A DNA stretch of 64,000 bases from Chloroflexota bacterium. Lineage in GTDB: Bacteria > Chloroflexota > Chloroflexia > Chloroflexales > Herpetosiphonaceae. Under the pieces are notes generated by a model. The model saw only the letters and a list, made by a program, of their open reading frames with translations. It did no database searches and had not been told where the DNA came from. Shown one piece after another: positions 1-64,000 of the stretch (within the stretch, counting starts at the first letter, position 1; every line of letters begins with the position of its first letter). The position numbers and the translations under genes are program-made. The stretch is taken from the NCBI GenBank assembly GCA_020161265.1, contig JAIUOC010000003.1, forward strand, positions 107,024-171,023, in the 5' to 3' direction.

Positions 1-1
1 C

Positions 2-787
<786 letters not shown>

Positions 788-856
788 ACTTCGGTTGCGA
801 TCCATTGCTCTCGCGGTAGTTCCCAATGACGTGAACTACCGCCTCTCTATCGCACG

Positions 857-1561
857 GTGCTAACCATGGCTCGACCTGCTGCTAGCAATCCTTTCTTTCG
901 CACATGGTCACCAACCATGGCCTATGTTCTAGGCTATTGGTGGGCTGATGGATATATGCGGATCAAATCAAACACTGGCGCTCATGAAATACAGATTGCC
1001 AGCAATGATCTTGATCATTTGCAACAACTAGCTGATTCAATCGGCACAAAATACTACTTGCGCAAAGTTCGCCAAGATGGACAAACCTTCACCGTCGAAT
1101 TTTGCAGCAAGGAAATGTATACCGATTTGTTAGCATTAGGCGGTACTCCGCGTAAATCACGCACGATCGGGATGCCTGATGTGCCAGATGAATATCTTCG
1201 TGATTTTGTTCGTGGAGTAATTGATGGTGATGGTACTGTTGGCTGGAATGGAGATCGGCCAATCGTGCATCTCTATTCGGGATCAACCTTGTTTTTAGGT
1301 GGATTTACCCAACGTATCGAATCATTGACTGGAATTCCAGCACCGAATTTAATTGCTAATCGCAATAATTATTACATCAAGTGGAGCACAATTCGTGCAA
1401 AGTGTTTAGCAATGTGGCTGTATCGTAACAATAATGGCCTGATGCTAGCACGTAAGGCTGCGATCGCGCAGCAATTTGAGCAATGGCAACCAAAGAAGTC
1501 GCCTGAGCGGGGAACAATTACCGAGAAGATGCGCTTGCATTTTGCAAACTATCTTCCTTAA
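857..1561 (+). CDS. Free-standing double-motif LAGLIDADG homing endonuclease (ATG at 866; GTG at 857 also possible)
   Basis: Two LAGLIDADG-type motifs ([10 protein letters not shown] and [11 protein letters not shown]); ORF fills the rpoB-rpoC spacer; not in frame with rpoB (stop at 787). Confidence 0.75.
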
Positions 1562-1578
1562 CCGAGGAGCGTTCAACC

Positions 1579-4500
1579 ATGCTCGAAATCAATGAATTCA
1601 ATGCAATTCGTATCAGTCTCGCTTCACCAGAAGATATCCTGAGCTGGTCGCACGGTGAAGTAACTAAACCCGAGACGATTAATTATAGAACTCTGCGTCC
1701 TGAACGAGATGGCTTGTTCTGTGAAAAAATCTTCGGACCTACGCGCGATTGGGAGTGCTATTGTGGCAAATACAAACGTGTGCGTTATAAAGGCATTGTG
1801 TGCGATAAATGTGGCGTAGAAGTCACCCGATCCAAAGTGCGACGTGATCGCATGGGTCATATCAAACTTGCCTCGCCTGTATCGCATATTTGGTTTGTTA
1901 AAGGCACACCATCGCGTTTGGGTTTACTTTTAGATATCTCACCACGTAATCTTGAGCGGGTGCTTTATTTTGCCTCGTATATTATCACCGATGTCGATGA
2001 TCTGGCATTGGGCAATGTACGTGAGCAAATGAAGACCGACTTTGGCGTGCGGCGCAAGGATCTCGAAGAAAAAATTATCGAACAACGTGGCGAAAAGGCA
2101 ACCCGTTTAAGCAAAGACCTTGCGGCGATGGATAATGCCATGGAAGGCACGTTGGAGCGAACGCATGAACAATTTGCCCGCCAACGCCAAGAAATCGAAG
2201 ATGAAGCCAATGCCTTGCGTGAACATCTCGAAGAACTGATCGGCATCGACGCACTAGCCGATGAAGATATTGTTTATCGTGGTACGGTGTTGCTCGAAGA
2301 AAACGAGCCAGTGCGTGAACGCACATTGGAACAACTCGAACAACTGATCGATCAAGAGCGCGAAAAGCTCGAACAACGCCGCGAATACGAGATTGAAAAC
2401 GTGCGTTTGTTGGCTGACGGCGAGCGTGATCAACGCCAATCGGTGGCCGATGCTGAGCAAGAACGGCTGACCACGGCCTTGATCAAACAGCTTGAAGATC
2501 TCAACAAAGAAGAAAAAGACAAGCTTGATCGCTTGGATGATATTCAGTTGCACCGGATTATTTCGGAAAACGAATATCGGATTCTGCGTGATCTAGCGCC
2601 CTACACCTTCAAGGCCGATATGGGTGCTGGCGCGGTGCGCGACATCGTATCGATGGTTGATCTCGACGAATTGTCGAATCAAATGCAAGCCGAAGTGCAA
2701 AGCTCATCGGGCCAACGCCGCAAAAAAGCCACCAAACGGCTGCGCGTGGTTGAAGCATTCCGCAAGAGCGGCAATCGTCCTGAATGGATGATTATGACCG
2801 TCTTGCCAGTGATTCCACCAGATTTGCGCCCGATGGTCCAGCTTGATGGCGGTCGGTTTGCGACCTCCGACTTGAACGACCTGTATCGACGGGTGATCAA
2901 TCGCAACAACCGGCTCAAGCGCTTGATGGAGTTGAACGCTCCTGAAATCATCGTGCGCAACGAAAAACGTATGTTGCAAGAAGCGGTTGATGCCTTGATC
3001 GACAACGGTCGCCGTGGCCGCCCAGTCAGTGGCAAGGGCAAGCATCGCCTTAAGAGCCTGAGCGATATGCTCAAAGGCAAGCAAGGCCGCTTCCGCCAAA
3101 ACCTCTTGGGTAAGCGGGTTGACTACTCAGGCCGTTCGGTGATTGTGGTCGGACCAACCCTGCAATTGCACCAATGTGGTTTGCCCAAGAAAATGGCCTT
3201 GGAATTGTTCAAGCCATTCGTCATGCGCCGCTTGGTCGATAAAGGCTTTGCCCACAACATCAAATCAGCCAAGCGCTTCGTTGAGCGGGTTCGCCCCGAA
3301 GTGTGGGATGTGCTCGAAGAAGTCATCAAAGACTACTTGGTATTGCTGAACCGTGCGCCTTCGCTGCACCGTTTGTCGATTCAAGCCTTTGAAGCCAAGC
3401 TGATCGAAGGCTCGGCGATTCAATTGCACCCCTTGGTGTGTGCCGCATTCAACGCCGACTTTGACGGCGACCAAATGGCTGTGCACGTACCATTGTCGCG
3501 CAAAGCCCAAGAAGAAGCTCGTCGCCGCATGATTTCAACCTACAACTTGTTGTCACCAGCCACTGGCGACCCAATTATTACGCCATCGCAAGACATCGTG
3601 TTGGGTTGTTTCTACCTGACCCAAGTTCGGCCTGGGGCTAAGGGTGGCGGCAAACGCTTTGGTTCAATCGACGAAGCCTTGTTGGCCTACACCAACGGCA
3701 TTGTGCATATTCAAGCACCTGTTTGGATTGTGATCGAAGATTACATTCTGCCCGGTAGCGATTTGCGCGATAAACCACTACCATCGTTGGATGGCGTTAC
3801 GCCACGGGTTTTGATTGAAACCAGCGTTGGGCGGATCATCTTCAACAATGCGTTGCGCTACCAAGGCGAGCCAAAAGCTGGTGAAAACGGCTATCGCTCA
3901 CCATTGCACTATCGCAACTTCTTGGTTGGTAAATCGGGCTTGAAAGCCTTGATCGCCGACTGCTATCGCTTCCACTCACAGCGCGAGAATATCATTGCTG
4001 AAGTGTATCAAGAATTAATTGAGCGCTTCGGCCCTGAGACCTCGGAAGAATCGCTGTTGCGTTTCTATGCCTCAGAACGGACGGCGCGTTTGGCCGACCG
4101 AATCAAGGCGTTGGGCTTCAAGCACGCCACCTTGGGCGGGATGACCTTCTCGGCTTCGGACGTAGAAGTGCCCGATACCAAAGATGCAATTGTGCAAGAA
4201 ACCTACAAGAAAGTGCAAGACATCGAAAAGATGCAACGCCGTGGTTTGATTACCGACGACGAGCGCTATCGTGAAGTGGTTACGGCCTGGCTTGATGCTA
4301 CCAACAAAATCAAAACCGAAGTCCAACGGACGTTGAATCCATTCGGGCCAGTCTCGATGATGTCAACCTCGGGTGCGCGTGGTAACGTCGAGCAAATTCG
4401 CCAGATGGCTGGGATGCGGGGTTTGACCACCGACCCAACTGGACGGATTATCGAATTGCCGATTACCGCCAACTTCCGCGAAGGCTTGAGCGTTATCGAA

Positions 4501-6210
4501 TACTTCATCTCGACCCACGGTGGTCGTAAAGGTTTGGCTGATACCGCCTTGCGGACAGCCGACGCTGGTTACTTGACCCGCCGTTTGGTGGACGTAGCCC
4601 AAGATGTGATCGTGACGATCGAAGATTGTGGCACAACCGAAGGCATGTGGATTCGCACCAGCCGCGATATTTTGGCCTCGGTCGAAGATCGGATCGTTGG
4701 CCGCGTGACGGTGGCTCCGGTCACTAATCCCGTGACTGGTGAAGTCATTTTCGATACCGATAGCGAAATCTTAGAAGACGATGGCAAGCACATTGCGAAT
4801 GTGCTGAAATCGTTGGACAAAGAGGCTCAAGCTGAATTTGGCATTTATGTCCGTTCGGTACTGACCTGTAACGCCGATTATGGCATTTGTCGCAAGTGCT
4901 ATGGCCGCAACCTTGCCACTGGCAAGATGGTCGAAATTGGCGAAGCTGTCGGGATTATCGCGGCGCAATCGATTGGTGAGCCAGGGACGCAGCTGACTCT
5001 GCGGACGTTCCACACTGGTGGTGTGGCAACTGATACCGACATCACCCAAGGTTTGCCACGGGTGCAAGAAATCTTCGAAGCACGGATTCCGAAAGGGAAA
5101 GCGGTGCTGGCCCAGATTGCTGGCCGTGTCCAGATTGTGCGCGAAGAAGAAGGCATTCGACGCTTGCGAATCGTCTCTGAGGAAGTTTATACCGACGAGC
5201 AAATGTTGCCCAAAGATTACCGTGTGGTGGTCAAAAATGGTGATGCAGTCGAAATTGGCAACCTCTTGGCCGAAAGCAATGTCGATGGCGATGGTCGTGC
5301 GCCATTGGTCGCAGGCCTAGCTGGCAACGTCTATGTTGACGATGATCGTTTGGTAATTCAAGCCAAAGATATCGAAGAACATGAAGAAGTGATTGCCCAC
5401 GCTGCTCGTTTGCGGGTCAAAGATGGCGATTTGGTGCAAGTGGGCCAACAAATGACCGAAGGCTCGTCTGACCCTCAAGAAATGCTGCAATTGCGTGGTC
5501 GCGAAGCAGTTCAAGAATACCTGACCAACGAAGCCCAAAAGGTCTATCGTTCGCAAGGTGTGGGGATCAACGATAAGCACATCGAAGTGATTGTGCGCCA
5601 AATGTTGCGGCGGGTACGCATCGAAGAGCCAGGCGATACTGAACTCTTGCCAGGCGAATTAGTCGAACTCAACGAACTCAATCGGATCAATGCTTCGATT
5701 GTGAGCCAAGGTGGTGACCCAGCGTTGGCAGTGCCAGTCTTGTTGGGGATTACCAAGGCCTCGTTGTCAACCGACTCGTTCTTGTCGGCGGCCTCGTTCC
5801 AAGAAACCACGCGCGTGTTGACCGAAGCTGCCGTCAATGGCAAGATCGACTACCTGCGTGGCTTGAAAGAAAATGTGGTTATCGGCAAGCTGATTCCAGC
5901 TGGTACGGGGATGGAGCAACGGCGCAAATTGGCTGAAGAAGCCGCCTTGCGGGTTGCCCAAATCACCAGCGCTCCAGTTGATCGCGAAACACCTGCGGCA
6001 ACACCAGCGCCAGCGGTGATGAGCGAACCCAAGCCCGCGCCACCACGCTCATTCGACGAAGCCTTGAATGCTGTCACCAACATCGACAGTGGTAATGGGC
6101 CAAAGGATGACTTGTTTGCTCAAGCTATGGCTCGCTTGCAAGCTGAAGAAGGTCGCAAACCTACCCTGAGCGAACTCTTAGGCACTGACGAAGACGAAGA
6201 AAACGTCTAA
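1579..6210 (+). CDS. rpoC: DNA-directed RNA polymerase beta-prime subunit (1543 aa) with a lineage-specific coiled-coil insertion
   Basis: Zn-finger CxxC..CxxC near N-terminus, NADFDGD catalytic motif, bridge-helix and trigger-loop regions; RBS GAGGAG upstream of the ATG. Confidence 0.97.
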
Positions 6211-6235
6211 GCAATAGCCCAAAAGTTCAATCAAC

Positions 6236-6271
6236 AAAACACCGTTGGAGTCATTCCAACGGTGTTTTTGT
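6236..6271 (+). terminator. Intrinsic terminator after rpoC
   Basis: 14-bp perfect stem AAAACACCGTTGGA / TCCAACGGTGTTTT followed by TTTTTG. Confidence 0.7.
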
Positions 6272-6366
6272 GCTATTCCCCCAACCAGCGATCGCCTAGT
6301 ACACTAAAACCCTTGCTAGCTAGCTGCGTACCTAGCGCACAGCAATGCAGCGAAAGGAGCCAGAGC

Positions 6367-7179
6367 ATGTTTGATTCATGGCGCAGTTTAGGCTTTCATC
6401 TAGCGGCAGGGTTCTACAATAGCGTTTTATGCGTGATTATCGGCGGAATTCTGGGGTTTCTTACGCCGCCGCCATGGTCATTTGCGCTGCTTGGCATTGC
6501 TTGGCTGGGCATTAGCGCTTATTGGGCTGGCTATGGCGATGGTCGTATTAGCAATGGTTTTGCAGGCATGATCATCATCTGGCATGTGGTTATTTTGATG
6601 TTTGCAGGTATGGGCTGGCGCTATATGCGCTACACTGCTGGCAAAGAAACTATCAACAACGTTACTGCTGCCGAAATTCCCTATTATCCAAATGCAGCAA
6701 TTTTTTACTTGAATGATGCTGTGGTACAAACCAACTATGCCACAGTCCACAAAGTTGCCAGCAAAGATCGCAAAAGCTCACGCATTACGTATAGCTACTA
6801 CAGCCTTGCGCCACTGACCAATAGCGATTGGCAATATGGTGATCCGGTGCCTGCTTGGGCCGCTTGCAATGCCGATTACAACATCGCTTGCTACGATTGG
6901 GATGAGCCGATTACCAATGGTGCGTTGCCCGAAGAACTGTACCTCGATAAATACACCGTTGCCAAACTTACCAATCTTGCCACATATGATTATGCAGAGC
7001 TAAACAATGCTCCAATGCTAGAAGTTGGCGCAGGCTCAAATAGCTTTAATACCGCTAAACGCTGGCAATGGCTGTTTGTATGGGTCATCATGGTTTTGGT
7101 CTGGGCCGTGCCAATTGTGCTGATCGGCTGTGTGCGGTTTACCTGGCGTTGGTTGCGCAATTCAATAAGGAGTCTTTGA
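6367..7179 (+). CDS. Hypothetical integral membrane protein (paralog A of a tandem pair)
   Basis: ORF with RBS AAAGGAG before ATG 6367; several TM helices; shares PLT(N/S)xDWQ...PVPAWAxC block with the next gene. Confidence 0.6.
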   Translation: MFDSWRSLGFHLAAGFYNSVLCVIIGGILGFLTPPPWSFALLGIAWLGISAYWAGYGDGRISNGFAGMIIIWHVVILMFAGMGWRYMRYTAGKETINNVTAAEIPYYPNAAIFYLNDAVVQTNYATVHKVASKDRKSSRITYSYYSLAPLTNSDWQYGDPVPAWAACNADYNIACYDWDEPITNGALPEELYLDKYTVAKLTNLATYDYAELNNAPMLEVGAGSNSFNTAKRWQWLFVWVIMVLVWAVPIVLIGCVRFTWRWLRNSIRSL

Positions 7180-7997
7180 TGATCAATCAATGGTTAAACT
7201 TTGGGCGCACGTTGATAGTAGGGATACTGTTTGGTTTGTGGTGTGCGGTTCTGGGTGGGGCAATTGGTTTTTGGCTGGGCGAGTCAGCGTCCTATCTACT
7301 CGGTGTTATTGCTGGAATCGCCAGTATTTTCCTGTTTGTTCGCCTCAGCCATCGCTGGATCAACCATGCGCTATTGGGCGTGATCTGTTTGTTGAATATT
7401 GGCACGCTGATTGGCACAGCGATTGGTACAAGTAGCGAACGCCTGTATTATGGTCAAGTTCAAATTGACAACATTCGGGCTGAGCAAATTAGCCAACATC
7501 CCGAAACCATGATCTTCACGTTGGAGCAAGCAGTTGTGCAACGTGAATATGGTGTAACCTTTGCTTACACTACCAGCGATGCTCGCCGCTCAAGCACAAC
7601 CTCACATGCGATTAGCGTTGCGCCGCTGACTAGCCCCGATTGGCAGCCCGACCAGCCAGTTCCAGCATGGGCCGTCTGTGGCGGCTATTTCGAATATGAA
7701 TGTGAAGAGTGGAAGCAACCAATCAAGGCAGCGCTGATCTCAAAACCAACCAATCAAAATCCACAACAAACCGCGATCAGCAAAAACCTTGATACCCATG
7801 GCTATAGCGCAATCGAAAATGCCCCGCGTCTGTACGTTGGCAGCAGCGTTGAGAGCTTGATGGCCGACCACCGCTTTATTTGGCGGTCTACATGGTTGTT
7901 CGTTAATGGGATATGGGCTGTGCCATTTTTCATCTTTGTGGGAGCCGAGCTGATTTGGAATACGCTTAAGCAAATGTTTACAAAAAAGCCAAGCTAG
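7179..7997 (+). CDS. Hypothetical integral membrane protein (paralog B of a tandem pair)
   Basis: RBS AAGGAG 7 nt before ATG 7179 (MINQWLNF...); TM-rich N-terminus; conserved block PLTSPDWQPDQPVPAWAVCGG shared with upstream gene. Confidence 0.6.
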   Translation: MINQWLNFGRTLIVGILFGLWCAVLGGAIGFWLGESASYLLGVIAGIASIFLFVRLSHRWINHALLGVICLLNIGTLIGTAIGTSSERLYYGQVQIDNIRAEQISQHPETMIFTLEQAVVQREYGVTFAYTTSDARRSSTTSHAISVAPLTSPDWQPDQPVPAWAVCGGYFEYECEEWKQPIKAALISKPTNQNPQQTAISKNLDTHGYSAIENAPRLYVGSSVESLMADHRFIWRSTWLFVNGIWAVPFFIFVGAELIWNTLKQMFTKKPS

Positions 7998-8025
7998 CAT
8001 TGGCAATAGCTTGGCTAATTTTGAA

Positions 8026-8406
8026 TTAACGAATTGGTTCAACGATTACGGCACTACCATAGGCCAGCACTTCAGTTACGCCAGTGCTAATTTCGGTGGC
8101 ATCGTAGCGCATCGCAATAATCGCGTTTGCGCCAATTTCGGCGGCATGCAACGACATAATTTCGAACGCTTCCATGCGAGCTTGCTCACACAGCTTCGAC
8201 CAAATGGTGATATTGCCGCCAACGAGGGTTTGAAATGATGCGCCAATTGTGCCAAAAACCGAGCGCGAACGTACCACAATGCCCCGTACAATCCCCCGAT
8301 TTTGCACAACTCGGAAGCCTGGCAAATCGAAGGTTGCTGAGATCATCCATGGTGGCACGATTTGAACTGGTGGTGGTTGAAGTGGTTGCGGTGCTTGGGG
8401 TTGCAT
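8026..8406 (-). CDS. YbjQ/UPF0145 (DUF74) family protein with Pro/Gln-rich N-terminal extension
   Basis: Core matches YbjQ-like fold (GIVRGIVVRSRS...GGNAIIAMRYD); AGGAG RBS before the ATG at 8406; 2-nt gap to gmhB stop. Confidence 0.7.
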   Translation of the reverse strand: MQPQAPQPLQPPPVQIVPPWMISATFDLPGFRVVQNRGIVRGIVVRSRSVFGTIGASFQTLVGGNITIWSKLCEQARMEAFEIMSLHAAEIGANAIIAMRYDATEISTGVTEVLAYGSAVIVEPIR

Positions 8407-8408
8407 AC

Positions 8409-8948
8409 TTACTCCTGCACAATCAAATCGACAGCAGCATTAAGATTTGCGACCAGCATAGCATGCTCAGGCAAATCGTGTTGATGCTGTGCGCCGTAGC
8501 CAGTAGCTACCATAATTGCGGGTACGCCCAAATTGATGCCTGCTTGCACATCGAGCAGCTTATCGCCAATCATCCACGAACGGCTGAGATCGATCGCGAA
8601 TTCGGCTTGGGCTTGCTCGAACATGGCCAAATTAGGCTTGCGACAAGCACAATCGCCAGTTACCTCAGGATGATGTGGGCAATAATACCAAGCATCAACA
8701 TGGGCATTAAAGGGCTGTAACAACTCGCTAATTCGCTGATGTACCAAATGCATATCATCAGCGCGATAATAACCCCGAGCAATTCCTGATTGATTCGTCA
8801 CGACCAACACCAAAAATCCAGCGTGATTCAAACGAGCGATTGCTTGACCGACAGTTTGCTCAAGCTGAACTAATTCGGGCTGATGCAGATAATTAACTTC
8901 AACATTGATCGTACCATCACGATCAATAAACACGGCTGGTTGGCTCAT
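8409..8948 (-). CDS. gmhB: D-glycero-D-manno-heptose 1,7-bisphosphate phosphatase (HAD-IIIA)
   Basis: FIDRDGTIN HAD motif I, VVTNQSG, MIGDK; GmhB-specific Zn site C-x-H-x(n)-C-x-C (YCPHHP...CACRKP). Confidence 0.85.
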   Translation of the reverse strand: MSQPAVFIDRDGTINVEVNYLHQPELVQLEQTVGQAIARLNHAGFLVLVVTNQSGIARGYYRADDMHLVHQRISELLQPFNAHVDAWYYCPHHPEVTGDCACRKPNLAMFEQAQAEFAIDLSRSWMIGDKLLDVQAGINLGVPAIMVATGYGAQHQHDLPEHAMLVANLNAAVDLIVQE

Positions 8949-8983
8949 TGTTCTATCTCAACTATAAAAATTTAATTAAAAAA

Positions 8984-9008
8984 CGCAGAGATCATCATAA
9001 TCTCTGCG
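8984..9008 (-). terminator. Hairpin with T-run on minus strand between gmhA and gmhB (terminator or attenuator)
   Basis: CGCAGAGAT...ATCTCTGCG stem; minus-strand sequence continues TTTTTTAATTAAATTTTT. Confidence 0.45.
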
Positions 9009-9029
9009 CCATTGCGTCGATCAAGCTCG

Positions 9030-9659
9030 TTATTTGGCAAACAAAGCTTGTTCAGTCAGGTCGCATAGCAAATGGCCGACGACCATCGAAATTTCTTGTA
9101 CCAAATAGGGCAACTTGAATGGCACAACCAGGGCATGATCGCATAACGGCAAAATCTTGCCACCATCGCCACCAAGCAAGGCCAGAACGGGGTTGCCCAA
9201 CTCTCGCGCAACTTCGGCAGCCTTGATCACATTGACCGAATTGCCGCTGGTGGTCAGACACACCAAGACATCGCCTGGGTTCATATGGGCTTTGACTTGG
9301 CGCGAAAACACCTGATCATAGCCATAATCGTTGCCCACAGCGGTTAAGGTTGAAGTATCGGTATGCAAGGCCAAGGCCGGAATTGGGCGGCGATCGATCA
9401 AATAGCGCCCGACAAATTCGGCGGCCAAGTGTTGAGCATCGGCGGCACTGCCACCATTGCCACAAAAAATAGCCTTGTGGCCCTGTTGATAACATTCGAT
9501 CAACACATTGGCCATGGTATTAATCGTTGCTGATTGTTCGGCCAAGACGCGCTCGGCCATCGCAATATGTTCACGAAAACTTTTTTCAATATAGGCGCTG
9601 TAATCAGCCACGGAAGCGACTCCTTTGATTTTAAAGCTCAAATACGCCAAGCATACCAC
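9030..9659 (-). CDS. gmhA: Phosphoheptose isomerase (SIS domain); exact start uncertain
   Basis: SIS-domain motifs CGNGGSAADAQHLAAE, GNDYGYDQVFSRQV, TTSGNS; ~190-aa core aligns with GmhA. Confidence 0.85.
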   Translation of the reverse strand: MVCLAYLSFKIKGVASVADYSAYIEKSFREHIAMAERVLAEQSATINTMANVLIECYQQGHKAIFCGNGGSAADAQHLAAEFVGRYLIDRRPIPALALHTDTSTLTAVGNDYGYDQVFSRQVKAHMNPGDVLVCLTTSGNSVNVIKAAEVARELGNPVLALLGGDGGKILPLCDHALVVPFKLPYLVQEISMVVGHLLCDLTEQALFAK

Positions 9660-9700
9660 AAAACCTTGCGTGGCGCAGATTAATCCAAATCAGCGATGGA

Positions 9701-10774
9701 TTAGAACGAACGGGCAATTAAACAAATCCCAACCAAAGCACAAATGAAAAAAATCATCGCGAACAGAAAGAAATATTCAACTGAGCTATCTAGTCCAGTT
9801 TTTTCTTGATAGGTGATCTGTTGGGGCGGCACTTGCGGTTGTAAGATTTGCTGGGCTGATAGTGCAGGCTTGGTCGCTGTCGGCAAGACAATTGTTGCAA
9901 CTGCTGGCCGTTGGACGATTGTTGGTTGGCCGGCGCTGCTCATCAGGCTTGGCTGATTGTAAAAACTTTGTTGCAATTGCTGGATACATTGATCGATACT
10001 GGCTGGCCGTTCATTCGCAGCCAAGGCCATTGCTTGGGCTAAAACTGCTGCCATTGCAGGCGAAACCGCTGGATTTAAATTAACTGGATTGACCAACGGA
10101 TCAGGCTGACCATTAATCAAACTGCTAGCGCGAGTAAGCGCATCGGCTGGCTCGCAATTGGTCAACAAATGATAGAGGGTTGCGGCAAAACTATAGATAT
10201 CGCTGCGCTGATTGACTGGGCTGGTGGCCTGAATTTGCTCTAAGGCAGCGTAAGCCAAGGTATAAGCCACGACACTCTGGTTTGAGGAAGCCCATTGTTT
10301 GGCCAAGCCAAAATCGACCAAGATCAATTGGCCTTCGGGGGTGCGAATAATATTTTGTGGCTTAATATCGCGATGAATGACAGGTGGCGTTTGATGATGC
10401 AAATAGCTGAGCGCTGGAGCCAGTGCCTTGGCCCACGCTAGCACCACATCTGGCTCAAAGGCAGCGCCACGTTGGGCTAGTAGCTGATCAAGATTCTCGC
10501 CCTCGATCAAATCCATGATCAAAAAGGCGGCATCGCCAACCCGCTGCAAATCGTAAACCCGTGGCAATGATGGATGGCGCAAACGAGCCAAAATTTGAGC
10601 TTCACGCTGCAAATTAGTTTGAAACGTGGCATCTTGACCACGAAAATACTTAATTGCGACCTGATGATTAAGCTGTTGATCGAAGGCGGCATAGACCGTG
10701 CCCATACCACCTTGACCAATCAAACGCAAAATTTGATAGCGCCCAAGTAAAACTGAACCAACCCCTAAACTCAT
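9701..10774 (-). CDS. Ser/Thr protein kinase, tail-anchored (C-terminal TM helix)
   Basis: GQGGMGTVY glycine loop, VAIK, HRDIKPQN catalytic loop, DFGLAK, APE-like; Pro/Gln-rich linker then C-terminal hydrophobic helix. Confidence 0.9.
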   Translation of the reverse strand: MSLGVGSVLLGRYQILRLIGQGGMGTVYAAFDQQLNHQVAIKYFRGQDATFQTNLQREAQILARLRHPSLPRVYDLQRVGDAAFLIMDLIEGENLDQLLAQRGAAFEPDVVLAWAKALAPALSYLHHQTPPVIHRDIKPQNIIRTPEGQLILVDFGLAKQWASSNQSVVAYTLAYAALEQIQATSPVNQRSDIYSFAATLYHLLTNCEPADALTRASSLINGQPDPLVNPVNLNPAVSPAMAAVLAQAMALAANERPASIDQCIQQLQQSFYNQPSLMSSAGQPTIVQRPAVATIVLPTATKPALSAQQILQPQVPPQQITYQEKTGLDSSVEYFFLFAMIFFICALVGICLIARSF

Positions 10775-10785
10775 ACGCTCTCCCT

Positions 10786-12030
10786 CTAGAGGATAAAATT
10801 AATTGTCCCTAATAAAATCAATACAATCAAGATAAACACAATATTCATCACTTGGGTGGGGTTCTCAAGCTCCTCGTCATCCAGCATTGCATTCATACGA
10901 CTATTGGCAGCTTGTTGGGTCGTCATCCATTGCGAATTATTGAGTGGGCTAAATGGCTTTGGCTCTTCGCGCTCTTGGTAGAGTTGCTCATAATTAGGCA
11001 TGCTCCATTGAGCGCGATGCATTTGGTCAGCCGCGCTCCAGCGCGAAATCGAGCGGCGTGGGCGCGGTGGAGCAGCTGGAGTTGAAGCTGGAGCCGGACG
11101 TGGCTCGAAGCGCCGTGGCGTAGCATAACTCACCCCATCAGGCAACTGTGAATCAACCCGAATTGTCGGCTGCCCAGCGCTGGTAGCCGCAACCAAGGGC
11201 ACGCTCACCGTTGCTGATTGCGCTGCTTGCAATAAACTGACGACCGCACGAATACTAGCTGGGCGGGCATCAGCCCGTAACGCCAAACTATCCATCAGCA
11301 CCCGATCAAGCGCTGGCGAAACCGCGTTATTCAGGCTGCTTGGCAAGGGCAATGGGTCGGGGTTCGCATAAATTTGCGCACTAGCACGGGTCAAGGCATC
11401 AACTGGCTCGCGATTGGTTAGCAAATGATAGAGCGTTGCGCCAAAGCCGTAGACATCGCTGCGTTGATCCAGTGTGTTTGTGCCCTGAATCTGCTCCAAC
11501 GAAGCATAGGGCAGGGTATAGGCAATCACGCTTTGCTGGCCGGTTGACCATTGTTTGGCTAAACCAAAATCGAGCAAAATCAATTTGCCAGCCGGTGTGC
11601 GCATCACATTATGCGGCTTGATATCGCGGTGAATCACGGGTGGCGTTTGTTGATGCAGGTAGCTCAATGGCTCAGCCAAGGTTGCTGCCCACGCCACCAC
11701 GGTTGCAGGCTCGAAGCCGCTGCCGCGTTGGGTTAGCAATGTGCCCAGGGTTTCACCCTCGATCAAATCCATGATCAAATAGGCATCATCGTTCTCGCGG
11801 CGAATATCATAGACGCGCGGCAAGGCGGGGTGTTGCAACCGCGCTAAAATTTGGGCTTCGCGGTCGAGGCTGGCATGCAAAGCAGGATCGTGATTGCGAA
11901 AGTGTTTAATCGCGACAGGCGTGTTCAATTGGCGATCAAACGCGGCATAGACTGCGCTCATACCGCCTTGGCCGATTGCCCGCACGATGTGATACCGCCC
12001 TAACAATTCGATTCCTGCTTGAAGCAACAT
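10786..12030 (-). CDS. Ser/Thr protein kinase, tail-anchored paralog
   Basis: GQGGMSAVY, VAIK, HRDIKPHN, DFGLAK; Pro-rich linker; C-terminal TM (IVFILIVLILLGTINFIL); about 60% identical to neighbour in the kinase domain. Confidence 0.9.
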   Translation of the reverse strand: MLLQAGIELLGRYHIVRAIGQGGMSAVYAAFDRQLNTPVAIKHFRNHDPALHASLDREAQILARLQHPALPRVYDIRRENDDAYLIMDLIEGETLGTLLTQRGSGFEPATVVAWAATLAEPLSYLHQQTPPVIHRDIKPHNVMRTPAGKLILLDFGLAKQWSTGQQSVIAYTLPYASLEQIQGTNTLDQRSDVYGFGATLYHLLTNREPVDALTRASAQIYANPDPLPLPSSLNNAVSPALDRVLMDSLALRADARPASIRAVVSLLQAAQSATVSVPLVAATSAGQPTIRVDSQLPDGVSYATPRRFEPRPAPASTPAAPPRPRRSISRWSAADQMHRAQWSMPNYEQLYQEREEPKPFSPLNNSQWMTTQQAANSRMNAMLDDEELENPTQVMNIVFILIVLILLGTINFIL

Positions 12031-12032
12031 AC

Positions 12033-13139
12033 CTAACTCACAATCTCACGATAAAGTTCTTCAATCTGATCGAGCATACGCTGCGGGCTGAATGTGCTAC
12101 TCGCGCGTTGACGACCGTTGGCCCCAAATTGCGCCCGCAAGCCTGGATTTTCCAATAGCACAGTGATTGCCCGCGCCAGCGCCGCCGGATCGGCTGGTGG
12201 CACAACAAAACCAGTTTGGCCGTGGGCGTTGACAAAACTTGTGCCAGTGCCCAACTCAGTGCTGACGATTGGAATTCCAGCGGCTAATGCTTCGAGTTGC
12301 ACAATGCCAAATGCTTCTGCTCGTAAATGGGATGGTAGCACAAATACATCGGCAGCGGCATAGTAATTTGGTAAGGCTTGATCCGGGACTTCGCCAGCCC
12401 ATACAATACGTTCGCCAACACCCAAGCGTTGCGCTAAATCGCGCAAACGAGCTTCCTCAGGGCCAATGCCGACCAATACCAATTTGGCATTGGGGATTTT
12501 TGGCAAGGCTTCGAGCAAAAAGTGGAGGCCTTTGTAATGGCGGAAACGCCCAACAAACAACAGTATGGGCGCTGCAACCTGCTCACGCAACGCCTGAATC
12601 GCCGCATGATCTAGTTGATTGAAGCGCTCTGTATCGACGCTCAACGGAATTACGCGACATTTGGCGGCATGGGGAGCCAACCATGGCGAAGTTTGAATAT
12701 ACTGCGGGCTGGCTGCGATAATGCGATCGGCTGCGTTCAGGGTGCGCGTGAGCAAGGGTCGATAGAGTTGCAACAAACGGCGTTGGCGCACAATATCGCT
12801 TTGATAGGTAATCACCAATTTAGCCTTGCCCCGTCGCAGCCAATATAGCAAATCGCCAGGCGGGAAGGGATGGTGCAAATGAATAATATCGGCGGGCACA
12901 CGCCAACTTAATGGCAAACTCATCGGGCTGATCGGAGTTGAGGCCTTGCGCAACCACTGCGCTGCTTTGATGATCGCCACACCATTGCGGCGCTCAATTT
13001 CGGTTTTGGGATAGGTATTGCTGACTGCCACCGTTACTTGATGACCGCGCTCGGCCAAGCCCTCGGCGACAACCCGAATATGATTTTCCATGCCACCAAG
13101 CACTGGAAAATAATCTTTATAGACATGAAGGATGTGCAT
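12033..13139 (-). CDS. GT4-family glycosyltransferase (alternative upstream start at 13190)
   Basis: N-terminal MHILHVYKDYFPVLGGMENH and C-terminal E-x7-E region (EAFGIVQLEALAAG) typical of GT4/GT-B. Confidence 0.85.
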   Translation of the reverse strand: MHILHVYKDYFPVLGGMENHIRVVAEGLAERGHQVTVAVSNTYPKTEIERRNGVAIIKAAQWLRKASTPISPMSLPLSWRVPADIIHLHHPFPPGDLLYWLRRGKAKLVITYQSDIVRQRRLLQLYRPLLTRTLNAADRIIAASPQYIQTSPWLAPHAAKCRVIPLSVDTERFNQLDHAAIQALREQVAAPILLFVGRFRHYKGLHFLLEALPKIPNAKLVLVGIGPEEARLRDLAQRLGVGERIVWAGEVPDQALPNYYAAADVFVLPSHLRAEAFGIVQLEALAAGIPIVSTELGTGTSFVNAHGQTGFVVPPADPAALARAITVLLENPGLRAQFGANGRQRASSTFSPQRMLDQIEELYREIVS

Positions 13140-13195
13140 TGCTCGTGTGATACTCGCGCTCAAAGAATTGCTGTGAGTATTATAGAACATTGTTG

Positions 13196-13438
13196 TTGGG
13201 GATTGGGGCTCGGTTGTTGGGGATCGGGAACGTTGTAGAGCAAAAAACAGAGGTTAGAGTTCAGGGGCTAGGGGGCCGCCCATATGCTACGAAACCTTCG
13301 TGCGCTTCGTGATCTTCGTGGATCAAGCTTTAACGCAGAGGCGCAGAGGATGAATGGCTATAGGCTGAGGGTTATTCGTTCTTGATATTCCAATCAATGT
13401 CCGATAGCCCATAGCCTATAGCCTGATTACCTTAGGTG
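13196..13438. repeat. Mosaic palindromic intergenic repeat element, copy A
   Basis: Contains GGGGATTGGGG, GGGGATCGGG, CAGGGGCTAGGGGG, CTTCGTGCGCTTCGTGATCTTCGTGGATC, TAACGCAGAGGCGCAGAGG, ATAGCCCATAGCCTATAGCC words shared with copies B-H. Confidence 0.85.
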
Positions 13439-14158
13439 CTATTCAGGGATGATAAATTCTTGGCCGACGTGAATTACATCGGGGTTGGGGATGCGGTCGC
13501 GATTGGCTTGATAAATTCGCTTCCACTGCATTTCATCGCCATAAAAGCGTTGGGCAATTGCTCGCATGGTGTCGCCAGATCGCACGGTGTAGGTTCGTTG
13601 GGCTGGCAATGGTGTGCTTGCATCGGGAATCACAAATTCTTGGCCAACGCTAATCACATCGGGGTTGTTGCCGATGATCGCCCGATTGGCTTCGTAAATT
13701 CGTCGCCATTGGGCAGCATCGCCATAGAAGCGGGCTGAAATTTTGCCCAAGGTATCGCCACCTTGAACCGTGTAGCGCTGTTCAGTAGCCTTGGCTTCTT
13801 CAGCTTTGGCAGCCTCGGCTTTAGCGGCTTCTTGGGCTTTGGCAGCTTCTTGCGCTTGACGCAGCGCATCAGCCACCGCATTGTTGGTTGCAGCAGACTG
13901 AGCTTCGGCCTTTTCACGAGCTTCTTTGGCTGCTTCTTGAGCATCTTTGATCACATTTACTGCATTGGAGACTGATGATGAGGCCGCTTCTTCCTGCTTC
14001 TCTTGAATATCGTGCAAGCGCTCCATCATTTGGCCAATCACGTTACCAGGGGCTGGACTAGTGGGCTTGGCTTCGGCACTTTCGCGGCTTTGCTCAATTG
14101 CATCCTTCATTTGATCAGCCAAATTACCAAACAAACCCTTCTTTTCCTTGTCGGCCAT
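13439..14158 (-). CDS. LysM-domain protein: Ala/Glu/Lys-rich coiled-coil N-region plus two C-terminal LysM domains; no signal peptide
   Basis: Two LysM repeats (YTVQGGDTLGKISARFYGD...; YTVRSGDTMRAIAQRFYGD...); N-terminus lacks a hydrophobic signal. Confidence 0.8.
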   Translation of the reverse strand: MADKEKKGLFGNLADQMKDAIEQSRESAEAKPTSPAPGNVIGQMMERLHDIQEKQEEAASSSVSNAVNVIKDAQEAAKEAREKAEAQSAATNNAVADALRQAQEAAKAQEAAKAEAAKAEEAKATEQRYTVQGGDTLGKISARFYGDAAQWRRIYEANRAIIGNNPDVISVGQEFVIPDASTPLPAQRTYTVRSGDTMRAIAQRFYGDEMQWKRIYQANRDRIPNPDVIHVGQEFIIPE

Positions 14159-14333
14159 GGTTCAACTCCTTTAGCAAGCGGTTGTCACGCAGGCATATAT
14201 AAGCATTATAGATGCCAACGGGCACAATGCAATGGTTGATCCTTGCGTTTGCTCTTGCAGATCAGGTATGCTTAAGCAACATTCCAAAGGCTGGCCCGTA
14301 CTACCCAACAGTAGTCAGTAGGAGCAAAACGCT

Positions 14334-14993
14334 ATGTGGAAACGAATCAAAGACCTTATCCGCGCTTGGTTGCACGCCTTGTTTGATCGCGCCGAAAACC
14401 CCGTAACCATGGCCGATGAGTATATTCGCCAGCTTGAAGCGCAATATGGCGAGGCCAAACGCGCAACGGCTATGGCCATGGGTCAGGCTACGCGCATGGA
14501 GCAAAAGCGCGACGAGAACCGTAAGCAAGCCGATGATTGGGAACGCAAAGCCGTTAATGCACTTGAACGTGGCGACGAAGAATTGGCTCGTTCAGCTTTG
14601 GAACGCAAGCGCCACTTCAGCGCTGCCGCCAGCGAATATGCGACCCAATCGGAAACGCAAAATGCCCAAGTTAAAGATTTCCGCAATTCGATCAGCCGTT
14701 TAGAACAGCAAATTAATGAAGCTCGCGCCAAACGCGATTTGATCAAAGCCAAAACTAGCCGTGCTGATTCCCAAGAAGCAGCCACTCGTGCGCTGCAAAA
14801 TATGCAAGGTAGTGGCGAATTGGGCGATCGCTTGGGGGCAATGGAAGAAAGAATCGACGATCGGTTGTACAAAGCTGAAGCCATGGCCAAATTAGAAGGC
14901 GATTCGTTGGAAAATAAATTCCGCAATTTGGAGCAAGAAACCTCGCTCGAATCGGAATTAGCAGCGCTCAAAGCCAAAGTCAATCAAAGCTAA
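14334..14993 (+). CDS. pspA: PspA/IM30 (phage-shock protein A / Vipp1) family protein
   Basis: N-terminal amphipathic MWKRIKDLIRAWLHALFDRAENP followed by a long coiled coil; 219 aa, typical of the family. Confidence 0.85.
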   Translation: MWKRIKDLIRAWLHALFDRAENPVTMADEYIRQLEAQYGEAKRATAMAMGQATRMEQKRDENRKQADDWERKAVNALERGDEELARSALERKRHFSAAASEYATQSETQNAQVKDFRNSISRLEQQINEARAKRDLIKAKTSRADSQEAATRALQNMQGSGELGDRLGAMEERIDDRLYKAEAMAKLEGDSLENKFRNLEQETSLESELAALKAKVNQS

Positions 14994-15015
14994 ATCCGCT
15001 AATCTTATTTGACAT

Positions 15016-15050
15016 AAAACCCTCTGTTTATTGATTGCAGAGGGTTTTTT
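15016..15050. terminator. Bidirectional intrinsic terminator between convergent pspA and the ABC ATPase gene
   Basis: AAAACCCTCTG...CAGAGGGTTTTTT: stem flanked by A-run and T-run. Confidence 0.7.
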
Positions 15051-15052
15051 AA

Positions 15053-16654
15053 TTATTGTGATGTGCCAGCCAGCACATCAGCCACGCTCAGCCAGCCAAA
15101 TTTGGGGAATAGCTTGCCAACTTGGGTTGAAAACAGCAGTGAATCGCCCAAAACTACTTGGGGCGTGCCTTCGACCACCACCTCGCCTTCGCCCAACAGT
15201 ACTACTCGTTGAGCGCACAACGCCACAAATTCCACATCGTGGGTTACCACGATGATGCCATGGTGCTCGCTGGCTAAGCTTTGTAGAAAATTGGCTAGTT
15301 GCTGTTTGGCAGCGTAATCCAAGCCACGGGTTGGTTCATCGAGCAAGAGAATTTGCGGGCGAGCCACCACAATCGCGGCGAAGGCAGCTCGTTGAGCCTC
15401 GCCACCCGAAAGATCACGCGGATGACGCTCACGCAGATGCAGCAAATTCAAGCGTTGCAAGGTCTGTTCAATCTGCACTGGATCAGCCGCTTGACCATGG
15501 TTGGTAAGCGTCCATGCTAATTCTTGCTCCAAACTGGGGTGAAACAGAATATCACTGGGGTTTTGCGGCACAAAGCCAATCTGCTGGGCCAATTGCTCAA
15601 CTGGGCGATTGGCGATCGGTTGTTGTTGTAGTAGCACTCGCCCACGAATTGGTTGTTGTAAGCCCACCAAATGGCGCAATAAGGTGGTTTTGCCGGAGCC
15701 GTTACGCCCCATAATTGCCACAATTTCGCCAGCATGCAAACGCACATTTACGCCTTGCAACGCTGGTTGATCGGCATAACTGGCATCTAACGCTTCGGAG
15801 CGCAAGAGTTCTGGGCCAACTGTGGCAACAGTCGTTGTTTGGGCTTGAGGCGTAATTGGCTGCTGACGGGCGGCAGCACGACCTTGTTTGATCGTCAGCG
15901 GCAAGGGTTGCCAATTGAAATGGCGGGCAACTTCGACCAATGGCGGGGCAAATGGCATCTGGGCCAAAACGACTTGTGGCGCATCGGCTAAGCCAATTTT
16001 GCCCGCATGCATCCAAACAATTCGATCGACATATTGCACCACGCGCTCTAAACGATGCTCCGAGAGCACAATCGTCAAGCCCAAATCGGCGTTGAGCTTT
16101 TGCAGGGCAGTCAGTACTTCTTCAGCGGTGTGGGGGTCGAGTTGCGAGGTTGGTTCATCGAGCACCAGAATTTGCGGCTGAACAGTTAATGCAGCGGCAA
16201 TCGCCACCCGCTGACGTTCGCCGCCAGAGAGGCTGGATAAGGAACGATGGCGTAAATGGGCAATCTCAAGCTGATCGAGCGCTTCTTCAATTCGGCGGCG
16301 CATAATCGCTTGCGGCAAACCAGCGTTTTCCATGGCAAAAGCTAGTTCATCCTCGACAATCTCGACCACAAACTGGGCATCGGGGTCTTGAAACACAAAA
16401 CCGACCAATTCAGCCAAGTCTCGCGGCGAGTTGCGGCGGGTATCACGGCCACAAACTTTTAATTGGCCTTGCCATGTGCCACCATGAAAATGCGGAATTA
16501 ACCCATTGATCGCGCGAAGCAGGCTTGATTTGCCGCTGCCTGAAGCGCCACAAACCAATACAAACTCGCCTTCGGCAATCTGCAAGGTACAGCGATCGAG
16601 TGCTGGCGCACTGGCTTGGGGATAGTAATAGCAAACCTGTTGAAAATCAATCAC
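15053..16654 (-). CDS. Fused tandem ABC ATPase (two nucleotide-binding domains), ECF/CbiO-type
   Basis: Two sets of Walker A (GASGSGKS; GRNGSGKT), ABC signatures (LSGGERQRV; LSGGEAQRA) and Walker B (ILVLDEP; ILLLDEP). Confidence 0.9.
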   Translation of the reverse strand: MIDFQQVCYYYPQASAPALDRCTLQIAEGEFVLVCGASGSGKSSLLRAINGLIPHFHGGTWQGQLKVCGRDTRRNSPRDLAELVGFVFQDPDAQFVVEIVEDELAFAMENAGLPQAIMRRRIEEALDQLEIAHLRHRSLSSLSGGERQRVAIAAALTVQPQILVLDEPTSQLDPHTAEEVLTALQKLNADLGLTIVLSEHRLERVVQYVDRIVWMHAGKIGLADAPQVVLAQMPFAPPLVEVARHFNWQPLPLTIKQGRAAARQQPITPQAQTTTVATVGPELLRSEALDASYADQPALQGVNVRLHAGEIVAIMGRNGSGKTTLLRHLVGLQQPIRGRVLLQQQPIANRPVEQLAQQIGFVPQNPSDILFHPSLEQELAWTLTNHGQAADPVQIEQTLQRLNLLHLRERHPRDLSGGEAQRAAFAAIVVARPQILLLDEPTRGLDYAAKQQLANFLQSLASEHHGIIVVTHDVEFVALCAQRVVLLGEGEVVVEGTPQVVLGDSLLFSTQVGKLFPKFGWLSVADVLAGTSQ

Positions 16655-16672
16655 GCCACGCTCAATTCAGGC

Positions 16673-16924
16673 TCAATCTTTATCACGATAGCGATCAACC
16701 ACGGTCGGCGTTTCGCGGCCACTCAGCACATTGACAATATCATAATCGCGCTGCCGGTTGGCGATATCATCGTTATAGCGCTTGACCTTACGATCAAATT
16801 CATCGTGCTCCCAATTGCGCTGGGTCTCGTTATCCCAACGGCGGCGCAAGTAGATTGGCCCAATTATCAAGACCAAGCCACCAACGATCATCGTTAGGGT
16901 CAAGCCAATCACAAAACCATTCAT
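16673..16924 (-). CDS. Small single-TM protein with highly charged C-terminal tail; probably co-transcribed with the ABC ATPase
   Basis: Strong RBS AGGAGG 7 nt before the ATG; one TM helix (VIGLTLTMIVGGLVLIIGPIYL); 19-nt gap to next gene. Confidence 0.6.
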   Translation of the reverse strand: MNGFVIGLTLTMIVGGLVLIIGPIYLRRRWDNETQRNWEHDEFDRKVKRYNDDIANRQRDYDIVNVLSGRETPTVVDRYRDKD

Positions 16925-16967
16925 GAGTACGACCTCCTAGTAATCATGAATTATACCATTTTGATCG

Positions 16968-17192
16968 AGGGGTCAGGGGCTAGGGGTCAGGGGCTAGGGA
17001 TCAGGGGTCAGGTTTTGATCCACGAAGGGCACGAAGAGCACAAAGGGCTGTTTTTAGCCACGGATTAACCCAGATTTTGGATGTTGATTATATTTTGTGT
17101 GCTTTGTTCTTCGATTTCCTTAATTCTTGGCCTCTTCGTGGACTCCTCAGTTTCAAACTGGCCCCTGAATCCTAGCCCCTGACCCCTCTATT
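16968..17192. repeat. Mosaic palindromic intergenic repeat element, copy B
   Basis: Outer arms GGGGTCAGGGGCTAGGGGTCAGGGGCTAGGG ... CCTAGCCCCTGACCCC; inner pair GATCCACGAAGGGCACGAAGAG ... CTCTTCGTGGA; includes TTTTTAGCCACGGATTAACC. Confidence 0.85.
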
Positions 17193-18287
17193 TTAAAAAA
17201 CCATGCCGCTTGGTCGTACTAAGCTGCGATCGATGCTGGCTAGATTGGGGCGGCCACATAGCGCCATCGAGCGTTGTAATTCGCGCTGCATGGTCGTTAG
17301 CACATCGGCAACCCCAGCACTACCCGCCACTGCCAAGCCCCATAAGACTGGTCGCCCAAGCATAATTGCCTGTGCTCCTAAAGCCAAGGCTTTAAGCGCA
17401 TCGCTGCCACGGCGAATCCCGCCATCGATATAAATTTCGCACGGGCTTTGCGCCAATGCCGCGACAACCTCGGGCAAGGCTTCAAGCGTGGTAACCGTAC
17501 CATCAATTTGGCGGCCACCATGATTTGACACCACGATCGCTGCCGCGCCTGCCTCAGCAGCCAACAGCGCATCCTCAGCGGTCAAAATACCCTTGACGAT
17601 GATGGGCAAGCTAGTCACCGAGCGCAACCAAGCGATCGATTCCCAAGTCAAGCCAGCATCAAACATATCGGCTTTGGGGTCGGGCAAGGCATTCGGGCCA
17701 GCACGGCGATAATTTTGGGCGGCAGGCACATCGCGAAAATTGGCCATACTCAGATGGGCGGGTACACCAAAACCACTGCGCAACTCACGTTCACGCCGCC
17801 CAAGCCACGGACGATCAATCGTTAACATCAAGGCTTGATAGCCAGCAACTTCGGCGCGAGCAATCAAACGCTCCGACACACTGCGATCACGATAGACATA
17901 CAATTGAAACCAGAGCGGGCATTCGGCGGCAGCCGCAACTTCTTCCAACGAGCGGGTGGCGAGGGTGCTTACGGTGAAAATTGAGCCAGCTTGAGCCACG
18001 CCTCGCGCAGTTTCACATTCGCCCTCAGCATGGGCCAAGCCATGGTAGGCCGATGGTGCAACCAAAATTGGCGAATTAAGCGGCTTGCCCAGCAAAGTTG
18101 TGGCGGTTGAGACTTCACGCACATCAACCAAAAATCGTGGTCGCAAACGTACCTGCTCAAATGAAAGCAGATTCGCCCGCAAAGTCACTTCATCCTCGCA
18201 GCCACCTGCATAATAATCGCAGGTTGGGCCATCCAACAGCGTCATTGCCTGTTGCTCATACTCGTGGAGATTAATCGGCTTGCTCAT
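17193..18287 (-). CDS. FMN-dependent alpha-hydroxy-acid dehydrogenase/oxidase (L-lactate dehydrogenase / glycolate oxidase family)
   Basis: TIM-barrel FMN motifs incl. SNHGGRQ(I)DG and GGIRRG; 364 aa. Confidence 0.85.
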   Translation of the reverse strand: MSKPINLHEYEQQAMTLLDGPTCDYYAGGCEDEVTLRANLLSFEQVRLRPRFLVDVREVSTATTLLGKPLNSPILVAPSAYHGLAHAEGECETARGVAQAGSIFTVSTLATRSLEEVAAAAECPLWFQLYVYRDRSVSERLIARAEVAGYQALMLTIDRPWLGRRERELRSGFGVPAHLSMANFRDVPAAQNYRRAGPNALPDPKADMFDAGLTWESIAWLRSVTSLPIIVKGILTAEDALLAAEAGAAAIVVSNHGGRQIDGTVTTLEALPEVVAALAQSPCEIYIDGGIRRGSDALKALALGAQAIMLGRPVLWGLAVAGSAGVADVLTTMQRELQRSMALCGRPNLASIDRSLVRPSGMVF

Positions 18288-18377
18288 TGCAGCGATCCTT
18301 TCGCAGCCTGAAATAATCCGGTGGCTCTAGTGTAGCAGATGCTCAAGCCAAATTCAGTAGTACAAATGAGCAAACGC

Positions 18378-19454
18378 TTAACGCTTGGATTGAATCACAA
18401 ATCCAATTGGAATTGAAAAGATGATTAAAACTAGCAGTGCAACGATAAAGTTCTCAAATCGAACAACCCCAATATCTTGATTAAGCGTTGGTTTACGGCT
18501 TGCGATAATTGAGATCGAATGATTTTCAATGTCATCACCGTGCTTAATCACATAATTATCAGTATAGGAAAATTGATAATCATCATCACAATCAGGGTAT
18601 CTAGGCATCGAATCGATGTGTGGTAGATGTTTGTGGTAATATTGATGAATCCCAGCTTCAAATGTATAACTATCTCTCTCACTATACATCGGATATAATG
18701 TATTATCGATATCTTGAGCGATGATTGAATTTGGTAGCATAATCGTGCCATTCATCATTGATTGTTGATTATTTCTTCCATTGAAAGAATAGCAATACAT
18801 TGGATTATTATTGAAGTATTTATAATAATTGGTATTAAAGATTACTGCTACCATAATAATATTTATAACTACAGCTATCTTCATCGCTCGATGTTGATAT
18901 AATTCTAGAGCAAAAAAACCAATATAAATCTTTTTGTACAGTATTAAAAGGGCGATTGTTGCTAATACAATCACTAGCGGGCCAAATTTAATATCGGTGC
19001 CTGCTCCGCTTGTATCGAGACTGTAATACCCAAATGCATTAATGTCTGCTTGATAAACTAATTCTAATGGCTGACTATCGGTTTGATCGCCTGAAACAAC
19101 CTCAAGGGTAAAGGTATAACGCAATGGCTCATCAGGCAGTTGACATTGAAGAGAATTCAGTAAGCGAATATTAAAAAAACTTTCTAGTTGATCCAAATGA
19201 AAATAATTATGTTGTTGGCTAAGATCAACGACAAATATCTTGGAAGGATCACTTGTTAAGATAAAACGTAATTGAACTGGTTGAATTGAGGCTGGTTCAA
19301 TCGCTAAAATCTGATCGATCATTACCAAGTGTTGGCCAGTAGTCAATTGGGTCGTTGGGGTACTTATAATTGGGAAAAAACATGGGATTGGCTCTGGTGC
19401 GTCGCAACCAACCAACAGCAGCAACATTCCAATCAATAATAAACGCCGTAGCAT
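18378..19454 (-). CDS. Hypothetical lipoprotein/membrane protein encoded by a strongly AT-rich gene (compositional outlier)
   Basis: Lipobox LLVGC at N-terminus; Asn/Tyr/Ile-rich; internal and C-terminal hydrophobic helices; local GC visibly far below neighbours. Confidence 0.6.
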   Translation of the reverse strand: MLRRLLLIGMLLLLVGCDAPEPIPCFFPIISTPTTQLTTGQHLVMIDQILAIEPASIQPVQLRFILTSDPSKIFVVDLSQQHNYFHLDQLESFFNIRLLNSLQCQLPDEPLRYTFTLEVVSGDQTDSQPLELVYQADINAFGYYSLDTSGAGTDIKFGPLVIVLATIALLILYKKIYIGFFALELYQHRAMKIAVVINIIMVAVIFNTNYYKYFNNNPMYCYSFNGRNNQQSMMNGTIMLPNSIIAQDIDNTLYPMYSERDSYTFEAGIHQYYHKHLPHIDSMPRYPDCDDDYQFSYTDNYVIKHGDDIENHSISIIASRKPTLNQDIGVVRFENFIVALLVLIIFSIPIGFVIQSKR

Positions 19455-19520
19455 AGCCTCGCTCCTTCTAAAATTGTCGTTAGAAGGAGCATAGCAAGCC
19501 TAAATGGATATTAAATGGCG

Positions 19521-20435
19521 TTAGTGGCTGATCCAACTGTGCAAAATCATGCCTAAAATAATCACGCCAAGGCCTGCCAAGGTCAATGCTGTTGGCGCAG
19601 GGCTATGCAAAATCACAATCTCGCCAACCAAGGCAAAGACGACTTCGCCTGCTTGGGTTGCCTCAACTGCCGCCAATTGGCCTTGATGGTGCTGAGCTAA
19701 ATCAGTAGCTTTGAAAAAGAGCACGGTGGCGATTACGCCTGCCAATAGTGCAACCAATAACGATTGGAAGATTTGGCTTGTGCTCGGCCAACCAACTGTG
19801 GTTGCCGCCACGCCCGCTAAAATCAGCCAAAACGGCAGGCTGGCAATTGTCATGCCTAGCACACGTTCAAAGGTTGCCAAGCGCTGCCCACATAGTTGCA
19901 TCATGGCGCGATTGCCCAACGGATAGGCAAACGCGGCGATTACAACTGGCACAAAGCCCAAAAGCACTTCGCGCCAGCCAATCGCCGCCGCATGTTGCAA
20001 TTGAATTACCGCCACACCCAATAAAATCAGGCCCGAAATCGCTAAACTGCGCCAATGCCAAGCAGGTTGGTTGGGTGCAGCTTTGGCTTGCAACAACGGC
20101 GCAACCAAGGCTCCAGCAATAATTGTGATCTGCCAAGTGCTGGCAACCAACCACGCTGGGGCATATTTGGCGGCAAAACAGAGCGGCGCGTAAAACAACC
20201 CAAAGCCAATCGTGCTCCACCACAGCCATTGCCAAGGCTGTTGCCGCAACTCTTGCAGCACCAAACCAAGCTTGCCGCGCCATGCCACAATCGCCACCAA
20301 CGGAACCAGCATAAACAAATAGCGTAGGCTGGCACTCCACAGCCAATGACCACCCGCCAACTCCATCAAACGATTGAGCACAAAGGTCGAAGCAAAAAAG
20401 AGCGAGGCCAACAAGCCTAACAACAGTGCACGCAT
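19521..20435 (-). CDS. DMT-superfamily (EamA-like) transporter
   Basis: About 10 predicted TM helices, two EamA-like halves, 304 aa. Confidence 0.75.
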   Translation of the reverse strand: MRALLLGLLASLFFASTFVLNRLMELAGGHWLWSASLRYLFMLVPLVAIVAWRGKLGLVLQELRQQPWQWLWWSTIGFGLFYAPLCFAAKYAPAWLVASTWQITIIAGALVAPLLQAKAAPNQPAWHWRSLAISGLILLGVAVIQLQHAAAIGWREVLLGFVPVVIAAFAYPLGNRAMMQLCGQRLATFERVLGMTIASLPFWLILAGVAATTVGWPSTSQIFQSLLVALLAGVIATVLFFKATDLAQHHQGQLAAVEATQAGEVVFALVGEIVILHSPAPTALTLAGLGVIILGMILHSWISH

Positions 20436-20522
20436 AACCTTGATCCTACATTAACTGTGTTGAGAATTGGCCAAGTATAGCATGCAGGGCCGAGGCCTCG
20501 CTCCGATTGATTGAAAAGCGAT

Positions 20523-23444
20523 TTAATCTAACACATGTTTTTGCAAGGCCTGAAGCTCACTCGACGGATCAAGGCCTTGCTCTTCGAGTAAAGCCTCACG
20601 ATAGCGATCATAAATTGCCAAGGCTTCGGTTCGGCGACCTTGATTAATTTCCAAGTTCATTGCCAAAACCACTGCCCGTTCATTCAAAACATCAAGTTTC
20701 ATCGCCTGCTCAAAGGCTTTTTGGGCTTGGTCGAAACGTTGTACGTCATACCATTGATTGCCAATTGAGATCCAAATTTCGGCTCCACGTCGCGCCAAAA
20801 CTTTGCGTTCATGCTCAATCCATGGGGCATTGCTGCCGACTAAAAATCCTTGGCTGGCATACTCAGCGGCAACTTGCAAGCGCTCCAAGGTCGCTTCAGA
20901 ACCAAGCAACGAGGTCTGTTTAATCACCACAATATCGGCATCGATCTCCGAGTGCGGGAAGCGCAAACGATACAGCGAACCATCATACACAACACAATCG
21001 GGCAATTCTTTGCGCGTCCGTTGCAGCATTTTGCGCCAACCATCATTGCTACTATCAAAGCCCCAAATTTTTTCGCGTAATTCATCGGCAGTCATGCCAG
21101 TTGGGTTCAACAACAACAACGCGATTAACAACATACCTTGGCGCGGAATGCGTACCTGTTTGCCATCCATTTCAAGCCGCATTTGGCCCATCAAACGCAC
21201 AATCAATTTTGGTGCTTGAGGCATTGGCGGCAGGTTATGGCGCAGCACCCGCGCCGCAAATGGCGAATTCCATTGGGTATAAGCTTGGTTGACCAATTCA
21301 GGTAAGTGCACGGTGAGCGCCGATAACAGCACTGGCAAGCCACTGCGGCCATCAACAATTAATTGATCAAGTGCCTGCCAAGCTTGCTGAGCCTCGCCAA
21401 CCTCATGGCGTTGCCAAAAAGCTTCGCTTAACAACAGATATAGCAAGCCTTTGGCTAATGATCCTTGGTTGTCCAACCCAGCCAATGCCCGTTGCAGCAG
21501 CGGAATCGTGCCATCAATTTTGAGCGTTAAGTTAGCAGCACTCCGCGCCACCGCTAACCAAGCCTGATCGAGTGGGTTTTGAGCGGTGGTGGTGTCGATT
21601 TCAATTAATAGGCGTTGCAGTTGCTCAAGTGAACTATGGCGGGTGGCCTGCGATTCCAAGGCCAAGGCATAGATAATAATGTGATAATCGACGACATTGC
21701 TGGCCCGTAACTGCTCACGCGCCAAGCGATAGCGCCCAATTGCACTCGTCCAATCGCGATCAGCCAAGGCCACATCACCAAGCGTCACCAAGGCACCATT
21801 CGCTGCCCGAATATCCGAAATTCTGGCGTTATCGTATGCTTGTTGGGCGTAGCGGGCGGCATCGCTCATTTGGCCTTGGTGCAGTGCCACCAGCGCCCGC
21901 AAATTCAAGGTTTGCGATAACCCCGATGGCGATGCCATTTCTTCCCAGAGCGAGGTTGCTTGGCGCAAAAGCCGATCAGCCAAGGAATAACGTCCGGCTC
22001 GCGCTGCCGCATTGGCATAATCGCCCAAAATCAGGCCAAGCAAGCGATTAACCCCTGAATGCTCCATATGTTTGTGGGCACGCTCAAAGTGGGCAATCGC
22101 TGCATCATCTTGACCCAAGGAAGCCAAATAAATCGCATGCGTCCGTAGAATTCGCGCTTGATCGGCTGGCGATAGATCAGGGTCGTTCAAGTAGGGCTGA
22201 ATCAAGCTATCAGCCTCGCCAATTGCCCCTTGTGCCCGCAGCAGATCAGCTTTAAGCAACAGAAACATTCGTTGTTGATCAGACTGTTGATGAATCCCTA
22301 GCAGTTGATTGACTAAAAGTAAAGCCTTTTCAGCGTTGCGCAAACCAAGGTGATAACTACGCACCAACAACCAGCCAACTTTGGGCGCAAGCTGCTGTAT
22401 CGGAACATCATTGAGGGCTTTGACCAGCTCACCAAAAAACCGCTCATTGTTAATTAAATCAAGCTGTTGAGTCAAACAATGATTGATCACATCCCAGCGT
22501 TGCAAGCGTTGCATCTTTTGCACAAATTGGAGCAGGCGTTGCTCAGTCAGATACCAATCGCCAGCTTGGGCAAAAAATTCGGTCAAATAGGCCGCCTGAG
22601 GATGCGAACGCTTGCGCAAACCAACTTCAGGCAAGCGTTGTAAGCGCAGGTTTGCTTCAACAATCAAGCCTGCATATTCCCAACTCATTAACAAACGATG
22701 CAAATCGTGCTTTGGCAAGAGTGTTTGGAGCAATTCAAGCGAATCAGGGGCGATCCATAGCCAAGCTTCCAAGCTATGCTGCAAAGGCTCAGGCAAACTT
22801 GTCATCACATCTTGCATGACCCATTCGAGCGCTGATTGATTGAGCACGCCCGATCGATTGAGCGCAAAAATACAGGGCGCGACCCAACCGTCAGTCAAAT
22901 CGATCAGCTGATCAGCTTGGGCTTGGCTGAGATTCAGTTGGCGTTGTTGAGCCAAGGCGATTAATTCAGCACTGTTGAAAGCTAGCTCCTGCATACCAAC
23001 CACTACCAAATGTCGTCGAATAATCCATTGTTGAATCATTGGCAGGTTGGGGATGTGTAGCGAGGTGGCAACGATATGCAGCGCTGGATTTTTTAATAAT
23101 TCTACGAGCCAAGCGTGCTCAGGCAAAAATGTGCCCCAAGCATCCAAAATCCGATCCAAATCGTCGATCAAAATCCAGGTTGGTTGGCGCAAACTCAAAA
23201 GCTGCTCGTGTGGATGTTCGTTGGCCAACCCAAGTTGTTGGCAAATTGCCTGGAGCAGCAACGATGGATCATTGGCTGGCTCAAGCCGAATTAAGGCAGA
23301 CGGGGCGTTGATGGAATGCTTAAGTGCCTCTAACACTGTGGATTTGCCGCTGCTCGGCAACCCAATGATTAAGACTACCCGTGGCTCATGTTGGGTCAAA
23401 GTGAGTAAACGTGGGCGTTCAACATAGGTCGGATAAAAACTCAT
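20523..23444 (-). CDS. Large signal-transducing regulator: N-terminal P-loop NTPase, TPR-like repeats, C-terminal SARP module (OmpR-type wHTH plus BTAD)
   Basis: Walker A GLPSSGKST and Walker B WILIDDLD; helical repeat region; C-terminus has trans_reg_C-like wHTH (ADELREKIWG...YRLR) followed by BTAD-like helical domain. Confidence 0.8.
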   Translation of the reverse strand: MSFYPTYVERPRLLTLTQHEPRVVLIIGLPSSGKSTVLEALKHSINAPSALIRLEPANDPSLLLQAICQQLGLANEHPHEQLLSLRQPTWILIDDLDRILDAWGTFLPEHAWLVELLKNPALHIVATSLHIPNLPMIQQWIIRRHLVVVGMQELAFNSAELIALAQQRQLNLSQAQADQLIDLTDGWVAPCIFALNRSGVLNQSALEWVMQDVMTSLPEPLQHSLEAWLWIAPDSLELLQTLLPKHDLHRLLMSWEYAGLIVEANLRLQRLPEVGLRKRSHPQAAYLTEFFAQAGDWYLTEQRLLQFVQKMQRLQRWDVINHCLTQQLDLINNERFFGELVKALNDVPIQQLAPKVGWLLVRSYHLGLRNAEKALLLVNQLLGIHQQSDQQRMFLLLKADLLRAQGAIGEADSLIQPYLNDPDLSPADQARILRTHAIYLASLGQDDAAIAHFERAHKHMEHSGVNRLLGLILGDYANAAARAGRYSLADRLLRQATSLWEEMASPSGLSQTLNLRALVALHQGQMSDAARYAQQAYDNARISDIRAANGALVTLGDVALADRDWTSAIGRYRLAREQLRASNVVDYHIIIYALALESQATRHSSLEQLQRLLIEIDTTTAQNPLDQAWLAVARSAANLTLKIDGTIPLLQRALAGLDNQGSLAKGLLYLLLSEAFWQRHEVGEAQQAWQALDQLIVDGRSGLPVLLSALTVHLPELVNQAYTQWNSPFAARVLRHNLPPMPQAPKLIVRLMGQMRLEMDGKQVRIPRQGMLLIALLLLNPTGMTADELREKIWGFDSSNDGWRKMLQRTRKELPDCVVYDGSLYRLRFPHSEIDADIVVIKQTSLLGSEATLERLQVAAEYASQGFLVGSNAPWIEHERKVLARRGAEIWISIGNQWYDVQRFDQAQKAFEQAMKLDVLNERAVVLAMNLEINQGRRTEALAIYDRYREALLEEQGLDPSSELQALQKHVLD

Positions 23445-23674
23445 AGCAGTTTCCTCAAGATGCTTGGTACGATGCTACCCCACCAACTATTAAGCAGTAC
23501 AGCGCAATCGTGCTCAACTGTTGAGAGGCTAGGTTGTTCCAATTCGTTACCTATGTTCAATAGGATATACCGAGCTATAGAGCACATCTATGCACGTCCT
23601 AGGCTATTTCTAGATCGATTTCTTGTATATCCACTGTATCATAGCAAAAGAATCATGAATGTAGTGGAGCTGTT

Positions 23675-24046
23675 ATGCAACTTGTCACACTCGACCACAT
23701 CCAATTGGCAATGCCCGCAGGCCAAGAGGCCCAAGCACGCTGGTTTTACAGCACGATTCTTGGCCTCGACGAAGTTGCCAAGCCTGTTCAATTGCAAGCT
23801 CGTGGCGGCTGTTGGTTTCGCAGCGCCACAATCGAACTCCACCTTGGGGTTGAGGCCGATTTTCGGCCTGCTCGCAAAGCGCATCCGGCCTTTCGCGTCG
23901 CCGATCTTGCACAAGCGCGAGCTGAATTAAGCAGTGCAGGCATTGCGATTGTTGAAGATGACAGCCTGCCCCATGTGCGCCGTTTTTACGCTGCCGATCC
24001 CTTTGGCAATCGGATTGAGTTTGTCCAAGTTGGCGATGTCTATTAA
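23675..24046 (+). CDS. VOC (glyoxalase / bleomycin-resistance / dioxygenase) family protein
   Basis: LDHIQLAMP...RFYAADPFGNRIEF pattern typical of VOC fold; 123 aa. Confidence 0.7.
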   Translation: MQLVTLDHIQLAMPAGQEAQARWFYSTILGLDEVAKPVQLQARGGCWFRSATIELHLGVEADFRPARKAHPAFRVADLAQARAELSSAGIAIVEDDSLPHVRRFYAADPFGNRIEFVQVGDVY

Positions 24047-24352
24047 ATTTCGTAGGCCAATCGCTGCAATACTTAATTAATACCGCCAATTGCTTAACTT
24101 AGATGCTAGGGATTCCTATTTATTTTGTATTTTGGGCGGCAACTACTGGCACAACTTATGCACACGAGGAGATCGCCGATCAAATTATGTTGATTGGCAA
24201 GCTACTACACCAAACATCCGCTCAACCATGCCCTGAAAGCACCCAAATAGGCCGGTATCTTCTGGTATACTGAACAACGGCGCGGCCCTCGAATGCCCGT
24301 GCTGGCCACCGCGCTGAGTGCTGCATTGTTGACACTGCGAGGGTTGCAGACC

Positions 24353-26860
24353 ATGAAAGCAGTTTTAATGGCTGGGGGTGAAGGCTCTCGGCTCCGACCA
24401 CTCACCATCAGTCGGCCCAAACCAATGGTTCCCTTGGTCGATCGACCAGTCATGGGCCATATTATTGAACTTCTGAAACGCCACGGCATCACCGATATTA
24501 TTATTACGGTGCAATATCTCGCCAATATTATTCAAGATTTTTATGGCGATGGCTCGGCGTTTGATGTCGATATTTCGTATTCGGTTGAAGAAGTGCCACT
24601 CGGCACCGCTGGCGCGGTTAAATATGCCTCACGCTTAATCGATGATGATACTGAACCCGTGATCGTAATTTCTGGCGATGCGCTGACCGATTTTGATTTA
24701 ACCGCCTTGATCGAAGCCCATAAACGCTCGAATGCCAAAGCCACAATTACCCTTACCCGCGTTCCCAACCCGCTTGAATATGGCGTGGTGATTACCGACG
24801 ATACGGGCCGAATTCGCCAGTTCCTCGAAAAACCCAGTTGGGGCGAGGTTTTTTCCGATACCGTCAATACTGGAATTTATGTGATCGATCCCTGTGTGCT
24901 TGATGATATTCCACTGGGCGAGCCGTTTGATTTCTCCAAAGATTTATTTCCAGCATTGTTGCGGCGCGGCGAACTGCTCCATGGCTATATTGCCGAGGGC
25001 TATTGGACAGATGTTGGCAACATCGAAGCCTATATGCGAGCCTGCTCGGATTATTTGATGGGTATGGTTAATTTGCCGCGCTTAGGCCATGATCGCGGCG
25101 ATAATGTTTGGATTGAAGGCGAGGTTGAAATTGCCCCCGATGCCCAAATTCATGGGCCAGTCTTTTTTGGTCATGGGGTCAAGATCAAAGGTGGGGCGAT
25201 GGTATTTGGCCCATCGGTCATCCGCGATTATACAATTATCGATTCGCGTGCCACCATCGATCGTTCAATTATGTGGCGCAACTCGTATGTTGGCGAACGT
25301 GCTGAATTACGTGGGGCGATTGTTTGCAAGCAGTGCAATATTAAAAGTCGCTCGTTGCTGTTCGAGGGCGTAGTGGTCGCCGATAGTACGATCATCAACG
25401 CTGGGGCGGTGATTCAGCCCAACGTTAAAATTTGGCCTTCGAAAGAAGTTGAAGAGGGTGCGACTGTTAGTGCCTCGATTATTTGGGGGGCGCAAGGGCG
25501 GCGGGTGCTGTTTGGGCGCTACGGCATTACAGGCTTGGTCAATATCGACCTTACGCCAGAATTTTGTGCCAAACTTGGGGCAGCCTATGGTGCGATTTTG
25601 CCTAAAAATACCACCGTTACCATGAATCGCGATGCCCACTACACCCCACGCATGCTCAAACGTGGCTTGATTGCGGGCATTCCATCGGCGGGGATTAATG
25701 TGTTGGATTTGCATTCAGTGCCAATTCCCACTGCCCGCTATTTGACCTATGCGCTGAATGCTGCTGGTGGCATGCATGTGCGGCTTTCGCCGTTCGATAA
25801 TCGGGTGGTGGATATTAAATTCTTCGATCATCGCGGGCTTGATCTAGGTAGCGACATGGAGCGCAAGATCGAGAATACCTACTTTCGCGAAGATTATCGC
25901 CGCGTCTATCTCGATGAAATTGGCCGAATCACTGAAAACAGCGATTACAATTCGGTCTATATCGATAAATTTATGGAATCGCTTGACCCCCATATTTTGC
26001 CCGAGCTAGAAGACCCTTGGAGCATCGTGATCGATTATGCGTCGTCGAATGCGGCGCAAATTTTGGGTATTTTGCTACGGCGCTTGAATGTTGATTTAGT
26101 TGAACTCAATGCCCAAATCGATGAAGATCGTTTGTTTCAAACTGCCGATCAATTTAATGCTGGTATGCAACGGCTCACAGCAATTGTACCCGTGATGAAT
26201 GCTGATATTGGGGTGCGGCTCGATTCGGGCGGCGAACGAATTTACGTTGTCGATGATACTGGCCATCGATTAACTGATATTGAATTATTGGCGGCGGTCA
26301 CTGCCTTGACCATGGAAGCCAACAAAGGTGGCACCGTGGCCGTGCCAGTCACTGCGCCGCGCTTGTTCGATAAATTGGCTGAGCGCTATGGCGGGCGCAT
26401 CCAGCGTACCAAAACCGCCTTGGGGGCACTGATGCAACAAGCCGCCAAATGCAACGATTTATGTGTCTTGGGCGATGGAGCTGGCAGCCTGATTTTTCCA
26501 TCGTTCTTTCCAGTTGCCGATGGCCTATTTGCAATTGTTAAATTGATGGAATTACTGGCCCGCGCCAAAATTCCCCTCTCGGAGATTCGGCGTTCATTGC
26601 CACGCTCAGCCATGGCTAACCACAAAGTGCCATGTCGCTGGGAATCCAAGGGCAAAGTTATGCGGATTCTCAATGAACAATATGCTGAACGTGCTCAAGA
26701 CAACATCGACGGGATCAAGATTGATCTTGGGCCAGAGTGGGTGCTGATTCTGCCCGACCCTGACGGCCCCTTCATCCATGTGATTGCCGAGGGAGTCAAT
26801 GACGATCAAGCCCGCGTGCTCACTGAAAAATATGCAGGTTTAGTGATGGGGTTGCAATAG
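24353..26860 (+). CDS. Fusion protein: sugar-1-phosphate nucleotidyltransferase, left-handed beta-helix, and phosphohexomutase-like domain with a degenerate catalytic loop
   Basis: N-terminal [13 protein letters not shown] (G-x-G-x-R pyrophosphorylase motif); hexapeptide repeats; C-terminal PGM/PMM-like fold in which the TASHNP loop reads RLSPFDN. Confidence 0.8.
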
Positions 26861-26943
26861 CGCTGAGCGGTGGGGTTTATGCAATAAGGCCAAGCTCCTG
26901 AGTTATTTGGTATCTGCTCGGCATCTGAACAATCAATCAGCAA

Positions 26944-26980
26944 AAGCAAACAGCCGCTCTATGAATGGAGCGGCTGTTCG
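26944..26980 (-). terminator. Hairpin terminator downstream of mscL (minus strand)
   Basis: ACAGCCGCTC ... GAGCGGCTGT stem; T-rich on minus strand. Confidence 0.5.
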
Positions 26981-27010
26981 TTAATTAATGGCTCTGAGTT
27001 GGGCTTGAAC

Positions 27011-27394
27011 TTACTTTTGCAAGCTATCGCGAATTTCGCGTAGCAACAACACTTCTTCGCTTGGTGGTGGGGCGGCTGGTGCTTCGACTTCTTGCTTGCG
27101 GCGGGTCGAGTTGATTCCTTTGACAAATAAGAAAAGCACAAACGCAATAATCAGGAACTCAATAATGGTTTTGATCAGCACCCCAATCATAATTGGTGTA
27201 GCCCCAATCGAAAATTGCCATGTTGCAATATTAACATCTTTGAGAATGAGGCTAAGGATGATGCTGATAATCGGCATAATCACAACATCAACCAAGGCTG
27301 TGACAATTTTGCCAAAGGCGGCCCCAATAATCACCCCAATTGCCAAATCGAGAACATTGCCTTTGAAGGCAAATTCCTTGAACTCCTTAAACAT
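27011..27394 (-). CDS. mscL: Large-conductance mechanosensitive channel
   Basis: MFKEFKEFAFKGNVLDLAIGVIIGAAFGKIV matches the MscL N-terminal signature; two TMs; 127 aa. Confidence 0.92.
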   Translation of the reverse strand: MFKEFKEFAFKGNVLDLAIGVIIGAAFGKIVTALVDVVIMPIISIILSLILKDVNIATWQFSIGATPIMIGVLIKTIIEFLIIAFVLFLFVKGINSTRRKQEVEAPAAPPPSEEVLLLREIRDSLQK

Positions 27395-27615
27395 CGCGTA
27401 TCCTCCGGTACTATGCCACTATAGGCCATCGAACAAACAAGCGTAGTCTAAAAGCTGCGCTTTACGGTGAAATTAACGATTATTTAAGCCAAATGCAGGT
27501 GGTTACGATGCGGCTTGCTGGGTGCAGAAGCCGAAGTGAGGTGCTGCCAACAGTGGTTTGGGCTTGGCCTATGGTAGCATGGGCACTAGCAAAAGACAAT
27601 TAGCCGAGGAATGCT

Positions 27616-27975
27616 ATGCAATCACCAATTTCGTTTACCCAATTAACCCTAGCTGCTACCAATATTGAGCAAATGGCAGCCTTTTATAATTCAGTGCTGT
27701 TTACTAATTTTCGCAAGATTAAGCATGGCGAGCACACGCTGTATGAAGGTTTTTTGGTCAATATACCCTTATTGCTCTGCCCGAATGCGATTGCTGGAGT
27801 CGTCGCTGAGCAAAGCCGCTTGCAATTCCATGTTTGTGTGCCCGATTTAGCGCGAGCGCTCGAAAAAGTGGTGCAGCATGGCGGTATGATCGTCACGCCA
27901 CCAAGCGCAGGCGGCATCAAAGCGGCAATCGTGGCCGATCCCGATGGCAATAGCCTTGAGTTAATTCAAGAATAA
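27616..27975 (+). CDS. VOC family protein (glyoxalase-like)
   Basis: VOC-fold C-terminal pattern ...ADPDGNSLELIQ; 119 aa. Confidence 0.65.
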   Translation: MQSPISFTQLTLAATNIEQMAAFYNSVLFTNFRKIKHGEHTLYEGFLVNIPLLLCPNAIAGVVAEQSRLQFHVCVPDLARALEKVVQHGGMIVTPPSAGGIKAAIVADPDGNSLELIQE

Positions 27976-29031
27976 TTAATCGTTGCTCAAAACTGCTGTC
28001 AATACCGCGATCGCTTGTAAATATTCGGCCAAGGACAAACGCTCTTGGGGCGTATGATCAAGTGCTGCATCGCCTGGGCCATAAGCGACGACTGGGCAAC
28101 CCCAGGCTGGCCCAACCACATTCATGTCGGCGGTGCCAGTTTTTTGAACATAGCGCGGTTGCTGTCCATTGGCGCGAAAAACTCGCCCAAAGCGCCGCGC
28201 AATGCTCGATGTCCGTTCGCTGCTAAAAGCGGGAGTTGCGCCGCTTACCTTTAAATGCGCATAGTTGGGCAGCAGTTGTTGCAGCATCGCGGTATAGGCC
28301 GCCGGATCAAGATCTAAAGGCAGACGGGCATTGACCAGTAATTCGCACCAATCGCGTAAGCCATCGCCGCCCGATTCAATGTTTACCAAGCTTGGCAACA
28401 GTTGATCGAAGGCGCGTTCGCGGCCTTGATTGATGGTATAGGCATGCTGGGCGATCGCTTGCCACAATTCACAGCCATGTTCGGCGGCGGTATGGCTGGC
28501 GTGGGCCGAATGCGCCGCATCTTGCTCGATGCGAATTTGTGCCCGTAAGTTGCCTTTATAGCCCAACGTTAGCCGATCAGCGCCGCTTGGCTCGCCCACG
28601 ATGCACCAAAGTGGCGCAGCCATGGTTTGGGCGATAAAATGCGCACCTTTGGATGAAGCAACTTCTTCTTCGACACAACCCACCACAATCACCCGATAGG
28701 CTAGGCGTTTTTCGGTATGAGCGCGGGCGGCGGCAGCGATAAACGTGGCTAACGAGCCTTTGGCATCGACAGCACCGCGCCCCCATAACTCACCATCACG
28801 CACTTCGACTGGAATATTGCCTGGCACGGTATCCATGTGGCCAAGCAACACGACGGTTTCAGCAGCAGCGCCAATCACGCCAACCGCATTGCCAACCGCA
28901 TCAATATGGGCATCGAAGCCAAATTGATTCATCTGCTCAACCAATAATTGGGCGATTGCGGCCTCATCGCCCGAAACACTGGGTGTTGCCACCATTGCCT
29001 CAATTAATTGTACGGCCTGTTGATCGTTCAT
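27976..29031 (-). CDS. lysK: [LysW]-lysine hydrolase / acetylornithine deacetylase family (M20 peptidase)
   Basis: M20 metal-binding motifs (LLGHMDTV; GRGAVDAKG; EEEVAS); sits in the LysW cluster. Confidence 0.85.
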
Positions 29032-30209
29032 GCGCTTGGCTCCTCGAAGATGCTGCGTAAGGTTGCCACTAAGCGTTCTAATTCAGCCCAATTAATCACT
29101 AACGGCGGGAGCAAGCGCAACACATTGCTGCCCGAATTGAGCGCAATAATCTGATGCTGGTTCATCAATTTTTGCAGATAGGGCGCAACTTTTTCCTTGA
29201 GTTCAATGCCCACCATCAAGCCTAACCCGCGCACTTCACGAATTTTGGGCGAGTTGATTGAACGCAATTGAGCGAGCAGCCAATCGCCTTTTTCGGCAGT
29301 TTGATCGACCAATTGTTCTTCACGAATCACTCGTAGCGAAGCCCGTGCCGCTGCGCAAGCCAAAGGGTTGCCGCCAAAGGTCGAGCCATGCGTGCCAGTT
29401 GCCAATGCTCCAACTCGCTGGTTGATCACCACTGCGCCCATTGGCATGCCGCCGCCCAAGGCCTTGGCCAAACAAACCAAATCTGGTTCTAAGCCATCGT
29501 GCTCAAAGGCAAACATGCGTCCCGTGCGGCCAAAGCCAGTTTGCACTTCATCAAGAATCAACAAGGCTCCGCGTTCGCGGCAAATTGTTTGGGCTGCCTG
29601 CAAAAATTCGGCGGTTGCTGGGCGAATGCCGCCCTCGCCTTGGATAATTTCAACAATCAACGCAGCAGTTTGCTCGTTGATCGCGCTTTGCAAACGCTCG
29701 ATATTATTGTAGGGAATATGGCTGAAATCGGGCACAAGCGGCATAAATGGCTCGCGGTAGTGGCTCTCCCAGGTGGCGCTCAAGGATCCAAAAGTGCGGC
29801 CATGAAAGCCACGCATGGTTGCCACGATCGCGGTACGGCCTGTAGCCATCCGCGCAAATTTCAAGGCGGCTTCAACCGCTTCCGTGCCACTGTTGCACAA
29901 AAAGACCCGTTGAAATTCAGCTGGAAATAATTGCACCAACTCGGCTTGCAATAAGGCCCGTTGATCATTATGAAAGGCTTCGGGGCAAACCGTCAGGGTT
30001 GCGGCCTGCTCAGTGATTGCCTGCACAACCGTTGGGTGACAATGGCCGATGTTTGCAACCCCAATGCCTGAACCACAATCAAGATAGGCTTGGCCTTGAT
30101 CGTCGTAGAGGGTTGCGCCACTGCCTCTCACCAAAGTAATCGGACGCTTGGCGTAGACTCCAGCGCTATGAGCAGCTTCTAAATCTGCAAATGCTTGTTG
30201 TTCAGTCAT
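29028..30209 (-). CDS. lysJ: [LysW]-aminoadipate-semialdehyde / acetylornithine aminotransferase (class III PLP aminotransferase)
   Basis: Class-III AT motifs incl. ILDEVQTGFGRTG and the PLP-lysine region; 4-nt overlap with lysK. Confidence 0.88.
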   Translation of the reverse strand: MTEQQAFADLEAAHSAGVYAKRPITLVRGSGATLYDDQGQAYLDCGSGIGVANIGHCHPTVVQAITEQAATLTVCPEAFHNDQRALLQAELVQLFPAEFQRVFLCNSGTEAVEAALKFARMATGRTAIVATMRGFHGRTFGSLSATWESHYREPFMPLVPDFSHIPYNNIERLQSAINEQTAALIVEIIQGEGGIRPATAEFLQAAQTICRERGALLILDEVQTGFGRTGRMFAFEHDGLEPDLVCLAKALGGGMPMGAVVINQRVGALATGTHGSTFGGNPLACAAARASLRVIREEQLVDQTAEKGDWLLAQLRSINSPKIREVRGLGLMVGIELKEKVAPYLQKLMNQHQIIALNSGSNVLRLLPPLVINWAELERLVATLRSIFEEPSA

Positions 30210-30235
30210 GGTTTGGTTCCTAGCAAATCAGCCGC

Positions 30236-31039
30236 TTATTCGATGATCGTTCCATGGCCCGCAAGGGCATCGCTAATTGGTTGGTCACGGCGGCCATCGC
30301 CAATGATGACGCGGCGCACACCACCTTCGAGCGCAGTTTGCGCCCCTAGCAATTTTTTCTTCATGCGGCCTTGCGCTAGTTTTTCGGTCGCTTGGGCTAA
30401 TTCGGTGCGTGGTAAGCGACCAATCAAACTGCTTTCGTCGGGAAAGTTGCGATACAAGCCGCTGACATTGGTCAATAGCAAGAGTGTTTCGGCTTCTAGA
30501 GCTACAGCTACACTGGCCGCACCGCGATCCCCATCAATATTTAATGGTTCGCCCACGTTGCTTACCGCCAATGGAGCAATGACTGGTAGATAGCCTGCGC
30601 TCAGCAAGGTTTGCAACAAACCCTGATTAACCTGATCGATGCTGCCAGTCCAATCATCGCGAATCACTCGCACCCGACCGTTTTCAACCGCCCGAACATT
30701 GGTTTTGCGCGTACCTTGCAATAAGCCGCCGTCGATGCCCGATAAGCCTAAGGCGTTGACTCCCAAACCGCGCAAACGCTCAACAAATTGGCGATTAAGC
30801 AAGGCTGTCGCCATCATAAAAATTTCGAGCGTGCGCCGATCGGTTTGGCGGCTGGTGTGGCCTGATGGCGAGGTAATGAAGCGCGGCGGATGTCCAAGTT
30901 GCTCGCCAAGCGTGTTCGCTCCATCCGAGCCACCATGAAACAGCACAATTGGTTGGCCTTGGGCGGCAAGTCGGGCAATATCAGCGCAGAGATTGCTATA
31001 ATCAATCCCCGCTGCCCCGCCAATTTTTATTACAAGCAT
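30236..31039 (-). CDS. lysZ: [LysW]-aminoadipate kinase / acetylglutamate kinase family (ORF track extends to 31123 into the repeat)
   Basis: MLVIKIGGAA amino-acid-kinase N-terminus; AAK fold; cluster context. Confidence 0.85.
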   Translation of the reverse strand: MLVIKIGGAAGIDYSNLCADIARLAAQGQPIVLFHGGSDGANTLGEQLGHPPRFITSPSGHTSRQTDRRTLEIFMMATALLNRQFVERLRGLGVNALGLSGIDGGLLQGTRKTNVRAVENGRVRVIRDDWTGSIDQVNQGLLQTLLSAGYLPVIAPLAVSNVGEPLNIDGDRGAASVAVALEAETLLLLTNVSGLYRNFPDESSLIGRLPRTELAQATEKLAQGRMKKKLLGAQTALEGGVRRVIIGDGRRDQPISDALAGHGTIIE

Positions 31040-31043
31040 GTGT

Positions 31044-31315
31044 ATGATCCTTATTTGATCCACGAAGCACACGAAGAATAGGAACCGCGAAGAATATGAA
31101 GAGCGCCAAGGCTGAAACCACAAAGAACGCGAAGGGCGCTAAGAACTTCAAGCTCAATGTGTATAGCATATCCTTTCATCCCTCATCATTCATATTTTTG
31201 AATCTCTGCGCCTCTGCGTTAAACAATTGATCCACAAAAAGCACAAAGGTTGTGTAGTTTGTGGCCTGACCCCCAACCCCTAGCCCCTGACCCCTATGCT
31301 CTATGTTCTATGTTC
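31044..31315. repeat. Mosaic palindromic intergenic repeat element, copy C (between lysZ and lysY)
   Basis: GATCCACGAAGCACACGAAG, CGCGAAG x3, CATCCCTCATCATTCAT, CTCTGCGCCTCTGCGTTAAA, CCTGACCCCCAACCCCTAGCCCCTGACCCC, CTATGCTCTATGTTCTATGTTCT abutting the lysY stop codon. Confidence 0.85.
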
Positions 31316-32350
31316 TTAAACTGGGTGCAAGCCTGTAAACTCCAGCCCCAAGCGTTCATCGAAGCCATACATCAAATTTAAGCATTGGATGGCGGCTCCG
31401 GCTGCGCCCTTCATCAAGTTATCGAGGGCACACAGCGCCACTACGCGGCCAGTCGCTTCATCGAGTGCCCAACCAATATCGGCGTAATTGCTGCCTGCCA
31501 AGATTTTTGGCTCTGGATGGCGGTGCAAGCCACTACGATCATGGACAATGCGCAGAAACGGTTGTTCAGCAGCGGCAGCGCGATAGGCTCGCCACAGATC
31601 ACGTTCGTTGACCGAGCCTTGAGTAAACACATGGCAGGTTGCCAAAGCGCCACGCACCATTTCCACCGATGTGATCGAAATATGCACATTTTCAAGGCCA
31701 TGGGCTTGCATAATTTCGGCGGTGTGGCGATGACCAACTGGGGCAAACGAGCGCACCACGCCTGAGCGTTCGGCATGATGGCTGCCATCGTTGGCAACCG
31801 CGCCCGCCTCAGACGAACCAACCTTGACTTCAGCCACTACCGGCTTGGTTTGATCGATCAAGCCTGCCTTGACCAACGGCAACAAGGCCAAGTTAATCGC
31901 TGTTGCATTGCAGCCTACGCCGCTAACATAGCGAGTTGAACGAATTTGCTCACGATACAATTCAGGTAAACCATAAACAAAACGCTCCAGCCATTGCGGG
32001 GCAGGGTGGGGTTCGCCATACCAACGGCTATAGGCTTCGGGGTCGCGCAAACGAAAATCAGCTGAACAATCGATTAATGCTTGACCAAGGCCAGCGTAAT
32101 GCTCGATCTTTTTGGCGGCTGAGCCATGCGGCAAGGCCAAAATCAACACATCACAAGGCTCCAACGTGCTTTGCGGGCTATACCGCAAATCGGTGCGACC
32201 ACGCAAATTGGGGTGGGTGCTGTAGACATATTGGCCTGCTAAGCGTTCGCTGGTGACCTGACGCACCTCGACGTGGGGATGCCCCAACAATAAACGCAGC
32301 AATTCACCACCGACATAGCCCGAGCCACCAACTATCGAAACTGAAAGCAT
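31316..32350 (-). CDS. lysY: [LysW]-aminoadipyl-phosphate reductase / N-acetyl-gamma-glutamyl-phosphate reductase family
   Basis: N-terminal Rossmann GGSGYVGGELLRLL and catalytic Cys region (SGVGCNATA); 344 aa. Confidence 0.88.
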   Translation of the reverse strand: MLSVSIVGGSGYVGGELLRLLLGHPHVEVRQVTSERLAGQYVYSTHPNLRGRTDLRYSPQSTLEPCDVLILALPHGSAAKKIEHYAGLGQALIDCSADFRLRDPEAYSRWYGEPHPAPQWLERFVYGLPELYREQIRSTRYVSGVGCNATAINLALLPLVKAGLIDQTKPVVAEVKVGSSEAGAVANDGSHHAERSGVVRSFAPVGHRHTAEIMQAHGLENVHISITSVEMVRGALATCHVFTQGSVNERDLWRAYRAAAAEQPFLRIVHDRSGLHRHPEPKILAGSNYADIGWALDEATGRVVALCALDNLMKGAAGAAIQCLNLMYGFDERLGLEFTGLHPV

Positions 32351-32379
32351 AACAACCTCAAATGGCTACAGCCCGCCGC

Positions 32380-33249
32380 CTATTGCGCTTGAGCTAGCAC
32401 ATAATCAACAATTCGTTCGGGAATATTCACGCCAGTTGTGCTGATGCTGTTGCGAAATTCCATGGTGTAATTGACTTCGTTGACCAAATAACGACCTTCG
32501 GCAGTTTCAAAGACATCGATTGCAACCACGCCGCCACCAACTGCATTGGCCGCGCCAATACAAATATCGGCTAAGGCTGGCGTGATTGGGCAGTTTGAGG
32601 CTTGGCCGCCGCGTGCAGTATTGGTGATCCAGTGGCCGCTGGTGCGATAAATCGCCGCAATACACTCATCGCCAACCACAAACGCCCGAATATCGCGACC
32701 ACCTGGCTTGTTGACATATTCTTGGATATAGAAAATGGCATGCTGATAATTGCCCAAGGTGTCGCGATGTTCAAGTACCGCCTCGGCAGCTTCGCGATCG
32801 TTGATCTTCGAGACCAAGCGCCCCCACGAGCCGATTACTGGCTTCAACACTACCGGATAGCCCAAACTTTCGATCGCTTCGAGCGCTGAATCTTGGGTAT
32901 AGGCCAGTAAACACCGTGGTGATGGCACGCCGTTGCGCAATAGGGCTTGGGTAGTCAAAAATTTATCGCCACAGGTTAATGCCACATCATAATTATTGAC
33001 CGTTGGAATGCCAGCATCGTTCAAGGTTTTGAGCGTGTACAACGCTCGGCCATGGTGCAACGAACGCTCAATAATTACATCAGGAAATTGTTCGCGTACT
33101 TGGCGATTGGCTTGCAACGCGTTCAAATCAAACCATGTCTGATCATCGTCGATTCGCTCAAATTGGACATTGCGCCGCTCAAACTCAGTGATCAGCAGCT
33201 TTTCTTCAACCCGAATTCGGGAACATAACATACCTACACGCATTGACAT
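32380..33249 (-). CDS. lysX: ATP-grasp alpha-aminoadipate--LysW ligase (RimK family)
   Basis: Strong similarity to Thermus LysX (CGDK...[16 protein letters not shown]...FYIQEYV...[12 protein letters not shown]...EVNHTMEF); ATP-grasp motifs. Confidence 0.9.
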
Positions 33250-33256
33250 AACTCCC

Positions 33257-33424
33257 TTACTCGCCCCAGTCTTCTTCGACTTCGGGTGCTAATTCCAACA
33301 CAACTGGGTTCAGGCTGACAACTTCGAGTTCTGCGCCGCAATCAGGGCATGGCACAATCTCGCCATCCAAAATATCGGCTGCCAACGCGATCGTTCCTTC
33401 ACATTCTGGGCATTGTGCGCTCAT
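33257..33424 (-). CDS. lysW: Amino-group carrier protein LysW (55 aa)
   Basis: [10 protein letters not shown]...[13 protein letters not shown]...EEDWGE: Zn-ribbon CxxC..CxxC and C-terminal EDWGE tail diagnostic of LysW; the longer 33257..33514 ORF runs into the repeat. Confidence 0.92.
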
Positions 33425-33427
33425 TGT

Positions 33428-33759
33428 TTGTAATCCTTTATTAGTTAGGGGTCGGGGGCTAGGGGCTGGGGATCGGTATCCCGTCCTGTGCCAACCACCT
33501 GTTGCCAAACCCACTAATTCTTAACAAACCTTACCTTCGTGATCTTCGCGTCCTTCGCGGTTTCAAGGGTAGGGGTCGGGGGCTAGGGGCTGGGGATCGG
33601 TATCCCGTGCAGTGCCACCTGCCTATGTTCAACCCGTTACATTCCGATAGCCAAAAGCCTTATAGCCTTACTCTCTGCGCCTCTGCGTTAAAACTTCCTG
33701 ACCCCTGATCTCTGACCCCTGAACCCTCGCCCCTTCGTGTCCTTCGTGCTCTTCGTGGA
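33428..33759. repeat. Mosaic palindromic intergenic repeat element, copy D, with internal ~45-bp direct duplication
   Basis: TAGGGGTCGGGGGCTAGGGGCTGGGGATCGGTATCCCGT present twice (about 33437-33485 and 33570-33615); also CTTCGTGATCTTCGCG, CCTTATAGCC, CTCTGCGCCTCTGCGTTAAA, CTGACCCCTGA, CTTCGTGCTCTTCGTGGATC. Confidence 0.85.
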
Positions 33760-34755
33760 TCAAAATTGGTCAATTACTGCTTGCACCACCTCAGCCGTTG
33801 TTGCCGTTCCACCAAGATCGGGCGTGTATGGCCCATTGGCTAATACCGCCTGAATTGCGGTTTGCAAGCGTTCGGCGTAGCTGTTCAAGCCCACAAATTC
33901 GAGCATCAACACGCTAGCGCTCAAGGTTGCCAACGGATTGGCGATGCCTTGGCCAGCAATGTCGGGAGCACTGCCATGCACAGGCTCGAATACCGCCGTG
34001 CGAGTGCCATAGTTGGCCGATGCTGCCAAACCAAGCCCGCCACCCCACACGCTGGCGACATCCGAGAGAATATCGCCAAACAAATTGGTGGTGACTAACA
34101 CTTCAAAACGTTCCGGAGCACGGGCCAATTGATAAGCAGCGTTATCGACCAACATTTCTTCAACCTGCAAATCAGGCGCGTCAGCTAGCACGCGCAGCGC
34201 GGTTTCGCGGAACAAACCACAAGTTTCGCGCAGCACATTGGCTTTGTGTACTACGGTGATTTTGCGGCGGCCAGTGCGTTGGGCATATTGCACCGCCCAT
34301 TGCACAATCCGCTCGCTGGCTTGGCGGGTGATAATTCGTTGCGCCGTGGCGCGTTCATCGCCCTCGCGGGTTTCTTGGCCGCTATACAAACCCTCGGTAT
34401 TTTCGCGCACCACTACCAAATTGACTCCAGCACGGGCATTCGCCAGTGGTGGCGTTTGAACTGGCCGCACACAGGCATACAAATCAAGGGCTTTGCGCAT
34501 GCCAACAATTGGGCTGCGATAGCCAGCGACCCGCTGTGATGGCGAGCTAACTGCACCAAACAAGGTGGCGTTGGCCGCTTGAACCGCTGCTAAAGTTTGT
34601 TCGGGCAAGGCGTTGCCAGTTTGTTGAAAGGTTTCCCAACCAGCTTCGGCTTCGACAAACTCGGCAGGAACCGCCAAGGCTTCGAGCACTTGCCGCGCTG
34701 CTTGCACGACTTCGCGGCCAATCCCATCGCCAGCAATCAAACACAACCTCGTCAT
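33760..34755 (-). CDS. Homoisocitrate / 3-isopropylmalate dehydrogenase family (beta-decarboxylating dehydrogenase)
   Basis: NLFGDILSD and metal/substrate motifs of the IDH/IPMDH family; 331 aa; AAA-cluster context favours homoisocitrate dehydrogenase. Confidence 0.88.
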   Translation of the reverse strand: MTRLCLIAGDGIGREVVQAARQVLEALAVPAEFVEAEAGWETFQQTGNALPEQTLAAVQAANATLFGAVSSPSQRVAGYRSPIVGMRKALDLYACVRPVQTPPLANARAGVNLVVVRENTEGLYSGQETREGDERATAQRIITRQASERIVQWAVQYAQRTGRRKITVVHKANVLRETCGLFRETALRVLADAPDLQVEEMLVDNAAYQLARAPERFEVLVTTNLFGDILSDVASVWGGGLGLAASANYGTRTAVFEPVHGSAPDIAGQGIANPLATLSASVLMLEFVGLNSYAERLQTAIQAVLANGPYTPDLGGTATTAEVVQAVIDQF

Positions 34756-34757
34756 GT

Positions 34758-35255
34758 TTAGGCTCCTGTCGCGGGGAAGCGACCATGGCGACGGTAAAAT
34801 GGCACGATTCCGCCTTCAGCCCAGACTTCGCGCATCCAGCCTTCGGGTGGTGGCAGTTGAATTTGGTTAGCATTGTTGGTGATCAGGCCAGCAGCCAAAT
34901 CAAATTCAACAACATCACCATCGGCAACTTGCTCACGAATGTCGGCGGTGAAACAGGGAATGCCCAAATTCAAGGCGTTGCGGAAGAAAATGCGGGCAAA
35001 TAGCGGAGCGATAATCGCGCCAACTCCGCAGCGCTTCAAGGCCAAGGGCGCATACTCGCGGCTTGAGCCACAGCCAAAGTTTGGCCCAGCAATAATTAAA
35101 TCGCCTGGCTGAACATTGGGAGCAAAATCAGGCCGCGCTTCGATAAAGGCATAGCGTCGCACATCATCATTTGCGCCGAGCATGTAGGGAGCATAACGGC
35201 CTGGAACCATCTGGTCGGTGTTGACATCATTTCCAAAAACCCAAATCCGTGGCAT
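34758..35255 (-). CDS. Homoaconitase / 3-isopropylmalate dehydratase small subunit (LeuD family)
   Basis: MPRIWVFGNDVNTDQMVPG LeuD-like N-terminus; ~165 aa. Confidence 0.85.
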   Translation of the reverse strand: MPRIWVFGNDVNTDQMVPGRYAPYMLGANDDVRRYAFIEARPDFAPNVQPGDLIIAGPNFGCGSSREYAPLALKRCGVGAIIAPLFARIFFRNALNLGIPCFTADIREQVADGDVVEFDLAAGLITNNANQIQLPPPEGWMREVWAEGGIVPFYRRHGRFPATGA

Positions 35256-35283
35256 AGTGCTGACTCCTGTGCAATTGCAAAAA

Positions 35284-36549
35284 TTAGGCGAAAACTGCTT
35301 GCTCAGTGCTGTCGAGCACATTGCGCGGGTGGGTGATGTAGCCAGTTATGGCGGTGGCGGCGGCAACTTCAGGCGAGGCCAAGTAGATATTGGCTCCTGG
35401 GCTGCCCATTCGTCCGCGGAAGTTGCGATTGCCAGTGAAAACGCAGACTTCATCGGGAGCCAACACGCCCATATGGCGACCAATGCATGCGCCACAGCCA
35501 GGCGTGCCGATGGTTGCCCCAGCAGCCAACAACGTCGCCAATGTGCCATCACTGGCGGCGCGATGTAAACTATCGCTCGAAGCAGGCACGACAATCATGC
35601 GCACATTGGGAGCCAAACGTCGCCCTTTGAGGATGCTAGCGGCAGCGGCCATATCTTCGTAGTGGCCGTTGGTGCAGGTGCCAAGATACACCACATCAAC
35701 CGCGACCCGTCCGACATCAGCCAAATCGACTACATTATCGACATAATGTGGCAGGCTAACCTGGGGTTCGAGCGTGCTCAAATCGCATTCGACAACGCGG
35801 CTGTAGCTGGCATCAGCCTCAACCCGCAACCATTCTGGCACGGGATGCTCAGCGCCCAAGCCAGTTGGGGCAACGATTCCGGCCTTGGCTCCAACTTCAA
35901 TCGATAAGGTTGCTAAGGTCATACGTTCGCGCCACGAAAGAAAATCAACCCCGTGCCACTCGACACTTTGGTAGGTTGCACCATCGGCGCGGAGCGTGCG
36001 AGCCGCCCATAAACCAAAATCCTTGACGCTCACGCCTGGTTGAAAATTGCCAACCGCATTGACCCGCACGGTCTCAGGCACGCGAAACCAAGTTTGGCCT
36101 GTCGCGAGGGCAAGGGCAATGTCGGTCGTGCCCATGCCTGAGCCAAAGGCTGCGGCTGCACCATAACCAGTGCTATGCGAATCGCTGCCCACCACCAACA
36201 TGCCAGGTTGCACCAGCCCTTCTTCAATCAAGACCGGGTGCGAGATGCCGCGACCAACATCAAACAAATGGCTGATGCCTTGTTGGGCGACCCAACGCCG
36301 CACTTGTTGTTGCTGTTCGGCTTGGCGCACGGTCGCGGCTGGGGCAACGTGGTCGATCACCACTGCAACTTTGTCGCGATCCCACACGCGTTCAGCGCCC
36401 AATTCGTTGTGCAAGGTTTCGATAATGCTGGGCGAGAGGCTATCGTGCATCATCACCAAATCGACGTTGACCACTACCATATCGCCTGCTTGCACGTCGC
36501 TGCGACCGGAAGCATGCCCCAAAATTTGCTCGGCAAATGTCTGACCCAT
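35284..36549 (-). CDS. Homoaconitase / 3-isopropylmalate dehydratase large subunit (aconitase family)
   Basis: Aconitase-family Fe-S ligands (GTCTNG; PGCGACIG); MGQTFAEQIL N-terminus. Confidence 0.88.
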   Translation of the reverse strand: MGQTFAEQILGHASGRSDVQAGDMVVVNVDLVMMHDSLSPSIIETLHNELGAERVWDRDKVAVVIDHVAPAATVRQAEQQQQVRRWVAQQGISHLFDVGRGISHPVLIEEGLVQPGMLVVGSDSHSTGYGAAAAFGSGMGTTDIALALATGQTWFRVPETVRVNAVGNFQPGVSVKDFGLWAARTLRADGATYQSVEWHGVDFLSWRERMTLATLSIEVGAKAGIVAPTGLGAEHPVPEWLRVEADASYSRVVECDLSTLEPQVSLPHYVDNVVDLADVGRVAVDVVYLGTCTNGHYEDMAAAASILKGRRLAPNVRMIVVPASSDSLHRAASDGTLATLLAAGATIGTPGCGACIGRHMGVLAPDEVCVFTGNRNFRGRMGSPGANIYLASPEVAAATAITGYITHPRNVLDSTEQAVFA

Positions 36550-36645
36550 TGCGGAAACTCCCAAAAATAGCTGAAAAATGGCACATCAAGGTATAGCAAG
36601 CTAGGGCATTGAAATAGCAATTTCAATTGCCAGCTTGAAAAATCG

Positions 36646-37779
36646 TTAGGCTGCTTGGAGGGTGCTTGAGCGCAGGAGCGCATCCACCTCGTCGAGCGTC
36701 AACGGCTGATCATCGGCAGCAGCTTTGAGTTGAGCTGCAATGGCGATAATCGTGGTGTCGCTCAGATCCAAACCTAGGGCGTTGGCGCGGCTTTGCAAGG
36801 CATGGCGACCAGTTAGGCGATGCCCAATCAGCACATTGCGTTCGCGCCCAAAAGCATTGGGATCGATCGCTTCGTAGGTGCTGGGATTGGCCAAAACAGC
36901 CTTGGTATGCAGGCCAGCCTTGTGAGCAAAGGCGGTTTCGCTGGTGATACAGGCATTGAACGGCACTTGAATGCCCAACATTGCCGCAACTGTGTGATCA
37001 AGTTGGGCCAACATTGGCAAGGCATAGCCTGCAACACTTTCAGGTTCGGAGAGGTAGAGGCGAGCAATTAAGCCGCTGAGCGCGGCGATGCCGTTGCGTT
37101 CGCCAATTCCAAGAATGGTTGTATCGATGTGGGTTGCGCCTGCTTCGAGCGCTGCATAGGCATTGGCAATTGCACAGCCGCCATCGTTGTGGCCATGAAA
37201 TTCAATGTCGCAGCGAACTGCATTGCGGACTGCACCAACCACACGTTCAACATCGCGTGGCGTGGCAATGCCCACGGTGTCGGCGATGCCAACCCGCTGC
37301 ACGCCAAGCAAATCGACAGCTTGGTAGACGCGCAACAAATCGGGCAGTGGGGTGCGGAATGAATCTTCGCAGGAGAACCGAACTTCGATCTGACGTTCTT
37401 GGAGGAAACGCACAACTGGGCCAACTTCTGCCAAAATCGCTTCAATTGAGCGACCATGGCTCCATTGGCGCAGATAGGGTGATGTGCCAAAGAGGATATT
37501 TACGCCAGCCACGCCACATTCAGCAGCGAGCCGCACGTCATCAAGGTTACAACGGGTGTGGGTCAGCAGCTTGGTGTTGCCGAGCGGCAAGGCTGCGATG
37601 CTGCGCAAATCTGCCGCACTTTGCGGCGAGGCGCAGGGAGAGGTCATTTCGATGTATTCAACGCCAAATTGAACTAGCAAATTGGCGATGGCGAGGCGAT
37701 CTTCACTGCTGAAATGAGCATTGGCCCATTGTTCGCCTTCGCGTAATGTCGTATCAACAATTGCAAAATGCCGTGTCAT
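36646..37779 (-). CDS. Homocitrate synthase / 2-isopropylmalate synthase family (DRE-TIM metallolyase); cluster context favours homocitrate synthase
   Basis: MTRHFAIVDTTLREGEQ and HxH metal motif (EFHGHND); first gene of the lysine cluster. Confidence 0.88.
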   Translation of the reverse strand: MTRHFAIVDTTLREGEQWANAHFSSEDRLAIANLLVQFGVEYIEMTSPCASPQSAADLRSIAALPLGNTKLLTHTRCNLDDVRLAAECGVAGVNILFGTSPYLRQWSHGRSIEAILAEVGPVVRFLQERQIEVRFSCEDSFRTPLPDLLRVYQAVDLLGVQRVGIADTVGIATPRDVERVVGAVRNAVRCDIEFHGHNDGGCAIANAYAALEAGATHIDTTILGIGERNGIAALSGLIARLYLSEPESVAGYALPMLAQLDHTVAAMLGIQVPFNACITSETAFAHKAGLHTKAVLANPSTYEAIDPNAFGRERNVLIGHRLTGRHALQSRANALGLDLSDTTIIAIAAQLKAAADDQPLTLDEVDALLRSSTLQAA

Positions 37780-37911
37780 GAAAGCACAATCCTTCCGCAA
37801 GAACATCCGGTGAACAATTCAGGGCGAACAGCCGCAGGGCGGTGGATATGGCTGATGCGTTTAAGTTGCTTGAGTATGGCCATGGAAAAATCCTTTCAAA
37901 CCGACGTTGGA

Positions 37912-37942
37912 TACAAAAAAACTCGCCGTTTGGTGCGGCGAG
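37912..37942 (-). terminator. Intrinsic terminator (putative attenuator) in the 5' leader of the homocitrate-synthase gene
   Basis: Minus strand: CTCGCCGCACCAAACGGCGAG followed by TTTTTTT; about 135 nt upstream of the start codon. Confidence 0.6.
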
Positions 37943-37974
37943 CCTTGGTGTTTATTGAGCGCGTGAAGTGTTGT

Positions 37975-38061
37975 TTAGACGCGACGCAATAACCCAGACT
38001 CGCTGCCTGGCTTCTTTGCGCTACGTTTTTTCGAGTTCAGGTACAATTGTTGACTGAACAT
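37975..38061 (-). CDS. Candidate leader peptide (28 aa, MFSQQLYLNSKKRSAKKPGSESGLLRRV) with two Lys-Lys pairs, preceding the attenuator
   Basis: Minus-strand ORF with GGAG about 10 nt upstream; AAA AAA and AAG AAG lysine codon pairs; stop ~33 nt before terminator hairpin. Confidence 0.35.
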   Translation of the reverse strand: MFSQQLYLNSKKRSAKKPGSESGLLRRV

Positions 38062-38100
38062 AGTAACAAACTCCACAAACCATCAAAAGTTCTGTCGCGA

Positions 38101-38129
38101 AGCATAGCAGGCAGGTTTGAGTTTGTCAA
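38101..38129 (-). promoter_or_regulatory. Sigma70-like promoter for the lysine-cluster leader
   Basis: Minus strand TTGACA - 17 nt - TATGCT. Confidence 0.5.
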
Positions 38130-38140
38130 GTGACGATTTT

Positions 38141-38345
38141 TGGGCATCGGGGATCGGTTGTTGGGGGTCGGGGGTCAGGGATTTTTAAACGCCAAGGACA
38201 TGAAGGAGAATAAGGCTATAGGCTTTTGGCTATCGGAAATTGGTTGAAATTATCAAAAGCCTATAGCCTATAGCCAAATCTTCCGATCCCCGCCCCCCAA
38301 CAACCGATCCCTAGCCCCCGACCCCTAGCCCCTTATGTTCTATGC
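38141..38345. repeat. Mosaic palindromic intergenic repeat element, copy E (near-perfect long inverted repeat)
   Basis: CATCGGGGATCGGTTGTTGGGGGTCGGGGGTCAGGG ... CCGATCCCCGCCCCCCAACAACCGATCCCTAGCCCCCGACCCC; inner GGCTATAGGCTTTTGGCTATCGG ... CCTATAGCCTATAGCC; terminal TTATGTTCTATGCTCTATGTTCT encodes the last codons and stop of the downstream GT gene. Confidence 0.9.
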
Positions 38346-39469
38346 TCTATGTTCTGGATAATTGCCTCGCGCATAGCCGAACCAACCGCTTCCCAGCGAT
38401 AACGTGCCGCAATTTCGACACTGCGTGCGCCAAAACGCCGACAGCGCTCAGGATCGCCGACCAATTTGATCAAGACGGTCGCCAGCTGATCAACCGTGCC
38501 TGGCTCAACCAAATAGCCATTGCGATCGTGCTCGATAAAATCGGGCATGGCTCCAAGGTTGGTTGAAACCACAGGCAGCCAATAATTCATGGCCTCAATC
38601 GTGACGATGCCAAATGGCTCAAGTTTGGTGGGCATACAAAAGACTGCGGCGCGTTGATAATACTGCGGCAATTGCTCAACCGGAATCCGCCCGATGACCT
38701 CAACTCCTGGCTGGTTGGTTTGTGGGTTTGCGCCGATGATCGTCAGGGTAGCGTTGGGATAAACCGCCCGTACTTGGGCGAAGGCTTGCAGCAATTCAGG
38801 GCCGCCTTTACGCTCCCAATCTATCCCAACATAGACAATATTTTGGCTGGCATAGCGGGCTGGATCAGGCGTTTCGCTGATGACCGGAGCATTGCTACCA
38901 GCGTAAACACAACGTACTTTGGCTGGGTCACAATGGTAATCTTCGACCAATGAACGTGAAACATGATTGGAACGTGTAAAGACTAAATTGGCATTTTGAT
39001 AAATAGTTGGCTCTAACTTCATCCATTCGGGGTGATAGAGCGAGGCCGGATTAAAGCCTGGATATTGACGATTTGCCAGCAAGGTATGGTCGGTATAGAC
39101 AAAATGGGGGATATTTGGCACGCTAGCATCAAATAATGATTGCATCTGAAAACTGAATAGATAGTCGTCATCGCGCAGTAAATCGGCAACTAAATGCTTG
39201 ACAGCACGAAAAATATAGCTGGTGATCAAAAAGGCATCTTTGGGGCCACGCCGCCGCATCGCCAAATCGCCAGCATATTGGCGTAATGTCCACCAGCCGT
39301 TTAATGCAACCAGTGCAGGCTTGCGCCGAATGATGGGAATTAAATCGATCTCACGGAGTTCATTTTCAGGGAATTGAGCACGCAGCGCTTCGGCGGTTCG
39401 CACATTCGCCAACGGCCAGCGCCCCTTACGAATAAAAGCAATTTTGGGAGCCACACGCACCTCCAGCAC
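38333..39469 (-). CDS. GT4-family glycosyltransferase
   Basis: GT-B C-terminal domain with E-x7-E (EPFGIVTIEAM); 378 aa. Confidence 0.8.
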   Translation of the reverse strand: MLEVRVAPKIAFIRKGRWPLANVRTAEALRAQFPENELREIDLIPIIRRKPALVALNGWWTLRQYAGDLAMRRRGPKDAFLITSYIFRAVKHLVADLLRDDDYLFSFQMQSLFDASVPNIPHFVYTDHTLLANRQYPGFNPASLYHPEWMKLEPTIYQNANLVFTRSNHVSRSLVEDYHCDPAKVRCVYAGSNAPVISETPDPARYASQNIVYVGIDWERKGGPELLQAFAQVRAVYPNATLTIIGANPQTNQPGVEVIGRIPVEQLPQYYQRAAVFCMPTKLEPFGIVTIEAMNYWLPVVSTNLGAMPDFIEHDRNGYLVEPGTVDQLATVLIKLVGDPERCRRFGARSVEIAARYRWEAVGSAMREAIIQNIEHRT

Positions 39470-39536
39470 AGATCACGACCGACAGTAACTCATGGCTACT
39501 GTCGGTCTGAATTGAGGATTTTATTGGAAAAAGCAG

Positions 39537-40565
39537 CTATTGATTTGGATTAATCACGGTTACATTATAGGTGAAGGAGCGGGTTTGCGAATTGACCACA
39601 ACATTGCTGATTGTGATGGTATAAGTTGTATCGGCGCTTGGCTGCGCCCAACTTGAGCTATGGTTGTAGCCTTGGGGAATCCAAACGATCGTATTTTCGC
39701 CCATATTAAAAGCAACTGTCTCTTTGGTAACCGGAATCGTGGTGTTGCCTTGGCGCATCGTAACAGTTGCATTCGTAAAGTTGCCATTATGCAACGAGAA
39801 TGACCAACGCCCAAAGACCACTTGGTAGGGTACGAAACCTTCGGGTGGCCATGGCACATATTCGGTGCGGGTGGCAGGTCTGGCCGTGCCAAAATCACTG
39901 GTGATCACGTAGAGTGCATTTGAGCCAGCATAGCCGCTACGGCTGGGTACATCGCCAGTCCCAATAGATTTATTTTGCGGGTATAGAATCCAGCGGCGGT
40001 GGCCAGCGGCACTATTGCCAGCCCCAGGATCAAGCATATAGCCCGTAATTGCACCTGGCCCAATTTGACCCAAATAGAGATTCGATTTGCCAGCGGCGGT
40101 TTTGCCAGCGGCGGTGTAGCACGCCCATGACGTTGGCGGGCTATGGCTCAGGCTATTGTTGCGGCTCATCATCAAGGCCGCTTGTTGGGCTTGGCTATTG
40201 TAGCTCTCGTTGAGGGTGACTGCGGCCATGCCCGCCATTTTACGAAAATAATTAACTCGCAACAGAATTGCATCGCGATAGGCTTGACTGGTTGTGCCAG
40301 CGTTACAACTGGCTTGGCTGCCAGTCCAGCCATCGGTCACGCCTTCGCTTGGCAAGTAGAAATTGGTATAGAAATTGACCACCGATTGGCGGTTATTGAT
40401 ATCAAGTTCAGGGTTCGACATCACAGCAGGCAGATAATTCATGCTGCCGCCAGCGATAGCTTGGGGTTCTTGGGCTGCAAGTGGGGCCACCAAGCCAAAT
40501 ACCAACAAACTTGTTACAACCAAACTGATCCAGCGGCTGCGCCGCCAAGGAGATGCCACCTGCAT
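39537..40565 (-). CDS. Secreted CAP/SCP/PR-1-like domain protein with C-terminal beta-rich domain (paralog 1)
   Basis: Signal peptide; CAP-like block (RVNYFRKMAGM...AQQAALMMSRNNSLSHSPP...GHRRWILYP). Confidence 0.7.
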   Translation of the reverse strand: MQVASPWRRSRWISLVVTSLLVFGLVAPLAAQEPQAIAGGSMNYLPAVMSNPELDINNRQSVVNFYTNFYLPSEGVTDGWTGSQASCNAGTTSQAYRDAILLRVNYFRKMAGMAAVTLNESYNSQAQQAALMMSRNNSLSHSPPTSWACYTAAGKTAAGKSNLYLGQIGPGAITGYMLDPGAGNSAAGHRRWILYPQNKSIGTGDVPSRSGYAGSNALYVITSDFGTARPATRTEYVPWPPEGFVPYQVVFGRWSFSLHNGNFTNATVTMRQGNTTIPVTKETVAFNMGENTIVWIPQGYNHSSSWAQPSADTTYTITISNVVVNSQTRSFTYNVTVINPNQ

Positions 40566-40640
40566 ACCATGCCTCCAGTGTAGTGAATTAATTAATGAAT
40601 TTTGACAAACATTTGGCAATTTGGCTATAGCCCATCCGCC

Positions 40641-41651
40641 CTAGCGACTTGGGTCAATCACGGTGACCTGATAGCTGAACGAACGAGTTTGGCCATTCTG
40701 CACCACATTACTCACATTCACAGTATAGGTGATATCGGTGGCAGGTGCTGGCCATGTAACGTAGCCTGTAACATCCCAAACAATTGTATTATCGCCGCTG
40801 CCACTGCTGCGCGAGACGATTGTCAGGGCTTGCGGTTGTCCACTCTTTTGCATCGTCACCACGGCATTGGCAAAATTGGCGTTGGGTAAGCTAAACGACC
40901 AACGTTTGTAGGCATTCATAAAAGGTACAAAGCCCGCTGGCGGCCAAGCAACATATTCGGTGCGGGTGGCAGGGCGTGGGCCAGTGTTGCCAACCACCCA
41001 CAAACTATTGGCATCGAGCGTGCCAGTTTGGGCTTTGACATCGCCTGTACCCATTTTGAGCGTCGGTGGATACAACAACCAACGTCGATGCCCAACGCTG
41101 GGCGTGTTGTCATCGGACATATATAAGCCAATCGCGCCAGTGCCATTGGCGGTTACCCCAGCCGCCAAATTCGATTTACCAGCGGCTTCTTTACCTTCAG
41201 CGGTATAGCAAAGCCAATTGCTGGGCGGATTATGATTGAGCGTGCGGTTGCGACTCATCATCAAGGCTGCTTGCTGAGCCTTCGCATTCAAAGCCGGATC
41301 AAACGTAACCGTGCCCATGCCAGCCATGCGCCGAAAATAGTTAATGCGGGCTAAAACTGTATCGCGGAAAGCTTGGGTGGTTGTGCCAGGCGTGCATGTG
41401 CTGGCATTGCCCGTCCAGCCAATATCGACTGCCATCGAGGTGAGATAATAATTTTGGTAAAAGTTCACCACCGATTGGCGATTGTGAATATCCAAATCGG
41501 CGTTAAACATAATGGCTGGTAGATAATTGGTGCTGCCGCCAGCCAAGGCCTGAGGTTCTTGGCCTGCTACTGAGCCAACCAAACAAAAAATCAGGGCGCT
41601 GACAATTAACCAGCGCCGTTTAGGCCGTAGCCAATACTGAATAACCTGCAT
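40641..41651 (-). CDS. Secreted CAP/SCP/PR-1-like domain protein (paralog 2)
   Basis: Signal peptide; RINYFRRMAGM...AQQAALMMSRNRTLNHNPP...GHRRWLLYP; colinear with upstream paralog. Confidence 0.7.
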   Translation of the reverse strand: MQVIQYWLRPKRRWLIVSALIFCLVGSVAGQEPQALAGGSTNYLPAIMFNADLDIHNRQSVVNFYQNYYLTSMAVDIGWTGNASTCTPGTTTQAFRDTVLARINYFRRMAGMGTVTFDPALNAKAQQAALMMSRNRTLNHNPPSNWLCYTAEGKEAAGKSNLAAGVTANGTGAIGLYMSDDNTPSVGHRRWLLYPPTLKMGTGDVKAQTGTLDANSLWVVGNTGPRPATRTEYVAWPPAGFVPFMNAYKRWSFSLPNANFANAVVTMQKSGQPQALTIVSRSSGSGDNTIVWDVTGYVTWPAPATDITYTVNVSNVVQNGQTRSFSYQVTVIDPSR

Positions 41652-41919
41652 ACACACTCCAAAAATACGCAACAATGATGCAGGGGTACTATCGCAGCCC
41701 TAGCCCAAATAGACCATAGCCCATTAGCCCTAATTTTTTACCTGTGATTAATGAAATCGAGCCATAAAAAATGCTTATACCAGTATGTCAGCCATATGTT
41801 GCCATTGCTGTTGGAATTAGTAATCGTAGATATAGTTGAACAAATGTTCTGATAATGCTATAGTAACGATCATTAATTCGAAGGTTAGTTCACATGAAAA
41901 GTATTGAGGAGCAGCAATT

Positions 41920-42480
41920 ATGGGAGCATCAGGCTGGACATATTTTGTCCCCTATCAAGCTGACTTACAAGCAGCCTTTGATCAATTACAAGCAGATGTA
42001 TTGGAGAGTGGCGATTTTAGTAAGGGCGGCGCATGGTGGGAAGGCTTGGCTCTAGAGGATTATCTTCCACCTGATCGGCTGAGTACTGACGATATTGAAA
42101 GCTATCGCCAAGAGCTTGAAGCTTTGCAAAGCCAAACGTATCCCACTACAATTGAGCAATGGTGCAAGTGGAATGAGCCTGATGGCACGCATTCGATCCT
42201 TGATATTGAGCGGGTTGTCATATCACCACCATGGACAAGTTACGAGGCCGATCCTGAGGCATGGCAGCAAGCCATGAGCGAACAGTTTGGGGTTGTTGTT
42301 CCAATGCCAGAAGCCCTACAAACCAAGATTTTTGGTACAACCCGACCGACCAAAGCCCAAATTATGGCGCAAGAGCATGCTGTTTCTAGTTACTGCGAGC
42401 GCTTTCAAGGCTTGATTATCACGGTTTATGAAAACGATTTGCCGTATGAATTGTATTTTATCGGCTTCTCTGGCGATTAG
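41920..42480 (+). CDS. Hypothetical protein (186 aa), no recognisable domain
   Basis: RBS GAGGAG 8 nt before the ATG; acidic Trp-rich sequence; AT-rich 5' region. Confidence 0.55.
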   Translation: MGASGWTYFVPYQADLQAAFDQLQADVLESGDFSKGGAWWEGLALEDYLPPDRLSTDDIESYRQELEALQSQTYPTTIEQWCKWNEPDGTHSILDIERVVISPPWTSYEADPEAWQQAMSEQFGVVVPMPEALQTKIFGTTRPTKAQIMAQEHAVSSYCERFQGLIITVYENDLPYELYFIGFSGD

Positions 42481-42542
42481 ATTTGGTTGGTAAACACAAA
42501 AGCTCTTGCCATATGCAAGAGCTTTCTCGGCTCAATAGTGAA

Positions 42543-43307
42543 TTAGGCTTGTAATAATTCAACCAGTTCAGCATGTACCGCGCCGTTGGTTGCCACCAAG
42601 CGATCAATCCATGGATTCCAGTCTGCGCCAGTCCAGGTGCTGAGTTTGCCCCCAGCTTCGGTCAAAATCACGGCGGCGGCGGCAGTATCCCAAGGCTTGA
42701 GGCCTAACTCCCAGTGGCCTTCGCTGCGCCCAGCTGCCACGTAACAAATATCCAAGGCGGCGGCTCCGCCACGGCGAATCGCTTGAGCTTTGAGCACGAT
42801 GCGGGTAAATTCGGCGATGTTGTTATCGGGATTGCTGCGGATTGTGTAGGGGAAGCCAGTGCTCAGCAAGGCGGCATCAACGGTATTTGTGCTAGTGACA
42901 TGCAATGGTTGATCGTTGAGCCAAGCGCCAACCCCACGCTCGCCGACAAAACATTCATCGCGCCATGGATCGTAGACCACGCCAATTGTTGGCTGGTTGT
43001 TGTGCAATAAGGCAATTGAAACCGCGAAGAATGGGAAGCCGTGGGCATAGTTGGTCGTGCCATCAAGCGGATCGATCACCCAACAATATTCGGCAGTCCG
43101 GCCATCGTCGCCCGATTCTTCGGCCACAATCCGATGATCAGGAAATTGTTCGCGCAGTTGGCTGACGATCAATTTTTCGCTAGCTAAATCGATATTGGTA
43201 ACCAGATCGATGGCGGCACTTTTATGTTGAATCTGACGCTCATTGCGTAATCCATCGCGCAGAATTTGGCCTGCGGCTTTGGCTATGGCAATCGCATGAC
43301 TTCGCAT
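42543..43307 (-). CDS. Inositol monophosphatase / SuhB family (ORF track extends to 43505)
   Basis: IMPase motifs: EES (AEESGDDG), WVIDPLDGT, and GG-x-AALD region. Confidence 0.85.
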   Translation of the reverse strand: MRSHAIAIAKAAGQILRDGLRNERQIQHKSAAIDLVTNIDLASEKLIVSQLREQFPDHRIVAEESGDDGRTAEYCWVIDPLDGTTNYAHGFPFFAVSIALLHNNQPTIGVVYDPWRDECFVGERGVGAWLNDQPLHVTSTNTVDAALLSTGFPYTIRSNPDNNIAEFTRIVLKAQAIRRGGAAALDICYVAAGRSEGHWELGLKPWDTAAAAVILTEAGGKLSTWTGADWNPWIDRLVATNGAVHAELVELLQA

Positions 43308-43326
43308 TTGTGGTATCCTTTGGGCT

Positions 43327-43746
43327 ATGAAAACTACGTGCTCTCGTCGTTGGCGACAGCGGCTCAATTGTACCATTGCTCTGCTTGTAAGCCCATGGCT
43401 GTTGATCGGCTGTGGCGCTGTTTCGCAACCGTTGCCAACCAGCAGTCCTGTTATCCCAACCCTGACGCAGGAGCCAACTATGACCAGCCAGCCAGTATCC
43501 GGCAATGCTCAAACCGTGATCAGTTTGCATCAAGCTCAATTTGCTACTCCAGCCGAGCAAATTAATGTGCTAATCGATGAAGCCCTAACGTGGCCCGCCA
43601 GTAATCTTGGTTGCGCCGATAATGGTGGCATCGGGCGGGCAGTGCTGACCCCAGGTTTCCGCGTGGTGCTTGAAGTTGCTGGCGTGCGCTATGCCTACCA
43701 TGCTGGACGTGATGCTCAATTCTTCTTGTGCAATACCCCTGAGTGA
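43327..43746 (+). CDS. Hypothetical lipoprotein (139 aa)
   Basis: Signal with lipobox LLIGCGA; 4-nt gap to following glycosyltransferase gene. Confidence 0.55.
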   Translation: MKTTCSRRWRQRLNCTIALLVSPWLLIGCGAVSQPLPTSSPVIPTLTQEPTMTSQPVSGNAQTVISLHQAQFATPAEQINVLIDEALTWPASNLGCADNGGIGRAVLTPGFRVVLEVAGVRYAYHAGRDAQFFLCNTPE

Positions 43747-43749
43747 TCG

Positions 43750-44958
43750 ATGCGAATTCTGTTTCTGACCCCATACCCAGCCTACCCAGCCAACAGCGGC
43801 GGTACGCAACGCATGTTTCAGTTGCTACGTGAGCTAAGCCGCCAGCATGAATTATGGTGCTTAAGCCTCTCGCCGAGCCACAGCGCTAGCGCCGCTGCTC
43901 AACCACTCAATCGCTATTGCCATTTAACGTTAATTCCTGCACCGCGCCGCAATTTAGCCCAACGCGCTTGGACGACCCTGACCTCGCCGCTGCCCGATAT
44001 GGCCTTGCGTGCGCCATCAGAAACATTTCGTTCGGCTTTGGCTAGTTTGCTCAACACCAATCGTTTTGATTTAGTGCAAGCTGAAAGTATCGAGATGGCG
44101 CAATATGCCTTGCAAGCGCAACGTTGGGGCATTCCAGCGACGCTTGATCAATGGAATGCTGAATATGTGTTGCAACAACGAGCCGCTCAAACCGATCGTC
44201 AACAGCCCAAGCGTTGGCATGCCGCGCTTTATTCGGCGATTCAATGGCGCAAATTGGCGCGCTACGAGCGCTTAGTTTGCAACCAGCTCGATCAAACCTA
44301 TGTGGTTTCGCCCGAAGATCGCACCATGTTGCAAAAAATTGGGGTCAAGAAAACGCTGCATGTCGTGCCGAATGGAGTTGATAGCCAACAATTCAGCCCA
44401 AGCATGCCGCGTGAGTACGATCCAAATACGCTGCTTTTTACTGGCAGCTTAGATTTTCGCCCGAATATCGATGCCCTGCGCTGGTTTATTCAGCAAGTGT
44501 TGCCTTTGATTCGGGCTGAATATCCTGCGGTCAAATTGATGATTGTGGGGCGTGCGCCAACTCCAGCAGTTCTGCAATTAGCCCAGCCTGGCGTGATCGA
44601 CATTATCCCAAATGTGCCGAGTGTGCAGCCCTATTTCAACCAAGCAGCAGTGTTCGTCTTGCCCATGCGCATGGGCGGCGGCGTGCGGCTCAAACTACTC
44701 GAAGCGTTAGCCACCGAAACTCCGCTGGTCTCAACCACGATGGGTGCTGATGGCGTAACAGGTTTAGTGCCCAACCAGCATTGTTTGCTGGCCGATACTC
44801 CTGCCGAATTTGCCCAAGCCACGCTCAAACTACTGCGCGAACGCCAATTTGCCCAAGGCTTGGCGATGGCCGCTCGCCGTTTCGTGGCCGCCAACTACGA
44901 TTGGCAGGCGATTACCGAGCGCTTGCAACAAGCGTGGGGCGAAATAAGTCATGGGTAA
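43750..44958 (+). CDS. GT4-family glycosyltransferase
   Basis: GT-B fold with C-terminal E-x7-E-like motif (RLKLLEALATETPLVST); 402 aa. Confidence 0.8.
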   Translation: MRILFLTPYPAYPANSGGTQRMFQLLRELSRQHELWCLSLSPSHSASAAAQPLNRYCHLTLIPAPRRNLAQRAWTTLTSPLPDMALRAPSETFRSALASLLNTNRFDLVQAESIEMAQYALQAQRWGIPATLDQWNAEYVLQQRAAQTDRQQPKRWHAALYSAIQWRKLARYERLVCNQLDQTYVVSPEDRTMLQKIGVKKTLHVVPNGVDSQQFSPSMPREYDPNTLLFTGSLDFRPNIDALRWFIQQVLPLIRAEYPAVKLMIVGRAPTPAVLQLAQPGVIDIIPNVPSVQPYFNQAAVFVLPMRMGGGVRLKLLEALATETPLVSTTMGADGVTGLVPNQHCLLADTPAEFAQATLKLLRERQFAQGLAMAARRFVAANYDWQAITERLQQAWGEISHG

Positions 44959-45041
44959 GACTCACTAAAAGAACTATAGACTGCTAGGAAACGAGCCACT
45001 ATACTCTGTCGTTGTGTCCCATCCTGATCTAGGGAGGACGT

Positions 45042-47120
45042 ATGGACCCACACCACGCCAGCGAACAGCCCACCGTTGCCCAGCATGCTAGCCTTGCTCG
45101 CCATGAATATGCCGCCGAAGCTGTTCAGCCCCAGTCTGATCGTGGTGGCTTGCTTGAACAGACGCAAACGATTCTGCGCCAAAACTTGCCCTTGGATATG
45201 CTGTATCGCCAAATTGTGACGGCGATTGCGCGTAGTTTTGCCAATAGCTTAATCAGCATTTACGCCGCCCACACCGATATTTTGCAACTGCAATGCCAAC
45301 ATGGTTTTGGACATAACCCTGAGCAACTGAGCTTTCAACAGGGCATTGTTGGGCGTTGCGCCCGCACCAAACAAGCTTATCTGATTGCCTATGTTGATCA
45401 AGACCCCGATTTTATTCGTAGCCATCCGCATATTCAATCGTCGATCTGTATTCCACTCTTGGCTGAGCAACAATTGCTCGGGGTATTGATGGTCGAAAGC
45501 ATTGTCGATACGCTGAATCAAGCTGATGCGGAAATTTTGGCAAAGGTTTGCCAGCAACTCAGTAATGCGATTGCTCAAGCAGCGCTTTGGCGGCCAAATA
45601 GCCTGATCGATCAACATTATCGGGCCATGCTCGATGCCATGCCTGATGGGATTGTGGTGCAACAGGCTGGCCGAATTGTCTATATTAATGCAATTGGGAT
45701 TGAATTGTTAGGCTTTGAGAATCGTCATCAACTGCTTGGGAGCGATCTCGCAGGCTTGCTCGAACAAACATCGAATACCATCCAAAAATTATTTGATCAA
45801 GCGATTACCACTAACCAAGCGCTGAGCCACGAACTGCAATATGATACAACCAAAACGCCAGAAATCCCCCTAAGGTTGACCATTATTCCCATAACTTTTG
45901 CTGGTAATACAGCGGTACAGATAGTAATTCGCGATCATACGGCCATCCAACAACGTGAAGCTGCCCAACAACTTGCCAACGAACGCGAAAAACGCAAAAG
46001 TCTTGGCCTGCTCGCCGGAGGCATCGCCCACGATTTCAACAATATTTTGATGGGCATTCGTGGCAATGTTAGCCTTGGTTTGCTCGATCTCATTCCGACC
46101 CACCCAATTTATCAGCAACTGCAAGAGATCGAAAAGCTCGCAATTCGAGCAACTGAGCTAACCCAGCAGATTGTCGCCTATACCGGAGGCAGCCTTTTTG
46201 TCAGTAGTACGGTCGATCTGAATGCGCAATTGCGTGAGCTAACCACGACGTTTAGTGAGCAGGCCCATCCAACGACCAGCATAACCTATGAGCTTGATGA
46301 CCAATTAGGGCTACTCAAAGGCGATGTCAATCAAATCCGCCAAATGATCTTGAGTATCTTCAAAAATAGTGTTGAAGCGATCGAGCATCGCTATGGAGCA
46401 ATTCAGATTACCAGCAAGCTCCAAACCTACACCCAAGCTCCACATACCGCTACTGGCTTACCCAAACTTGCGCCTGGCAGCTATCTCACCCTGAGTATTC
46501 GGGATAATGGTGTTGGCATGGATGCTCGCACCCAACGGCTGATGTTTGATCCCTATTTTAGTACCAAGTTTACTGGACGCGGCCTTGGTTTAGCCGCTGT
46601 TCTGGGTATGGTACGAGCGCATCATGGGTCAATTGCCGTGTGGAGCCAACCGCAAATGGGAACGGAGGTCACTGTGTTATTACCACCACATTCGATCTTA
46701 CAGCCAACCCCCGCAGCGCCGAACGAGGATGTTCATTCAGTTCATAATGTCGTGATGCTGATCGACGATGAACCAGCAGTTCGCACGGTTACTGAACGCA
46801 TGCTGCAACGTTTAGGCCTAACTGTTCAAGGATTTAGTGATGGTGAGAGTGCGATCAAGGTCTTTCGTGAGCATGCCCATGAATATCAATTGGTGCTGCT
46901 TGATTTGACCATGCCTCAATTTAATGGCATCGATACGGCCCATGGCTTGCGGGCCATTCGCGGCGATGTGCCAATTGTCTTGATGAGCGGCTATAGCGTT
47001 GATTCGATGCTCGACCCACTGTTGAATGATGGTTTGGCGGGTTTTTTGCAAAAACCCTTTACGCTCAGCGATTTGCAACGCACAGTCAATAGTGTTTCGG
47101 CCTTGAAAGCACGGAATTGA
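45042..47120 (+). CDS. Hybrid sensor histidine kinase (GAF, PAS, HisKA, HATPase_c, REC)
   Basis: H-box AGGIAHDFNN, N/G boxes (DNGVGMD; GRGLGLAAV), C-terminal receiver with DD..D and conserved K. Confidence 0.88.
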   Translation: MDPHHASEQPTVAQHASLARHEYAAEAVQPQSDRGGLLEQTQTILRQNLPLDMLYRQIVTAIARSFANSLISIYAAHTDILQLQCQHGFGHNPEQLSFQQGIVGRCARTKQAYLIAYVDQDPDFIRSHPHIQSSICIPLLAEQQLLGVLMVESIVDTLNQADAEILAKVCQQLSNAIAQAALWRPNSLIDQHYRAMLDAMPDGIVVQQAGRIVYINAIGIELLGFENRHQLLGSDLAGLLEQTSNTIQKLFDQAITTNQALSHELQYDTTKTPEIPLRLTIIPITFAGNTAVQIVIRDHTAIQQREAAQQLANEREKRKSLGLLAGGIAHDFNNILMGIRGNVSLGLLDLIPTHPIYQQLQEIEKLAIRATELTQQIVAYTGGSLFVSSTVDLNAQLRELTTTFSEQAHPTTSITYELDDQLGLLKGDVNQIRQMILSIFKNSVEAIEHRYGAIQITSKLQTYTQAPHTATGLPKLAPGSYLTLSIRDNGVGMDARTQRLMFDPYFSTKFTGRGLGLAAVLGMVRAHHGSIAVWSQPQMGTEVTVLLPPHSILQPTPAAPNEDVHSVHNVVMLIDDEPAVRTVTERMLQRLGLTVQGFSDGESAIKVFREHAHEYQLVLLDLTMPQFNGIDTAHGLRAIRGDVPIVLMSGYSVDSMLDPLLNDGLAGFLQKPFTLSDLQRTVNSVSALKARN

Positions 47121-47345
47121 GCTTGAGGATCGGGGATTGGGCAACTGATCCCCTTTTTAATCCACGAAGCGCACGAAGTTAAGTTTTTAGCCACGAATTG
47201 CACGAATTCCACCAATTATCCTCGCCAGACCCATGGCCCAATGCCAACGATTCAGCTCCGATCCCCAACCCCTATGTTCTTTGCTCTATGTTATATGTTC
47301 TCAACTTCATCCCTCATCCTTCATGTTAACCATCTCTTACACAAA
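47120..47345. repeat. Mosaic intergenic repeat element, copy F
   Basis: GATCGGGGATTGGG, CCACGAAGCGCACGAAG, TTTTTAGCCACGAATTGCACGAATTCC, CCGATCCCCAACCCCTATGTTCTTTGCTCTATGTTATATGTTCT, CATCCCTCATCCTTCAT. Confidence 0.85.
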
Positions 47346-47487
47346 ACTAACACTCCATCTATATTGTTCTAGTGGATGATCGGCTATACTCCATACACAG
47401 GTCGGGCAGTAAACGCCGCCTGTTCCAATAGCTCTGTAAACTCATTAGACATATCAATAAACACATTTTTTGGAGGATTAACCGCTA

Positions 47488-49367
47488 TGGCAAAGATTGT
47501 AGGGATCGACTTGGGGACAACCAACTCGGTAGTCGCTGTTATGGAAGGTGGCGATCCAGCGGTTATTGCAAACGTTGAAGGTGGTCGCACCACACCATCA
47601 GTTGTGGCCTTCTCGAAAAACGGCGAACGATTGGTTGGGCAAACTGCCAAGCGGCAAGCAACCGTCAACCCCGAAAATACTATTTTCTCAATCAAGCGCT
47701 TTATGGGCTTGGAGTTTGATAAAGCAAATCAAGAACGCAGCACCGTTCCATATGAAATTGTCAATGGCCCACGTGGCGATGCTCGGGTACGGGTTCCACG
47801 CACTGGCAAGGATTACACTCCCCAAGAAATTTCAGCTATGACCTTGCAAAAGCTCAAAAACGATGCTGAACAATATTTGGGCGAGCCAGTTCGCCAAGCG
47901 GTCATTACCGTGCCAGCTTATTTCAACGATGCTCAACGCCAAGCAACCAAAGATGCTGGCCAAATCGCTGGCTTGGAAGTATTGCGGATTATCAACGAGC
48001 CAACCGCTGCGGCTTTGGCCTATGGTCTCGATAAAAAGAACGACGAAACGATCTTGGTATTCGACCTTGGTGGTGGTACATTCGACGTTTCAGTGCTCGA
48101 AGTTGGCGATGGCGTGATTCAGGTTAAAGCAACCAATGGTGATACCCACCTTGGCGGCGATGACTACGACCATCGGATTGTTAAGTGGTTGATCGACGAG
48201 TATAAAAAAGATCAAGGCATTGACCTGACCAGCGACAAGCAAGCCTTACAACGCTTGAAAGAAGCTGCTGAAAAAGCCAAGATGGAACTCTCGACGACCA
48301 TGGAAACTGAAATCAACCTGCCCTTTATCACGGCAGATGCCAGCGGACCCAAGCACTTGGTCACCAACTTGACCCGCTCGAAGTTCGAGCAATTGACCGC
48401 TGATTTGACCGAACGGCTCAAAGGGCCATTCACTCAAGCGCTCAAAGATGCTGGCTTGAAGGCCACCCAAATTGATGAAGTGGTTTTGGTCGGTGGTTCA
48501 ACTCGGATGCCAGTGGTGCAAGAATTAGTACGCAAACTGACTGGCAAAGATCCGCATAAGGGTGTGAACCCTGATGAAGTTGTGGCAATCGGCGCAGCCA
48601 TCCAAGCTGGTGTGCTTGGCGGCGAAGTCAAAGATGTGCTTTTGCTCGACGTTACGCCATTGTCGTTGGGCGTTGAAACCCTTGGTGGGATCATGACCAA
48701 GTTGATTGATCGCAACACCACCATCCCCACCCGCAAATCCGAAGTATTTAGCACGGCGGCTGATGGCCAAACTGCGGTTGATATTCACGTTTTGCAGGGC
48801 GAGCGCGATATGGCTGGCGACAACATGACCTTGGCTCGTTTCCAATTGCAAGGGATTACGCCTGCGCCACGCGGTGTGCCACAAATCGAAGTGACCTTTG
48901 ATATCGATGCCAACGGCATTATCAACGTTTCGGCCAAAGATAAGGCTACCAACAAAGAGCAAAAGATCACGATTACCGCTAGCACCAACCTGAGCAAAGA
49001 CGATGTGCAAAAGATGGTGCGTGATGCTGAATCGAATGCTTCAGCCGACCAAGCTCGCCGTGCCAAGATTGAGCTGAAAAACCAAGCTGATAATATTGCT
49101 TATCAAGCTGAAAAAACGCTCAACGACCTAGGCGATAAGGTTGAGCCAAGCGTCAAGAGCCAAGCCGAAGCCCAAATTGCCGACTTGCGCTCGAAGATTG
49201 CCGAAGAAGATGATGCTGGGATTCAAGCTGCAATGGCTACCTTGCAACAAACCTTGATGAGCATTGGCGAAGCCCAGTACAGCGACCAAGCTGCTGCGGC
49301 TGGCGCACCTGCCAATGCCAAAGCCGCTGATGATGGTGTGGTCGATGGTGAATTCACCGTCGAGTAA
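47488..49367 (+). CDS. dnaK: Molecular chaperone DnaK (Hsp70)
   Basis: [17 protein letters not shown], and C-terminal substrate-binding domain; RBS GGAGG before ATG 47488. Confidence 0.97.
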
Positions 49368-49380
49368 ACCGCGCTTCGCT

Positions 49381-49418
49381 CAAACCACCTCTATGCTAGG
49401 TCATAGGGGTGGTTTTTT
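49381..49418 (+). terminator. Intrinsic terminator after dnaK
   Basis: AAACCACCTCTATG ... CATAGGGGTGGTTTTTT. Confidence 0.7.
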
Positions 49419-49466
49419 GGTTAATCAGGGTAGGCAAGTTAACACCTTTTGGGCTAAAATTCAGTC

Positions 49467-49495
49467 TTGCGATGGAGCCAAAAAATTGGTATGCT
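49467..49495 (+). promoter_or_regulatory. Sigma70-like promoter (TTGCGA-17-TATGCT) driving a structured leader plus a small charged-protein gene
   Basis: TTGCGA, 17-nt spacer, TATGCT. Confidence 0.45.
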
Positions 49496-49542
49496 ATTTA
49501 CACTATCGACCAGATGACATTTTGAAACCAAGGAGGGTGCAT

Positions 49543-49581
49543 ATGGCTGCTGTAATTGTGTTCTCAAACGGGGAGCTGTAA
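49543..49581 (+). CDS. Candidate 12-aa leader ORF (MAAVIVFSNGEL) with strong RBS
   Basis: AAGGAGGG 6 nt upstream of the ATG; stop codon lies inside the 5' arm of a stable hairpin (49571-49633). Confidence 0.3.
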   Translation: MAAVIVFSNGEL

Positions 49582-49683
49582 GTAGCTAGGGCACGATAGC
49601 CTAATTTAAATCGGCCCTGGGGCAGGCTCCCCGTAGCGCTCGTCGTTGCGGAATCAATTTCTATTGAGGAGTACGCTGTCGCC

Positions 49684-49875
49684 ATGAAAGGCCAAACACG
49701 CGATTATTTGAATGAAGAGTGGTTGGAAGACCAAGAAACTGAAGAAATAGCTGAGCGCCGCGAACGCAAAAATGATGATCGCCCACCGCCCAATCCGCGC
49801 CAACAAAAGGCTAAAGAATGGGGTCGGGCAATGGCGAAATATCATCGTCAGCGCAAAAAAGAAGGTCACCAATAA
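49684..49875 (+). CDS. Small highly charged protein (63 aa: acidic N-half, basic C-half)
   Basis: RBS GAGGAG before the ATG; followed by strong terminator; no recognisable family. Confidence 0.5.
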   Translation: MKGQTRDYLNEEWLEDQETEEIAERRERKNDDRPPPNPRQQKAKEWGRAMAKYHRQRKKEGHQ

Positions 49876-49881
49876 TGCCAA

Positions 49882-49915
49882 CAGCCCGCTGCAACTCGTG
49901 CAGCGGGCTTTGTTG
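49882..49915. terminator. Intrinsic terminator between convergent small-protein gene and the protease gene
   Basis: CAGCCCGCTGCA ... TGCAGCGGGCT then TTGTTG. Confidence 0.65.
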
Positions 49916-49935
49916 TGGATGCTTGCTTGGGTTTG

Positions 49936-51327
49936 TTAGTTGAAGATTTCACGTAAGGCGACGTAGTTGTCGATGACTGAAGGCGTTACGCGGCGCACCG
50001 TATTGACATATGAATTCAGGTTTGAACAGGTGAAACATTCTTCGGTGATAATCACTGCTGACACAACCGGAATATCTTTGCCGTGGTGGGCGCTGTATTC
50101 ATAATGATAAACTGGGCTACCACTATGACCAGCACTGGCATCACATTTCACATCGTAGCGCCGTGCCCAACCAGCACCATCCAAATTTTTGAACCAACGT
50201 GCACCACAATTGCCAGGATCACCATACATACGGGCTACTTGGCAGCCAGCTGGAGCATTGCCGCGATCAGCGCCAGTTCCGTTACAGTTGGGGTAACCAC
50301 GATTATAGCTGGTGGTGTTCTTCAAATAGGTTGCTGTGCGTGGAGCAACACCCATCCATGAAGTGGTATCACCCAAACGATCTGGCACAACGATCATCCC
50401 AATATCCCAGCGGGTGCGATTGCTTTGGTTTGGATCGCGCCATTCTTCAAAGGTCCAATACCATGATTCGACTGGTGGTTCTGGATCGAGCATAATCACA
50501 CTTGAGCTATAGGGTGCTGAGCCAGTGCCCGTGCCGTTCCGTCCAGGCGTGACTTTGATCGTAAACCAAACATTGGTTGCTTCACGATTAATACAATGGG
50601 CGGCGGTGATCAAGTGACGTGGCCCCACAAATGTCCCCGTACATCTCGAATCTTGGTTGCCGCTTACCCCTGAAAATTGGCTGATTGTGCGTAAGGGATA
50701 TTGGCTTGAATTGGTTTTTAATTCACGATTATCGTCGCCATTGCTCCAGCCAAACGGTGTGAATACTTCGGTTTGTTTGCTGCGTTGCGGCGGCGGCGGT
50801 GCATCAATATCGCCAGTGTAATCGGTGGGTATTTTGCCATTGAGCAAATCGTTGCGCTCATAGCAATCGCGAATTGCGCCGACTGTGCTGGCTTGCATCA
50901 CCACCCGAAATTCGTTCAAGGTTAAGGTGTTGAACACGCGGAAGGTGGCTGTTGAAGCAGGAACCGGATCCCGTTCGTATGGCTCATCGTCGCCAACTTC
51001 TGTTGGCAGCACTGGCAGCGTTGGCGCTTCATCAGTCAACACGCCAGTGGTGATAAATTCGACCGTCAACGTGCGATTGACTCGTTGAACCCCGCTGGGT
51101 GGATTGACCTGGCTAAGCTTGGTTTTGAGCGCGGCCAGTTGGAATGGATCGCCACTCAAACATGGTTGGGCACTGCCGCTCGTCTGGGCCGAAGTTGAAC
51201 TGGTGGTGATTGAAAAACTACTGGCGAGTAATCCGACCGTTCCTAACAGGCTCAGCGTCGAGCGCCAAAGTTGGCGAGTTTGTCGTTGCATTGCTACACT
51301 CCTTCTTGATTCCGATGGCTGTAGCAT
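49936..51327 (-). CDS. Secreted trypsin-like (S1 family) serine protease with long N-terminal pro-region
   Basis: Signal peptide; catalytic His motif ITAAHC and Ser motif AGHSGSPV in the C-terminal half. Confidence 0.8.
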   Translation of the reverse strand: MLQPSESRRSVAMQRQTRQLWRSTLSLLGTVGLLASSFSITTSSTSAQTSGSAQPCLSGDPFQLAALKTKLSQVNPPSGVQRVNRTLTVEFITTGVLTDEAPTLPVLPTEVGDDEPYERDPVPASTATFRVFNTLTLNEFRVVMQASTVGAIRDCYERNDLLNGKIPTDYTGDIDAPPPPQRSKQTEVFTPFGWSNGDDNRELKTNSSQYPLRTISQFSGVSGNQDSRCTGTFVGPRHLITAAHCINREATNVWFTIKVTPGRNGTGTGSAPYSSSVIMLDPEPPVESWYWTFEEWRDPNQSNRTRWDIGMIVVPDRLGDTTSWMGVAPRTATYLKNTTSYNRGYPNCNGTGADRGNAPAGCQVARMYGDPGNCGARWFKNLDGAGWARRYDVKCDASAGHSGSPVYHYEYSAHHGKDIPVVSAVIITEECFTCSNLNSYVNTVRRVTPSVIDNYVALREIFN

Positions 51328-51373
51328 AGCAGCCCGACGCTGAGCAAAAGTCTCATTTCGCGATCAAAAAGTC

Positions 51374-52141
51374 TCATTCTCCAATTGGCAACACCAAACC
51401 ATCGTAGGCAAGTTGTACATGCTCGGGCAAGTTGGCATGCTCAGTGTTGTAATCGAGGCTATGGCTCATATGCACAAAAAAGGCCTGTTCTGGCTGAATT
51501 CGGGCTACCGCAGCGAGTGCTTGCTCAACCGTAAAATGCAATGGATGCGGTTCATGGCGCAGCGCCCCGATAATTAAGCTCTTTACGCCATGCAATAGCG
51601 CAAATGTTGGCTCTGGAATATGGCTCACATCAGTCATGTAGGCCAAATCGCCAATTCGAAAGCCCAAAATCTGCCAATTACCATGATCAATTGGCAAGGG
51701 AATAATTGGCACATCACCAATCTGCAATGCTGAGCCATCGAGCAGATTCAAGCCCAAGCTAGGGCGAGTTGAGGCCGATTCGCCGCTAGCAAAGGCATAA
51801 TCATATTGGTAGCGAATGCGATCGAGGGTAAATTGATTGGCATACAGCGGCAGAATCCGTTGGGTATGCAAGGTAAATGGCCGCAAATCGTCGATGCCGC
51901 CAATATGGTCTTGATGCGGGTGGGTGACTAAAACTGCATCAAGCTGCCGTAAATTATGGCGCAAGCCTTGAAGCCGCAAATCTGGGCCAGGATCGATCAA
52001 AATGGTTGTGGTTGGGCTTTGAATCAAGGCAGCGGTGCGAGTGCGCTGGTTGCGTGGCTCAGTTGATGTACAGACGGCGCAATCGCAAGCCAACATTGGC
52101 ACACCCATCGATCCACCACATCCCAGAATTGTTAGTTGCAT
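51374..52141 (-). CDS. MBL-fold metallo-hydrolase
   Basis: HxHxDH motif (THPHQDHIGG); RBS AAGGAG 8 nt upstream of the ATG at 52141. Confidence 0.8.
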   Translation of the reverse strand: MQLTILGCGGSMGVPMLACDCAVCTSTEPRNQRTRTAALIQSPTTTILIDPGPDLRLQGLRHNLRQLDAVLVTHPHQDHIGGIDDLRPFTLHTQRILPLYANQFTLDRIRYQYDYAFASGESASTRPSLGLNLLDGSALQIGDVPIIPLPIDHGNWQILGFRIGDLAYMTDVSHIPEPTFALLHGVKSLIIGALRHEPHPLHFTVEQALAAVARIQPEQAFFVHMSHSLDYNTEHANLPEHVQLAYDGLVLPIGE

Positions 52142-52250
52142 CAAACCATCTCCTTGTGCTAGTTGGGTCACATGCTCAGCGCATTTTAGCATGGCCAGGC
52201 CCATTTTGCCGTTACAATGGAGTGAGCTTTGTTGATCTTTGGAGGTTGGT

Positions 52251-53015
52251 ATGAGCGCAGTAGTTGAGTTAAGCCGCGCCGAAATTGTGACAATTTGTGC
52301 TGTGGTTAGCGCAGCAAGTATTATGGGGGTTGCTCCGGCCCAAAATCCTGCTGAGCACGCTCAATTATTACAGCTTGGCGAAACCGCACTGCGCCAACGC
52401 CAGCTTGCTCAATCCGACCATGATGGGATGTTGATGATCGCCCGTGATCCGCTGGCGTTGGTCGCAACCTGTGCCTACCCCCAGCGCAGTTTGATCATCC
52501 ATCATGTGCAACATAATGGGTCGGTGCTGCAAGTATTTGGGCATAAACATGCCGATTCAGTGGTTTTCCACGAAGTGCTCAATCCTGATATGCAGCGCTT
52601 GCAGGCCGTTGGTTCGTTGGTGCAATTGGCAGAGCATAGCCTCGATTGGTGTGGCTATGCGGGAAATGCGGAGTTAAGTTTGCGCTGGCATATTCAAAGC
52701 ACGGTGTTGGCTGAAGCCCGCAGTTTGGTTGAACAAAGCGAGGAACAGGCGGCCCTGCAAGCCTTGGGCAATTCGGGCGTTTCCGCTGAAGCAGCCATCC
52801 GCTTGATCGAGTTGCTGAGCCAACCGCATACCACCACGATTTTCAATGCAGTGGTCTATCAAGGCCAGCAAGTGTTGAGCCGTGAATATAGTTTATTGCA
52901 AGCAGGCCAACACGCCTTGCTGATGACCCAAACCAACATTGAGCAAGATCTCTATCAACTTGAAACGACCAGTCGCGAACGCTTGGCCAATTTGTTGATT
53001 CAATCGTTAGCATAG
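52251..53015 (+). CDS. Hypothetical protein (254 aa)
   Basis: RBS GGAGG before the ATG; no recognisable motif. Confidence 0.5.
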   Translation: MSAVVELSRAEIVTICAVVSAASIMGVAPAQNPAEHAQLLQLGETALRQRQLAQSDHDGMLMIARDPLALVATCAYPQRSLIIHHVQHNGSVLQVFGHKHADSVVFHEVLNPDMQRLQAVGSLVQLAEHSLDWCGYAGNAELSLRWHIQSTVLAEARSLVEQSEEQAALQALGNSGVSAEAAIRLIELLSQPHTTTIFNAVVYQGQQVLSREYSLLQAGQHALLMTQTNIEQDLYQLETTSRERLANLLIQSLA

Positions 53016-53031
53016 TTTAGAAGGGCTCGGC

Positions 53032-53880
53032 GTGAATTCGCAGCAATCAAATCAGCTTATTCAAGGCGAAATGTTCGATGTTATCGGCTCAATCGCGCCC
53101 CAATCGATTGATCTGTTGTATCTTGACCCGCCGTTTGCTGCTGGTCGGGTGTTTGCCGATAGCGCTGGAGCTTTTGATGACCGCTGGCAAGGTGGCTTAA
53201 CCGAATATTTGGCTTGGCTAGAGCAACGGTTGGTAGCTGCTCGCCAAATTGTGGCTGAGCATGGCTCGTTGTTTTTGCACCTTGATCGGCGGGCGGTGCA
53301 TTATGCCAAAGTGCTGCTTGACCAAACTTGGGGCTTCGAATGTTTCCGCAACGAAATTATTTGGCATTACACTGGCGGCGGGCGGGCGCGGCGAAGTTTT
53401 TCGCATAAACACGATACGATTTTGTGGTATAGCAAGCATCCGCAGCACTGGACATTTAATCTCCAAGCAATGCGCCAACCCTATAAGGCCAGTAGTGGTT
53501 TTGCCAAGGCCGGCATCCGTTCGGCGGCTGGCAAGCGTTATTTGCCGCATCCCGATGGCACTCCCGTCGATGATGTTTGGGATATTCCGATGCTCAACCC
53601 CATGGCTGCCGAGCGTTTGGGCTACCCAACCCAAAAGCCCGAACGCTTGCTGGAGCGAATTATTCTCGCAGCAAGCAATTCGGGCGATCTGGTAGCCGAT
53701 CTTTGTTGTGGTTCAGGCACGACGGCGGCAGTAGCTCAACGCCTAGGGCGACGCTGGATTGTGGCCGATCAATCGGCTGATGCCTTGGCTTTGGTGCGAA
53801 GTCGCTTGCGCCAACAAGCCGCCGAGTGGCAAGAAGCAATCATCCAACCTCAGCCAATTTTGTTTGCTGCCAAGCACTAA
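53032..53880 (+). CDS. Beta-class (permuted) DNA N6-adenine or N4-cytosine methyltransferase, apparently orphan
   Basis: Motif IV DPPF (LLYLDPPFAAG) precedes motif I (ADLCCGSGTTAAVA), the order typical of beta-group amino-MTases. Confidence 0.85.
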   Translation: MNSQQSNQLIQGEMFDVIGSIAPQSIDLLYLDPPFAAGRVFADSAGAFDDRWQGGLTEYLAWLEQRLVAARQIVAEHGSLFLHLDRRAVHYAKVLLDQTWGFECFRNEIIWHYTGGGRARRSFSHKHDTILWYSKHPQHWTFNLQAMRQPYKASSGFAKAGIRSAAGKRYLPHPDGTPVDDVWDIPMLNPMAAERLGYPTQKPERLLERIILAASNSGDLVADLCCGSGTTAAVAQRLGRRWIVADQSADALALVRSRLRQQAAEWQEAIIQPQPILFAAKH

Positions 53881-54472
53881 GCGCCGTCGCAGCCACCGCT
53901 GAATCCCAATGTTGATCAATCGCTTGATCGATTAAGCCTTGTAGATTAGGGCTAAGGCTGTTTGGCTGGGTGCGCAAATGGTCGAGCGTATTGGCCAATG
54001 CCACAATTTGGGCGCTACGGGCAGGATATTTGCTGCCACGTGGAAAGCCTGTGCCGTCGATCCGTTCGTGATGCTCAGCCACTAAGGGAATGAGCAGATG
54101 CAGCGTGGGATAAGCGCGTAAGACCTCAATGCCTTCGTTGACATGCTGTTGATAGAGCGCAACTTCCCAAACTGGGCTGTTTGATGCTGGCCGAAACAAC
54201 AGACTGCGCGGCATGCGGGTTTTGCCACAATCGTGCAACAGGGCTGCCAACCAAATCTGCTGCCGTTCATAGGTTGGCAAGCCTAGGCTATGGCTCATAT
54301 GCCAAGCCATGTGGCCAACCCGCAGCGAATGTTGATAGAGTTCATGCGAATGGCGAGCGATCGAATTTAAGATCAAATGGGCATCATAGGGTAGTTCAGG
54401 CGAGTTTGGCATCAAGGCTGCAATGTCACGCGGGATGGAGTGCCAAAATTCAGGAAAGCTTGTTGTGTCCAT
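53840..54472 (-). CDS. Stand-alone HD-GYP domain protein (putative c-di-GMP phosphodiesterase)
   Basis: HD motif (LLHDCGK) and HHERIDGTGFPRG (GYP read as GFP); 3' end overlaps MTase gene by 41 nt. Confidence 0.8.
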   Translation of the reverse strand: MDTTSFPEFWHSIPRDIAALMPNSPELPYDAHLILNSIARHSHELYQHSLRVGHMAWHMSHSLGLPTYERQQIWLAALLHDCGKTRMPRSLLFRPASNSPVWEVALYQQHVNEGIEVLRAYPTLHLLIPLVAEHHERIDGTGFPRGSKYPARSAQIVALANTLDHLRTQPNSLSPNLQGLIDQAIDQHWDSAVAATALSAWQQTKLAEVG

Positions 54473-54491
54473 GCCGCGTTCTCCTCTTCAA

Positions 54492-54977
54492 CTAAAGCAT
54501 CCCTTTGCTTGATTCGATGTTGCCCCATTGCCAAGCGGTGTTGAGTGGCGCGGTTTGCAATTGCTGGGTGACGGTAATACCTTCGATGTCGCCCCATTGC
54601 CAAGCGGTGTTGAGTGGCGCGGTTTGTAGTTGCTGGGTGACGGTAATACCTTCGATGTCGCCCCATTGCCAGGCGGTGTTAAGCGGGGCGGTTTGCAGTT
54701 GCTGGGTGACGGTAATACCTTCGATGTCGCCCCATTGCCAAGCGGTGTTGGCGGCGGCTGGTGTACCAAATTGAGGTGTTTGGCTGCTTGTGAGGGCAGT
54801 GTAAACAAAACTGGCAAAAATCAGGCCGAAGGTGACGAAGGCGAGAGCGATGCGGCGGCTAATCGTTGATGAATTGTACACTGGGAGCCTCCTAAGCTGT
54901 ATCAATTTGGGTCTGGATACAGCTTCGCTTTCGCAGTGCGACAACTCTGTGAATGGCATGCGACAGGCATGCGACAA
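54492..54977 (-). CDS. Small signal-anchored protein with ~3.7 perfect 23-aa tandem repeats (LNTAWQWGDIEGITVTQQLQTAP); start uncertain
   Basis: N-terminal hydrophobic segment IALAFVTFGLIFASFVY; nucleotide-identical 69-bp repeats. Confidence 0.6.
   Translation of the reverse strand: MSHACRMPFTELSHCESEAVSRPKLIQLRRLPVYNSSTISRRIALAFVTFGLIFASFVYTALTSSQTPQFGTPAAANTAWQWGDIEGITVTQQLQTAPLNTAWQWGDIEGITVTQQLQTAPLNTAWQWGDIEGITVTQQLQTAPLNTAWQWGNIESSKGML
54500..54770. repeat. 69-bp tandem repeat, ~3.7 near-identical copies, inside the CDS above
   Basis: Unit CCCATTGCCAAGCGGTGTTGAGTGGCGCGGTTTGCAATTGCTGGGTGACGGTAATACCTTCGATGTCGC repeats with only 1-2 substitutions. Confidence 0.9.
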
Positions 54978-55093
54978 TTATTAAGTTGTTATTTAATTGT
55001 TAGGTTTTCACTGAACGCTAAAAATTAAAAAAATCAGCCATGGTGCAGCAAACTACACCCATGACTGATCGATTTAAGCCGAATAATTTTAAT

Positions 55094-56308
55094 TTATTGG
55101 CGGTTTAGTTGCCTCCGCCGTAATAACACCAGCATTGGCCATAAACAGCAACTTGCTGCCACAAACGCCGCTGGGAGGCCCATGCGACTAGCGATTAAGC
55201 CAATGATCGGGCCGCCCAGAATCTGACCAAAGGCATCAGCTTGGCTATTGATCGAAATAATTGTCGCACGGCTGCGACTTTCAATCAGCCGATTGAGCCA
55301 CGCACTATACAGCGGTTGAATGCTTTGACGTAGCATTCGAATGAGCATAATCCAAAATAATGCTACAGCAAATTGTTGGGTGAACGCTAAACCAAGCAAG
55401 CCTGCTGCCAACAAGCCATATTGCCAGCGTAACAGCCAAATACTACGCTCGGTGGTGTTGCTAGCTAAGCGTTTAATCACGCTAACTGCCACCAAACTAG
55501 CCAAGGTTCCCAGTGCGGCGATTGCCCCAAACCATGTAACTGGTTGGAGATCAAGCAATGTTGGTAGGCCAATATTGTTGAGCAAATGCGCTTCCCACAG
55601 CCGATCGTAGCCTTCAGAAGCGGCTCCGGCGATGGCACTCATCACCATGAGACTCAATAATACTGGGTGTCCTCGTACCGTTTGCCAACCATGGGCGAGG
55701 GTTGCGCCAAAGCGGCCCCAACTTTGGCGTTGAGCAGCTGGCGCAGGGCTAAACTGGGTTTCTGGCATAAACCAGCGGATGCTGATCGCTAAACCAACCA
55801 AGGCGAGGCCACCACCAACGATTGGCCAAACCAAGCCAATATTTGCCAACACCACCCCCAGCCCGATGCCAAGCAAGCTGGCGATGCTGTTGAGTTGGGC
55901 GGCCTTGAGAAACAACGCCTCAACTGCCTCAACCCCGAGTTCATCGGTGATCCAAGCTTCGGTTGCGCCGCTCATCAGGGTATAGCCCAAAGCCCAAACA
56001 ACTTGAGCCAACAAACTACCAACAAAACTGCTCAGCCAAACCTCGCTGAGCGCTCCCAAGCCCAAAAAGGCTACTCCCAACACGACCGACAAACGCCGAC
56101 TATAGACATCGGCAACTACGCCCGTGGGAATTTCCAAGGCAAAGGCAGCAGCCTCAAGCATTGTGCCAACTAACACCAATTGCAATGGATCAAGCTGGAG
56201 CACTTGAATCCGATAGAGCATTGAGGCAGTAAAAATACAACTTAAGAGTAGTCGAGTACCAAACGATAAAACCAAATAGCTAAAACGCGCTTGCGGTTGC
56301 ACAGGCAA
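55094..56308 (-). CDS. MFS transporter
   Basis: 12 predicted TM helices; MFS-like motif GVVADVYSRR after TM2. Confidence 0.8.
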   Translation of the reverse strand: MPVQPQARFSYLVLSFGTRLLLSCIFTASMLYRIQVLQLDPLQLVLVGTMLEAAAFALEIPTGVVADVYSRRLSVVLGVAFLGLGALSEVWLSSFVGSLLAQVVWALGYTLMSGATEAWITDELGVEAVEALFLKAAQLNSIASLLGIGLGVVLANIGLVWPIVGGGLALVGLAISIRWFMPETQFSPAPAAQRQSWGRFGATLAHGWQTVRGHPVLLSLMVMSAIAGAASEGYDRLWEAHLLNNIGLPTLLDLQPVTWFGAIAALGTLASLVAVSVIKRLASNTTERSIWLLRWQYGLLAAGLLGLAFTQQFAVALFWIMLIRMLRQSIQPLYSAWLNRLIESRSRATIISINSQADAFGQILGGPIIGLIASRMGLPAAFVAASCCLWPMLVLLRRRQLNRQ

Positions 56309-56626
56309 CTCCTGCTAGAAAAATTCAGCCCAGCTGGCTGAGCCGCAGCGCGATGATTCCCATTGACCATTGATTGACCTTTCGGGGCTATCGTTGCTGT
56401 TGCTCAACCCAAACAATGCCAGCAGTCGTTGATAGTGTTTGCATGAATTGCCTCCAAATCAAAACAATAGCTGGTTTATATCAAGTTTTGGCGGGCTTGC
56501 CCTCGGTCTTAGGGCGCATCTCCAACACAACGCTAACGTAGCAAGCTTCTCGTGGTAGGCTTGGCTATGCTACAATCGGCCTAGCGGTTTAAGCCCAATT
56601 AAGCGTTTTATAAGGAGTAGCGACCT

Positions 56627-58501
56627 ATGGCTGAGCAACACGATGTTGCCAACGAGCGCGAACAGTTTCAATTCCAAGCTGAAATCCAACAAGTTTTGCA
56701 TATTCTGATTCACTCGCTGTATACCCACCGCGAAATTTTTGTGCGCGAATTGATCTCGAATGCTTCCGATGCTTTGAATCGGGTGCAATTTGAGATGTTG
56801 ACCAACCAAGATGTGCGCGACCCCGAGCTTGAATTAGCGATCACGCTAGAAGCCGATAAAGATGCGCGGATCATTCGGATTAGCGATACTGGTATCGGCA
56901 TGACCCGCGATGATATGATCAAGAACTTGGGCACGGTGGCGCAATCTGGCGCGAAAGCCTTTTTGCAAAAGTTGGGCGAAGCCAACCCAACCAATAGCAG
57001 CGAAATTATTGGTCAATTTGGCGTAGGCTTCTACTCGGTGTTTATGGCTGCCGATGAAGTGCGGGTTACCTCGTTGTCGTATCAGCCCGATGCAACTGCT
57101 TGGCGCTGGACATCGCGCGGCGAAGCAACCTACACCTTGGAAGCAGCCGAACGCAGCGAACGCGGCACGACGATCGAAATTGTGCTCAAAGAAGATGCCG
57201 AAGAATACGCCGAACGCTGGAAACTTGACCAAATTGTGCGCCAACACTCCAATTTTGTGGCCTTCCCAATTTATTCGGCTGAGGGCGACGAAAAGAAGGT
57301 GCTCAACCAACGCACGGCACTTTGGCGCAAGCAACCACGCGAAGTCACCCAAGAAGAATATAACGATTTCTATCGCCAAACCACGATGGATTTCACCGAG
57401 CCATTGAGCACAATTCATATTAGTACCGATGCTCCGGTCGATTTGCACGCAATTTTGTTCTTGCCCGCCAAACGTGAGCAAGGTATGATGCGCCAAATTC
57501 CTGATCCAGGCTTGAAACTTTATTCGCGCAAGGTACTGATCCAAGAGCGCAACGAAGAATTATTGCCCAAACATCTGCGCTTTGTTCAAGGTGTGGTCGA
57601 TTCGGAAGATTTGCCGTTGAATGTCTCGCGTGAAACCGTGCAAAGCAGCGGCACATTACGCCAAATTGCCAAAATTATCACCAACAAAATTACTAAAGAA
57701 ATTGAAACTTTGGCCGAAAATGATACTGAGAAGTTTGCTGAATTCTGGCGCGAATTTGGGCCATATTTCAAAGAAGGCTTGGTTACCGATCCAGGTACGC
57801 GCAGCCAAATTGAGCCATTGTTGCGCTTCCACTCGACCAACGGCGAGGGCTTGACCAAGCTCAGCGAGTATGTTGAGCGCATGAAAGAAGGCCAAGAAGA
57901 TATTTATTATGTGATTGCCGACAATCTGGAAACTGCCCGCCGTTCGCCACACCTCGATTATTTCAACGAACGTGGCTACGAAGTGCTGTTGATGCATGAA
58001 ACGATCGACAGCTTTGTCATTTCCAGTTTGCGCGATTTCCAAGGCAAAAAATTGCGCTCAGTTGATGATGCCGATATTGCTGGTGACGATGTTGAGCTAG
58101 AAGGCTCGCTCTCAGCAGCCACCCTCGGCCAACTTGGCGACCGGATCAAAGAATTATTGGGCGAGCAAATCAGTGAAGTGCGTGGCTCGAAGTTGCTGCG
58201 CAGCAACCCTGTGCGTTTGGCCGCACCTAGCGATGATTTTGGTCGCGATATGGATCGCATTCGGCGCATGATGGGTCAAGAATATAGCGTGCCAAGCCGA
58301 ATTCTTGAACTCAACCCACGCCACGCGATTGTCCACAACTTGGCCGCCTTGCTCGACGAGCCAGATCAAGCCGAATTGTTCGAGGTTGCAGTGCAACAAT
58401 TGTATGGTACAGCCTTGTTAGGTGAAGGCTTACACCCCAACCCCAGCGAGTTGATCAGCGGCGTGCATGCCTTGATCGCTGCCGCCACCAAAAAGCAATA
58501 A
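56627..58501 (+). CDS. htpG: Molecular chaperone HtpG (Hsp90)
   Basis: N-terminal GHKL ATPase motifs (YTHREIFVRELISNASDA; GQFGVGFYS); 624 aa. Confidence 0.95.
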   Translation: MAEQHDVANEREQFQFQAEIQQVLHILIHSLYTHREIFVRELISNASDALNRVQFEMLTNQDVRDPELELAITLEADKDARIIRISDTGIGMTRDDMIKNLGTVAQSGAKAFLQKLGEANPTNSSEIIGQFGVGFYSVFMAADEVRVTSLSYQPDATAWRWTSRGEATYTLEAAERSERGTTIEIVLKEDAEEYAERWKLDQIVRQHSNFVAFPIYSAEGDEKKVLNQRTALWRKQPREVTQEEYNDFYRQTTMDFTEPLSTIHISTDAPVDLHAILFLPAKREQGMMRQIPDPGLKLYSRKVLIQERNEELLPKHLRFVQGVVDSEDLPLNVSRETVQSSGTLRQIAKIITNKITKEIETLAENDTEKFAEFWREFGPYFKEGLVTDPGTRSQIEPLLRFHSTNGEGLTKLSEYVERMKEGQEDIYYVIADNLETARRSPHLDYFNERGYEVLLMHETIDSFVISSLRDFQGKKLRSVDDADIAGDDVELEGSLSAATLGQLGDRIKELLGEQISEVRGSKLLRSNPVRLAAPSDDFGRDMDRIRRMMGQEYSVPSRILELNPRHAIVHNLAALLDEPDQAELFEVAVQQLYGTALLGEGLHPNPSELISGVHALIAAATKKQ

Positions 58502-58516
58502 GTCTGAGTTCGCTCA

Positions 58517-58555
58517 AGCCCCTCTCCTACACAATGCGGGAGAGGGGCTTTTTTA
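58517..58555 (+). terminator. Intrinsic terminator after htpG
   Basis: AGCCCCTCTCC ... GGGAGAGGGGCT then TTTTTT. Confidence 0.75.
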
Positions 58556-58659
58556 TTTAAGCTTTAAGCCTAGATGAATCCCCAACTTGCGACTGATTAC
58601 GCCCCAAATATTTGTAATATGCTGGCTATGATTAACCCTGATCGTAAACGAGGTGAACG

Positions 58660-59196
58660 ATGAGTGATGAGTTTGTGGCGTTTCCCAAAATTGCGCGGCT
58701 TTCGCGCCAAGTGATTGTGACCGAGAAAATTGATGGCACGAATGCCTGTATTGCAATCGATGAACAAGGCCAGATTCGGGCTGGCAGCCGTAGCCAATGG
58801 TTAACCGTGGAGAACGATAATTATGGCTTTGCGGCCTGGGTTGCGGTCAACCACAATGTTTTGCTTGAATTAGGCGTGGGCACGCACCATGGCGAGTGGT
58901 TTGGCCACCGAATTGGCAAGCGCCAATATGGCTTGAATGAACGGCGTTTTGCCTTGTTCAATACTTCGCGCTGGAATGCCGAGAATCGGCCTGCTTGCTG
59001 TGAGGTTGTGCCAGTGCTCTACGATGGCGTATTTGATACTGCCAAGATTGATGCATGCTTAGAAGATTTACGGCTCAATGGTAGCCGCATGGTTGCGGGA
59101 TTCATGCAGCCTGAGGGTGTGATTATCTATCATACTGCTGCTAATATTTTTTTCAAAAAGACCATGCCCAATGATGGAGCCAAGGGTAAAACCTAA
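58660..59196 (+). CDS. Minimal ATP-dependent RNA-ligase-like nucleotidyltransferase (178 aa)
   Basis: Covalent nucleotidyltransferase motif I EKIDGTN (K-x-D-G), motif III-like HGEWFG, motif IV-like PEGVIIYH, motif V-like FFKK. Confidence 0.6.
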   Translation: MSDEFVAFPKIARLSRQVIVTEKIDGTNACIAIDEQGQIRAGSRSQWLTVENDNYGFAAWVAVNHNVLLELGVGTHHGEWFGHRIGKRQYGLNERRFALFNTSRWNAENRPACCEVVPVLYDGVFDTAKIDACLEDLRLNGSRMVAGFMQPEGVIIYHTAANIFFKKTMPNDGAKGKT

Positions 59197-59338
59197 AATA
59201 CGCTAGTTTATCAGCTGGGCAAACGTTGCTGATCGAGCACACTAAACCCGTCATTAACCATTCTGGGCTAGGCTTTTGACTAGCGGCTTGAATGGTTGAT
59301 GACGGGTTTGGATGTTTAGTGCTGAATTAACCGTACAA

Positions 59339-59704
59339 CTAAGCTTCGTCGTGCGAAACCCACCATGCCAACCAAATGAGTAAGGGTTGAAACGGCAAAC
59401 GCAGCCATAACAGGAGTGGTCGTTGTTTGCCAAATAAGGCTGGGTTTTGCTTGAGCATTTGAATATTAGCCGGAAAAACCGCCAAATACAACGCCATCAA
59501 GCCTAAGCCAGCCTTACGGCGCACCCCTGGCAACAACAAGCCTAGCCCACCTAAAATCTCAAACAAACCGCTGAGATAAACTAGGCTGCGCGGGCGTGGC
59601 AACGAAGGTGGTACAATCTTGATGAAGGGCTTAGGATTGGTAAAGTGTAAAACGCCCACCAACACCATAAAACTCGCCAACAACCCACGAACCAAACGTT
59701 TCAT
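59339..59704 (-). CDS. DoxX-family membrane protein
   Basis: Four TM helices, 121 aa, DoxX-like pattern. Confidence 0.7.
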   Translation of the reverse strand: MKRLVRGLLASFMVLVGVLHFTNPKPFIKIVPPSLPRPRSLVYLSGLFEILGGLGLLLPGVRRKAGLGLMALYLAVFPANIQMLKQNPALFGKQRPLLLWLRLPFQPLLIWLAWWVSHDEA

Positions 59705-59708
59705 TGCA

Positions 59709-60695
59709 CTACCCCATTGGATGGCGAATCGCCGACGAATATTGGCCAGTTAAATAATGCTCTAATTGACGCTCAATATCGCCTAGCAATGCACTCGCAC
59801 CATAGCGAAACAAATGTGGATGCAGCCATTGATCGCCGAGTTCTTCCTTGATCAACGCCAGCCAATCCAACGATTGTTTAGCAGTTCGGATGCCACCAGC
59901 AGGCTTAAAGCCAACTTTATAGCCGGTTTGCTCATGGTAATCGCGAATCGCCCGAACCATGACCAACGAAACTGGCAAGGTGGCGTTGACTGGCTCTTTG
60001 CCAGTCGAAGTTTTAATAAAATCAGCGCCCGCCAACATACAAACCAGGCTGGCCTGCGCAATATTGCGCAAGGTTCCGAGCTCGCCTGTGGCCAAAATTG
60101 TTTTCATATGGGCTTCGCCGCATGCTTCACGAAAGGCTCGCACTTCATCATATAAGCCTTGCCAATCGCCGTTGAGCACAAGATGGCGTGAAATCACAAT
60201 ATCAATTTCACGAGCGCCAGCAGCAACCGAAGCCTCGATCTCACGCAAGCGTAACTCCATGGGGGATAACCCTGCGGGGAAGCCAGTTGATACTGCGGCA
60301 ACCGGAATGGCCGTACCTTGGAGTGATTGTACTGCCGTGGCAACAAAGGTATGGTAGACACAGACAGCGCCAACTGTCAAATTGAGGCCGCGAATGCCGA
60401 GCGCATCGACCAAATCGCCACGAATTGGTTGCCGAGCTTTTAAACATAAACGCTGGACAGTGCCAACCGTATCATCACCTGAAAGGGTGGTTAAGTCCAT
60501 ACAGCTAATCGCTTTTAACAGCCAAGCCGCCTGCCAATCCTTTTTAACTGTGCGTCGATTTGGCAAGCTACTCACGCGGCGCTCCACCGCTGAGCGATTG
60601 ACGCGAATACTATTGACCCAGCCAAGGTCGAGCGGGCTGATGGGGTTACGTTGTTCGTGCGTCATTGCCGTGACACGCTCCACTTCGGTTTGCAT
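59709..60695 (-). CDS. deoC: Deoxyribose-phosphate aldolase, long eukaryote-like form
   Basis: Near-colinear with human DERA (RRTVKKDWQAAWLLKAISCMDLTTLSGDDT; FIKTSTGKEPVNATL with Schiff-base Lys; KPAGGIR). Confidence 0.9.
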   Translation of the reverse strand: MQTEVERVTAMTHEQRNPISPLDLGWVNSIRVNRSAVERRVSSLPNRRTVKKDWQAAWLLKAISCMDLTTLSGDDTVGTVQRLCLKARQPIRGDLVDALGIRGLNLTVGAVCVYHTFVATAVQSLQGTAIPVAAVSTGFPAGLSPMELRLREIEASVAAGAREIDIVISRHLVLNGDWQGLYDEVRAFREACGEAHMKTILATGELGTLRNIAQASLVCMLAGADFIKTSTGKEPVNATLPVSLVMVRAIRDYHEQTGYKVGFKPAGGIRTAKQSLDWLALIKEELGDQWLHPHLFRYGASALLGDIERQLEHYLTGQYSSAIRHPMG

Positions 60696-60837
60696 AGTTC
60701 ATCCTTGGGGTCGAAATTGTACATCGACCCATACTGGTTGTTATCAAATCGTCATCCACAATGCGGATCATTTCGCTGATAATACCATAAGCTTTTGTGC
60801 TTAGTGTAATTGCGCAATTAAAAGGAGTTGATTGAGA

Positions 60838-61553
60838 TGACAACAATTCGCCATTCAGTTGAAGCCACGGTTAGTCGGATGGTGCTACGCACGCTGCGCG
60901 AACGCGCCCAGCTAGCGGGCTTACCTCAAGCCCGTAATGATGCCGCCCGCGCCTTGGCTGCCTTGCTTGATCAAACGATCACTGAACAGATAAGTTTAGA
61001 TCAGCTTCAACGCCAAGCTCAACAAGCGATCGAAGCAGGAATTGGCTGCTTGGTTGTGCCATTGGAGCAAGCTGAACTCTGGGTTGATGCGACTGCTGGC
61101 AGCGGGCTACGGATCGGTGTGGCGGCCCATACCCGCGAACAGGCTGAGCATGCACTACGGCTTGGGGTTACCGAAATTGAATTAATTGTGCCTCAACCGA
61201 TCATTGGAGATGCGGAGTATTTAGAAACATGGCTCAGCGAAATGTTGCCGCGTTCATATGATCCCAAGCCATTGCTTAAACTCAACTTAACTGCCTGCAA
61301 TCATCACCAAATCTTGCTCCGCGCCTGTGCTCAAGCAGCTACCCACGATTTGGATCTCGTGACCGTGCCAGCTGAACTTGTCGCCGATGTGCGCCGCACG
61401 ATCAATTCGGCCATGGGGATTAAAGTTGAGTTTGTGCATGATCTGGCTCAGGCACGCGCCTTATTGACTAATGGGTGTACCCGTTTGGGCACAACGGTTG
61501 CCAGCGAATTATTGCTCGCAGCCCACGTTAAACCAGATGTGCCGTCGTTGTGA
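60838..61553 (+). CDS. Hypothetical protein, possibly a TIM-barrel aldolase-like protein
   Basis: Alternating beta/alpha pattern; no catalytic motif recognised. Confidence 0.45.
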
Positions 61554-61559
61554 CGGCAC

Positions 61560-61870
61560 ATCCTAGCGTTAAGTTAATAACTTAATCCTGCCAAAGGGCC
61601 AAAACCGCGAAAGGCACGCAGTTATTTTTGCCACGAATTGCACGAATGACACGAATGATCATTATTTTAGCCACAGATTGACACAGATGTTGATGGTTGT
61701 GGTACTGTTCCCACCGTGCATCACTCCATTTCTGCTGCCCATACTGACCCCTGAATCCTAGCCCTGCTATTTTGCCTTTTGTCTTATGCATTTTGATATT
61801 CATCCTTCATCCTTCATCCTTCATCCTTTCAGATTATAATAGGCCTATCGTCCCGCACTTTGTTTTGGGA
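61560..61870. repeat. Mosaic intergenic repeat element, copy G
   Basis: AACCGCGAAAGGCACG, TTTTTGCCACGAATTGCACGAATGACACGAATGA, TTTTAGCCACAGATTGACACAGATG, CTGACCCCTGAATCCTAGCCC, CATCCTTCATCCTTCATCCTTCATCC. Confidence 0.8.
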
Positions 61871-61878
61871 GGCTTAAG

Positions 61879-62652
61879 ATGAATCAATTTGATGATGTAC
61901 GCGCCGTGTTATGCGATATGGATGGGGTTTTAGTTCACGGCGCACAAATTATCCCTGGCGCACCGGAGTTTTTGGGTCGGCTACGGGCTTCAGGCCGTAA
62001 ATTTTTAGTTTTGACCAATAATTCAATTTATACTCCCCGCGATTTACAGGCCCGTTTGGCTCGCATCGGCCTGCCGCTCGAAATTGAAGATATTTATACT
62101 TCAGCCCTTGCTACTGCCAAATTTCTTGATTCGCAACGCCCAAATGGCACGGCTTTTGTGATTGGCGAGGCAGGCCTGACCAATGCGCTCTACGATGTTG
62201 GCTACACCATGACTGAGCACGATCCCGATTATGTGGTGATTGGCGAAACCACCTCGTATAGTTTTGAGCGCATCACCCAAGCTGTGCGTTTTGTCGCCGC
62301 TGGCTCACGTTTGATTGGCACCAATCCTGATGTTTCGGGGCCATCGGAGCGCGGAATTTTGCCCGCATGTGGGGCAGTTGTGGCGTTAATTCGCGCTGCG
62401 ACCAACGCCGAAGCCTATTTTGTGGGCAAGCCCAACCCAGTAATGATGCGTACCGCTTTGCGCACCATCGACTCGCACGCTGCCGAAGCCATGATGATTG
62501 GCGACCGTATGGATACCGACATTATCGGCGGAACCGAGTCAGGCATGCGTACAGCCTTGGTGCTTTCGGGCATGATGACGCGTCTTGATGCCGAGCGCTA
62601 TCCTTATCGTCCAACCGCAATTATTGAATCAGTCGCTGAATTATTCAATTAA
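61879..62652 (+). CDS. HAD-IIA family hydrolase (NagD-like)
   Basis: DMDGVL motif I, LTNNS motif II, GDRMDTDI motif IV. Confidence 0.8.
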   Translation: MNQFDDVRAVLCDMDGVLVHGAQIIPGAPEFLGRLRASGRKFLVLTNNSIYTPRDLQARLARIGLPLEIEDIYTSALATAKFLDSQRPNGTAFVIGEAGLTNALYDVGYTMTEHDPDYVVIGETTSYSFERITQAVRFVAAGSRLIGTNPDVSGPSERGILPACGAVVALIRAATNAEAYFVGKPNPVMMRTALRTIDSHAAEAMMIGDRMDTDIIGGTESGMRTALVLSGMMTRLDAERYPYRPTAIIESVAELFN

Positions 62653-62703
62653 ACAACAAATGTCCGCTGGGATTAATCAGCGGACATTTGATTTAATGCT
62701 TAT

Positions 62704-63570
62704 TTAGACAGCGACTTTGGCGCTTGCCCCAACGCTGACCGTTTGTTCGCCCAATGCTTCGGCCAAAGTATTGGCATCGATCACGCTACTATTAGCGGCA
62801 GTTGGGAAACTGCGTTCGCGGACTTCATGGGCATATTGTTTCAGCGCTTGCTCAATTGTGCTGCCCAAATCGGCATAGCGCTTGGTGTGGCGCGGCAGAT
62901 GATCGCTATACAAGCCCAAAATATCGTGCCAAACTTGCACTTCGCCATCACAACCGACCCCCGCCCCAATTCCAATCGTCGGAATATGCAAGCGAGCAGT
63001 GATTGCTTTAGCCAAGGCTGCTGGAATTAACTCCAACACTATTGCGAAGGCTCCAGCCGCTTCAAGCGCCAAGGCATCGTCGAGCAACTGACGGGCATGG
63101 GCCACGGTTTTGCCCTGCACCCGCATGCCAATTTGATTGACTGATTGCGGGGTAAAACCCAAGTGACCCATCACCGGAATGCCCAAATCGACCAAGCGGC
63201 GCACGGTGGGAGCCATATTCACGCCACCTTCGAGCTTGACCGCGCCACAACCACCAATCTGCATCAATTTACCAGCATTTTGGATGGCCTGCTCAGGGCT
63301 GGTATAGCTCAAAAATGGTAAATCGCCAACAACCAGCGCTTTGCTACTGCCACGCATCACAGCTTTGGTGTGATAAACCATTTCATCGATGGTTACCGGC
63401 ACAGTTGAACTATTGCCTTGAATCACCATTCCCAGCGAATCGCCGACCAAAATCAAGGGAATATCGGTGCGATCGACCAGTTGGGCGCTGGTGTAATCGT
63501 AGGCCGTAACCATCACCAAGCGTTCGCCCCGATCTTTCATCCGTTGAATATCGCTCAATTGTGTACGCAT
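62704..63570 (-). CDS. panB: 3-methyl-2-oxobutanoate hydroxymethyltransferase (ketopantoate hydroxymethyltransferase)
   Basis: PanB motifs: [27 protein letters not shown]. Confidence 0.9.
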
Positions 63571-63589
63571 GGTAGCTCCTTTGCTTGGT

Positions 63590-63765
63590 TGATAATTTAA
63601 ATAGAGGGCTGAAACCGCGAAGAACGCGAAGAGCGCGAAGTTAAGTTTTTAGCCACAGCTTTGCTTGATTATGCTCTTATGCTTATTCCCTGATCCCTAG
63701 CCCCTGACCACTGACCCCTACTTCCTATGCTCTATGTTCTTTGCTCTATGTTCTCAATAACGGTT
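63590..63765. repeat. Mosaic intergenic repeat element, copy H
   Basis: AACCGCGAAGAACGCGAAGAGCGCGAAG, TTTTTAGCCACAGCTTTG, CCTGATCCCTAGCCCCTGACCACTGACCCC, CTATGCTCTATGTTCTTTGCTCTATGTTCT supplying the last codons and TAG stop of the upstream gene. Confidence 0.85.
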
Positions 63766-64000
63766 GAGTCGCCTCGATGCAGGCGCGATACAAACTGGCA
63801 ATATCCGGGGCATTGGCATCTAAGGCTTGGAGATGGCGCTCGACCGTGCCATAATCGCCACGAGCCAATGGGCCAGTTAATGCTTGGGGCAGGCCGACGC
63901 GAGCCAAATTTTCAACGTTATCGCGCAATAAAGGCACGAGTGCTTGTAATGCTTCTTGGCCTGACCAACCACAAAGTTGCAATAAATCGACTGCTCGGGC
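63746..64000 (-). CDS. C-terminal part of a Rossmann/DUF2520-like oxidoreductase (possible PanG-type ketopantoate reductase); 5' end beyond window
   Basis: C-terminal LTGPLARGD motif of DUF2520/ProC-like C-domain; adjacent to panB. Confidence 0.45.
   Translation of the reverse strand, partial: ARAVDLLQLCGWSGQEALQALVPLLRDNVENLARVGLPQALTGPLARGDYGTVERHLQALDANAPDIASLYRACIEATQPLLRT

Follow-up and report, generated by a model that had tools for sequence, protein, structure and literature searches.

A free-standing gene for a LAGLIDADG endonuclease in the rpoB-rpoC spacer of filamentous Chloroflexia: a candidate long-lived homing cassette

Across the filamentous Chloroflexia (Herpetosiphonales and Chloroflexales), a free-standing gene for a LAGLIDADG endonuclease is held, with a sporadic distribution, at the same site in the spacer between rpoB and rpoC. 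We consider that this gene may well behave as a selfish gene of unusual longevity within a core operon of bacteria, a reading that we put at about an even chance. Most known genes for homing endonucleases come from phages, organelles, introns and inteins, and theory predicts that they decay once fixed. An intact homing-type gene at one site in the most conserved bacterial operon, across two orders, represents unusual persistence, and here strong constraint is found alongside signs of exchange, namely presence or absence in sister hosts and a sharply bounded allele swap. Should the enzyme be active, the locus would offer a natural system for the long-term persistence of a selfish nuclease in cellular chromosomes, and might give rise to recombination close to the phylogenetic markers rpoB and rpoC. 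With more than 300 natural variants and two classes that are candidates for distinct specificities, the family also provides a compact, 231-aa meganuclease scaffold for engineering. Such proteins are annotated throughout Chloroflexia as 'hypothetical protein', and our literature search found no paper describing a LAGLIDADG gene from any rpoB-rpoC spacer or from Herpetosiphon.

Results

Locus and reading frame

The window, i.e. the whole stretch of DNA that was analyzed, comprises 64,000 nt of a Herpetosiphonaceae genome (assembly GCA_020161265.1, contig JAIUOC010000003.1, positions 107,024-171,023 of the forward strand), and all features described below lie on its + strand. It opens with the 3' end of rpoB (1-787, stop TAA at 785-787), encoding the 254 C-terminal residues of beta, which are 99-100% identical in amino acid sequence to those of Herpetosiphon spp. 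and in which the Pfam domains RNA_pol_Rpb2_6 (E=7e-67) and Rpb2_7 (E=3e-28) extend in full to the profile end. rpoC (1579-6210) encodes a beta-prime of 1543 aa with Pfam Rpb1 domains 1-5. Both flanking genes are uninterrupted, and the spacer between them (TAA 785-787 to ATG 1579) measures 791 nt. The open frame at 857-1561 that a sequence-only reading had placed in this spacer does exist and is intact, with the same orientation as rpoB and rpoC. Its length of 234 aa, however, applies to the open frame and not to the gene, which almost certainly begins at ATG 866 rather than at GTG 857 and thus encodes 231 aa (MARPAAS..., 866-1561, stop TAA at 1559-1561). An ATG is found at the equivalent position in 20 of 22 loci and alignments of homologues begin there; the upstream GTG is, on these comparisons, probably not the start that is used. 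The ORF is preceded by a spacer of 78 nt (788-865), identical in H. aurantiacus L006, and is followed, 3 nt past its stop, by the rpoC Shine-Dalgarno sequence GAGGAG (1564-1569), which lies 9 nt before the rpoC ATG. No paralogues of the ORF were found within the 64-kb window.

The same reading had placed the ORF out of frame with rpoB, which is wrong for the window, where the two share a frame with two stops between them (TAA 785-787 and TGA 827-829). Its conclusion that the ORF is not an intein nonetheless holds despite the shared frame, because of these two stops and because the rpoB-to-ORF spacer in relatives is often not divisible by three (e.g. 77, 85 or 148 nt). In addition, no Hint or splicing domain was found, the rpoB C-terminus is complete and the ORF has its own start codon. 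Likewise, we could confirm that no intron-like structure is evident, as an Rfam search of positions 600-1800 of the window (E<=1) returned no intron or other RNA family except for one chance snoRNA-like match of 18 bits.

Protein family, fold and catalytic residues

The identification as a free-standing LAGLIDADG endonuclease gene is supported by Pfam, PHROG, AF2 and Foldseek. In the profile search, the ORF protein matched PF14528 (LAGLIDADG_3) over two stretches (E=2e-10, 41.2 bits, with a cutoff of 22.5) and the phage family PHROG 4645 'endonuclease' (E=5.7e-37), while NCBIfam gave no family, PADLOC no defence-system match and phmmer no match among PDB sequences. Both LAGLIDADG motifs noticed earlier are real: LGYWWADG (residues 22-29, nt 929-952) lies in motif/helix 1 (residues 19-29, nt 920-952) and VRGVIDGDG (residues 115-123, nt 1208-1234) in motif/helix 2 (residues 113-123, nt 1202-1234). 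The AF2 model (pLDDT 92.3, pTM 0.90) consists of two alpha-beta-beta-alpha-beta-beta-alpha domains, in which helix 16-28 carries the catalytic Asp28 (nt 947-949) at its C-terminal end and helix 108-122 ends with the catalytic Asp122 (nt 1229-1231). When compared to the PDB by Foldseek, the model gave 98 matches at E<=1e-3, and the best 50 of these 98 are all LAGLIDADG-fold proteins; I-Tsp061I, PI-PfuI and other intein endonucleases, and I-DmoI were matched at E = 1e-9 to 1e-6, at a sequence identity of only 14-22%.

Our search yielded 334 homologues, and conservation was scored in 121 family members. Asp28 and Lys97 are invariant (121/121), and Asp122 and Asp120 are each present in 120 of the 121. 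Lys97 (codon at 1154-1156, within GGTPRKS) is a candidate residue of the active-site periphery, presumably comparable to K98 of I-CreI and K120 of I-DmoI. Overall, about 25% of the residues are invariant in the family. Residues 188-231 (nt 1427-1558) form a family-specific C-terminal extension with the tail W-x-P-K-K-x-P...G-T-I-T..M-R..F..Y-L-P, modeled by AF2 with helices at 195-205 and 220-225, which is kept across the rpoBC clade and in free-standing relatives from other loci (P0125-P0144) and is, within Herpetosiphon, 95-99% identical whatever the allele class (see below). The nearest sequence relatives of the ORF are free-standing genes, as are the distant family members (~40-50% identity), which stand alone in unrelated contexts; distant tblastn matches include annotated homing endonucleases of phages and plasmids. 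The product can be described as a catalytically competent-looking, monomeric, double-motif LAGLIDADG endonuclease, for which nuclease activity would be expected.

Occupied and empty junctions

As had been assumed, rpoB and rpoC are normally adjacent, the 78 empty junctions in our collection having spacers of about -17 to 240 nt. All 27 occupied loci, from Herpetosiphonaceae, Chloroflexaceae/Oscillochloris and Roseiflexaceae-like hosts (including 21 genome loci plus L027, L108, L112, L113 and L114), carry the ORF in the rpoB-rpoC spacer, whereas none of the 76 outgroup junctions examined contains it. Comparison of the junction in relatives thus places the ORF in the filamentous Chloroflexia only and not phylum-wide, with empty sites both inside and outside the clade. 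The two in-clade empty lineages (L107 and L111) have a plain rpoB-rpoC spacer of 85 nt and occupy separate places in the host phylogeny; it should be considered that the in-clade rpoC-anchored sample is small, with 4 occupied and 2 empty junctions. One of them, L111, is the sister host of the occupied L114, at 90-93% nucleotide identity. Between these two, homology stops exactly at the rpoB stop and restarts ~10 nt before the rpoC ATG, and flank identity is uniform right up to the junction. An origin of the empty sites by precise excision was rejected, as the upstream likeness is just a shared Shine-Dalgarno sequence (GGAGAG) and, apart from it, no homology exists between the intergenic segments of L111 and L114. 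L109, also considered as an in-clade empty site, is actually a distant outgroup. Degenerate copies of the ORF are very rare, with a single frameshifted copy (L021) found in a MAG of 2.75x coverage.

Allele classes and selection

The ORF is dimorphic in a core block at 961-1356 (codons ~32-164). In the window, this block is of class I ('type A', PRKSRT/RGVI), a core otherwise seen in Roseiflexaceae-like hosts, whereas class II ('type B') has the general signature PNKSNV/RGF and occurs as PNKSHV/RGFI in H. aurantiacus, geysericola, giganteus and NSE202. The A/B-fixed differences within the ORF number 103 and all fall between nt 961 and 1356; outside the core, there are none in 960 nt upstream and two in 840 nt downstream (at 1755 and 1761, in rpoC). 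Between the two types, the core shows a dS of 1.5-1.9 and a dN of 0.37-0.45, as compared to a dS of 0.07-0.18 in the ORF ends and flanks. For the window and H. aurantiacus, the values are a dS of ~1.9 and a dN of 0.37 in the ORF core against a dS of 0.06-0.12 in the flanks, and DNA identity to H. aurantiacus L006 is 50-60% in the core and 97-100% in the flanks. The window shows an allele replacement by recombination, its core being of a different ancient class, and this Herpetosiphon swap was internal to the ORF, not a replacement of the whole cassette.

Excess divergence of the ORF is also seen elsewhere, for example between L011 and L015 (rpoC dS 0.17, ORF dS 1.36) and, similarly, between L010 and L018. 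As judged by NJ and identity comparisons only, with no formal reconciliation, the allele phylogeny is at odds with the host phylogeny, which points to horizontal allele exchange. Within each Herpetosiphon allele class, where the dS of the ORF is about that of the flanks, the gene appears to have descended vertically and is under purifying selection (omega within allele lineages of 0.05-0.14). Neither the Herpetosiphon A/B comparison nor that of L111 with L114 revealed co-conversion tracts or allele-linked flank polymorphisms. Among Herpetosiphon species, the last ~100 nt of the ORF together with the rpoC start form the least divergent bin (0-2%). As a separate observation, the two bins adjoining the ORF are among those of lowest divergence in Herpetosiphon, and other bins are equally low.

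Promoter, hairpin and rpoC ribosome-binding site

A promoter of the form TTGAC[AG]-17 nt-TAnnnT was found in 16 of 16 occupied non-Herpetosiphon loci and in none of the 78 empty junctions. It lies within an inverted repeat, and the 5' arm of the hairpin begins directly after the -10 element. The Shine-Dalgarno sequence of the ORF is paired in the hairpin in 12 of 15 loci, with differing stem sequences, and folding gave dG values of -14 to -32 kcal/mol for the read-through RNA, as opposed to -2 to -11 kcal/mol from an assumed +7 start. Stems were assessed by per-sequence folds and covariation counting was dropped, as MAFFT misaligns the divergent stems. Promoter and hairpin are linked to the cassette, which outside Herpetosiphon carries its own predicted promoter and RBS-masking hairpin; such masking suggests that expression of the ORF is kept minimal. 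Both elements have decayed in Herpetosiphon, the window included, while the ORF is still conserved. The window spacer retains a hairpin at 813-842 with a perfect 10-bp stem (GCGGTAGTTC / GAACTACCGC; RNA fold dG -22.6 kcal/mol), and TTGCGA at 795-800 is a degenerate remnant of the -35 element conserved in other families, the homologous position in other lineages reading CGGTTGACA. A scan of this spacer detected no sigma-70-like promoter or terminator, the lone promoter-like match being inside the ORF and at chance level. Given the precedent of the I-TevI operator and homing site, the promoter-spanning inverted repeat was also considered as a likeness of the homing site, a candidate that we rejected because its similarity to the rpoB/rpoC flanks and to empty junctions was not above that of shuffled controls.

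At the other end, the distance between the ORF stop and the rpoC ATG is -1 to 17 nt in 22 loci, and in Chloroflexaceae-type loci an AGGAG within the last ORF codons (..cca.aggagtga) is located 5-6 nt from that ATG. The earlier suggestion that the ORF could create a polar barrier between beta and beta-prime expression finds no support in this arrangement, as the ORF is co-oriented, the rpoC Shine-Dalgarno sequence is at or in the ORF end, and most lineages add an internal promoter upstream of the ORF.

Discussion

A proposed long-lived homing cassette and its alternatives

The explanation that we prefer, holding it to be about evenly balanced between true and false, is that of a long-lived, still-competing, free-standing homing-endonuclease cassette. 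Such a cassette would have invaded the rpoB-rpoC spacer in the ancestor of Herpetosiphonales and Chloroflexales and stayed at that exact site since. The enzyme would introduce a site-specific double-strand break, at a putative target in a junction copy that lacks the cassette or bears a rival allele, and the break would be mended by recombination with a copy that bears the cassette. As rpoB and rpoC, both extremely conserved, would serve as homology arms, the cassette or a part of it would be copied in. Persistence could have three sources. The site may be safe, since the ORF has the same orientation as its neighbours and, at its 3' end, provides or adjoins the rpoC RBS; expression may be tightly limited; and exchange and competition between the two ancient allele classes may be ongoing. 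As for expression, most lineages would use their own sigma-70-type promoter embedded in the inverted repeat, with the 5' hairpin masking the RBS of the ORF in read-through RNA from rpoB and being truncated in RNA from the internal promoter, whose start site is a predicted one, as in homing-endonuclease genes of T4. In Herpetosiphon, including the window, the ORF would be expressed only by read-through, from a weak RBS.

Several findings count against homing and should be considered. The omega of 0.05-0.14 is found under apparent vertical descent, and a purely selfish element that is fixed would need ongoing drive or competition to remain at such values. Only one degenerate copy was found, whereas the classical homing cycle predicts many. 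Furthermore, no co-conversion tracts were seen, the swap was intra-ORF and the inverted repeat is no more similar to the flanks or to empty junctions than shuffled controls are. A more specific version, which we regard as rather unlikely, is that classes I and II compete for the one site, each cleaving empty or rival-occupied junctions so that repair copies the core of the attacker. If true, this would be a chromosomal, bacterial 'gene-drive-like' system running for hundreds of millions of years, in which allele-versus-allele conflict maintains purifying selection and repeated recombination between species and families is seeded at rpoB and rpoC, both heavily used phylogenetic markers.

The same constraint can be read in terms of host benefit, with the ORF encoding a domesticated nuclease or DNA-binding factor, i.e. 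a former homing endonuclease that was co-opted and is kept by organism-level selection. Precedents for co-option are HO in yeast and the inactive LAGLIDADG scaffold in WhiA. The protein might, for example, regulate the expression of rpoC or of RNA polymerase, associate with RNA polymerase as a factor, or carry out programmed DNA cleavage or repair. Retention of one locus across two orders at an omega of 0.05-0.14 even in apparently vertical descent, the ~25% of invariant residues with the conserved family-specific C-terminal extension, and the near absence of pseudogenes (27 loci, 121 homologues) would all be expected of such a factor, as would the tight integration of the ORF beside the rpoC RBS and a promoter that is conserved, possibly regulated and located in an operator-like inverted repeat; RNA polymerase-bound WhiA is, moreover, among the structural matches (8dy7_I, TMq 0.63). 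The ORF is, however, dispensable, as it is lacking from two in-clade lineages with separate places in the host phylogeny, of which one is the sister of an occupied host. Its catalytic Asp residues are invariant, unlike in WhiA or pure maturases, and no HTH_WhiA or other added domain is present. A housekeeping factor would not be expected to show deep dimorphism of its alleles or their replacement across species, RBS masking suggests minimal expression, and the regulatory elements have decayed in Herpetosiphon even though the ORF is conserved. Taken together, we deem domestication the main rival, albeit a somewhat unlikely one.

Some of the constraint might alternatively arise in cis. According to this mixed explanation, which we find improbable, an element of selfish origin is still exchanging and is partly kept for cis-functions towards rpoC (internal promoter, RBS and translational coupling), such that disruptive mutations are counter-selected via beta-prime expression. 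The position of the rpoC Shine-Dalgarno sequence in or right after the last ORF codons, the stop-to-ATG distance of -1 to 17 nt, the occurrence of the internal promoter only with the cassette, and the low divergence (0-2%) of the last ~100 nt of the ORF and the rpoC start in Herpetosiphon fit this explanation. Nonetheless, constraint in cis accounts for selection against nonsense and frameshift mutations and for 3'-end conservation, not for an omega of ~0.1 protein-wide or for invariant catalytic residues; moreover, empty lineages run rpoC with a plain 85-nt spacer, and the promoter is missing in Herpetosiphon. Far less probable still, and effectively refuted, is the idea that the ORF is left over from an intein or an intron-encoded endonuclease formerly located inside rpoB or rpoC. 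Intein endonuclease domains and an endonuclease from an archaeal intron are indeed among the closest solved folds, and the ORF happens to share the rpoB frame in the window, but two stops separate the frames and the spacers of relatives are not multiples of three. There is no Hint or splicing match, the rpoB C-terminal domains are complete, Rfam revealed no ribozyme, i.e. no intron or RNA family, and the nearest relatives are free-standing.

Comparison with known systems

The homing cassette that we prefer most resembles, in its layout, the free-standing seg and mob homing endonucleases of T4-like phages, which are intergenic, have their own promoter in or near an RBS-sequestering hairpin and are patchily distributed (PMC2988022). 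The common features are intergenic insertion between conserved essential genes, co-orientation inside the host transcription unit, a promoter in or by an RBS-masking hairpin, an operator-like repeat over the promoter and patchiness among relatives. Unlike these GIY-YIG or HNH enzymes of phages, the present case concerns a LAGLIDADG protein in a cellular chromosome, with ancient, order-wide retention and very few decayed copies. Neither co-conversion tracts nor flank immunity polymorphisms were found for the rpoBC cassette, whose activity and target are putative.

In terms of the protein itself, I-Tsp061I, I-DmoI and PI-PfuI/PI-SceI share the two-domain fold and the two LAGLIDADG helices with an acidic residue at the end of each, and they are of similar size; the Foldseek E-values for this group are 4e-9 to 1e-6. 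In contrast, the rpoBC protein has an extra conserved C-terminal extension of ~45 aa and is only 14-22% identical to I-Tsp061I, I-DmoI and PI-PfuI, and its gene lies outside any intron or intein, in a bacterial rather than an archaeal or organellar host.

The WHO elements and HO of yeast are intein-derived and contain zinc fingers, and in the course of their homing the 3' end of FBA1 is replaced and clusters of genes and pseudogenes arise, HO being a domesticated derivative that retained catalytic activity (PMC7282813). As in our case, these are free-standing LAGLIDADG-type genes next to a housekeeping gene of high conservation and expression, with divergent alleles at one locus. The rpoBC ORF differs in having neither Hint nor zinc finger, and tblastn detected no duplicated rpoB or rpoC fragments in occupied spacers, its matches being only within the genes themselves.

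For the two allele classes, a parallel is offered by I-HmuI and I-HmuII of the Bacillus phages SPO1 and SP82, which reportedly compete at the same site (as Goodrich-Blair and Shub are said to have described in 1996). Both cases involve two diverged alleles at one site in related genomes, each of which could in principle attack the allele occupied by its rival, although I-HmuI and I-HmuII are nicking enzymes of the HNH type, encoded in group I introns within polymerase genes of phages. Allele-specific cleavage between classes I and II is pure conjecture by this analogy, yet mutual attack on the rival allele would explain replacement at a site that is already occupied.

Finally, WhiA (DUF199) is likewise a bacterial LAGLIDADG scaffold tied to RNA polymerase, and it was found among the structural matches (8dy7_I at the TMq given above, and 3hyj). 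This resemblance is structural only, as the WhiA Pfam domains (PF02650, PF14527) gave no match in the ORF protein. WhiA has lost the catalytic residues and has a C-terminal HTH, whereas the rpoBC protein keeps both catalytic Asp residues.

Identity and borders of the gene

The spacer under study is bounded by the 3' end of rpoB (the window opens inside this gene, which runs to the TAA at 785-787) and by rpoC (start 1579, to 6210). As the homologues align from the Met encoded by ATG 866, and as ATG is found there in 20 of 22 loci, this codon is the likelier start than the GTG at 857 chosen in the sequence-only reading, and the ORF thus spans 866-1561 (+), with a 231-aa product. The presence of a LAGLIDADG ORF between rpoB and rpoC was confirmed by the profile search, with the protein passing the Pfam LAGLIDADG_3 threshold (E=2e-10, in two stretches) and being matched by a PHROG phage 'endonuclease' (E=5.7e-37). 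The AlphaFold2 model (pLDDT 92.3), based on a 30-sequence alignment, presents two alpha-beta-beta-alpha-beta-beta-alpha domains and a C-terminal extension of ~45 aa beyond them. Its Foldseek neighbours are monomeric LAGLIDADG enzymes (I-Tsp061I, intein endonuclease domains, bI3, I-AniI and I-DmoI), with WhiA a more distant match, at sequence identities of only 14-22%; searches of the PDB at the sequence level, of NCBIfam and of defence systems with the protein gave no match.

The window rpoC is unusually long (1543 aa). The match to Pfam Rpb1_1 (312 profile positions) extends over residues 5-509 of the protein, owing to a lineage-specific insertion at roughly residues 130-400; charged and coiled-coil-like, this insertion diverges much faster than the remainder of the protein; between Herpetosiphon and Chloroflexaceae, rpoC identity is ~62% over the first 300 aa and 81-92% over the first 130 aa. 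On several metagenome contigs (L107:3001-7552, L109:3001-7866, L111:1443-4450 and L115:3001-7420), rpoC is called as two ORFs with an overlap or a short gap (e.g., 836+686 aa and 857+606 aa). These are probably assembly frameshift errors, although a genuine split beta-prime may be the alternative; the rpoC protein search, which listed only matches <900 aa, was enriched for such cases. Two tandem, partly overlapping ORFs 3' of rpoC (6262-7179 and 7068-7997 (+); 305 and 309 aa) resemble paralogous membrane proteins with common motifs, such as S(L/V)APLT(N/S)(S/P)DWQ...PVPAWA.C.

Occupied and empty junctions

The databases yielded 334 homologues of the protein, labeled 'hypothetical protein' by their sources. 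Among the best 120 of the 334, identity is never below 60% and length is about 231-235 aa; the named sources are Herpetosiphon, Herpetosiphonaceae, Chloroflexales, Roseiflexaceae and 'Chloroflexia'. All 21 genome loci found via the protein, as well as the later finds L027, L108, L112, L113 and L114, have the gene between rpoB and rpoC, and the distance from its stop to the rpoC ATG is -1 to 17 nt at every locus measured. In an exhaustive profile search, which returned a superfamily of 10,915 proteins at E<=1e-10, the rpoBC clade forms only one full-length 50%-identity cluster. The next relatives, ~40-50% identical, have the C-terminal tail in common with it, some with N-terminal HTH extensions, and their genes stand alone in unrelated neighbourhoods. 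Such extensions (50-130 aa) are found in many free-standing homologues (P0128, P0138, P0140, P0141, P0144 and P0347) and contain repeated modules of the helix-turn-helix kind or similar to sigma-70 region 4; for P0128 and P0347, the Pfam matches are PF04545, PF08281 and PF13384. The gene of one such homologue, P0334, adjoins HNH and Mrr-like nuclease genes on a Ktedonobacteraceae contig (L026).

Empty sites escape any search that starts from the ORF, and rpoC was therefore used as a second anchor. Among 80 metagenome loci, 75 held both rpoB and rpoC; the sole one with rpoB at the Chloroflexales level (85%) was occupied, and the other 74 (rpoB <=79% identical) had no ORF, with spacers of -17 to 240 nt. 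Outgroup junctions were likewise empty (L110, from Thermomicrobiales, and also L109 and L115). Within the clade, rpoC-anchored look-ups found four occupied (L027, L108, L112 and L113) and two empty junctions (L107 and L111), the latter nesting within the occupied radiation in a tree of rpoB and rpoC without being each other's closest relatives. L111 and the occupied L114 are sister hosts (rpoB 92.6% and rpoC 90% nt identity) that align up to the rpoB stop codon and again from ~10 nt ahead of the rpoC ATG; between these points, an 85-nt hairpin spacer in L111 faces a 145-nt spacer and a 708-nt ORF in L114, with no similarity. Thus, the element is dispensable and lacks both universal fixation and a phylum-wide distribution, the latter of which would have argued against mobility.

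Allele exchange and selection

The rpoB and rpoC flanks of the window and of H. aurantiacus DSM 785 are 97-100% identical in DNA (dS 0.06-0.12), and the ORF centre only 50-60%. Fixed differences between the type A (the window, H. llansteffanensis and one MAG) and type B genomes (H. aurantiacus, geysericola, giganteus and NSE202) number 103 in the ORF, every one of them in nt 961-1356, as against zero upstream and two in rpoC. This block shows dS of 1.5-1.9 and dN of 0.37-0.45, with the ORF ends behaving like the flanks, and its boundaries lie no more than about 30 nt from the most conserved motifs, YWWADG and NR..YIKWST.RAKCL. Across the protein family, two classes occur: class II cores (PNKS[NH]V/RGF) in all Chloroflexaceae/Oscillochloris loci and, among Herpetosiphonaceae, in Herpetosiphon type B and in other members, and class I cores (PRKSRT/RGV) in Roseiflexaceae-like hosts and Herpetosiphon type A. 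The window core is 61-67% identical in amino acids to class I alleles of other families, as opposed to 53-55% to the class II core of its congeners, and host tree and allele class disagree within Herpetosiphon. The window carries a swapped allele. Together with the excess divergence of L011 and L015 (ORF dS 1.36 vs. rpoC dS 0.17) and the mosaicism of L010 and L018 (diverged ORF ends, near-identical cores), this swap shows recombination at the locus to be recurrent, with transfer of allele cores between species and, as the most parsimonious reading, between families.

Base composition shifts over window 750-2100: G+C is ~0.53-0.56 in rpoB but only 0.43-0.46 in the ORF, and it does not recover until ~500 nt into rpoC. 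Among Herpetosiphon species (L001-L006), the 150-nt bins over the final ~230 nt of rpoB, and over the ~100 nt at the ORF 3' end with the rpoC start (5701-6000 and 6601-6750 at L006, the H. aurantiacus locus), are among the least divergent (0-3%, vs. typically 3-8%), although a few other bins are as low. Possible explanations are functional constraint and recent homogenisation.

Of the 121 aligned family members, all have D28 and K97, the latter a candidate lysine of the active-site periphery, and 120 have D122. The two catalytic Asp residues each end a LAGLIDADG helix of the model. Within allele lineages, omega is 0.05-0.14 and dS matches that of the flanks (window vs. L002, 0.34 in the ORF and 0.27 in rpoC; L003 vs. 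L006, 0.19 in the ORF against 0.20). Only one disrupted copy was found (L021), in a MAG of 2.75x coverage. Strong purifying selection thus acts on the protein, catalytic centre included. The L021 contig (JAAUTF010000429.1) is labeled Candidatus Gracilibacteria; as it holds a Chloroflexales-type rpoB (83% identical to that of the window), the ORF (in two HSPs, a frameshift) and rpoC, it is probably mis-binned.

Expression signals

All 16 occupied non-Herpetosiphon loci examined (L007, L009, L011-L017, L019, L020, L027, L108 and L112-L114) contain a predicted promoter within the ~85 nt upstream of the ORF start, TTGAC[AG] (CGGTTGACA) followed after exactly 17 nt by TAnnnT. It sits within a long inverted repeat (ATCCGGT..CGG / CCG..ACCGGAT; in L014:2120-2199, GTATATCCGGTAGCGG...CCGCAACCGGATATAC), which may serve as an operator for a protein or, when transcribed by read-through, fold into an RNA hairpin. 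The motif occurs in 0 of 78 empty junctions, which assigns the promoter to the cassette. The -10 box is directly followed by a hairpin in which the Shine-Dalgarno (SD) sequence of the ORF forms the 3' arm; the SD is paired in 12 of 15 loci, with differing stem sequences, G-U pairs included. The dG ranges from -14 to -32 kcal/mol for read-through RNA and from -2 to -11 for RNA from the internal start; a canonical start ~7 nt after the -10 box, the site assumed here, would remove the masking arm from the transcript.

In the window, the equivalent region (788-865) retains only a degenerate remnant: in Herpetosiphon, the promoter is reduced to TTGCGA (795-800), and a hairpin unlike that of other lineages (813-842) precedes a weak RBS. 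The window ORF would therefore be expressible only from rpoB read-through, judging by these signals. The rpoC SD, GAGGAG at 1564-1569, lies 3 nt after the ORF stop, and in Chloroflexaceae-type loci within the last ORF codons. Nothing in this regulatory anatomy suggests the suspected polar barrier to rpoC.

A strong hairpin directly follows the rpoB stop in nearly every lineage, occupied or empty (window 813-842; L011:5848-6003 vs. L015:5857-6003; L107:2916-3000; L111:1358-1442), and in L010 and L018 it has a T-run and resembles a terminator. Sequence turnover is very rapid, with unrelated hairpins even in L011 and L015, for which rpoC dS is only 0.17. The hairpin may serve as an attenuator or processing site, or represent a small palindromic mobile repeat.

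Discussion

We give about an even chance to a free-standing homing-endonuclease cassette, predicted to be active now or recently, because of its strict site specificity, its autonomous and tightly repressed expression module, its invariant catalytic centre, its kinship with phage and free-standing endonucleases, its presence or absence between sister hosts and allele exchange incongruent with hosts. The conserved rpoB and rpoC would provide ideal homology arms and a safe insertion site. An intein or intron remnant is highly improbable: no Hint domain was found, the C-terminal domains of rpoB are complete, the spacer lengths of relatives are not multiples of three and an Rfam search finds no intron. 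The sequence-only reading had reached the same view, in part from a supposed frame difference from rpoB; in the window, the two share a frame, with two stop codons between. Its interpretation as a whole is thus supported in part, as the gene's identity and free-standing nature hold, unlike its start, frame and polar effect.

A purely selfish element is, however, difficult to reconcile with the low omega during apparently vertical descent, the near absence of pseudogenes, the confinement of the Herpetosiphon swap to the ORF and the lack of co-conversion or flank immunity signatures, for which we searched the locus; a search for a candidate homing target also found none. Domestication, with the HO kind of nuclease as the comparison case (PMC7282813), is a serious if less probable rival, which has to account chiefly for the allele dimorphism, for the masked RBS and for two absences that look independent. 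A mixed model with a cis function seems unlikely. As for the homing cassette, we conjecture that its constraint and its selfishness would be compatible if the two allele classes compete, as endonucleases reportedly do in the case of I-HmuI/II.

We found no description of this gene or of the rpoB-rpoC arrangement in the searchable literature. While the protein superfamily and the proposed mechanism are already known, the setting (a bacterial chromosome, in the core RNA polymerase operon), the persistence across two orders, the two ancient allele classes at one locus and the phage-like expression control of a chromosomal endonuclease gene are new. For T4 I-TevI/II/III and segB and Aeh1 mobE, such an arrangement of promoter and hairpin has been described, and operators overlap the promoters of these genes (PMC2988022). 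The non-Herpetosiphon cassettes resemble the T4 and Aeh1 endonuclease genes in having a predicted promoter, with an assumed start site, followed by an SD-masking hairpin.

Follow-up and report, generated by a model that had tools for sequence, protein, structure and literature searches.

Heptamers repeated in tandem (STRR) are said to have been described in filamentous cyanobacteria by Mazel and colleagues in 1990. The units of STRR1-3, CCCCAGT, TTGGTCA and CAACAGT, occur in heterocystous cyanobacteria. The small dispersed repeats (SDR) of Nostoc punctiforme, credited to Elhai and colleagues in 2008, reportedly measure 21-27 nt and lie in non-coding DNA, and they are said to be nested in one another, tied to heptamer tandem repeats, and present or absent at orthologous sites. 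Tandem 7-nt STRR units are found in many intergenic or intercistronic spacers of filamentous cyanobacteria, that between hupS and hupL for example, and have been proposed to act in transcript stability or translational coupling (PMC2670836). Chloroflexus aurantiacus has heptamer satellites, (GATAGRA)n of family Fam_1_14_23, scattered through the genome and interpreted as a transposed non-coding satellite, in a study whose finder had a 10-nt minimum period and whose data set did not extend to Herpetosiphon (Subirana and Messeguer 2019, PMC6749651). Finally, the BIME and REP sequences of enterobacteria and the REPINs of Pseudomonas are extragenic mosaics of motifs in both orientations, their REP units being imperfect palindromes of 20-40 nt with a GTAG or CGTC head and a link to the RAYT transposase (PMC3733652, PMC3116915).

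The DNA considered here, a stretch of 64 kb that I will call the window, is a segment of a Herpetosiphon (Chloroflexota) chromosome, and its LysY shares 98% amino-acid identity with LysY of H. aurantiacus DSM 785. The material covered was the window and about 110 kb of related sequence, in which the six comparison loci represent the same three spacers. Eight intergenic spacers of the window are mosaics of short repeated words, which the original prediction had called partly palindromic and likened to BIME/REP elements. The likeness holds for the mosaic architecture: both are extragenic, of high copy number, found in both orientations, placed 3' of genes or between cistrons, and absent from divergent promoter spacers. 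It does not hold for the units: those of Herpetosiphon measure 7-9 nt and are repeated directly in tandem, whereas REP units are imperfect palindromes, and any palindromy here is incidental. No stem-loop with a GTAG or CGTC head recurs in the spacers, and the Pfam-scanned genes of the window include no RAYT (Y1 transposase). Because the units are short direct tandem repeats, STRR, SDR and the Chloroflexus satellites are closer precedents than REP.

The arrays named G7, M7, H7 and Y7 in Table 1 resemble STRR in being tandem heptamers dispersed over non-coding loci, in often forming hairpins where arrays are inverted, and in sharing the C4N3/G4N3 type of unit (CCCCTGA, to be set against CCCCAGT in STRR1). 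They differ in the phylum of the host, Chloroflexota instead of heterocystous cyanobacteria, and in the units themselves (CCCCTGA/CCCTAGC, CTATGYT, TTCATCC and CCTATAG as against those of STRR1-3); and among them, in an order that recurs, stand fixed-length modules, K9 (9 nt) and R8 (8 nt), that fall outside the STRR definition. The likeness to SDR would be one of size (a K9 triple, at about 25 nt, lies within the 21-27 nt of SDR), nesting, association with heptamers and perhaps presence or absence at orthologous sites; the difference is that K9 and R8 are internally tandem, with three and two cores respectively, and that their mobility is putative. The Chloroflexus satellite comes from the same phylum and its unit resembles M7 on the other strand (CATAGAR), but it has a single unit type and no multi-word mosaic has been reported for it (PMC6749651).

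I infer that the Herpetosiphon mosaics may be to Chloroflexota what STRR/SDR are to cyanobacteria and, as regards architecture, what BIMEs are to enterobacteria. If so, STRR-like mosaic spacers would not be peculiar to filamentous cyanobacteria and would occur also in filamentous Chloroflexota, where they would fill most of the long co-directional spacers beside housekeeping genes. The mosaics could serve as markers for strain typing and as annotation landmarks, for non-coding DNA and for ORFs whose starts or ends are drawn too long, and they are a warning for assembly and primer design.

Words, modules and syntax

The nine words of the original prediction were all found, at or adjoining the places assigned to them, and the dispersed intergenic family of composite words that it proposed is real. 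A seven-class lexicon of regular expressions matches the window 35 times, as compared to 0.62 in shuffles, and intergenic DNA, only 10% of the window, yet holds 32 of the 35 matches. Taken singly, CACGAAGNNCACGAAG has 16 matches in the window at up to 2 mismatches (0.34 expected) and GGGGTCAGGGGCTAGG has 14 at up to 3 (0.15 expected), and 7-mers from the words are enriched about 10- to 226-fold in intergenic over coding DNA. An unbiased repeat search over the whole window returned the word blocks as the main dispersed families, blocks of 30-52 nt with 3-6 copies each, the other families being paralogous genes and one tandem repeat in coding DNA. Enrichment is not limited to the window: the words are present in all six Herpetosiphon-clade loci, with a density of 3.3-21 matches per 10 kb in these six genomes (L001-L006), as compared to a background of 0.15 per 10 kb in 1.1 Mb from other taxa of bacteria. 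A literature search that took in Chloroflexi repeats found no published description in Herpetosiphon, in line with the original prediction, whose author recognised no described family, and a search for the literal words likewise found no account of a repeat family.

The family consists of genus-wide non-coding mosaic elements on the Herpetosiphon chromosome, and its modules are of two kinds (Table 1). The first comprises the heptamer arrays G7, M7, H7 and Y7, whose copy number varies. The second comprises length-limited arrays of 8-9-nt units, K9 and R8, in which a conserved 7-nt core is followed by a variable spacer of 1-2 nt; these modules end in T-rich caps, TTA(A/G)C, GATC or GAAAC, and most K9 caps are tCAC or GATC. 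No K9 array among 45 in Herpetosiphon exceeds three units. The sole unbiased test of the core, on K9 middle units in Herpetosiphon, finds 5 of 7 positions invariant and adjacent spacers differing in 42-74% of cases; sequence selection biases both an entropy computed per position with the core regular expression as its anchor and the test on R8 middle units. The spacers between K9 cores are diverse and purine-biased, and the cores all belong to a single degenerate family, CRCRRAK (CACGAAG, CGCAGAG, CACGAAT, CACGGAT, CACAGAT). Canonical G-quadruplex motifs number 6 in the window, against 1.5 expected, and 5 of the 6 lie inside G7 arrays.

Table 1. Modules of the Herpetosiphon mosaics and their positions in the eight composite spacers of the window.
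Feature	Position	Strand	Remarks
G7 heptamer			GGGGTCA/GGGGCTA (C-rich on other strand, CCCCTGA/CCCTAGC)
M7 heptamer			CTATGYT
H7 heptamer			TTCATCC
Y7 heptamer			CCTATAG
K9 array			(CRCGAAK-NN), mostly three units, never above three; triple = 25 nt
R8 array			(CTCTGCG-N)x2, then TTAAA
(GGGGTCAGGGGCTA)x3			candidate G-quadruplex sequence
Composite spacer 1	13191-13438	.	LysM gene 13439-14158(-) / GT4 gene 12033-13190(-)
GTTGTTGGGGATYGGG x2	13192-13228
G-rich heptamers	13257-13276
K9 triple CACGAAG-NN x3	13296-13320	-	GGATCAA cap
R8 CTCTGCGCCTCTGCGTTAAA	13329-13348	-
CCTATAG-type inverted repeat	13356-13423
Composite spacer 2	16936-17192	.	abuts stop codon of FMN dehydrogenase gene 17193-18287(-)
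(AGGGGTC/AGGGGCT) x6	16968-17012
TTTTGATC cap + K9 triple	17013-17045
TTTTTAGCCACGGATTAACCCAGAT	17050-17080
Degenerate inverted K9, then C-rich heptamers	heptamers 17158-17191
Composite spacer 3	31054-31316	.	lysY 31316-32350(-) to lysZ
K9 arrays	31061-31076		degenerate copies 31083-31143
TTCATCC heptamers	31175-31196
R8	31204-31223
GATC + CACAAAG array	31226-31249
C-rich heptamers	31265-31294
CTATGYT heptamers	31294-31316		begin at lysY TAA stop
Composite spacer 4	33427-33759	.	homoisocitrate dehydrogenase 33760-34755(-) to lysW
K9 triple	33733-33757		TTGATCC cap includes TGA stop codon
C-rich heptamers	33697-33727
R8	33673-33692
ATAGCC words	33646-33670
66-nt block, twice	33446-33511, 33570-33635		124 nt apart; GGGGTCGGGGGCTAGGGGCTGGGG in each
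Second K9 triple	33535-33559
Composite spacer 5	38141-38355	.	3' of GT4 gene 38333-39469(-); nested hairpin
Outer arms, G-rich/C-rich heptamers	38150-38176 / 38285-38311		93% complementary
Inner arms, GGCTATAGG / CCTATAGCC	38205-38241 / 38248-38284
CTATGYT heptamers	38334-38355		overlap gene end
Composite spacer 6	47121-47330	.	hybrid histidine kinase 45042-47120(+) to dnaK 47376(+)
GGGGATTGGGCAACTGATCCCC + T5	47132-47158		terminator-like mini-hairpin
K9 x2	47163-47178
TTAAGTTTTTAGC cap, then CACGAAT-NN x3	47179-47191, 47192-47217
CCGATCCCCAACCCC	47262-47275
CTATGYT x4	47272-47301
TTCATCC x3	47306-47327
Composite spacer 7	61554-61878	.	60828-61553(+) / HAD hydrolase gene 61879(+)
Degenerate K9	61603-61620
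TTTTTGC cap + CACGAAT-NN x3	61625-61656
TTTTAGC + CACAGAT x2	61665-61690
CTGACCCCTGAATCCTAGCCC	61744-61766
TTCATCC x4.3	61799-61828
Composite spacer 8	63571-63764	.	panB 62704-63570(-) / window-end gene 63765-64000(-)
GAAAC cap + CGCGAAG-NN x3	63610-63640
TTAAGTTTTTAGCCAC	63641-63656
C-rich heptamers	63683-63720
CTATGYT x4	63725-63754

That every copy has its own order and orientation, as first thought, is overstated, for a local syntax recurs: TTAAGTTTTTAGCCAC comes after a CACGAAG array, CTATGYT comes after C-rich heptamers, and TTCATCC leads into CTCTGCGCCTCTGCGTTAAA, beyond which lie C-rich heptamers. Larger blocks are also common to non-orthologous spacers, among them a 52-nt block running from G7 to M7 (5 copies, 69-79% identity) and a 47-nt block running from K9 to its cap (3 copies). 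A block of roughly 73 nt made of G7 and K9 is inverted between two spacers (16975-17047 and 33697-33765, 87-89%).

Placement, turnover and a possible origin

As predicted, the genes on either side of a word-bearing spacer are co-directional in all eight cases. Of the spacers that measure 130 bp or more, words occur in 8 of 10 co-directional, none of 6 divergent and none of 3 convergent ones, a bias of spacer type with p about 6e-4 (Fisher, on these counts), and the 6 convergent spacers of any length in the window carry no elements. The mosaics usually begin no more than 16 nt from the upstream stop codon and extend almost to the next gene. Housekeeping genes are among those they flank: the lysine cluster, a probable operon, as well as dnaK and panB. 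Element orientation relative to transcription is mixed, 3 being sense and 4 antisense. Modules M7, H7 and S lie on the + strand in 12 of 12 matches in the window, a hint of polarity.

At orthologous spacers the order of modules is partly kept; unit numbers vary between species and whole modules differ, although the flanking genes are 82-96% identical. Replacement of the lysY spacer is complete in DSM 785, a 124-nt block is seen by orthologous comparison to be duplicated in the window, and the module content of spacer 5 varies among species. At spacer 4, a capped K9 triple present in DSM 785 (L001) is absent from the window. Two existing triples flank its site, so that unequal exchange would account for the difference as well.

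At somewhat less than even chances, and from comparison of sequences, I infer tentatively that the mosaics are non-autonomous repeat DNA maintained by recombination and slippage. Ectopic recombination or gene conversion, with common words as seeds, would copy and shuffle multi-module blocks from one spacer to another, and arrays would expand, contract and duplicate through slippage and unequal exchange. Genes and divergent promoter regions would be closed to the results by selection, which would tolerate them only in 3' or intercistronic spacers. Long hairpins would arise as a by-product wherever arrays of opposite polarity come to be adjacent, and these hairpins may terminate or stabilise transcripts.

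The plasmids of H. aurantiacus, pHAU01 and pHAU02, have no lexicon match in 200 kb. Their freedom from words fits a spread that requires pre-existing homologous words, and the plasmids may be word-free simply as recent arrivals. BLASTN of spacer 2 and of a K9 hairpin against 72,556 plasmids gave no matches, or chance-level ones in Bacillus TnpB genes.

Recombination and slippage alone do not explain the three-unit limit of K9, nor invariant cores beside varying spacers, nor why Anaerolineae and hundreds of unrelated contigs should have identical cores. The unit limit, the invariant cores and the recurrence across lineages together suggest a recognising factor or a dedicated copying mechanism.

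Occurrence outside Herpetosiphon and what may recognise or move the arrays

The lexicon is indeed distinct, as had been claimed, but it is not private to Herpetosiphon: K9 and R8 words occur also in Anaerolineae genomes and environmental contigs. The exact CACGAAG triple (K9) was found in more than 120 stretches of virus-like contigs, with up to 6 copies per stretch, and the CTCTGCG...TTAAA word (R8) in more than 120 stretches of metagenome contigs with G+C from 0.32 to 0.69. A Vicinamibacterales genome has the same form, three units and a cap, with CACAGAG cores. For these metagenome and virus-like contigs, the result on how K9 and R8 are oriented with respect to genes is unusable, since the stop-to-stop ORF caller put about half of the arrays in spurious ORFs of high-G+C DNA.

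It is possible, if on the unlikely side, that the capped arrays (CACGAAG-NN)x3, (CTCTGCG-N)x2-4+TTAAA and their CRCRRAK relatives form a widespread unnamed class of 25-30-nt elements in Chloroflexota (Herpetosiphon, Anaerolineae), Acidobacteriota-like genomes and phage-like contigs, whose 7-nt cores a conserved trans-acting machine would recognise or copy. That machine would be an RNA- or DNA-binding multimer or the system of an ultra-small mobile element, and the Herpetosiphon mosaics would be a local accumulation of the class within heptamer arrays. The same 7-nt cores, in a fixed three units, in hundreds of unrelated contigs imply that they are copied across lineages or read by something conserved, a question that can be put to the test with defined 25-nt probes.

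Copying of the more literal sort would make the capped arrays of roughly 25-30 nt (the K9 triple, R8 with TTAAA, TTTTTAGC with its CACGAAT triple) ultra-small mobile elements in the manner of the Nostoc SDR, inserting into one another and into heptamer arrays by means of a putative trans-acting enzyme or RNA intermediate. I consider this doubtful. Their discrete size, sharp three-unit limit and conserved caps are what such elements would show, as are the presence or absence of a capped triple at spacer 4 and the differing content of spacer 5, and both the repeated K9 triples of virus-like contigs and the range of G+C over which R8 is found, most easily explained by horizontal spread, point the same way. 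Against this, no target-site duplication or empty-site pair with clean boundaries was found, unequal exchange suffices for the one clear indel, the resident plasmids lack copies despite many long spacers and IS elements, and the window has no candidate transposase. Nor do the eight mosaics as wholes have the structure of an IS or MITE, for no common termini or target duplications bound them. In one comparison locus only, L003, an array encloses a separate element, about 170 bp long and ending in terminal inverted repeats (TIR).

Reading without movement is, I believe, less probable still: the 7-nt cores, 8-9 nt apart and usually three in number, would be cis-acting DNA or RNA sites for a postulated multimeric factor (a conserved host or phage nucleoid protein, an RNA-binding protein or an RNase, for instance), with the heptamer arrays as filler or G-quadruplex formers. 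The invariant core positions beside diverse spacers, the fixed unit number, the single degenerate family of cores and its three-unit-plus-cap form in Vicinamibacterales all accord with binding, and so does the excess of G-quadruplex motifs in G7 arrays. Most K9 triples in virus-like contigs are moreover single arms and not hairpins, a full inverted partner being found in 22 of 132. However, each of several unrelated words would call for a factor of its own, the Herpetosiphon arrays are randomly oriented relative to genes, and modules are freely gained and lost beside housekeeping genes, unlike essential regulatory sites.

Folding and the hairpin reading

Long nested hairpins, predicted to be frequent, are present at 16936-17192 and 38141-38345; a local hairpin is all that 13191-13438 forms. 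Spacer 2 is a single long hairpin with outer arms of 34 nt, 88% complementary, and folding z-scores of -7.2 and -8.8; spacer 5 has a z-score of -6.7, and spacer 4 (33427-33759), in which no inverted repeat was found, about 0. Scores below -6 occur in only 2 of 8 spacers, and the 5 of 8 other than these and 13191-13438 fold no better than dinucleotide shuffles. The mixed orientation and the scarcity of such scores make a strand-specific RNA motif or an obligatory hairpin unlikely. Across species, the orthologous spacer 5 ranges from -6.6 to +1.5. Hairpins are confined to places with adjacent arrays of opposite polarity, in 2-3 of the 8 spacers.

That the elements are functional hairpins in the manner of REP/BIME (stabilisers of transcript 3' ends, terminators, RNase III sites or DNA stem-loops) is the least probable of the serious alternatives. 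Their position directly 3' of genes and inside a probable operon would suit it, as would the nested inverted repeats of the two well-folding spacers, the terminator-like sequence at 47132-47158, and the precedent of the hupS-hupL STRR hairpins, proposed as transcript stabilisers (PMC2670836). It is opposed by the shuffle-level folding of most spacers, by the direct-repeat nature of the units, by hairpin potential not conserved at the orthologous spacer 5, and by the emptiness of convergent spacers, where 3'-end elements would be expected. The z-scores, the non-conserved folding of orthologues and the few inverted K9 partners likewise led me to reject the hairpin as a defining property.

Other candidates can be dismissed briefly: integron attC sites (RYYYAAC...GTTRRRY) and IS5-type TTAA/TTAG target duplications, as sources of the TTAAC/GTTAA caps, by K9 caps that are mostly tCAC or GATC, by housekeeping neighbours and by the lack of an integrase in the window; association with GxxExxY (PDDEXK_3-like) genes by the finding of such a gene at no more than 5-6 of 120 metagenome loci and nowhere in Herpetosiphon; and intrinsic terminators by a terminator-like count equal to shuffle expectation, with 47132-47158 the only fit. 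Rfam 15 gave no match at gathering score and none within the spacers at E up to 1, and the spacers contain no tRNA or tmRNA. The clearest terminator of the window (37946-37918) falls outside the elements.

Intergenic tandem arrays and their arrangement

The original prediction held that eight intergenic spacers of this DNA are built from one vocabulary of short words, and that core observation is real. Every word quoted is found in the window, with CACGAAGNNCACGAAG occurring 16 times at up to 2 mismatches (0.34 expected) and GGGGTCAGGGGCTAGG 14 times at up to 3 mismatches (0.15 expected). A seven-class lexicon of regular expressions finds 35 matches, as compared to 0.62 in shuffles. Intergenic DNA, 10% of the window, holds 32 of the 35, at least two of the three "coding" matches lie at doubtful ORF ends, and the 7-mers of the words are ~10- to 226-fold more frequent in intergenic than in coding DNA. 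When the entire window was searched for repeats without bias, blocks of words came out as the chief dispersed families, paralogous genes and a coding tandem repeat of 69-nt units aside. The longest direct repeats are due to two pairs of neighbouring paralogous genes (shared stretches of 50-300 nt, 71-82% identical). The 69-nt repeat (3.4 units, 94% identity) is unrelated to the lexicon and lies in an ORF with no Pfam match.

The words are short tandem arrays, as identified by Tandem Repeats Finder, of two kinds. Heptamer arrays are of variable length, 2 to 6 units, and comprise G7 (GGGGTCA/GGGGCTA and variants), M7 (CTATGYT), H7 (TTCATCC) and Y7 (CCTATAG). The second kind joins a conserved 7-nt core to a variable spacer in units of 8-9 nt, with T-rich caps (TTGATC, TTTAATC, GAAAC, TTAAGTTTTTAGC), and comprises K9 (9-nt units, CRCGAAK-NN) and R8 (8-nt units, CTCTGCG-C-CTCTGCG then TTAAA). 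Three units are present in 32 of 45 Herpetosiphon K9 arrays and more than three in none of the 45. An unbiased view of the middle unit of K9 was obtained by anchoring on the first and third cores: in 19 partly orthologous copies, five of seven core positions are invariant, position 2 is A or G, position 4 deviates occasionally, and the two spacer positions differ in 42% and 74% of cases.

The order of words had been described as different in each copy. It is not free, since module successions recur: TTAAGTTTTTAGCCAC comes after K9 in all four window cases, M7 after C-rich G7, and R8 and then C-rich G7 after H7. Different spacers have blocks of 47-52 nt in common, and one block of ~73 nt recurs inverted at 87-89% identity.

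As had been claimed, each of the eight mosaics sits between two co-directional genes. Among spacers of at least 130 bp, mosaics occupy 8 of the 10 that are co-directional and none of the 6 divergent or 3 convergent ones (Fisher p ~6e-4, by my own calculation from the counts). The first array is at most 16 nt from the upstream stop codon in seven of the eight; GAACATAGAACATAG directly follows the TAA of lysY, and the TGA of the homoisocitrate dehydrogenase gene is inside a K9 cap, TTGATCC. Three spacers carry the composite in sense orientation to transcription and four in antisense. M7, H7 and the S cap TTTTAGCCAC are always on the + strand of the window (12 of 12 matches, 6 of 7 informative loci), regardless of gene strand, and this uniformity may represent a polarity with respect to replication. 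The window shows a flat GC skew.

Mechanical ORF calls extend into arrays in two places: a TTG start at 31123 places K9 arrays within 'LysZ', and a CTATGYT array provides the last codons and stop of a GT4 gene. Gene ends at mosaic elements may be mis-set by annotation pipelines.

Long nested hairpins, attributed earlier to many copies, are found in 16936-17192 and 38141-38332. These alone fold better than dinucleotide shuffles (z of -7.2 and -8.8 on the two strands of the former, -6.7 for the latter), and the repeat finder shows nested inverted repeats in both. The remaining six spacers have z from -2.0 to +1.75; by the repeat finder, 13356-13423 forms a local CCTATAG hairpin and 33427-33759 has no inverted repeat. 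Canonical G-quadruplex motifs number 6 in the window versus 1.5 expected overall, five of them within G7 arrays, on either strand relative to genes.

Positions of features in the window
Feature	Position	Strand	Remark
Mosaic spacer	13191-13438
Mosaic spacer	16936-17192
Mosaic spacer	31054-31316
Mosaic spacer	33427-33759
Mosaic spacer	38141-38355
Mosaic spacer	47121-47330
Mosaic spacer	61554-61878
Mosaic spacer	63571-63764
Inverted ~73-nt block	16975-17047, 33697-33765
CTACCCTTGAAAC	33558-33575		K9 cap
Paralogous gene pair	9701-12030		10125-10424 with 11381-11680
Paralogous gene pair	39537-41675		39829-40504 with 40924-41593
69-nt tandem repeat	54513-54750		within ORF 54492-54977 (-)
LysY-like gene	31316-32350	-
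ORF call, 'LysZ'	30236-31123
ORF call, GT4 gene	38333-39469
Putative lysine leader	37807-38140	-
Promoter-like site	38129-38101	-	TTGACA-17-TATGCT
33-codon ORF	38076-37975	-	MEFVTMFSQQLYLNSKKRSAKKPGSESGLLRRV
Terminator-like hairpin	37946-37918	-	T7 run

Distribution and turnover within Herpetosiphon

The LysY-like protein, used as query against species-representative genomes, is 98% identical in amino acids to that of Herpetosiphon aurantiacus DSM 785 (CP000875.1, 4.16 Mb). Orthologous loci (L001-L006) come from DSM 785, H. llansteffanensis, H. giganteus, H. sp. NSE202, H. geysericola and one related metagenome-assembled genome. From these loci, and from a gene content that includes dnaK, htpG, one full-length rpoC and a lysine cluster of LysW type (alpha-aminoadipate), it follows that the window is Herpetosiphon (Chloroflexota) chromosomal DNA, near DSM 785 but distinct.

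The repeat family is abundant and genus-wide. Confinement of the words to the window would have told against it; they are enriched in all six loci, at 3.3-21 lexicon matches per 10 kb versus 0.15 in other taxa (1.1 Mb, 74 taxa). M7 and H7 arrays are essentially Herpetosiphon-specific. There are no lexicon matches in 200 kb of DSM 785 plasmids (L081, L325 and L326 from pHAU01 1-150000; L327 from pHAU02 1-50000), versus ~110 expected at window density. The plasmids have higher G+C (0.53-0.56), many long spacers and many IS and integrase genes.

Genes flanking orthologous spacers are 82-96% identical, and alignments break at the spacers. At lysY, the order M7, G7, R8, H7, K9 is kept in five of six relatives with differing unit numbers, and in the closest relative, DSM 785, the site is taken by a palindromic element of another kind altogether. 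The homoisocitrate dehydrogenase-lysW spacer starts with TGA-TCCACGAAG in all species; a second capped K9 triple, missing from the window, is present in DSM 785, the window and three others contain block duplications, and sub-elements are exchanged between species. The spacer orthologous to 38141-38332 varies in module content by species and in folding z from -6.6 to +1.5: hairpin potential is not conserved across orthologous spacers. From the comparison of these three spacers it follows that such spacers have long accumulated repeats and turn over fast.

The element replacing the entire lysY mosaic in DSM 785 is of another, palindromic family, CCCTCACCCCC...CCCCTCGCCC-loop-GGGCGAGGGG...GGGGGTGAGGG, seen in other Herpetosiphon species (L001 11050-11160, and L001-L005 spacers orthologous to 33427-33759 and 38141-38332). 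Its core words CCCCTCGCC and GGCGAGGGG do not occur in the window. In H. giganteus (L003, about 11095-11270), an element of ~170 bp whose termini are the inverted repeats CCTTTCAAGGGTAG / CTACCCTTGAAAGG lies within the G7 array of the lysY spacer, and pieces of it are also in L004 and L006. The window sequence CTACCCTTGAAAC, which caps a K9 triple, resembles these termini, a hint that some caps may derive from the ends of such elements.

Arrays of the same kind in other genomes

In Anaerolineae, arrays of CACGAAG or CACAAAG directly follow the lysY stop codon at three loci (L011, L033, L012), and in L017 CACGGAT arrays begin at stop codons and lysW is preceded by an inverted CGCAGAG / CTCTGCG pair. 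In a Vicinamibacterales (Acidobacteriota) genome, (CACAGAG-A)x3 is capped by GTAGC and accompanied by inverted partners, and loci of Acidobacteriota, Caldilineaceae and Pirellulales carry inverted heptamer/octamer arrays alike in kind with other words. Exact matches to CTCTGCGCCKCTGCGTTAAA occur in at least 120 metagenome stretches. Among the matches listed, G+C ranges from 0.32 to 0.69, the word ends an array of 2-4 octamer units, often with an inverted partner TTAACGCAGAG..., and adjoining arrays of like form have CTTTGCG, TTCTACAYG, ATCCGTG and AATCCTGTC cores. CACGAAGNNCACGAAGNNCACGAAG has exact matches in at least 120 virus-like contig stretches; with 21 specified bases, I estimate less than one by chance. 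A few of those listed are coding His-Glu-Glu repeats of low-G+C phages and the majority are triples in intergenic DNA, capped by tCAC or TTAAC; 22 of 132 K9 triples among the matches listed have a full inverted partner, and one match repeats the window order of K9 then TTTTTAGCCACGGATTAACACGGAT. Beyond Chloroflexota, what is shown is the spread of this kind of array only, not of exact words.

Small genes or fragments with a GxGLLExxY motif (PDDEXK_3-like) lie 85-376 nt from CTCTGCG...TTAAA arrays at five metagenome loci among 120 listed (L123, L125, L151, L185, L193). The window has no such gene; Anaerolineae locus L033 has one directly after a K9-type array.

Known repeats and possible origins

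Among known repeats, the capped K9 and R8 elements come closest to the small dispersed repeats (SDR) of Nostoc, reportedly 21-27 nt (Elhai, 2008). The suggested resemblance to REP/BIME elements extends to mosaic architecture and avoidance of divergent promoter spacers but not to their defining unit, which is palindromic and headed by GTAG or CGTC. In filamentous cyanobacteria, short tandemly repeated repetitive sequences (STRR) consist of 7-bp units in tandem within intergenic or intercistronic spacers; they are hairpin-capable and without known function (PMC2670836). Scattered (GATAGRA)n heptamer satellites occur in Chloroflexus aurantiacus, from a survey without Herpetosiphon (PMC6749651). 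The Herpetosiphon mosaics are STRR/SDR-like, and BIME-like in architecture. The original prediction did not recognise them as a described family, and a literature search found no published description of such repeats in Herpetosiphon; the capped three-unit arrays raise a wider question.

What the elements are is well supported; how they are maintained I infer. Ectopic recombination or gene conversion, with shared words as seeds, would copy the mosaic repeat DNA from spacer to spacer, and slippage and unequal exchange would resize the arrays. In favor are the multi-module blocks common to spacers, the order partly kept with variable unit numbers, the block duplications, the random orientation to genes and the absence from plasmids without seed words. 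Recombination and slippage leave unexplained the limit of three units, the constancy of the cores beside variable spacers and the return of identical cores in distant genomes, and because of these same features two rivals are kept alive: that the arrays are ultra-small mobile elements, or that they are read by a putative conserved factor. Weakest is the original hairpin-centred reading, since the majority of copies do not fold.

A separate observation concerns a region with no Rfam match upstream of the homocitrate synthase gene. A promoter-like site is followed by a short ORF with four Lys codons and, just upstream of the gene, by a clean intrinsic-terminator-like hairpin; the region may be a leader-peptide attenuator of the LysW-type lysine cluster.

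Follow-up and report, generated by a model that had tools for sequence, protein, structure and literature searches.

The locus examined here, a 973-aa open reading frame on the minus strand of a 64,000-nucleotide stretch of Herpetosiphonaceae DNA (the window), raises the question of what kind of protein carries a SARP module at its C-terminal end and which genes it might control. The initial annotation had described an N-terminal Walker A/B NTPase followed by a long TPR-like array and a C-terminal SARP module, an order inverse to that of AfsR that it likened to MalT/LAL regulators, and it had suggested that the neighboring DMT exporter and VOC genes could be under the control of this protein.

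The open reading frame is a real and intact gene

20523..23444, minus strand: complete coding sequence of the MalT-type STAND/SARP regulator (973-aa open reading frame, ATG start)
20523-20525, minus strand: regulator stop codon

A Shine-Dalgarno sequence (GAGGA, 23452-23456) lies 7 nt 5′ of the start codon. Orthologs with 76-98% identity were found in eight Herpetosiphon genomes or contigs. Among these sequences, dS is ~1 and the dN/dS ratio of the whole coding sequence is 0.09-0.16, with purifying selection across all domains of the regulator (dN/dS, 0.06-0.23). The AF2 model of the protein has a pLDDT of 92.8. These data establish the regulator as a real, intact gene. It evolves faster than the adjoining genes.

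The NTPase and the sensor are of the MalT type

22995..23444, minus strand: nucleotide-binding domain (NBD), residues 1-150 (Pfam AAA_22/AAA_16, MalT NOD alignment)
23340-23363, minus strand: Walker A motif GLPSSGKS, residues 28-35
23160-23177, minus strand: Walker B motif WILIDD, residues 90-95
22395..22994, minus strand: helical domain, winged-helix domain and arm of the NOD, residues 151-350
21225..22394, minus strand: TPR-like superhelical sensor, residues 351-740

The N-terminal nucleotide-binding module (NOD) displays the tripartite NBD-HD-WHD arrangement of STAND proteins, with a Walker A motif of the form GxxxxGK[ST] and a Walker B motif of the form hhhhD. The proposed NTPase was confirmed by a Pfam AAA_22 match to residues 20-83 (29.7 bits; cutoff, 27) and by the conservation of both motifs in relatives. 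For residue tallies, we used the 88 relatives that, among the best 150 representatives of 50%-identity clusters, exceed 900 aa and carry a C-terminal SARP module; K34 of Walker A is kept in 85/88 of them and D94 of Walker B in 84/88. The strands of the modeled NBD comprise residues 23-27, 49-53, 89-94, 122-128 and 146-149, and a conserved G186-W187 motif is located within residues 151-350. Matches to AAA_16/NB-ARC, TPR, Trans_reg_C and BTAD had been anticipated for the protein; Pfam returned AAA_22/AAA_16, TPR and BTAD, while neither NB-ARC (PF00931) nor Trans_reg_C matched.

Profile and structure searches related the NOD to that of MalT, which activates the maltose regulon of E. coli. A clade profile matched the MalT NOD (8bob_C) with an E value of 7e-28 over profile positions 7-358, the family profile reached 7.6e-92, and a Foldseek comparison of the AF2 model with the MalT NOD gave 1e-7. 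The winged-helix model WHD_MalT (PF25873) is on record for the relative P0013.

The TPR-like array that follows consists of ~20 paired helices in the AF2 model. Pfam TPR_12/TPR_2 matches were obtained for the regulator and TPR_MalT matches for its clade relatives. The sensor superposes on MalT domain III (1hz4) with a TM score of 0.74 (root mean square deviation, 4.5 Å over 368 columns; Foldseek), and the family profile matches this domain with an E value of 5e-19. The resemblance to MalT/LAL regulators is thus stronger than had been guessed. No other part of the protein is as conserved as the sensor (85-87% identity at the amino-acid level between species; dN, 0.08-0.10), which argues for persisting signal sensing. 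Sensing of a metabolite by the regulator is plausible.

The C terminus is a SARP module

20937..21224, minus strand: OmpR/PhoB-type winged helix-turn-helix (wHTH), residues 741-836
20526..20936, minus strand: bacterial transcriptional activation domain (BTAD), residues 837-973

An OmpR/PhoB-type winged helix is directly followed by a BTAD, the composition of a SARP module. Pfam Trans_reg_C matched neither the full protein nor the isolated C-terminal segment. In the AF2 model, a β-sheet (747-764) precedes two helices (768-779, 786-794); the recognition helix (800-813) bears the conserved W803, K805, R809, R811 and K812, and residues 818-836 form the wing. All 88 relatives have W794 and D837, and R811 is conserved in at least 90% of them. 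Residues 837-972 are helical in the model, and Pfam BTAD matched residues 871-972 with 43.4 bits (cutoff, 22.1).

Homology to AfsR was seen throughout this region. The NCBIfam AfsR model aligns to residues 743-972, and phmmer matched residues 747-972 with the AfsR chain 8hvr_I (E value, 1.6e-5). The clade profile retrieved AfsR (5e-21) and EmbR (9e-6), as did the family profile (2.4e-66 and 5e-30, respectively). In the profile searches against the PDB, full-length AfsR chains aligned through their SARP part only. The C terminus superposes on the AfsR SARP chain 8k60_J with a TM score of 0.73 (3.3 Å over 245 columns; Foldseek, which also matched 8hvr_I), in agreement with the SARP module that had been read from the sequence.

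The regulator joins a MalT/LAL chassis to a SARP output

The three parts combine into a MalT-type NOD, a MalT-domain-III-like TPR superhelix and a SARP module. The regulator shares with MalT/LAL proteins the order of NOD, TPR-like (SUPR) sensor and C-terminal DNA-binding output, an N-terminal MalT-type NOD that carries Walker A/B and is homologous in sequence, and a sensor that folds like MalT domain III. It differs in its output, which is an OmpR-type wHTH plus BTAD in place of the LuxR/GerE helix-turn-helix of MalT/LAL; no GerE match was obtained for the regulator. Further differences from MalT are its P-loop (GLPSSGKS), where relatives bear the APAGYGKT of MalT, and the lack of the Ser-Arg and Tyr-His residues that MalT conserves.

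AfsR and other large SARPs are built from the same three kinds of module (SARP, STAND ATPase and TPRs), and the SARP modules of AfsR and the regulator are homologous and superposable (25% identity; TM score, 0.73). All described classes of SARPs (small, medium, large and SARP-LAL), however, carry the SARP module at the N terminus (PMC10972967), whereas it occupies residues 741-973 of 973 here. The reversed order relative to AfsR was therefore correctly recognized at the outset. The ATPase of AfsR, which follows the SARP module and precedes the TPRs, is of the NB-ARC type, in contrast to the MalT-type ATPase of the regulator. Because the NOD is homologous to that of MalT and not to the NB-ARC domain of AfsR, the regulator is a MalT/LAL chassis with a SARP substituted for the customary LuxR-type output, and not a circularly permuted AfsR; the two proteins are independent fusions. 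The hosts differ as well: AfsR is from the actinomycete Streptomyces and the regulator from a Chloroflexota predator.

Two other proteins show partial likeness. PH0952 from Pyrococcus horikoshii (6mfv) combines a STAND ATPase with a TPR sensor and was the best Foldseek match of the NOD+TPR portion (E value, 2e-11; clade profile, 4e-7), but it is archaeal, lacks a C-terminal SARP module and matches over ~640 residues only. EmbR from Mycobacterium tuberculosis has the wHTH-BTAD module; however, this SARP is tied to an FHA domain and is under Ser/Thr phosphorylation control, and EmbR has no ATPase or TPR sensor.

The architecture is not rare in databases. It recurs in 88 of the 150 top-ranking cluster representatives, and those with a named source are from Chloroflexota. 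Some members are already annotated by JGI as "MalT/DNA-binding SARP family." Sister proteins (P0172-P0178) have the same NOD-TPR portion but GerE/LuxR in place of the BTAD. The MalT/SARP architecture is therefore common in Chloroflexota and not a new kind of system, and the gene is properly named a MalT-type STAND/SARP regulator, not a "TPR repeat protein." No characterized member of the MalT/SARP family was found, and searches of the accessible library on C-terminal SARPs in STAND proteins and on SARPs in Herpetosiphon or Chloroflexi returned nothing relevant. In the literature, SARP activators figure as proteins of actinomycetes whose DNA-binding module is N terminal, and MalT/LAL regulators as proteins with a LuxR output; in the large family described here, a SARP is coupled to the MalT switch and sensor. 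Study of a member would show whether a STAND oligomer can drive a SARP module from its C-terminal end, whether STAND switches tolerate the loss of canonical sensor residues, and what predatory Chloroflexota rich in secondary metabolites sense with such regulators.

Proposed mode of action and replaced switch residues

We consider it likely that the gene product is a STAND-class transcription activator of the cytoplasmic one-component type that transduces a signal. On the model of AfsR and of MalT/LAL regulators, whose multimerization depends on inducer and ATP, the sensor and the NOD would keep the resting regulator closed. A small molecule or a partner protein would bind the TPR sensor while ATP occupies the P-loop, and the regulator would then open and multimerize. 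The C-terminal SARP modules would then be placed side by side on repeated promoter sites, where the BTAD would recruit RNA polymerase (RNAP) as in the AfsR-RNAP structures. In AfsR, two SARP modules occupy direct repeats next to each other and touch RNAP (PMC11301090). That the regulator activates rather than represses is assumed from the BTAD only.

Unexpectedly, two residues of the switch are replaced in the Herpetosiphon proteins.

23058-23060, minus strand: sensor-I position, Leu129 in place of Arg
22638-22640, minus strand: Gln269 in place of the conserved winged-helix His (YHPLF in MalT)

The sensor-I arginine of STAND proteins (end of strand β-4) is present in MalT and in 72/88 family members, but Leu129 stands in its place in 8/8 Herpetosiphon sequences. 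Likewise, the histidine of the WHD (MHD-type motif; YH in MalT) is found in 70/88 relatives and is Gln269 in 8/8 Herpetosiphon sequences, with Gln in 8/88 relatives. Replacements of the L129/Q269 type are partly shared by the relatives P0008 and P0009. In STAND/NLR switches, the ADP-locked form is OFF and the ATP-bound form ON; the conserved WHD histidine contacts ADP, and AfsR mutated at the equivalent His-Asp is autoactive (preprint 10.64898/2026.09.02.748808). With both the sensor-I arginine and the WHD histidine replaced, the canonical ATP/ADP switch may not operate. Nucleotide binding is still selected, as judged from the Walker A and Walker B motifs, which are strictly conserved in cultured Herpetosiphon species, and from the dN/dS of the NBD (0.14-0.22). 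One ortholog from a metagenome-assembled genome (MAG) carries a K-to-R change in Walker A.

The spacer upstream of the regulator is ultraconserved

23445..23674, between the regulator and the VOC gene: ultraconserved divergent control region, 230 bp
23539-23603: invariant 65-nt core of the spacer
23638-23646, minus strand: candidate extended -10 (TGCTATGAT), relaxed scan only
23441..23587, minus strand: 48-codon upstream open reading frame (uORF), its stop overlapping the regulator start (ATGA)

The mean column identity of this spacer is 96% across seven Herpetosiphon sequences, and the fraction of all-identical columns is 0.87-0.95, versus ~0.5-0.7 in the regulator coding sequence. Spacer identity is 93%, compared to 29-69% for other long spacers, and conservation exceeds that of synonymous sites ~10-fold (dS, ~1). 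Nothing else at the locus deserves experiment as much as this element.

SARPs bind heptameric or 11-bp-phased direct repeats that overlap the -35 element of target promoters, and the initial annotation had pointed to both flanking spacers as places to look for them. In neither 23445-23674 nor 20436-20522 did SARP-type 11-bp direct repeats exceed the level in shuffled sequence; the best direct repeat, with 7/9 matches, equaled the shuffle mode (repeat search and autocorrelation scan). Sites bound by the regulator may lie elsewhere. ATAG/CTAT occurs 8 times, a count that is not significant family-wise. No canonical sigma-70 promoter was found in the spacer; a relaxed scan yielded only TGCTATGAT, ~190 nt 5′ of the regulator start codon, and TATCAT.

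A structured RNA was rejected as the source of conservation: there was no Rfam match, fold z-scores were +0.73 and -0.5, and RNAalifold reported 0 compensatory pairs. Base pairing that could occlude the Shine-Dalgarno sequence and the AUG was not statistically compelling. Although two public assemblies annotate the uORF as a gene, it probably does not encode a conserved protein (5/6/2 substitutions at codon positions 1/2/3). Since both the uORF and an antisense open reading frame have substitutions at all codon positions, we rejected a small protein, and with it coding, as the source of the conservation. Further copies of the element were found neither elsewhere in the window nor at other loci, and a search of JGI metagenomes with two 22-mers returned none.

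The replaced residues and the spacer bear on an alternative that we consider unlikely, namely, that DNA binding and activation have been kept in Herpetosiphon while the NOD has lost the residues for ADP locking and hydrolysis sensing. The protein would then be constitutively open, or an oligomerizing activator that only binds ATP, and how active it is would depend mainly on the amount made, through the ultraconserved upstream region as a long leader or operator array. The occurrence of both replacements in all eight Herpetosiphon sequences (and partly in P0008/P0009), the MAG ortholog with the Walker A change, the autoactivity of the AfsR His-Asp mutant, the conservation of the 230-bp spacer and the distant candidate -10 are consistent with such a variant. 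Strict Walker motifs under selection argue against it, as do the sensor being the most conserved domain and a leader without a stable fold, covariation or Rfam match. Somewhat more doubtful still is the specific form in which the Herpetosiphon regulator is a naturally "unlocked" STAND protein whose control has moved to the upstream element of ~190-230 nt, which may in that case be an undescribed cis-regulatory RNA leader or an unusually dense operator array; if so, the element would govern the divergent VOC gene as well as the regulator.

We regard as very improbable that the protein is a repressor, an anti-activator or a nontranscriptional TPR scaffold whose SARP-like C terminus serves protein-protein contacts. 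The missing Trans_reg_C match, the TPR-like nature of the BTAD itself, which scores with TPR models, and the lack of binding-site repeats in the flanking spacers would fit this reading, but the C terminus has the full OmpR-type topology with a basic recognition helix and superposes on DNA-bound AfsR, and W794, D837 and R811 are conserved in the 88 relatives. Slimmer yet are the chances that the protein is a STAND NTPase of phage defense or conflict (Avs or bNACHT-like) with a DNA-binding effector: Avs3 and similar STAND-TPR proteins occur among the distant fold matches and the gene outpaces its neighbors in evolution, but PADLOC was negative for a defense system, with matches at the P-loop level only (E value, ≥1e-3), and the regulator lacks a nuclease, protease or TIR effector, shows a dN/dS of ~0.1 and holds a conserved chromosomal position amid housekeeping genes in eight genomes.

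The VOC gene is the only neighbor kept throughout the genus

23675..24046, plus strand: VOC/glyoxalase-family gene, 123 aa, divergent from the regulator (Pfam Glyoxalase)

For the STAND activator that we favor, the first target is most likely its own divergent promoter region, which is common with the VOC gene. This gene is present and divergent at 7/7 other Herpetosiphon loci (85-93% amino-acid identity) and is the sole neighbor to hold its place beside the regulator throughout the genus, which makes it a candidate target. The suggested control of the VOC gene is thus compatible with synteny at the genus level only; it finds no counterpart beside the more distant regulator homologs P0008 and P0013, to which no VOC gene is adjacent. 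Conservation of the neighbors ends at the genus. No biosynthetic cluster adjoins the regulator gene. A regulon consisting of the DMT exporter, a 358-aa open reading frame and an FMN dehydrogenase was ruled out by synteny. The proposed control of the DMT exporter was accordingly abandoned: in seven other Herpetosiphon genomes this gene is missing at the locus, and a convergent ybbR-cdaA pair is found instead.

A MalT-type regulator with a SARP output

The regulator gene is intact and under purifying selection. Its reading frame is as follows:

20523-23444, minus strand, single ORF of 973 codons, with the ribosome-binding site GAGGA 7 nt 5′ of the ATG

Orthologues with 76-98% identity were found in Herpetosiphon aurantiacus DSM 785, H. 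giganteus, H. geysericola, H. llansteffanensis, strain NSE202, and MAGs, and the window organism is a Herpetosiphon (Chloroflexota). The dN/dS ratios against four species were 0.09-0.16 overall and 0.06-0.23 by domain. The initial annotation had read the protein as an N-terminal P-loop followed by TPRs and a C-terminal winged helix plus BTAD, and this order was confirmed by Pfam, AfsR alignments, and an AlphaFold2 model. Pfam detected AAA_22 (P-loop; residues 20-83; 29.7 bits, cut-off 27), TPR repeats, and BTAD (residues 871-972; 43.4 bits, cut-off 22.1); the expected Trans_reg_C match was not obtained, even when the isolated segment was searched. Residues 743-972, comprising the winged helix and BTAD, align with the NCBIfam AfsR model, and a phmmer search of the PDB matched residues 747-972 to AfsR residues 45-283 (E 1.6e-5). 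The AlphaFold2 model (mean pLDDT 92.8, pTM 0.70) comprised five regions:

Residues 1-150, P-loop domain with five strands
Residues 151-350, helical and winged-helix region
Residues 351-740, ~20 paired helices
Residues 747-836, OmpR-type winged helix (beta-sheet 747-764; three helices, with recognition helix 800-813; wing 818-836)
Residues 837-972, all-helical BTAD

Foldseek searches of the PDB with this model retrieved the STAND-TPR protein PH0952 (6mfv; E 2e-11), the nucleotide-binding oligomerisation module (NOD) of MalT (8bob_C; E 1e-7), MalT domain III (1hz4; TM 0.74, rmsd 4.5 Å, 368 columns), and the AfsR SARP module (8k60_J; TM 0.73, rmsd 3.3 Å, 245 columns, 25% identity). With a profile of the Herpetosiphonaceae clade, E was 7e-28 for the MalT NOD and 5e-21 for AfsR, the latter match being confined to the SARP part; for the wider family profile the values were 7.6e-92 and 2.4e-66. 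The ATPase therefore belongs to the MalT clade, whereas that of AfsR is of the NB-ARC type. The resemblance to MalT/LAL regulators proposed in the initial annotation was thus borne out by both profile and structure: the protein has three modules, its switch and sensor being homologous to those of MalT and its output to that of AfsR, and it is a MalT/LAL-type chassis carrying a SARP output, not a permuted AfsR.

The architecture is widespread in databases

When 1.84 billion cluster representatives were scanned exhaustively with HMMER, 1417 proteins were retrieved at E<=1e-3. Among the best 150 of these 1417, 88 exceeded 900 aa and had their SARP match in the last third of the sequence, 13 had the AfsR domain order, 38 were <=600 aa, and the other 11 fell outside all bins, which is at odds with the rarity that had been implied. 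Most of the 88 are ~1070 aa long, and their P-loop has the signature of MalT itself, APAGYGKT; the window protein lies within a small Herpetosiphonaceae branch with the P-loop GxxGSGK[ST]. The domains AAA_16, TPR_MalT, BTAD, and also WHD_MalT were found in these relatives, whose sources, where named, are Chloroflexota (Roseiflexaceae, Caldilineaceae, Litorilinea, and unclassified MAGs). Databases list them as "tetratricopeptide repeat protein" or "BTAD domain-containing putative transcriptional regulator" and, at JGI, "MalT/DNA-binding SARP family"; the architecture is hence already partly auto-annotated. The homologues P0172-P0178 combine the same NOD-TPR part with a GerE/LuxR C-terminus and score nearly equally against the family profile, which fits an output-domain swap on one chassis.

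A review of SARPs describes N-terminal SARP architectures only (PMC10972967). In the searchable open-access literature, neither the reverse order nor SARPs of Herpetosiphon were the subject of any paper that we came across, although such work may exist. The MalT-type STAND with SARP output is a new, uncharacterised variant assembled from well-known modules. The architecture alone is of moderate to low interest; the loss of the switch residues and the extreme conservation of the element upstream add some interest and are the most testable leads. On the contig of the homologue P0008, a second large TPR protein (11393-14653, minus strand; 1086 aa) with faint BTAD matches is encoded 2.4 kb downstream, a hint that regulators of this kind have multiplied as paralogues in Herpetosiphonaceae.

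Replaced switch residues and a proposed model of activation

Motif columns were counted over the 88-sequence alignment of relatives:

Walker A Lys, 85/88 relatives, kept in the window protein as K34
Walker B Asp, 84/88 relatives, kept as D94
Sensor-I position at the beta-4 end (Arg of the Ser-Arg motif; LSRNLP in MalT), 72/88 relatives, Leu129 in the window protein
Winged-helix motif His (YHPLF in MalT), 70/88 relatives, Gln269 in the window protein

Both replacements are shared by all eight Herpetosiphon sequences, and P0008 and P0009, the next relatives, have them in part. The corresponding His of NLR/STAND proteins touches the ADP beta-phosphate and locks the OFF state, and AfsR with this His mutated is autoactive (preprint 10.64898/2026.09.02.748808). 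Continued switching of the Herpetosiphon protein is therefore in question, and a degenerate nucleotide switch, with control mainly by expression level, is conceivable but improbable. Simple decay is disfavored because the P-loop domain is under purifying selection (dN/dS 0.14-0.22) and the sensor is the best-conserved domain of the regulator. In an orthologue from a Chloroflexia MAG (L004/L007, 4001-6916), the Walker A motif reads GLPSSGRS, with Lys replaced by Arg, which reflects either an error in sequencing or, as another indication, relaxation of the NTPase in the clade.

By analogy with its homologues, the regulator probably acts as a multimer opened by ligand and ATP, whose SARP modules would recruit RNA polymerase. 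A ligand or partner on the TPR sensor, together with ATP at the P-loop, would open the protein and allow it to multimerise, as in MalT. Adjacent SARP modules would then lie side by side on repeated sites and recruit RNA polymerase; this is the arrangement of neighboring modules in AfsR-RNAP structures (PMC11301090). Our best guess for the target is the divergent region shared by the regulator itself and the VOC gene. Action as a repressor or scaffold is unlikely, as is a role in defence, for which PADLOC was negative.

The upstream spacer is highly conserved

The 230 bp that separate the regulator from the VOC gene (23445-23674) are the best-conserved DNA of the locus. When the window is compared with six further Herpetosiphon genomes, the mean column identity of this spacer is 96%, and a 65-nt core (23539-23603) shows zero substitutions. 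Between H. aurantiacus and H. giganteus, the spacer is 93% identical, compared to 81% and 74% for the two flanking genes and 29-69% for other long spacers; synonymous divergence of the regulator is ~1.0-1.2 substitutions per site. A 48-codon upstream ORF overlaps the regulator ATG (ATGA). Coding was rejected as the cause of the constraint, since, both in this ORF and in an antisense ORF, every codon position has accumulated substitutions.

The spacer matched no Rfam family, was no more stable in its fold than shuffled sequences, and yielded neither covariation nor a consensus sigma-70 promoter. Direct-repeat SARP sites, for which the initial annotation had suggested a search, were not found above chance, and no 4-mers were over-represented after allowing for multiple testing. 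Further copies of the element were found neither locally nor in JGI metagenomes. A relaxed scan identified a candidate extended -10 element, TGCTATGAT (23638-23646), roughly 190 nt 5′ of the regulator start, and an overlapping TATCAT oriented toward the VOC gene. The element could accordingly serve as a long leader, as a densely packed operator region for the divergent genes, or in both roles.

Gene neighborhood

Three genes lie downstream of the regulator in the window:

19521-20435, minus strand, EmrE/EamA-type DMT transporter
18378-19454, minus strand, 358-aa ORF in a low-GC stretch, with no Pfam, NCBIfam, or PADLOC match
17193-18287, minus strand, FMN-dependent alpha-hydroxy-acid dehydrogenase or oxidase

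None of the three is present at the regulator locus in seven other Herpetosiphon genomes, where a convergent ybbR-cdaA pair abuts the regulator stop codon instead. The proposed control of the exporter is therefore unsupported, while the VOC gene, the other suggested target, is conserved beside the regulator in the genus. The GC content of 0.43 over 18001-20000, against about 0.51, suggests that the trio (17193-20435, minus strand) is a strain-specific insertion or rearrangement. The conserved block (~20523-26866) consists of the regulator and, upstream of it, the divergent 123-aa VOC gene and a gene for a bifunctional sugar-1-phosphate nucleotidyltransferase/phosphomutase. This block has been relocated in the window strain, since neither outer flank is the one seen in other Herpetosiphon genomes, and minCDE, on one side elsewhere, and ybbR-cdaA, on the other, are absent throughout the 64-kb window. 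Upstream neighbors of more distant homologues differ: P0008 has ybbR-cdaA without the VOC gene, and P0013 has neither.

AfsR and EmbR are SARPs under kinase control; two tandem Ser/Thr protein kinase genes (9701-12030, minus strand) are located some 10 kb away from the regulator, and any connection with it is conjectural. Elsewhere in the window, a free-standing 234-aa ORF (857-1561, plus strand), located between the rpoB 3′ end (23-787) and rpoC (1579-6210), encodes a domain resembling LAGLIDADG_3 homing endonucleases (E 2e-10). The RpoC protein comprises 1543 aa, and its Rpb1 domain 1 contains a large insertion.
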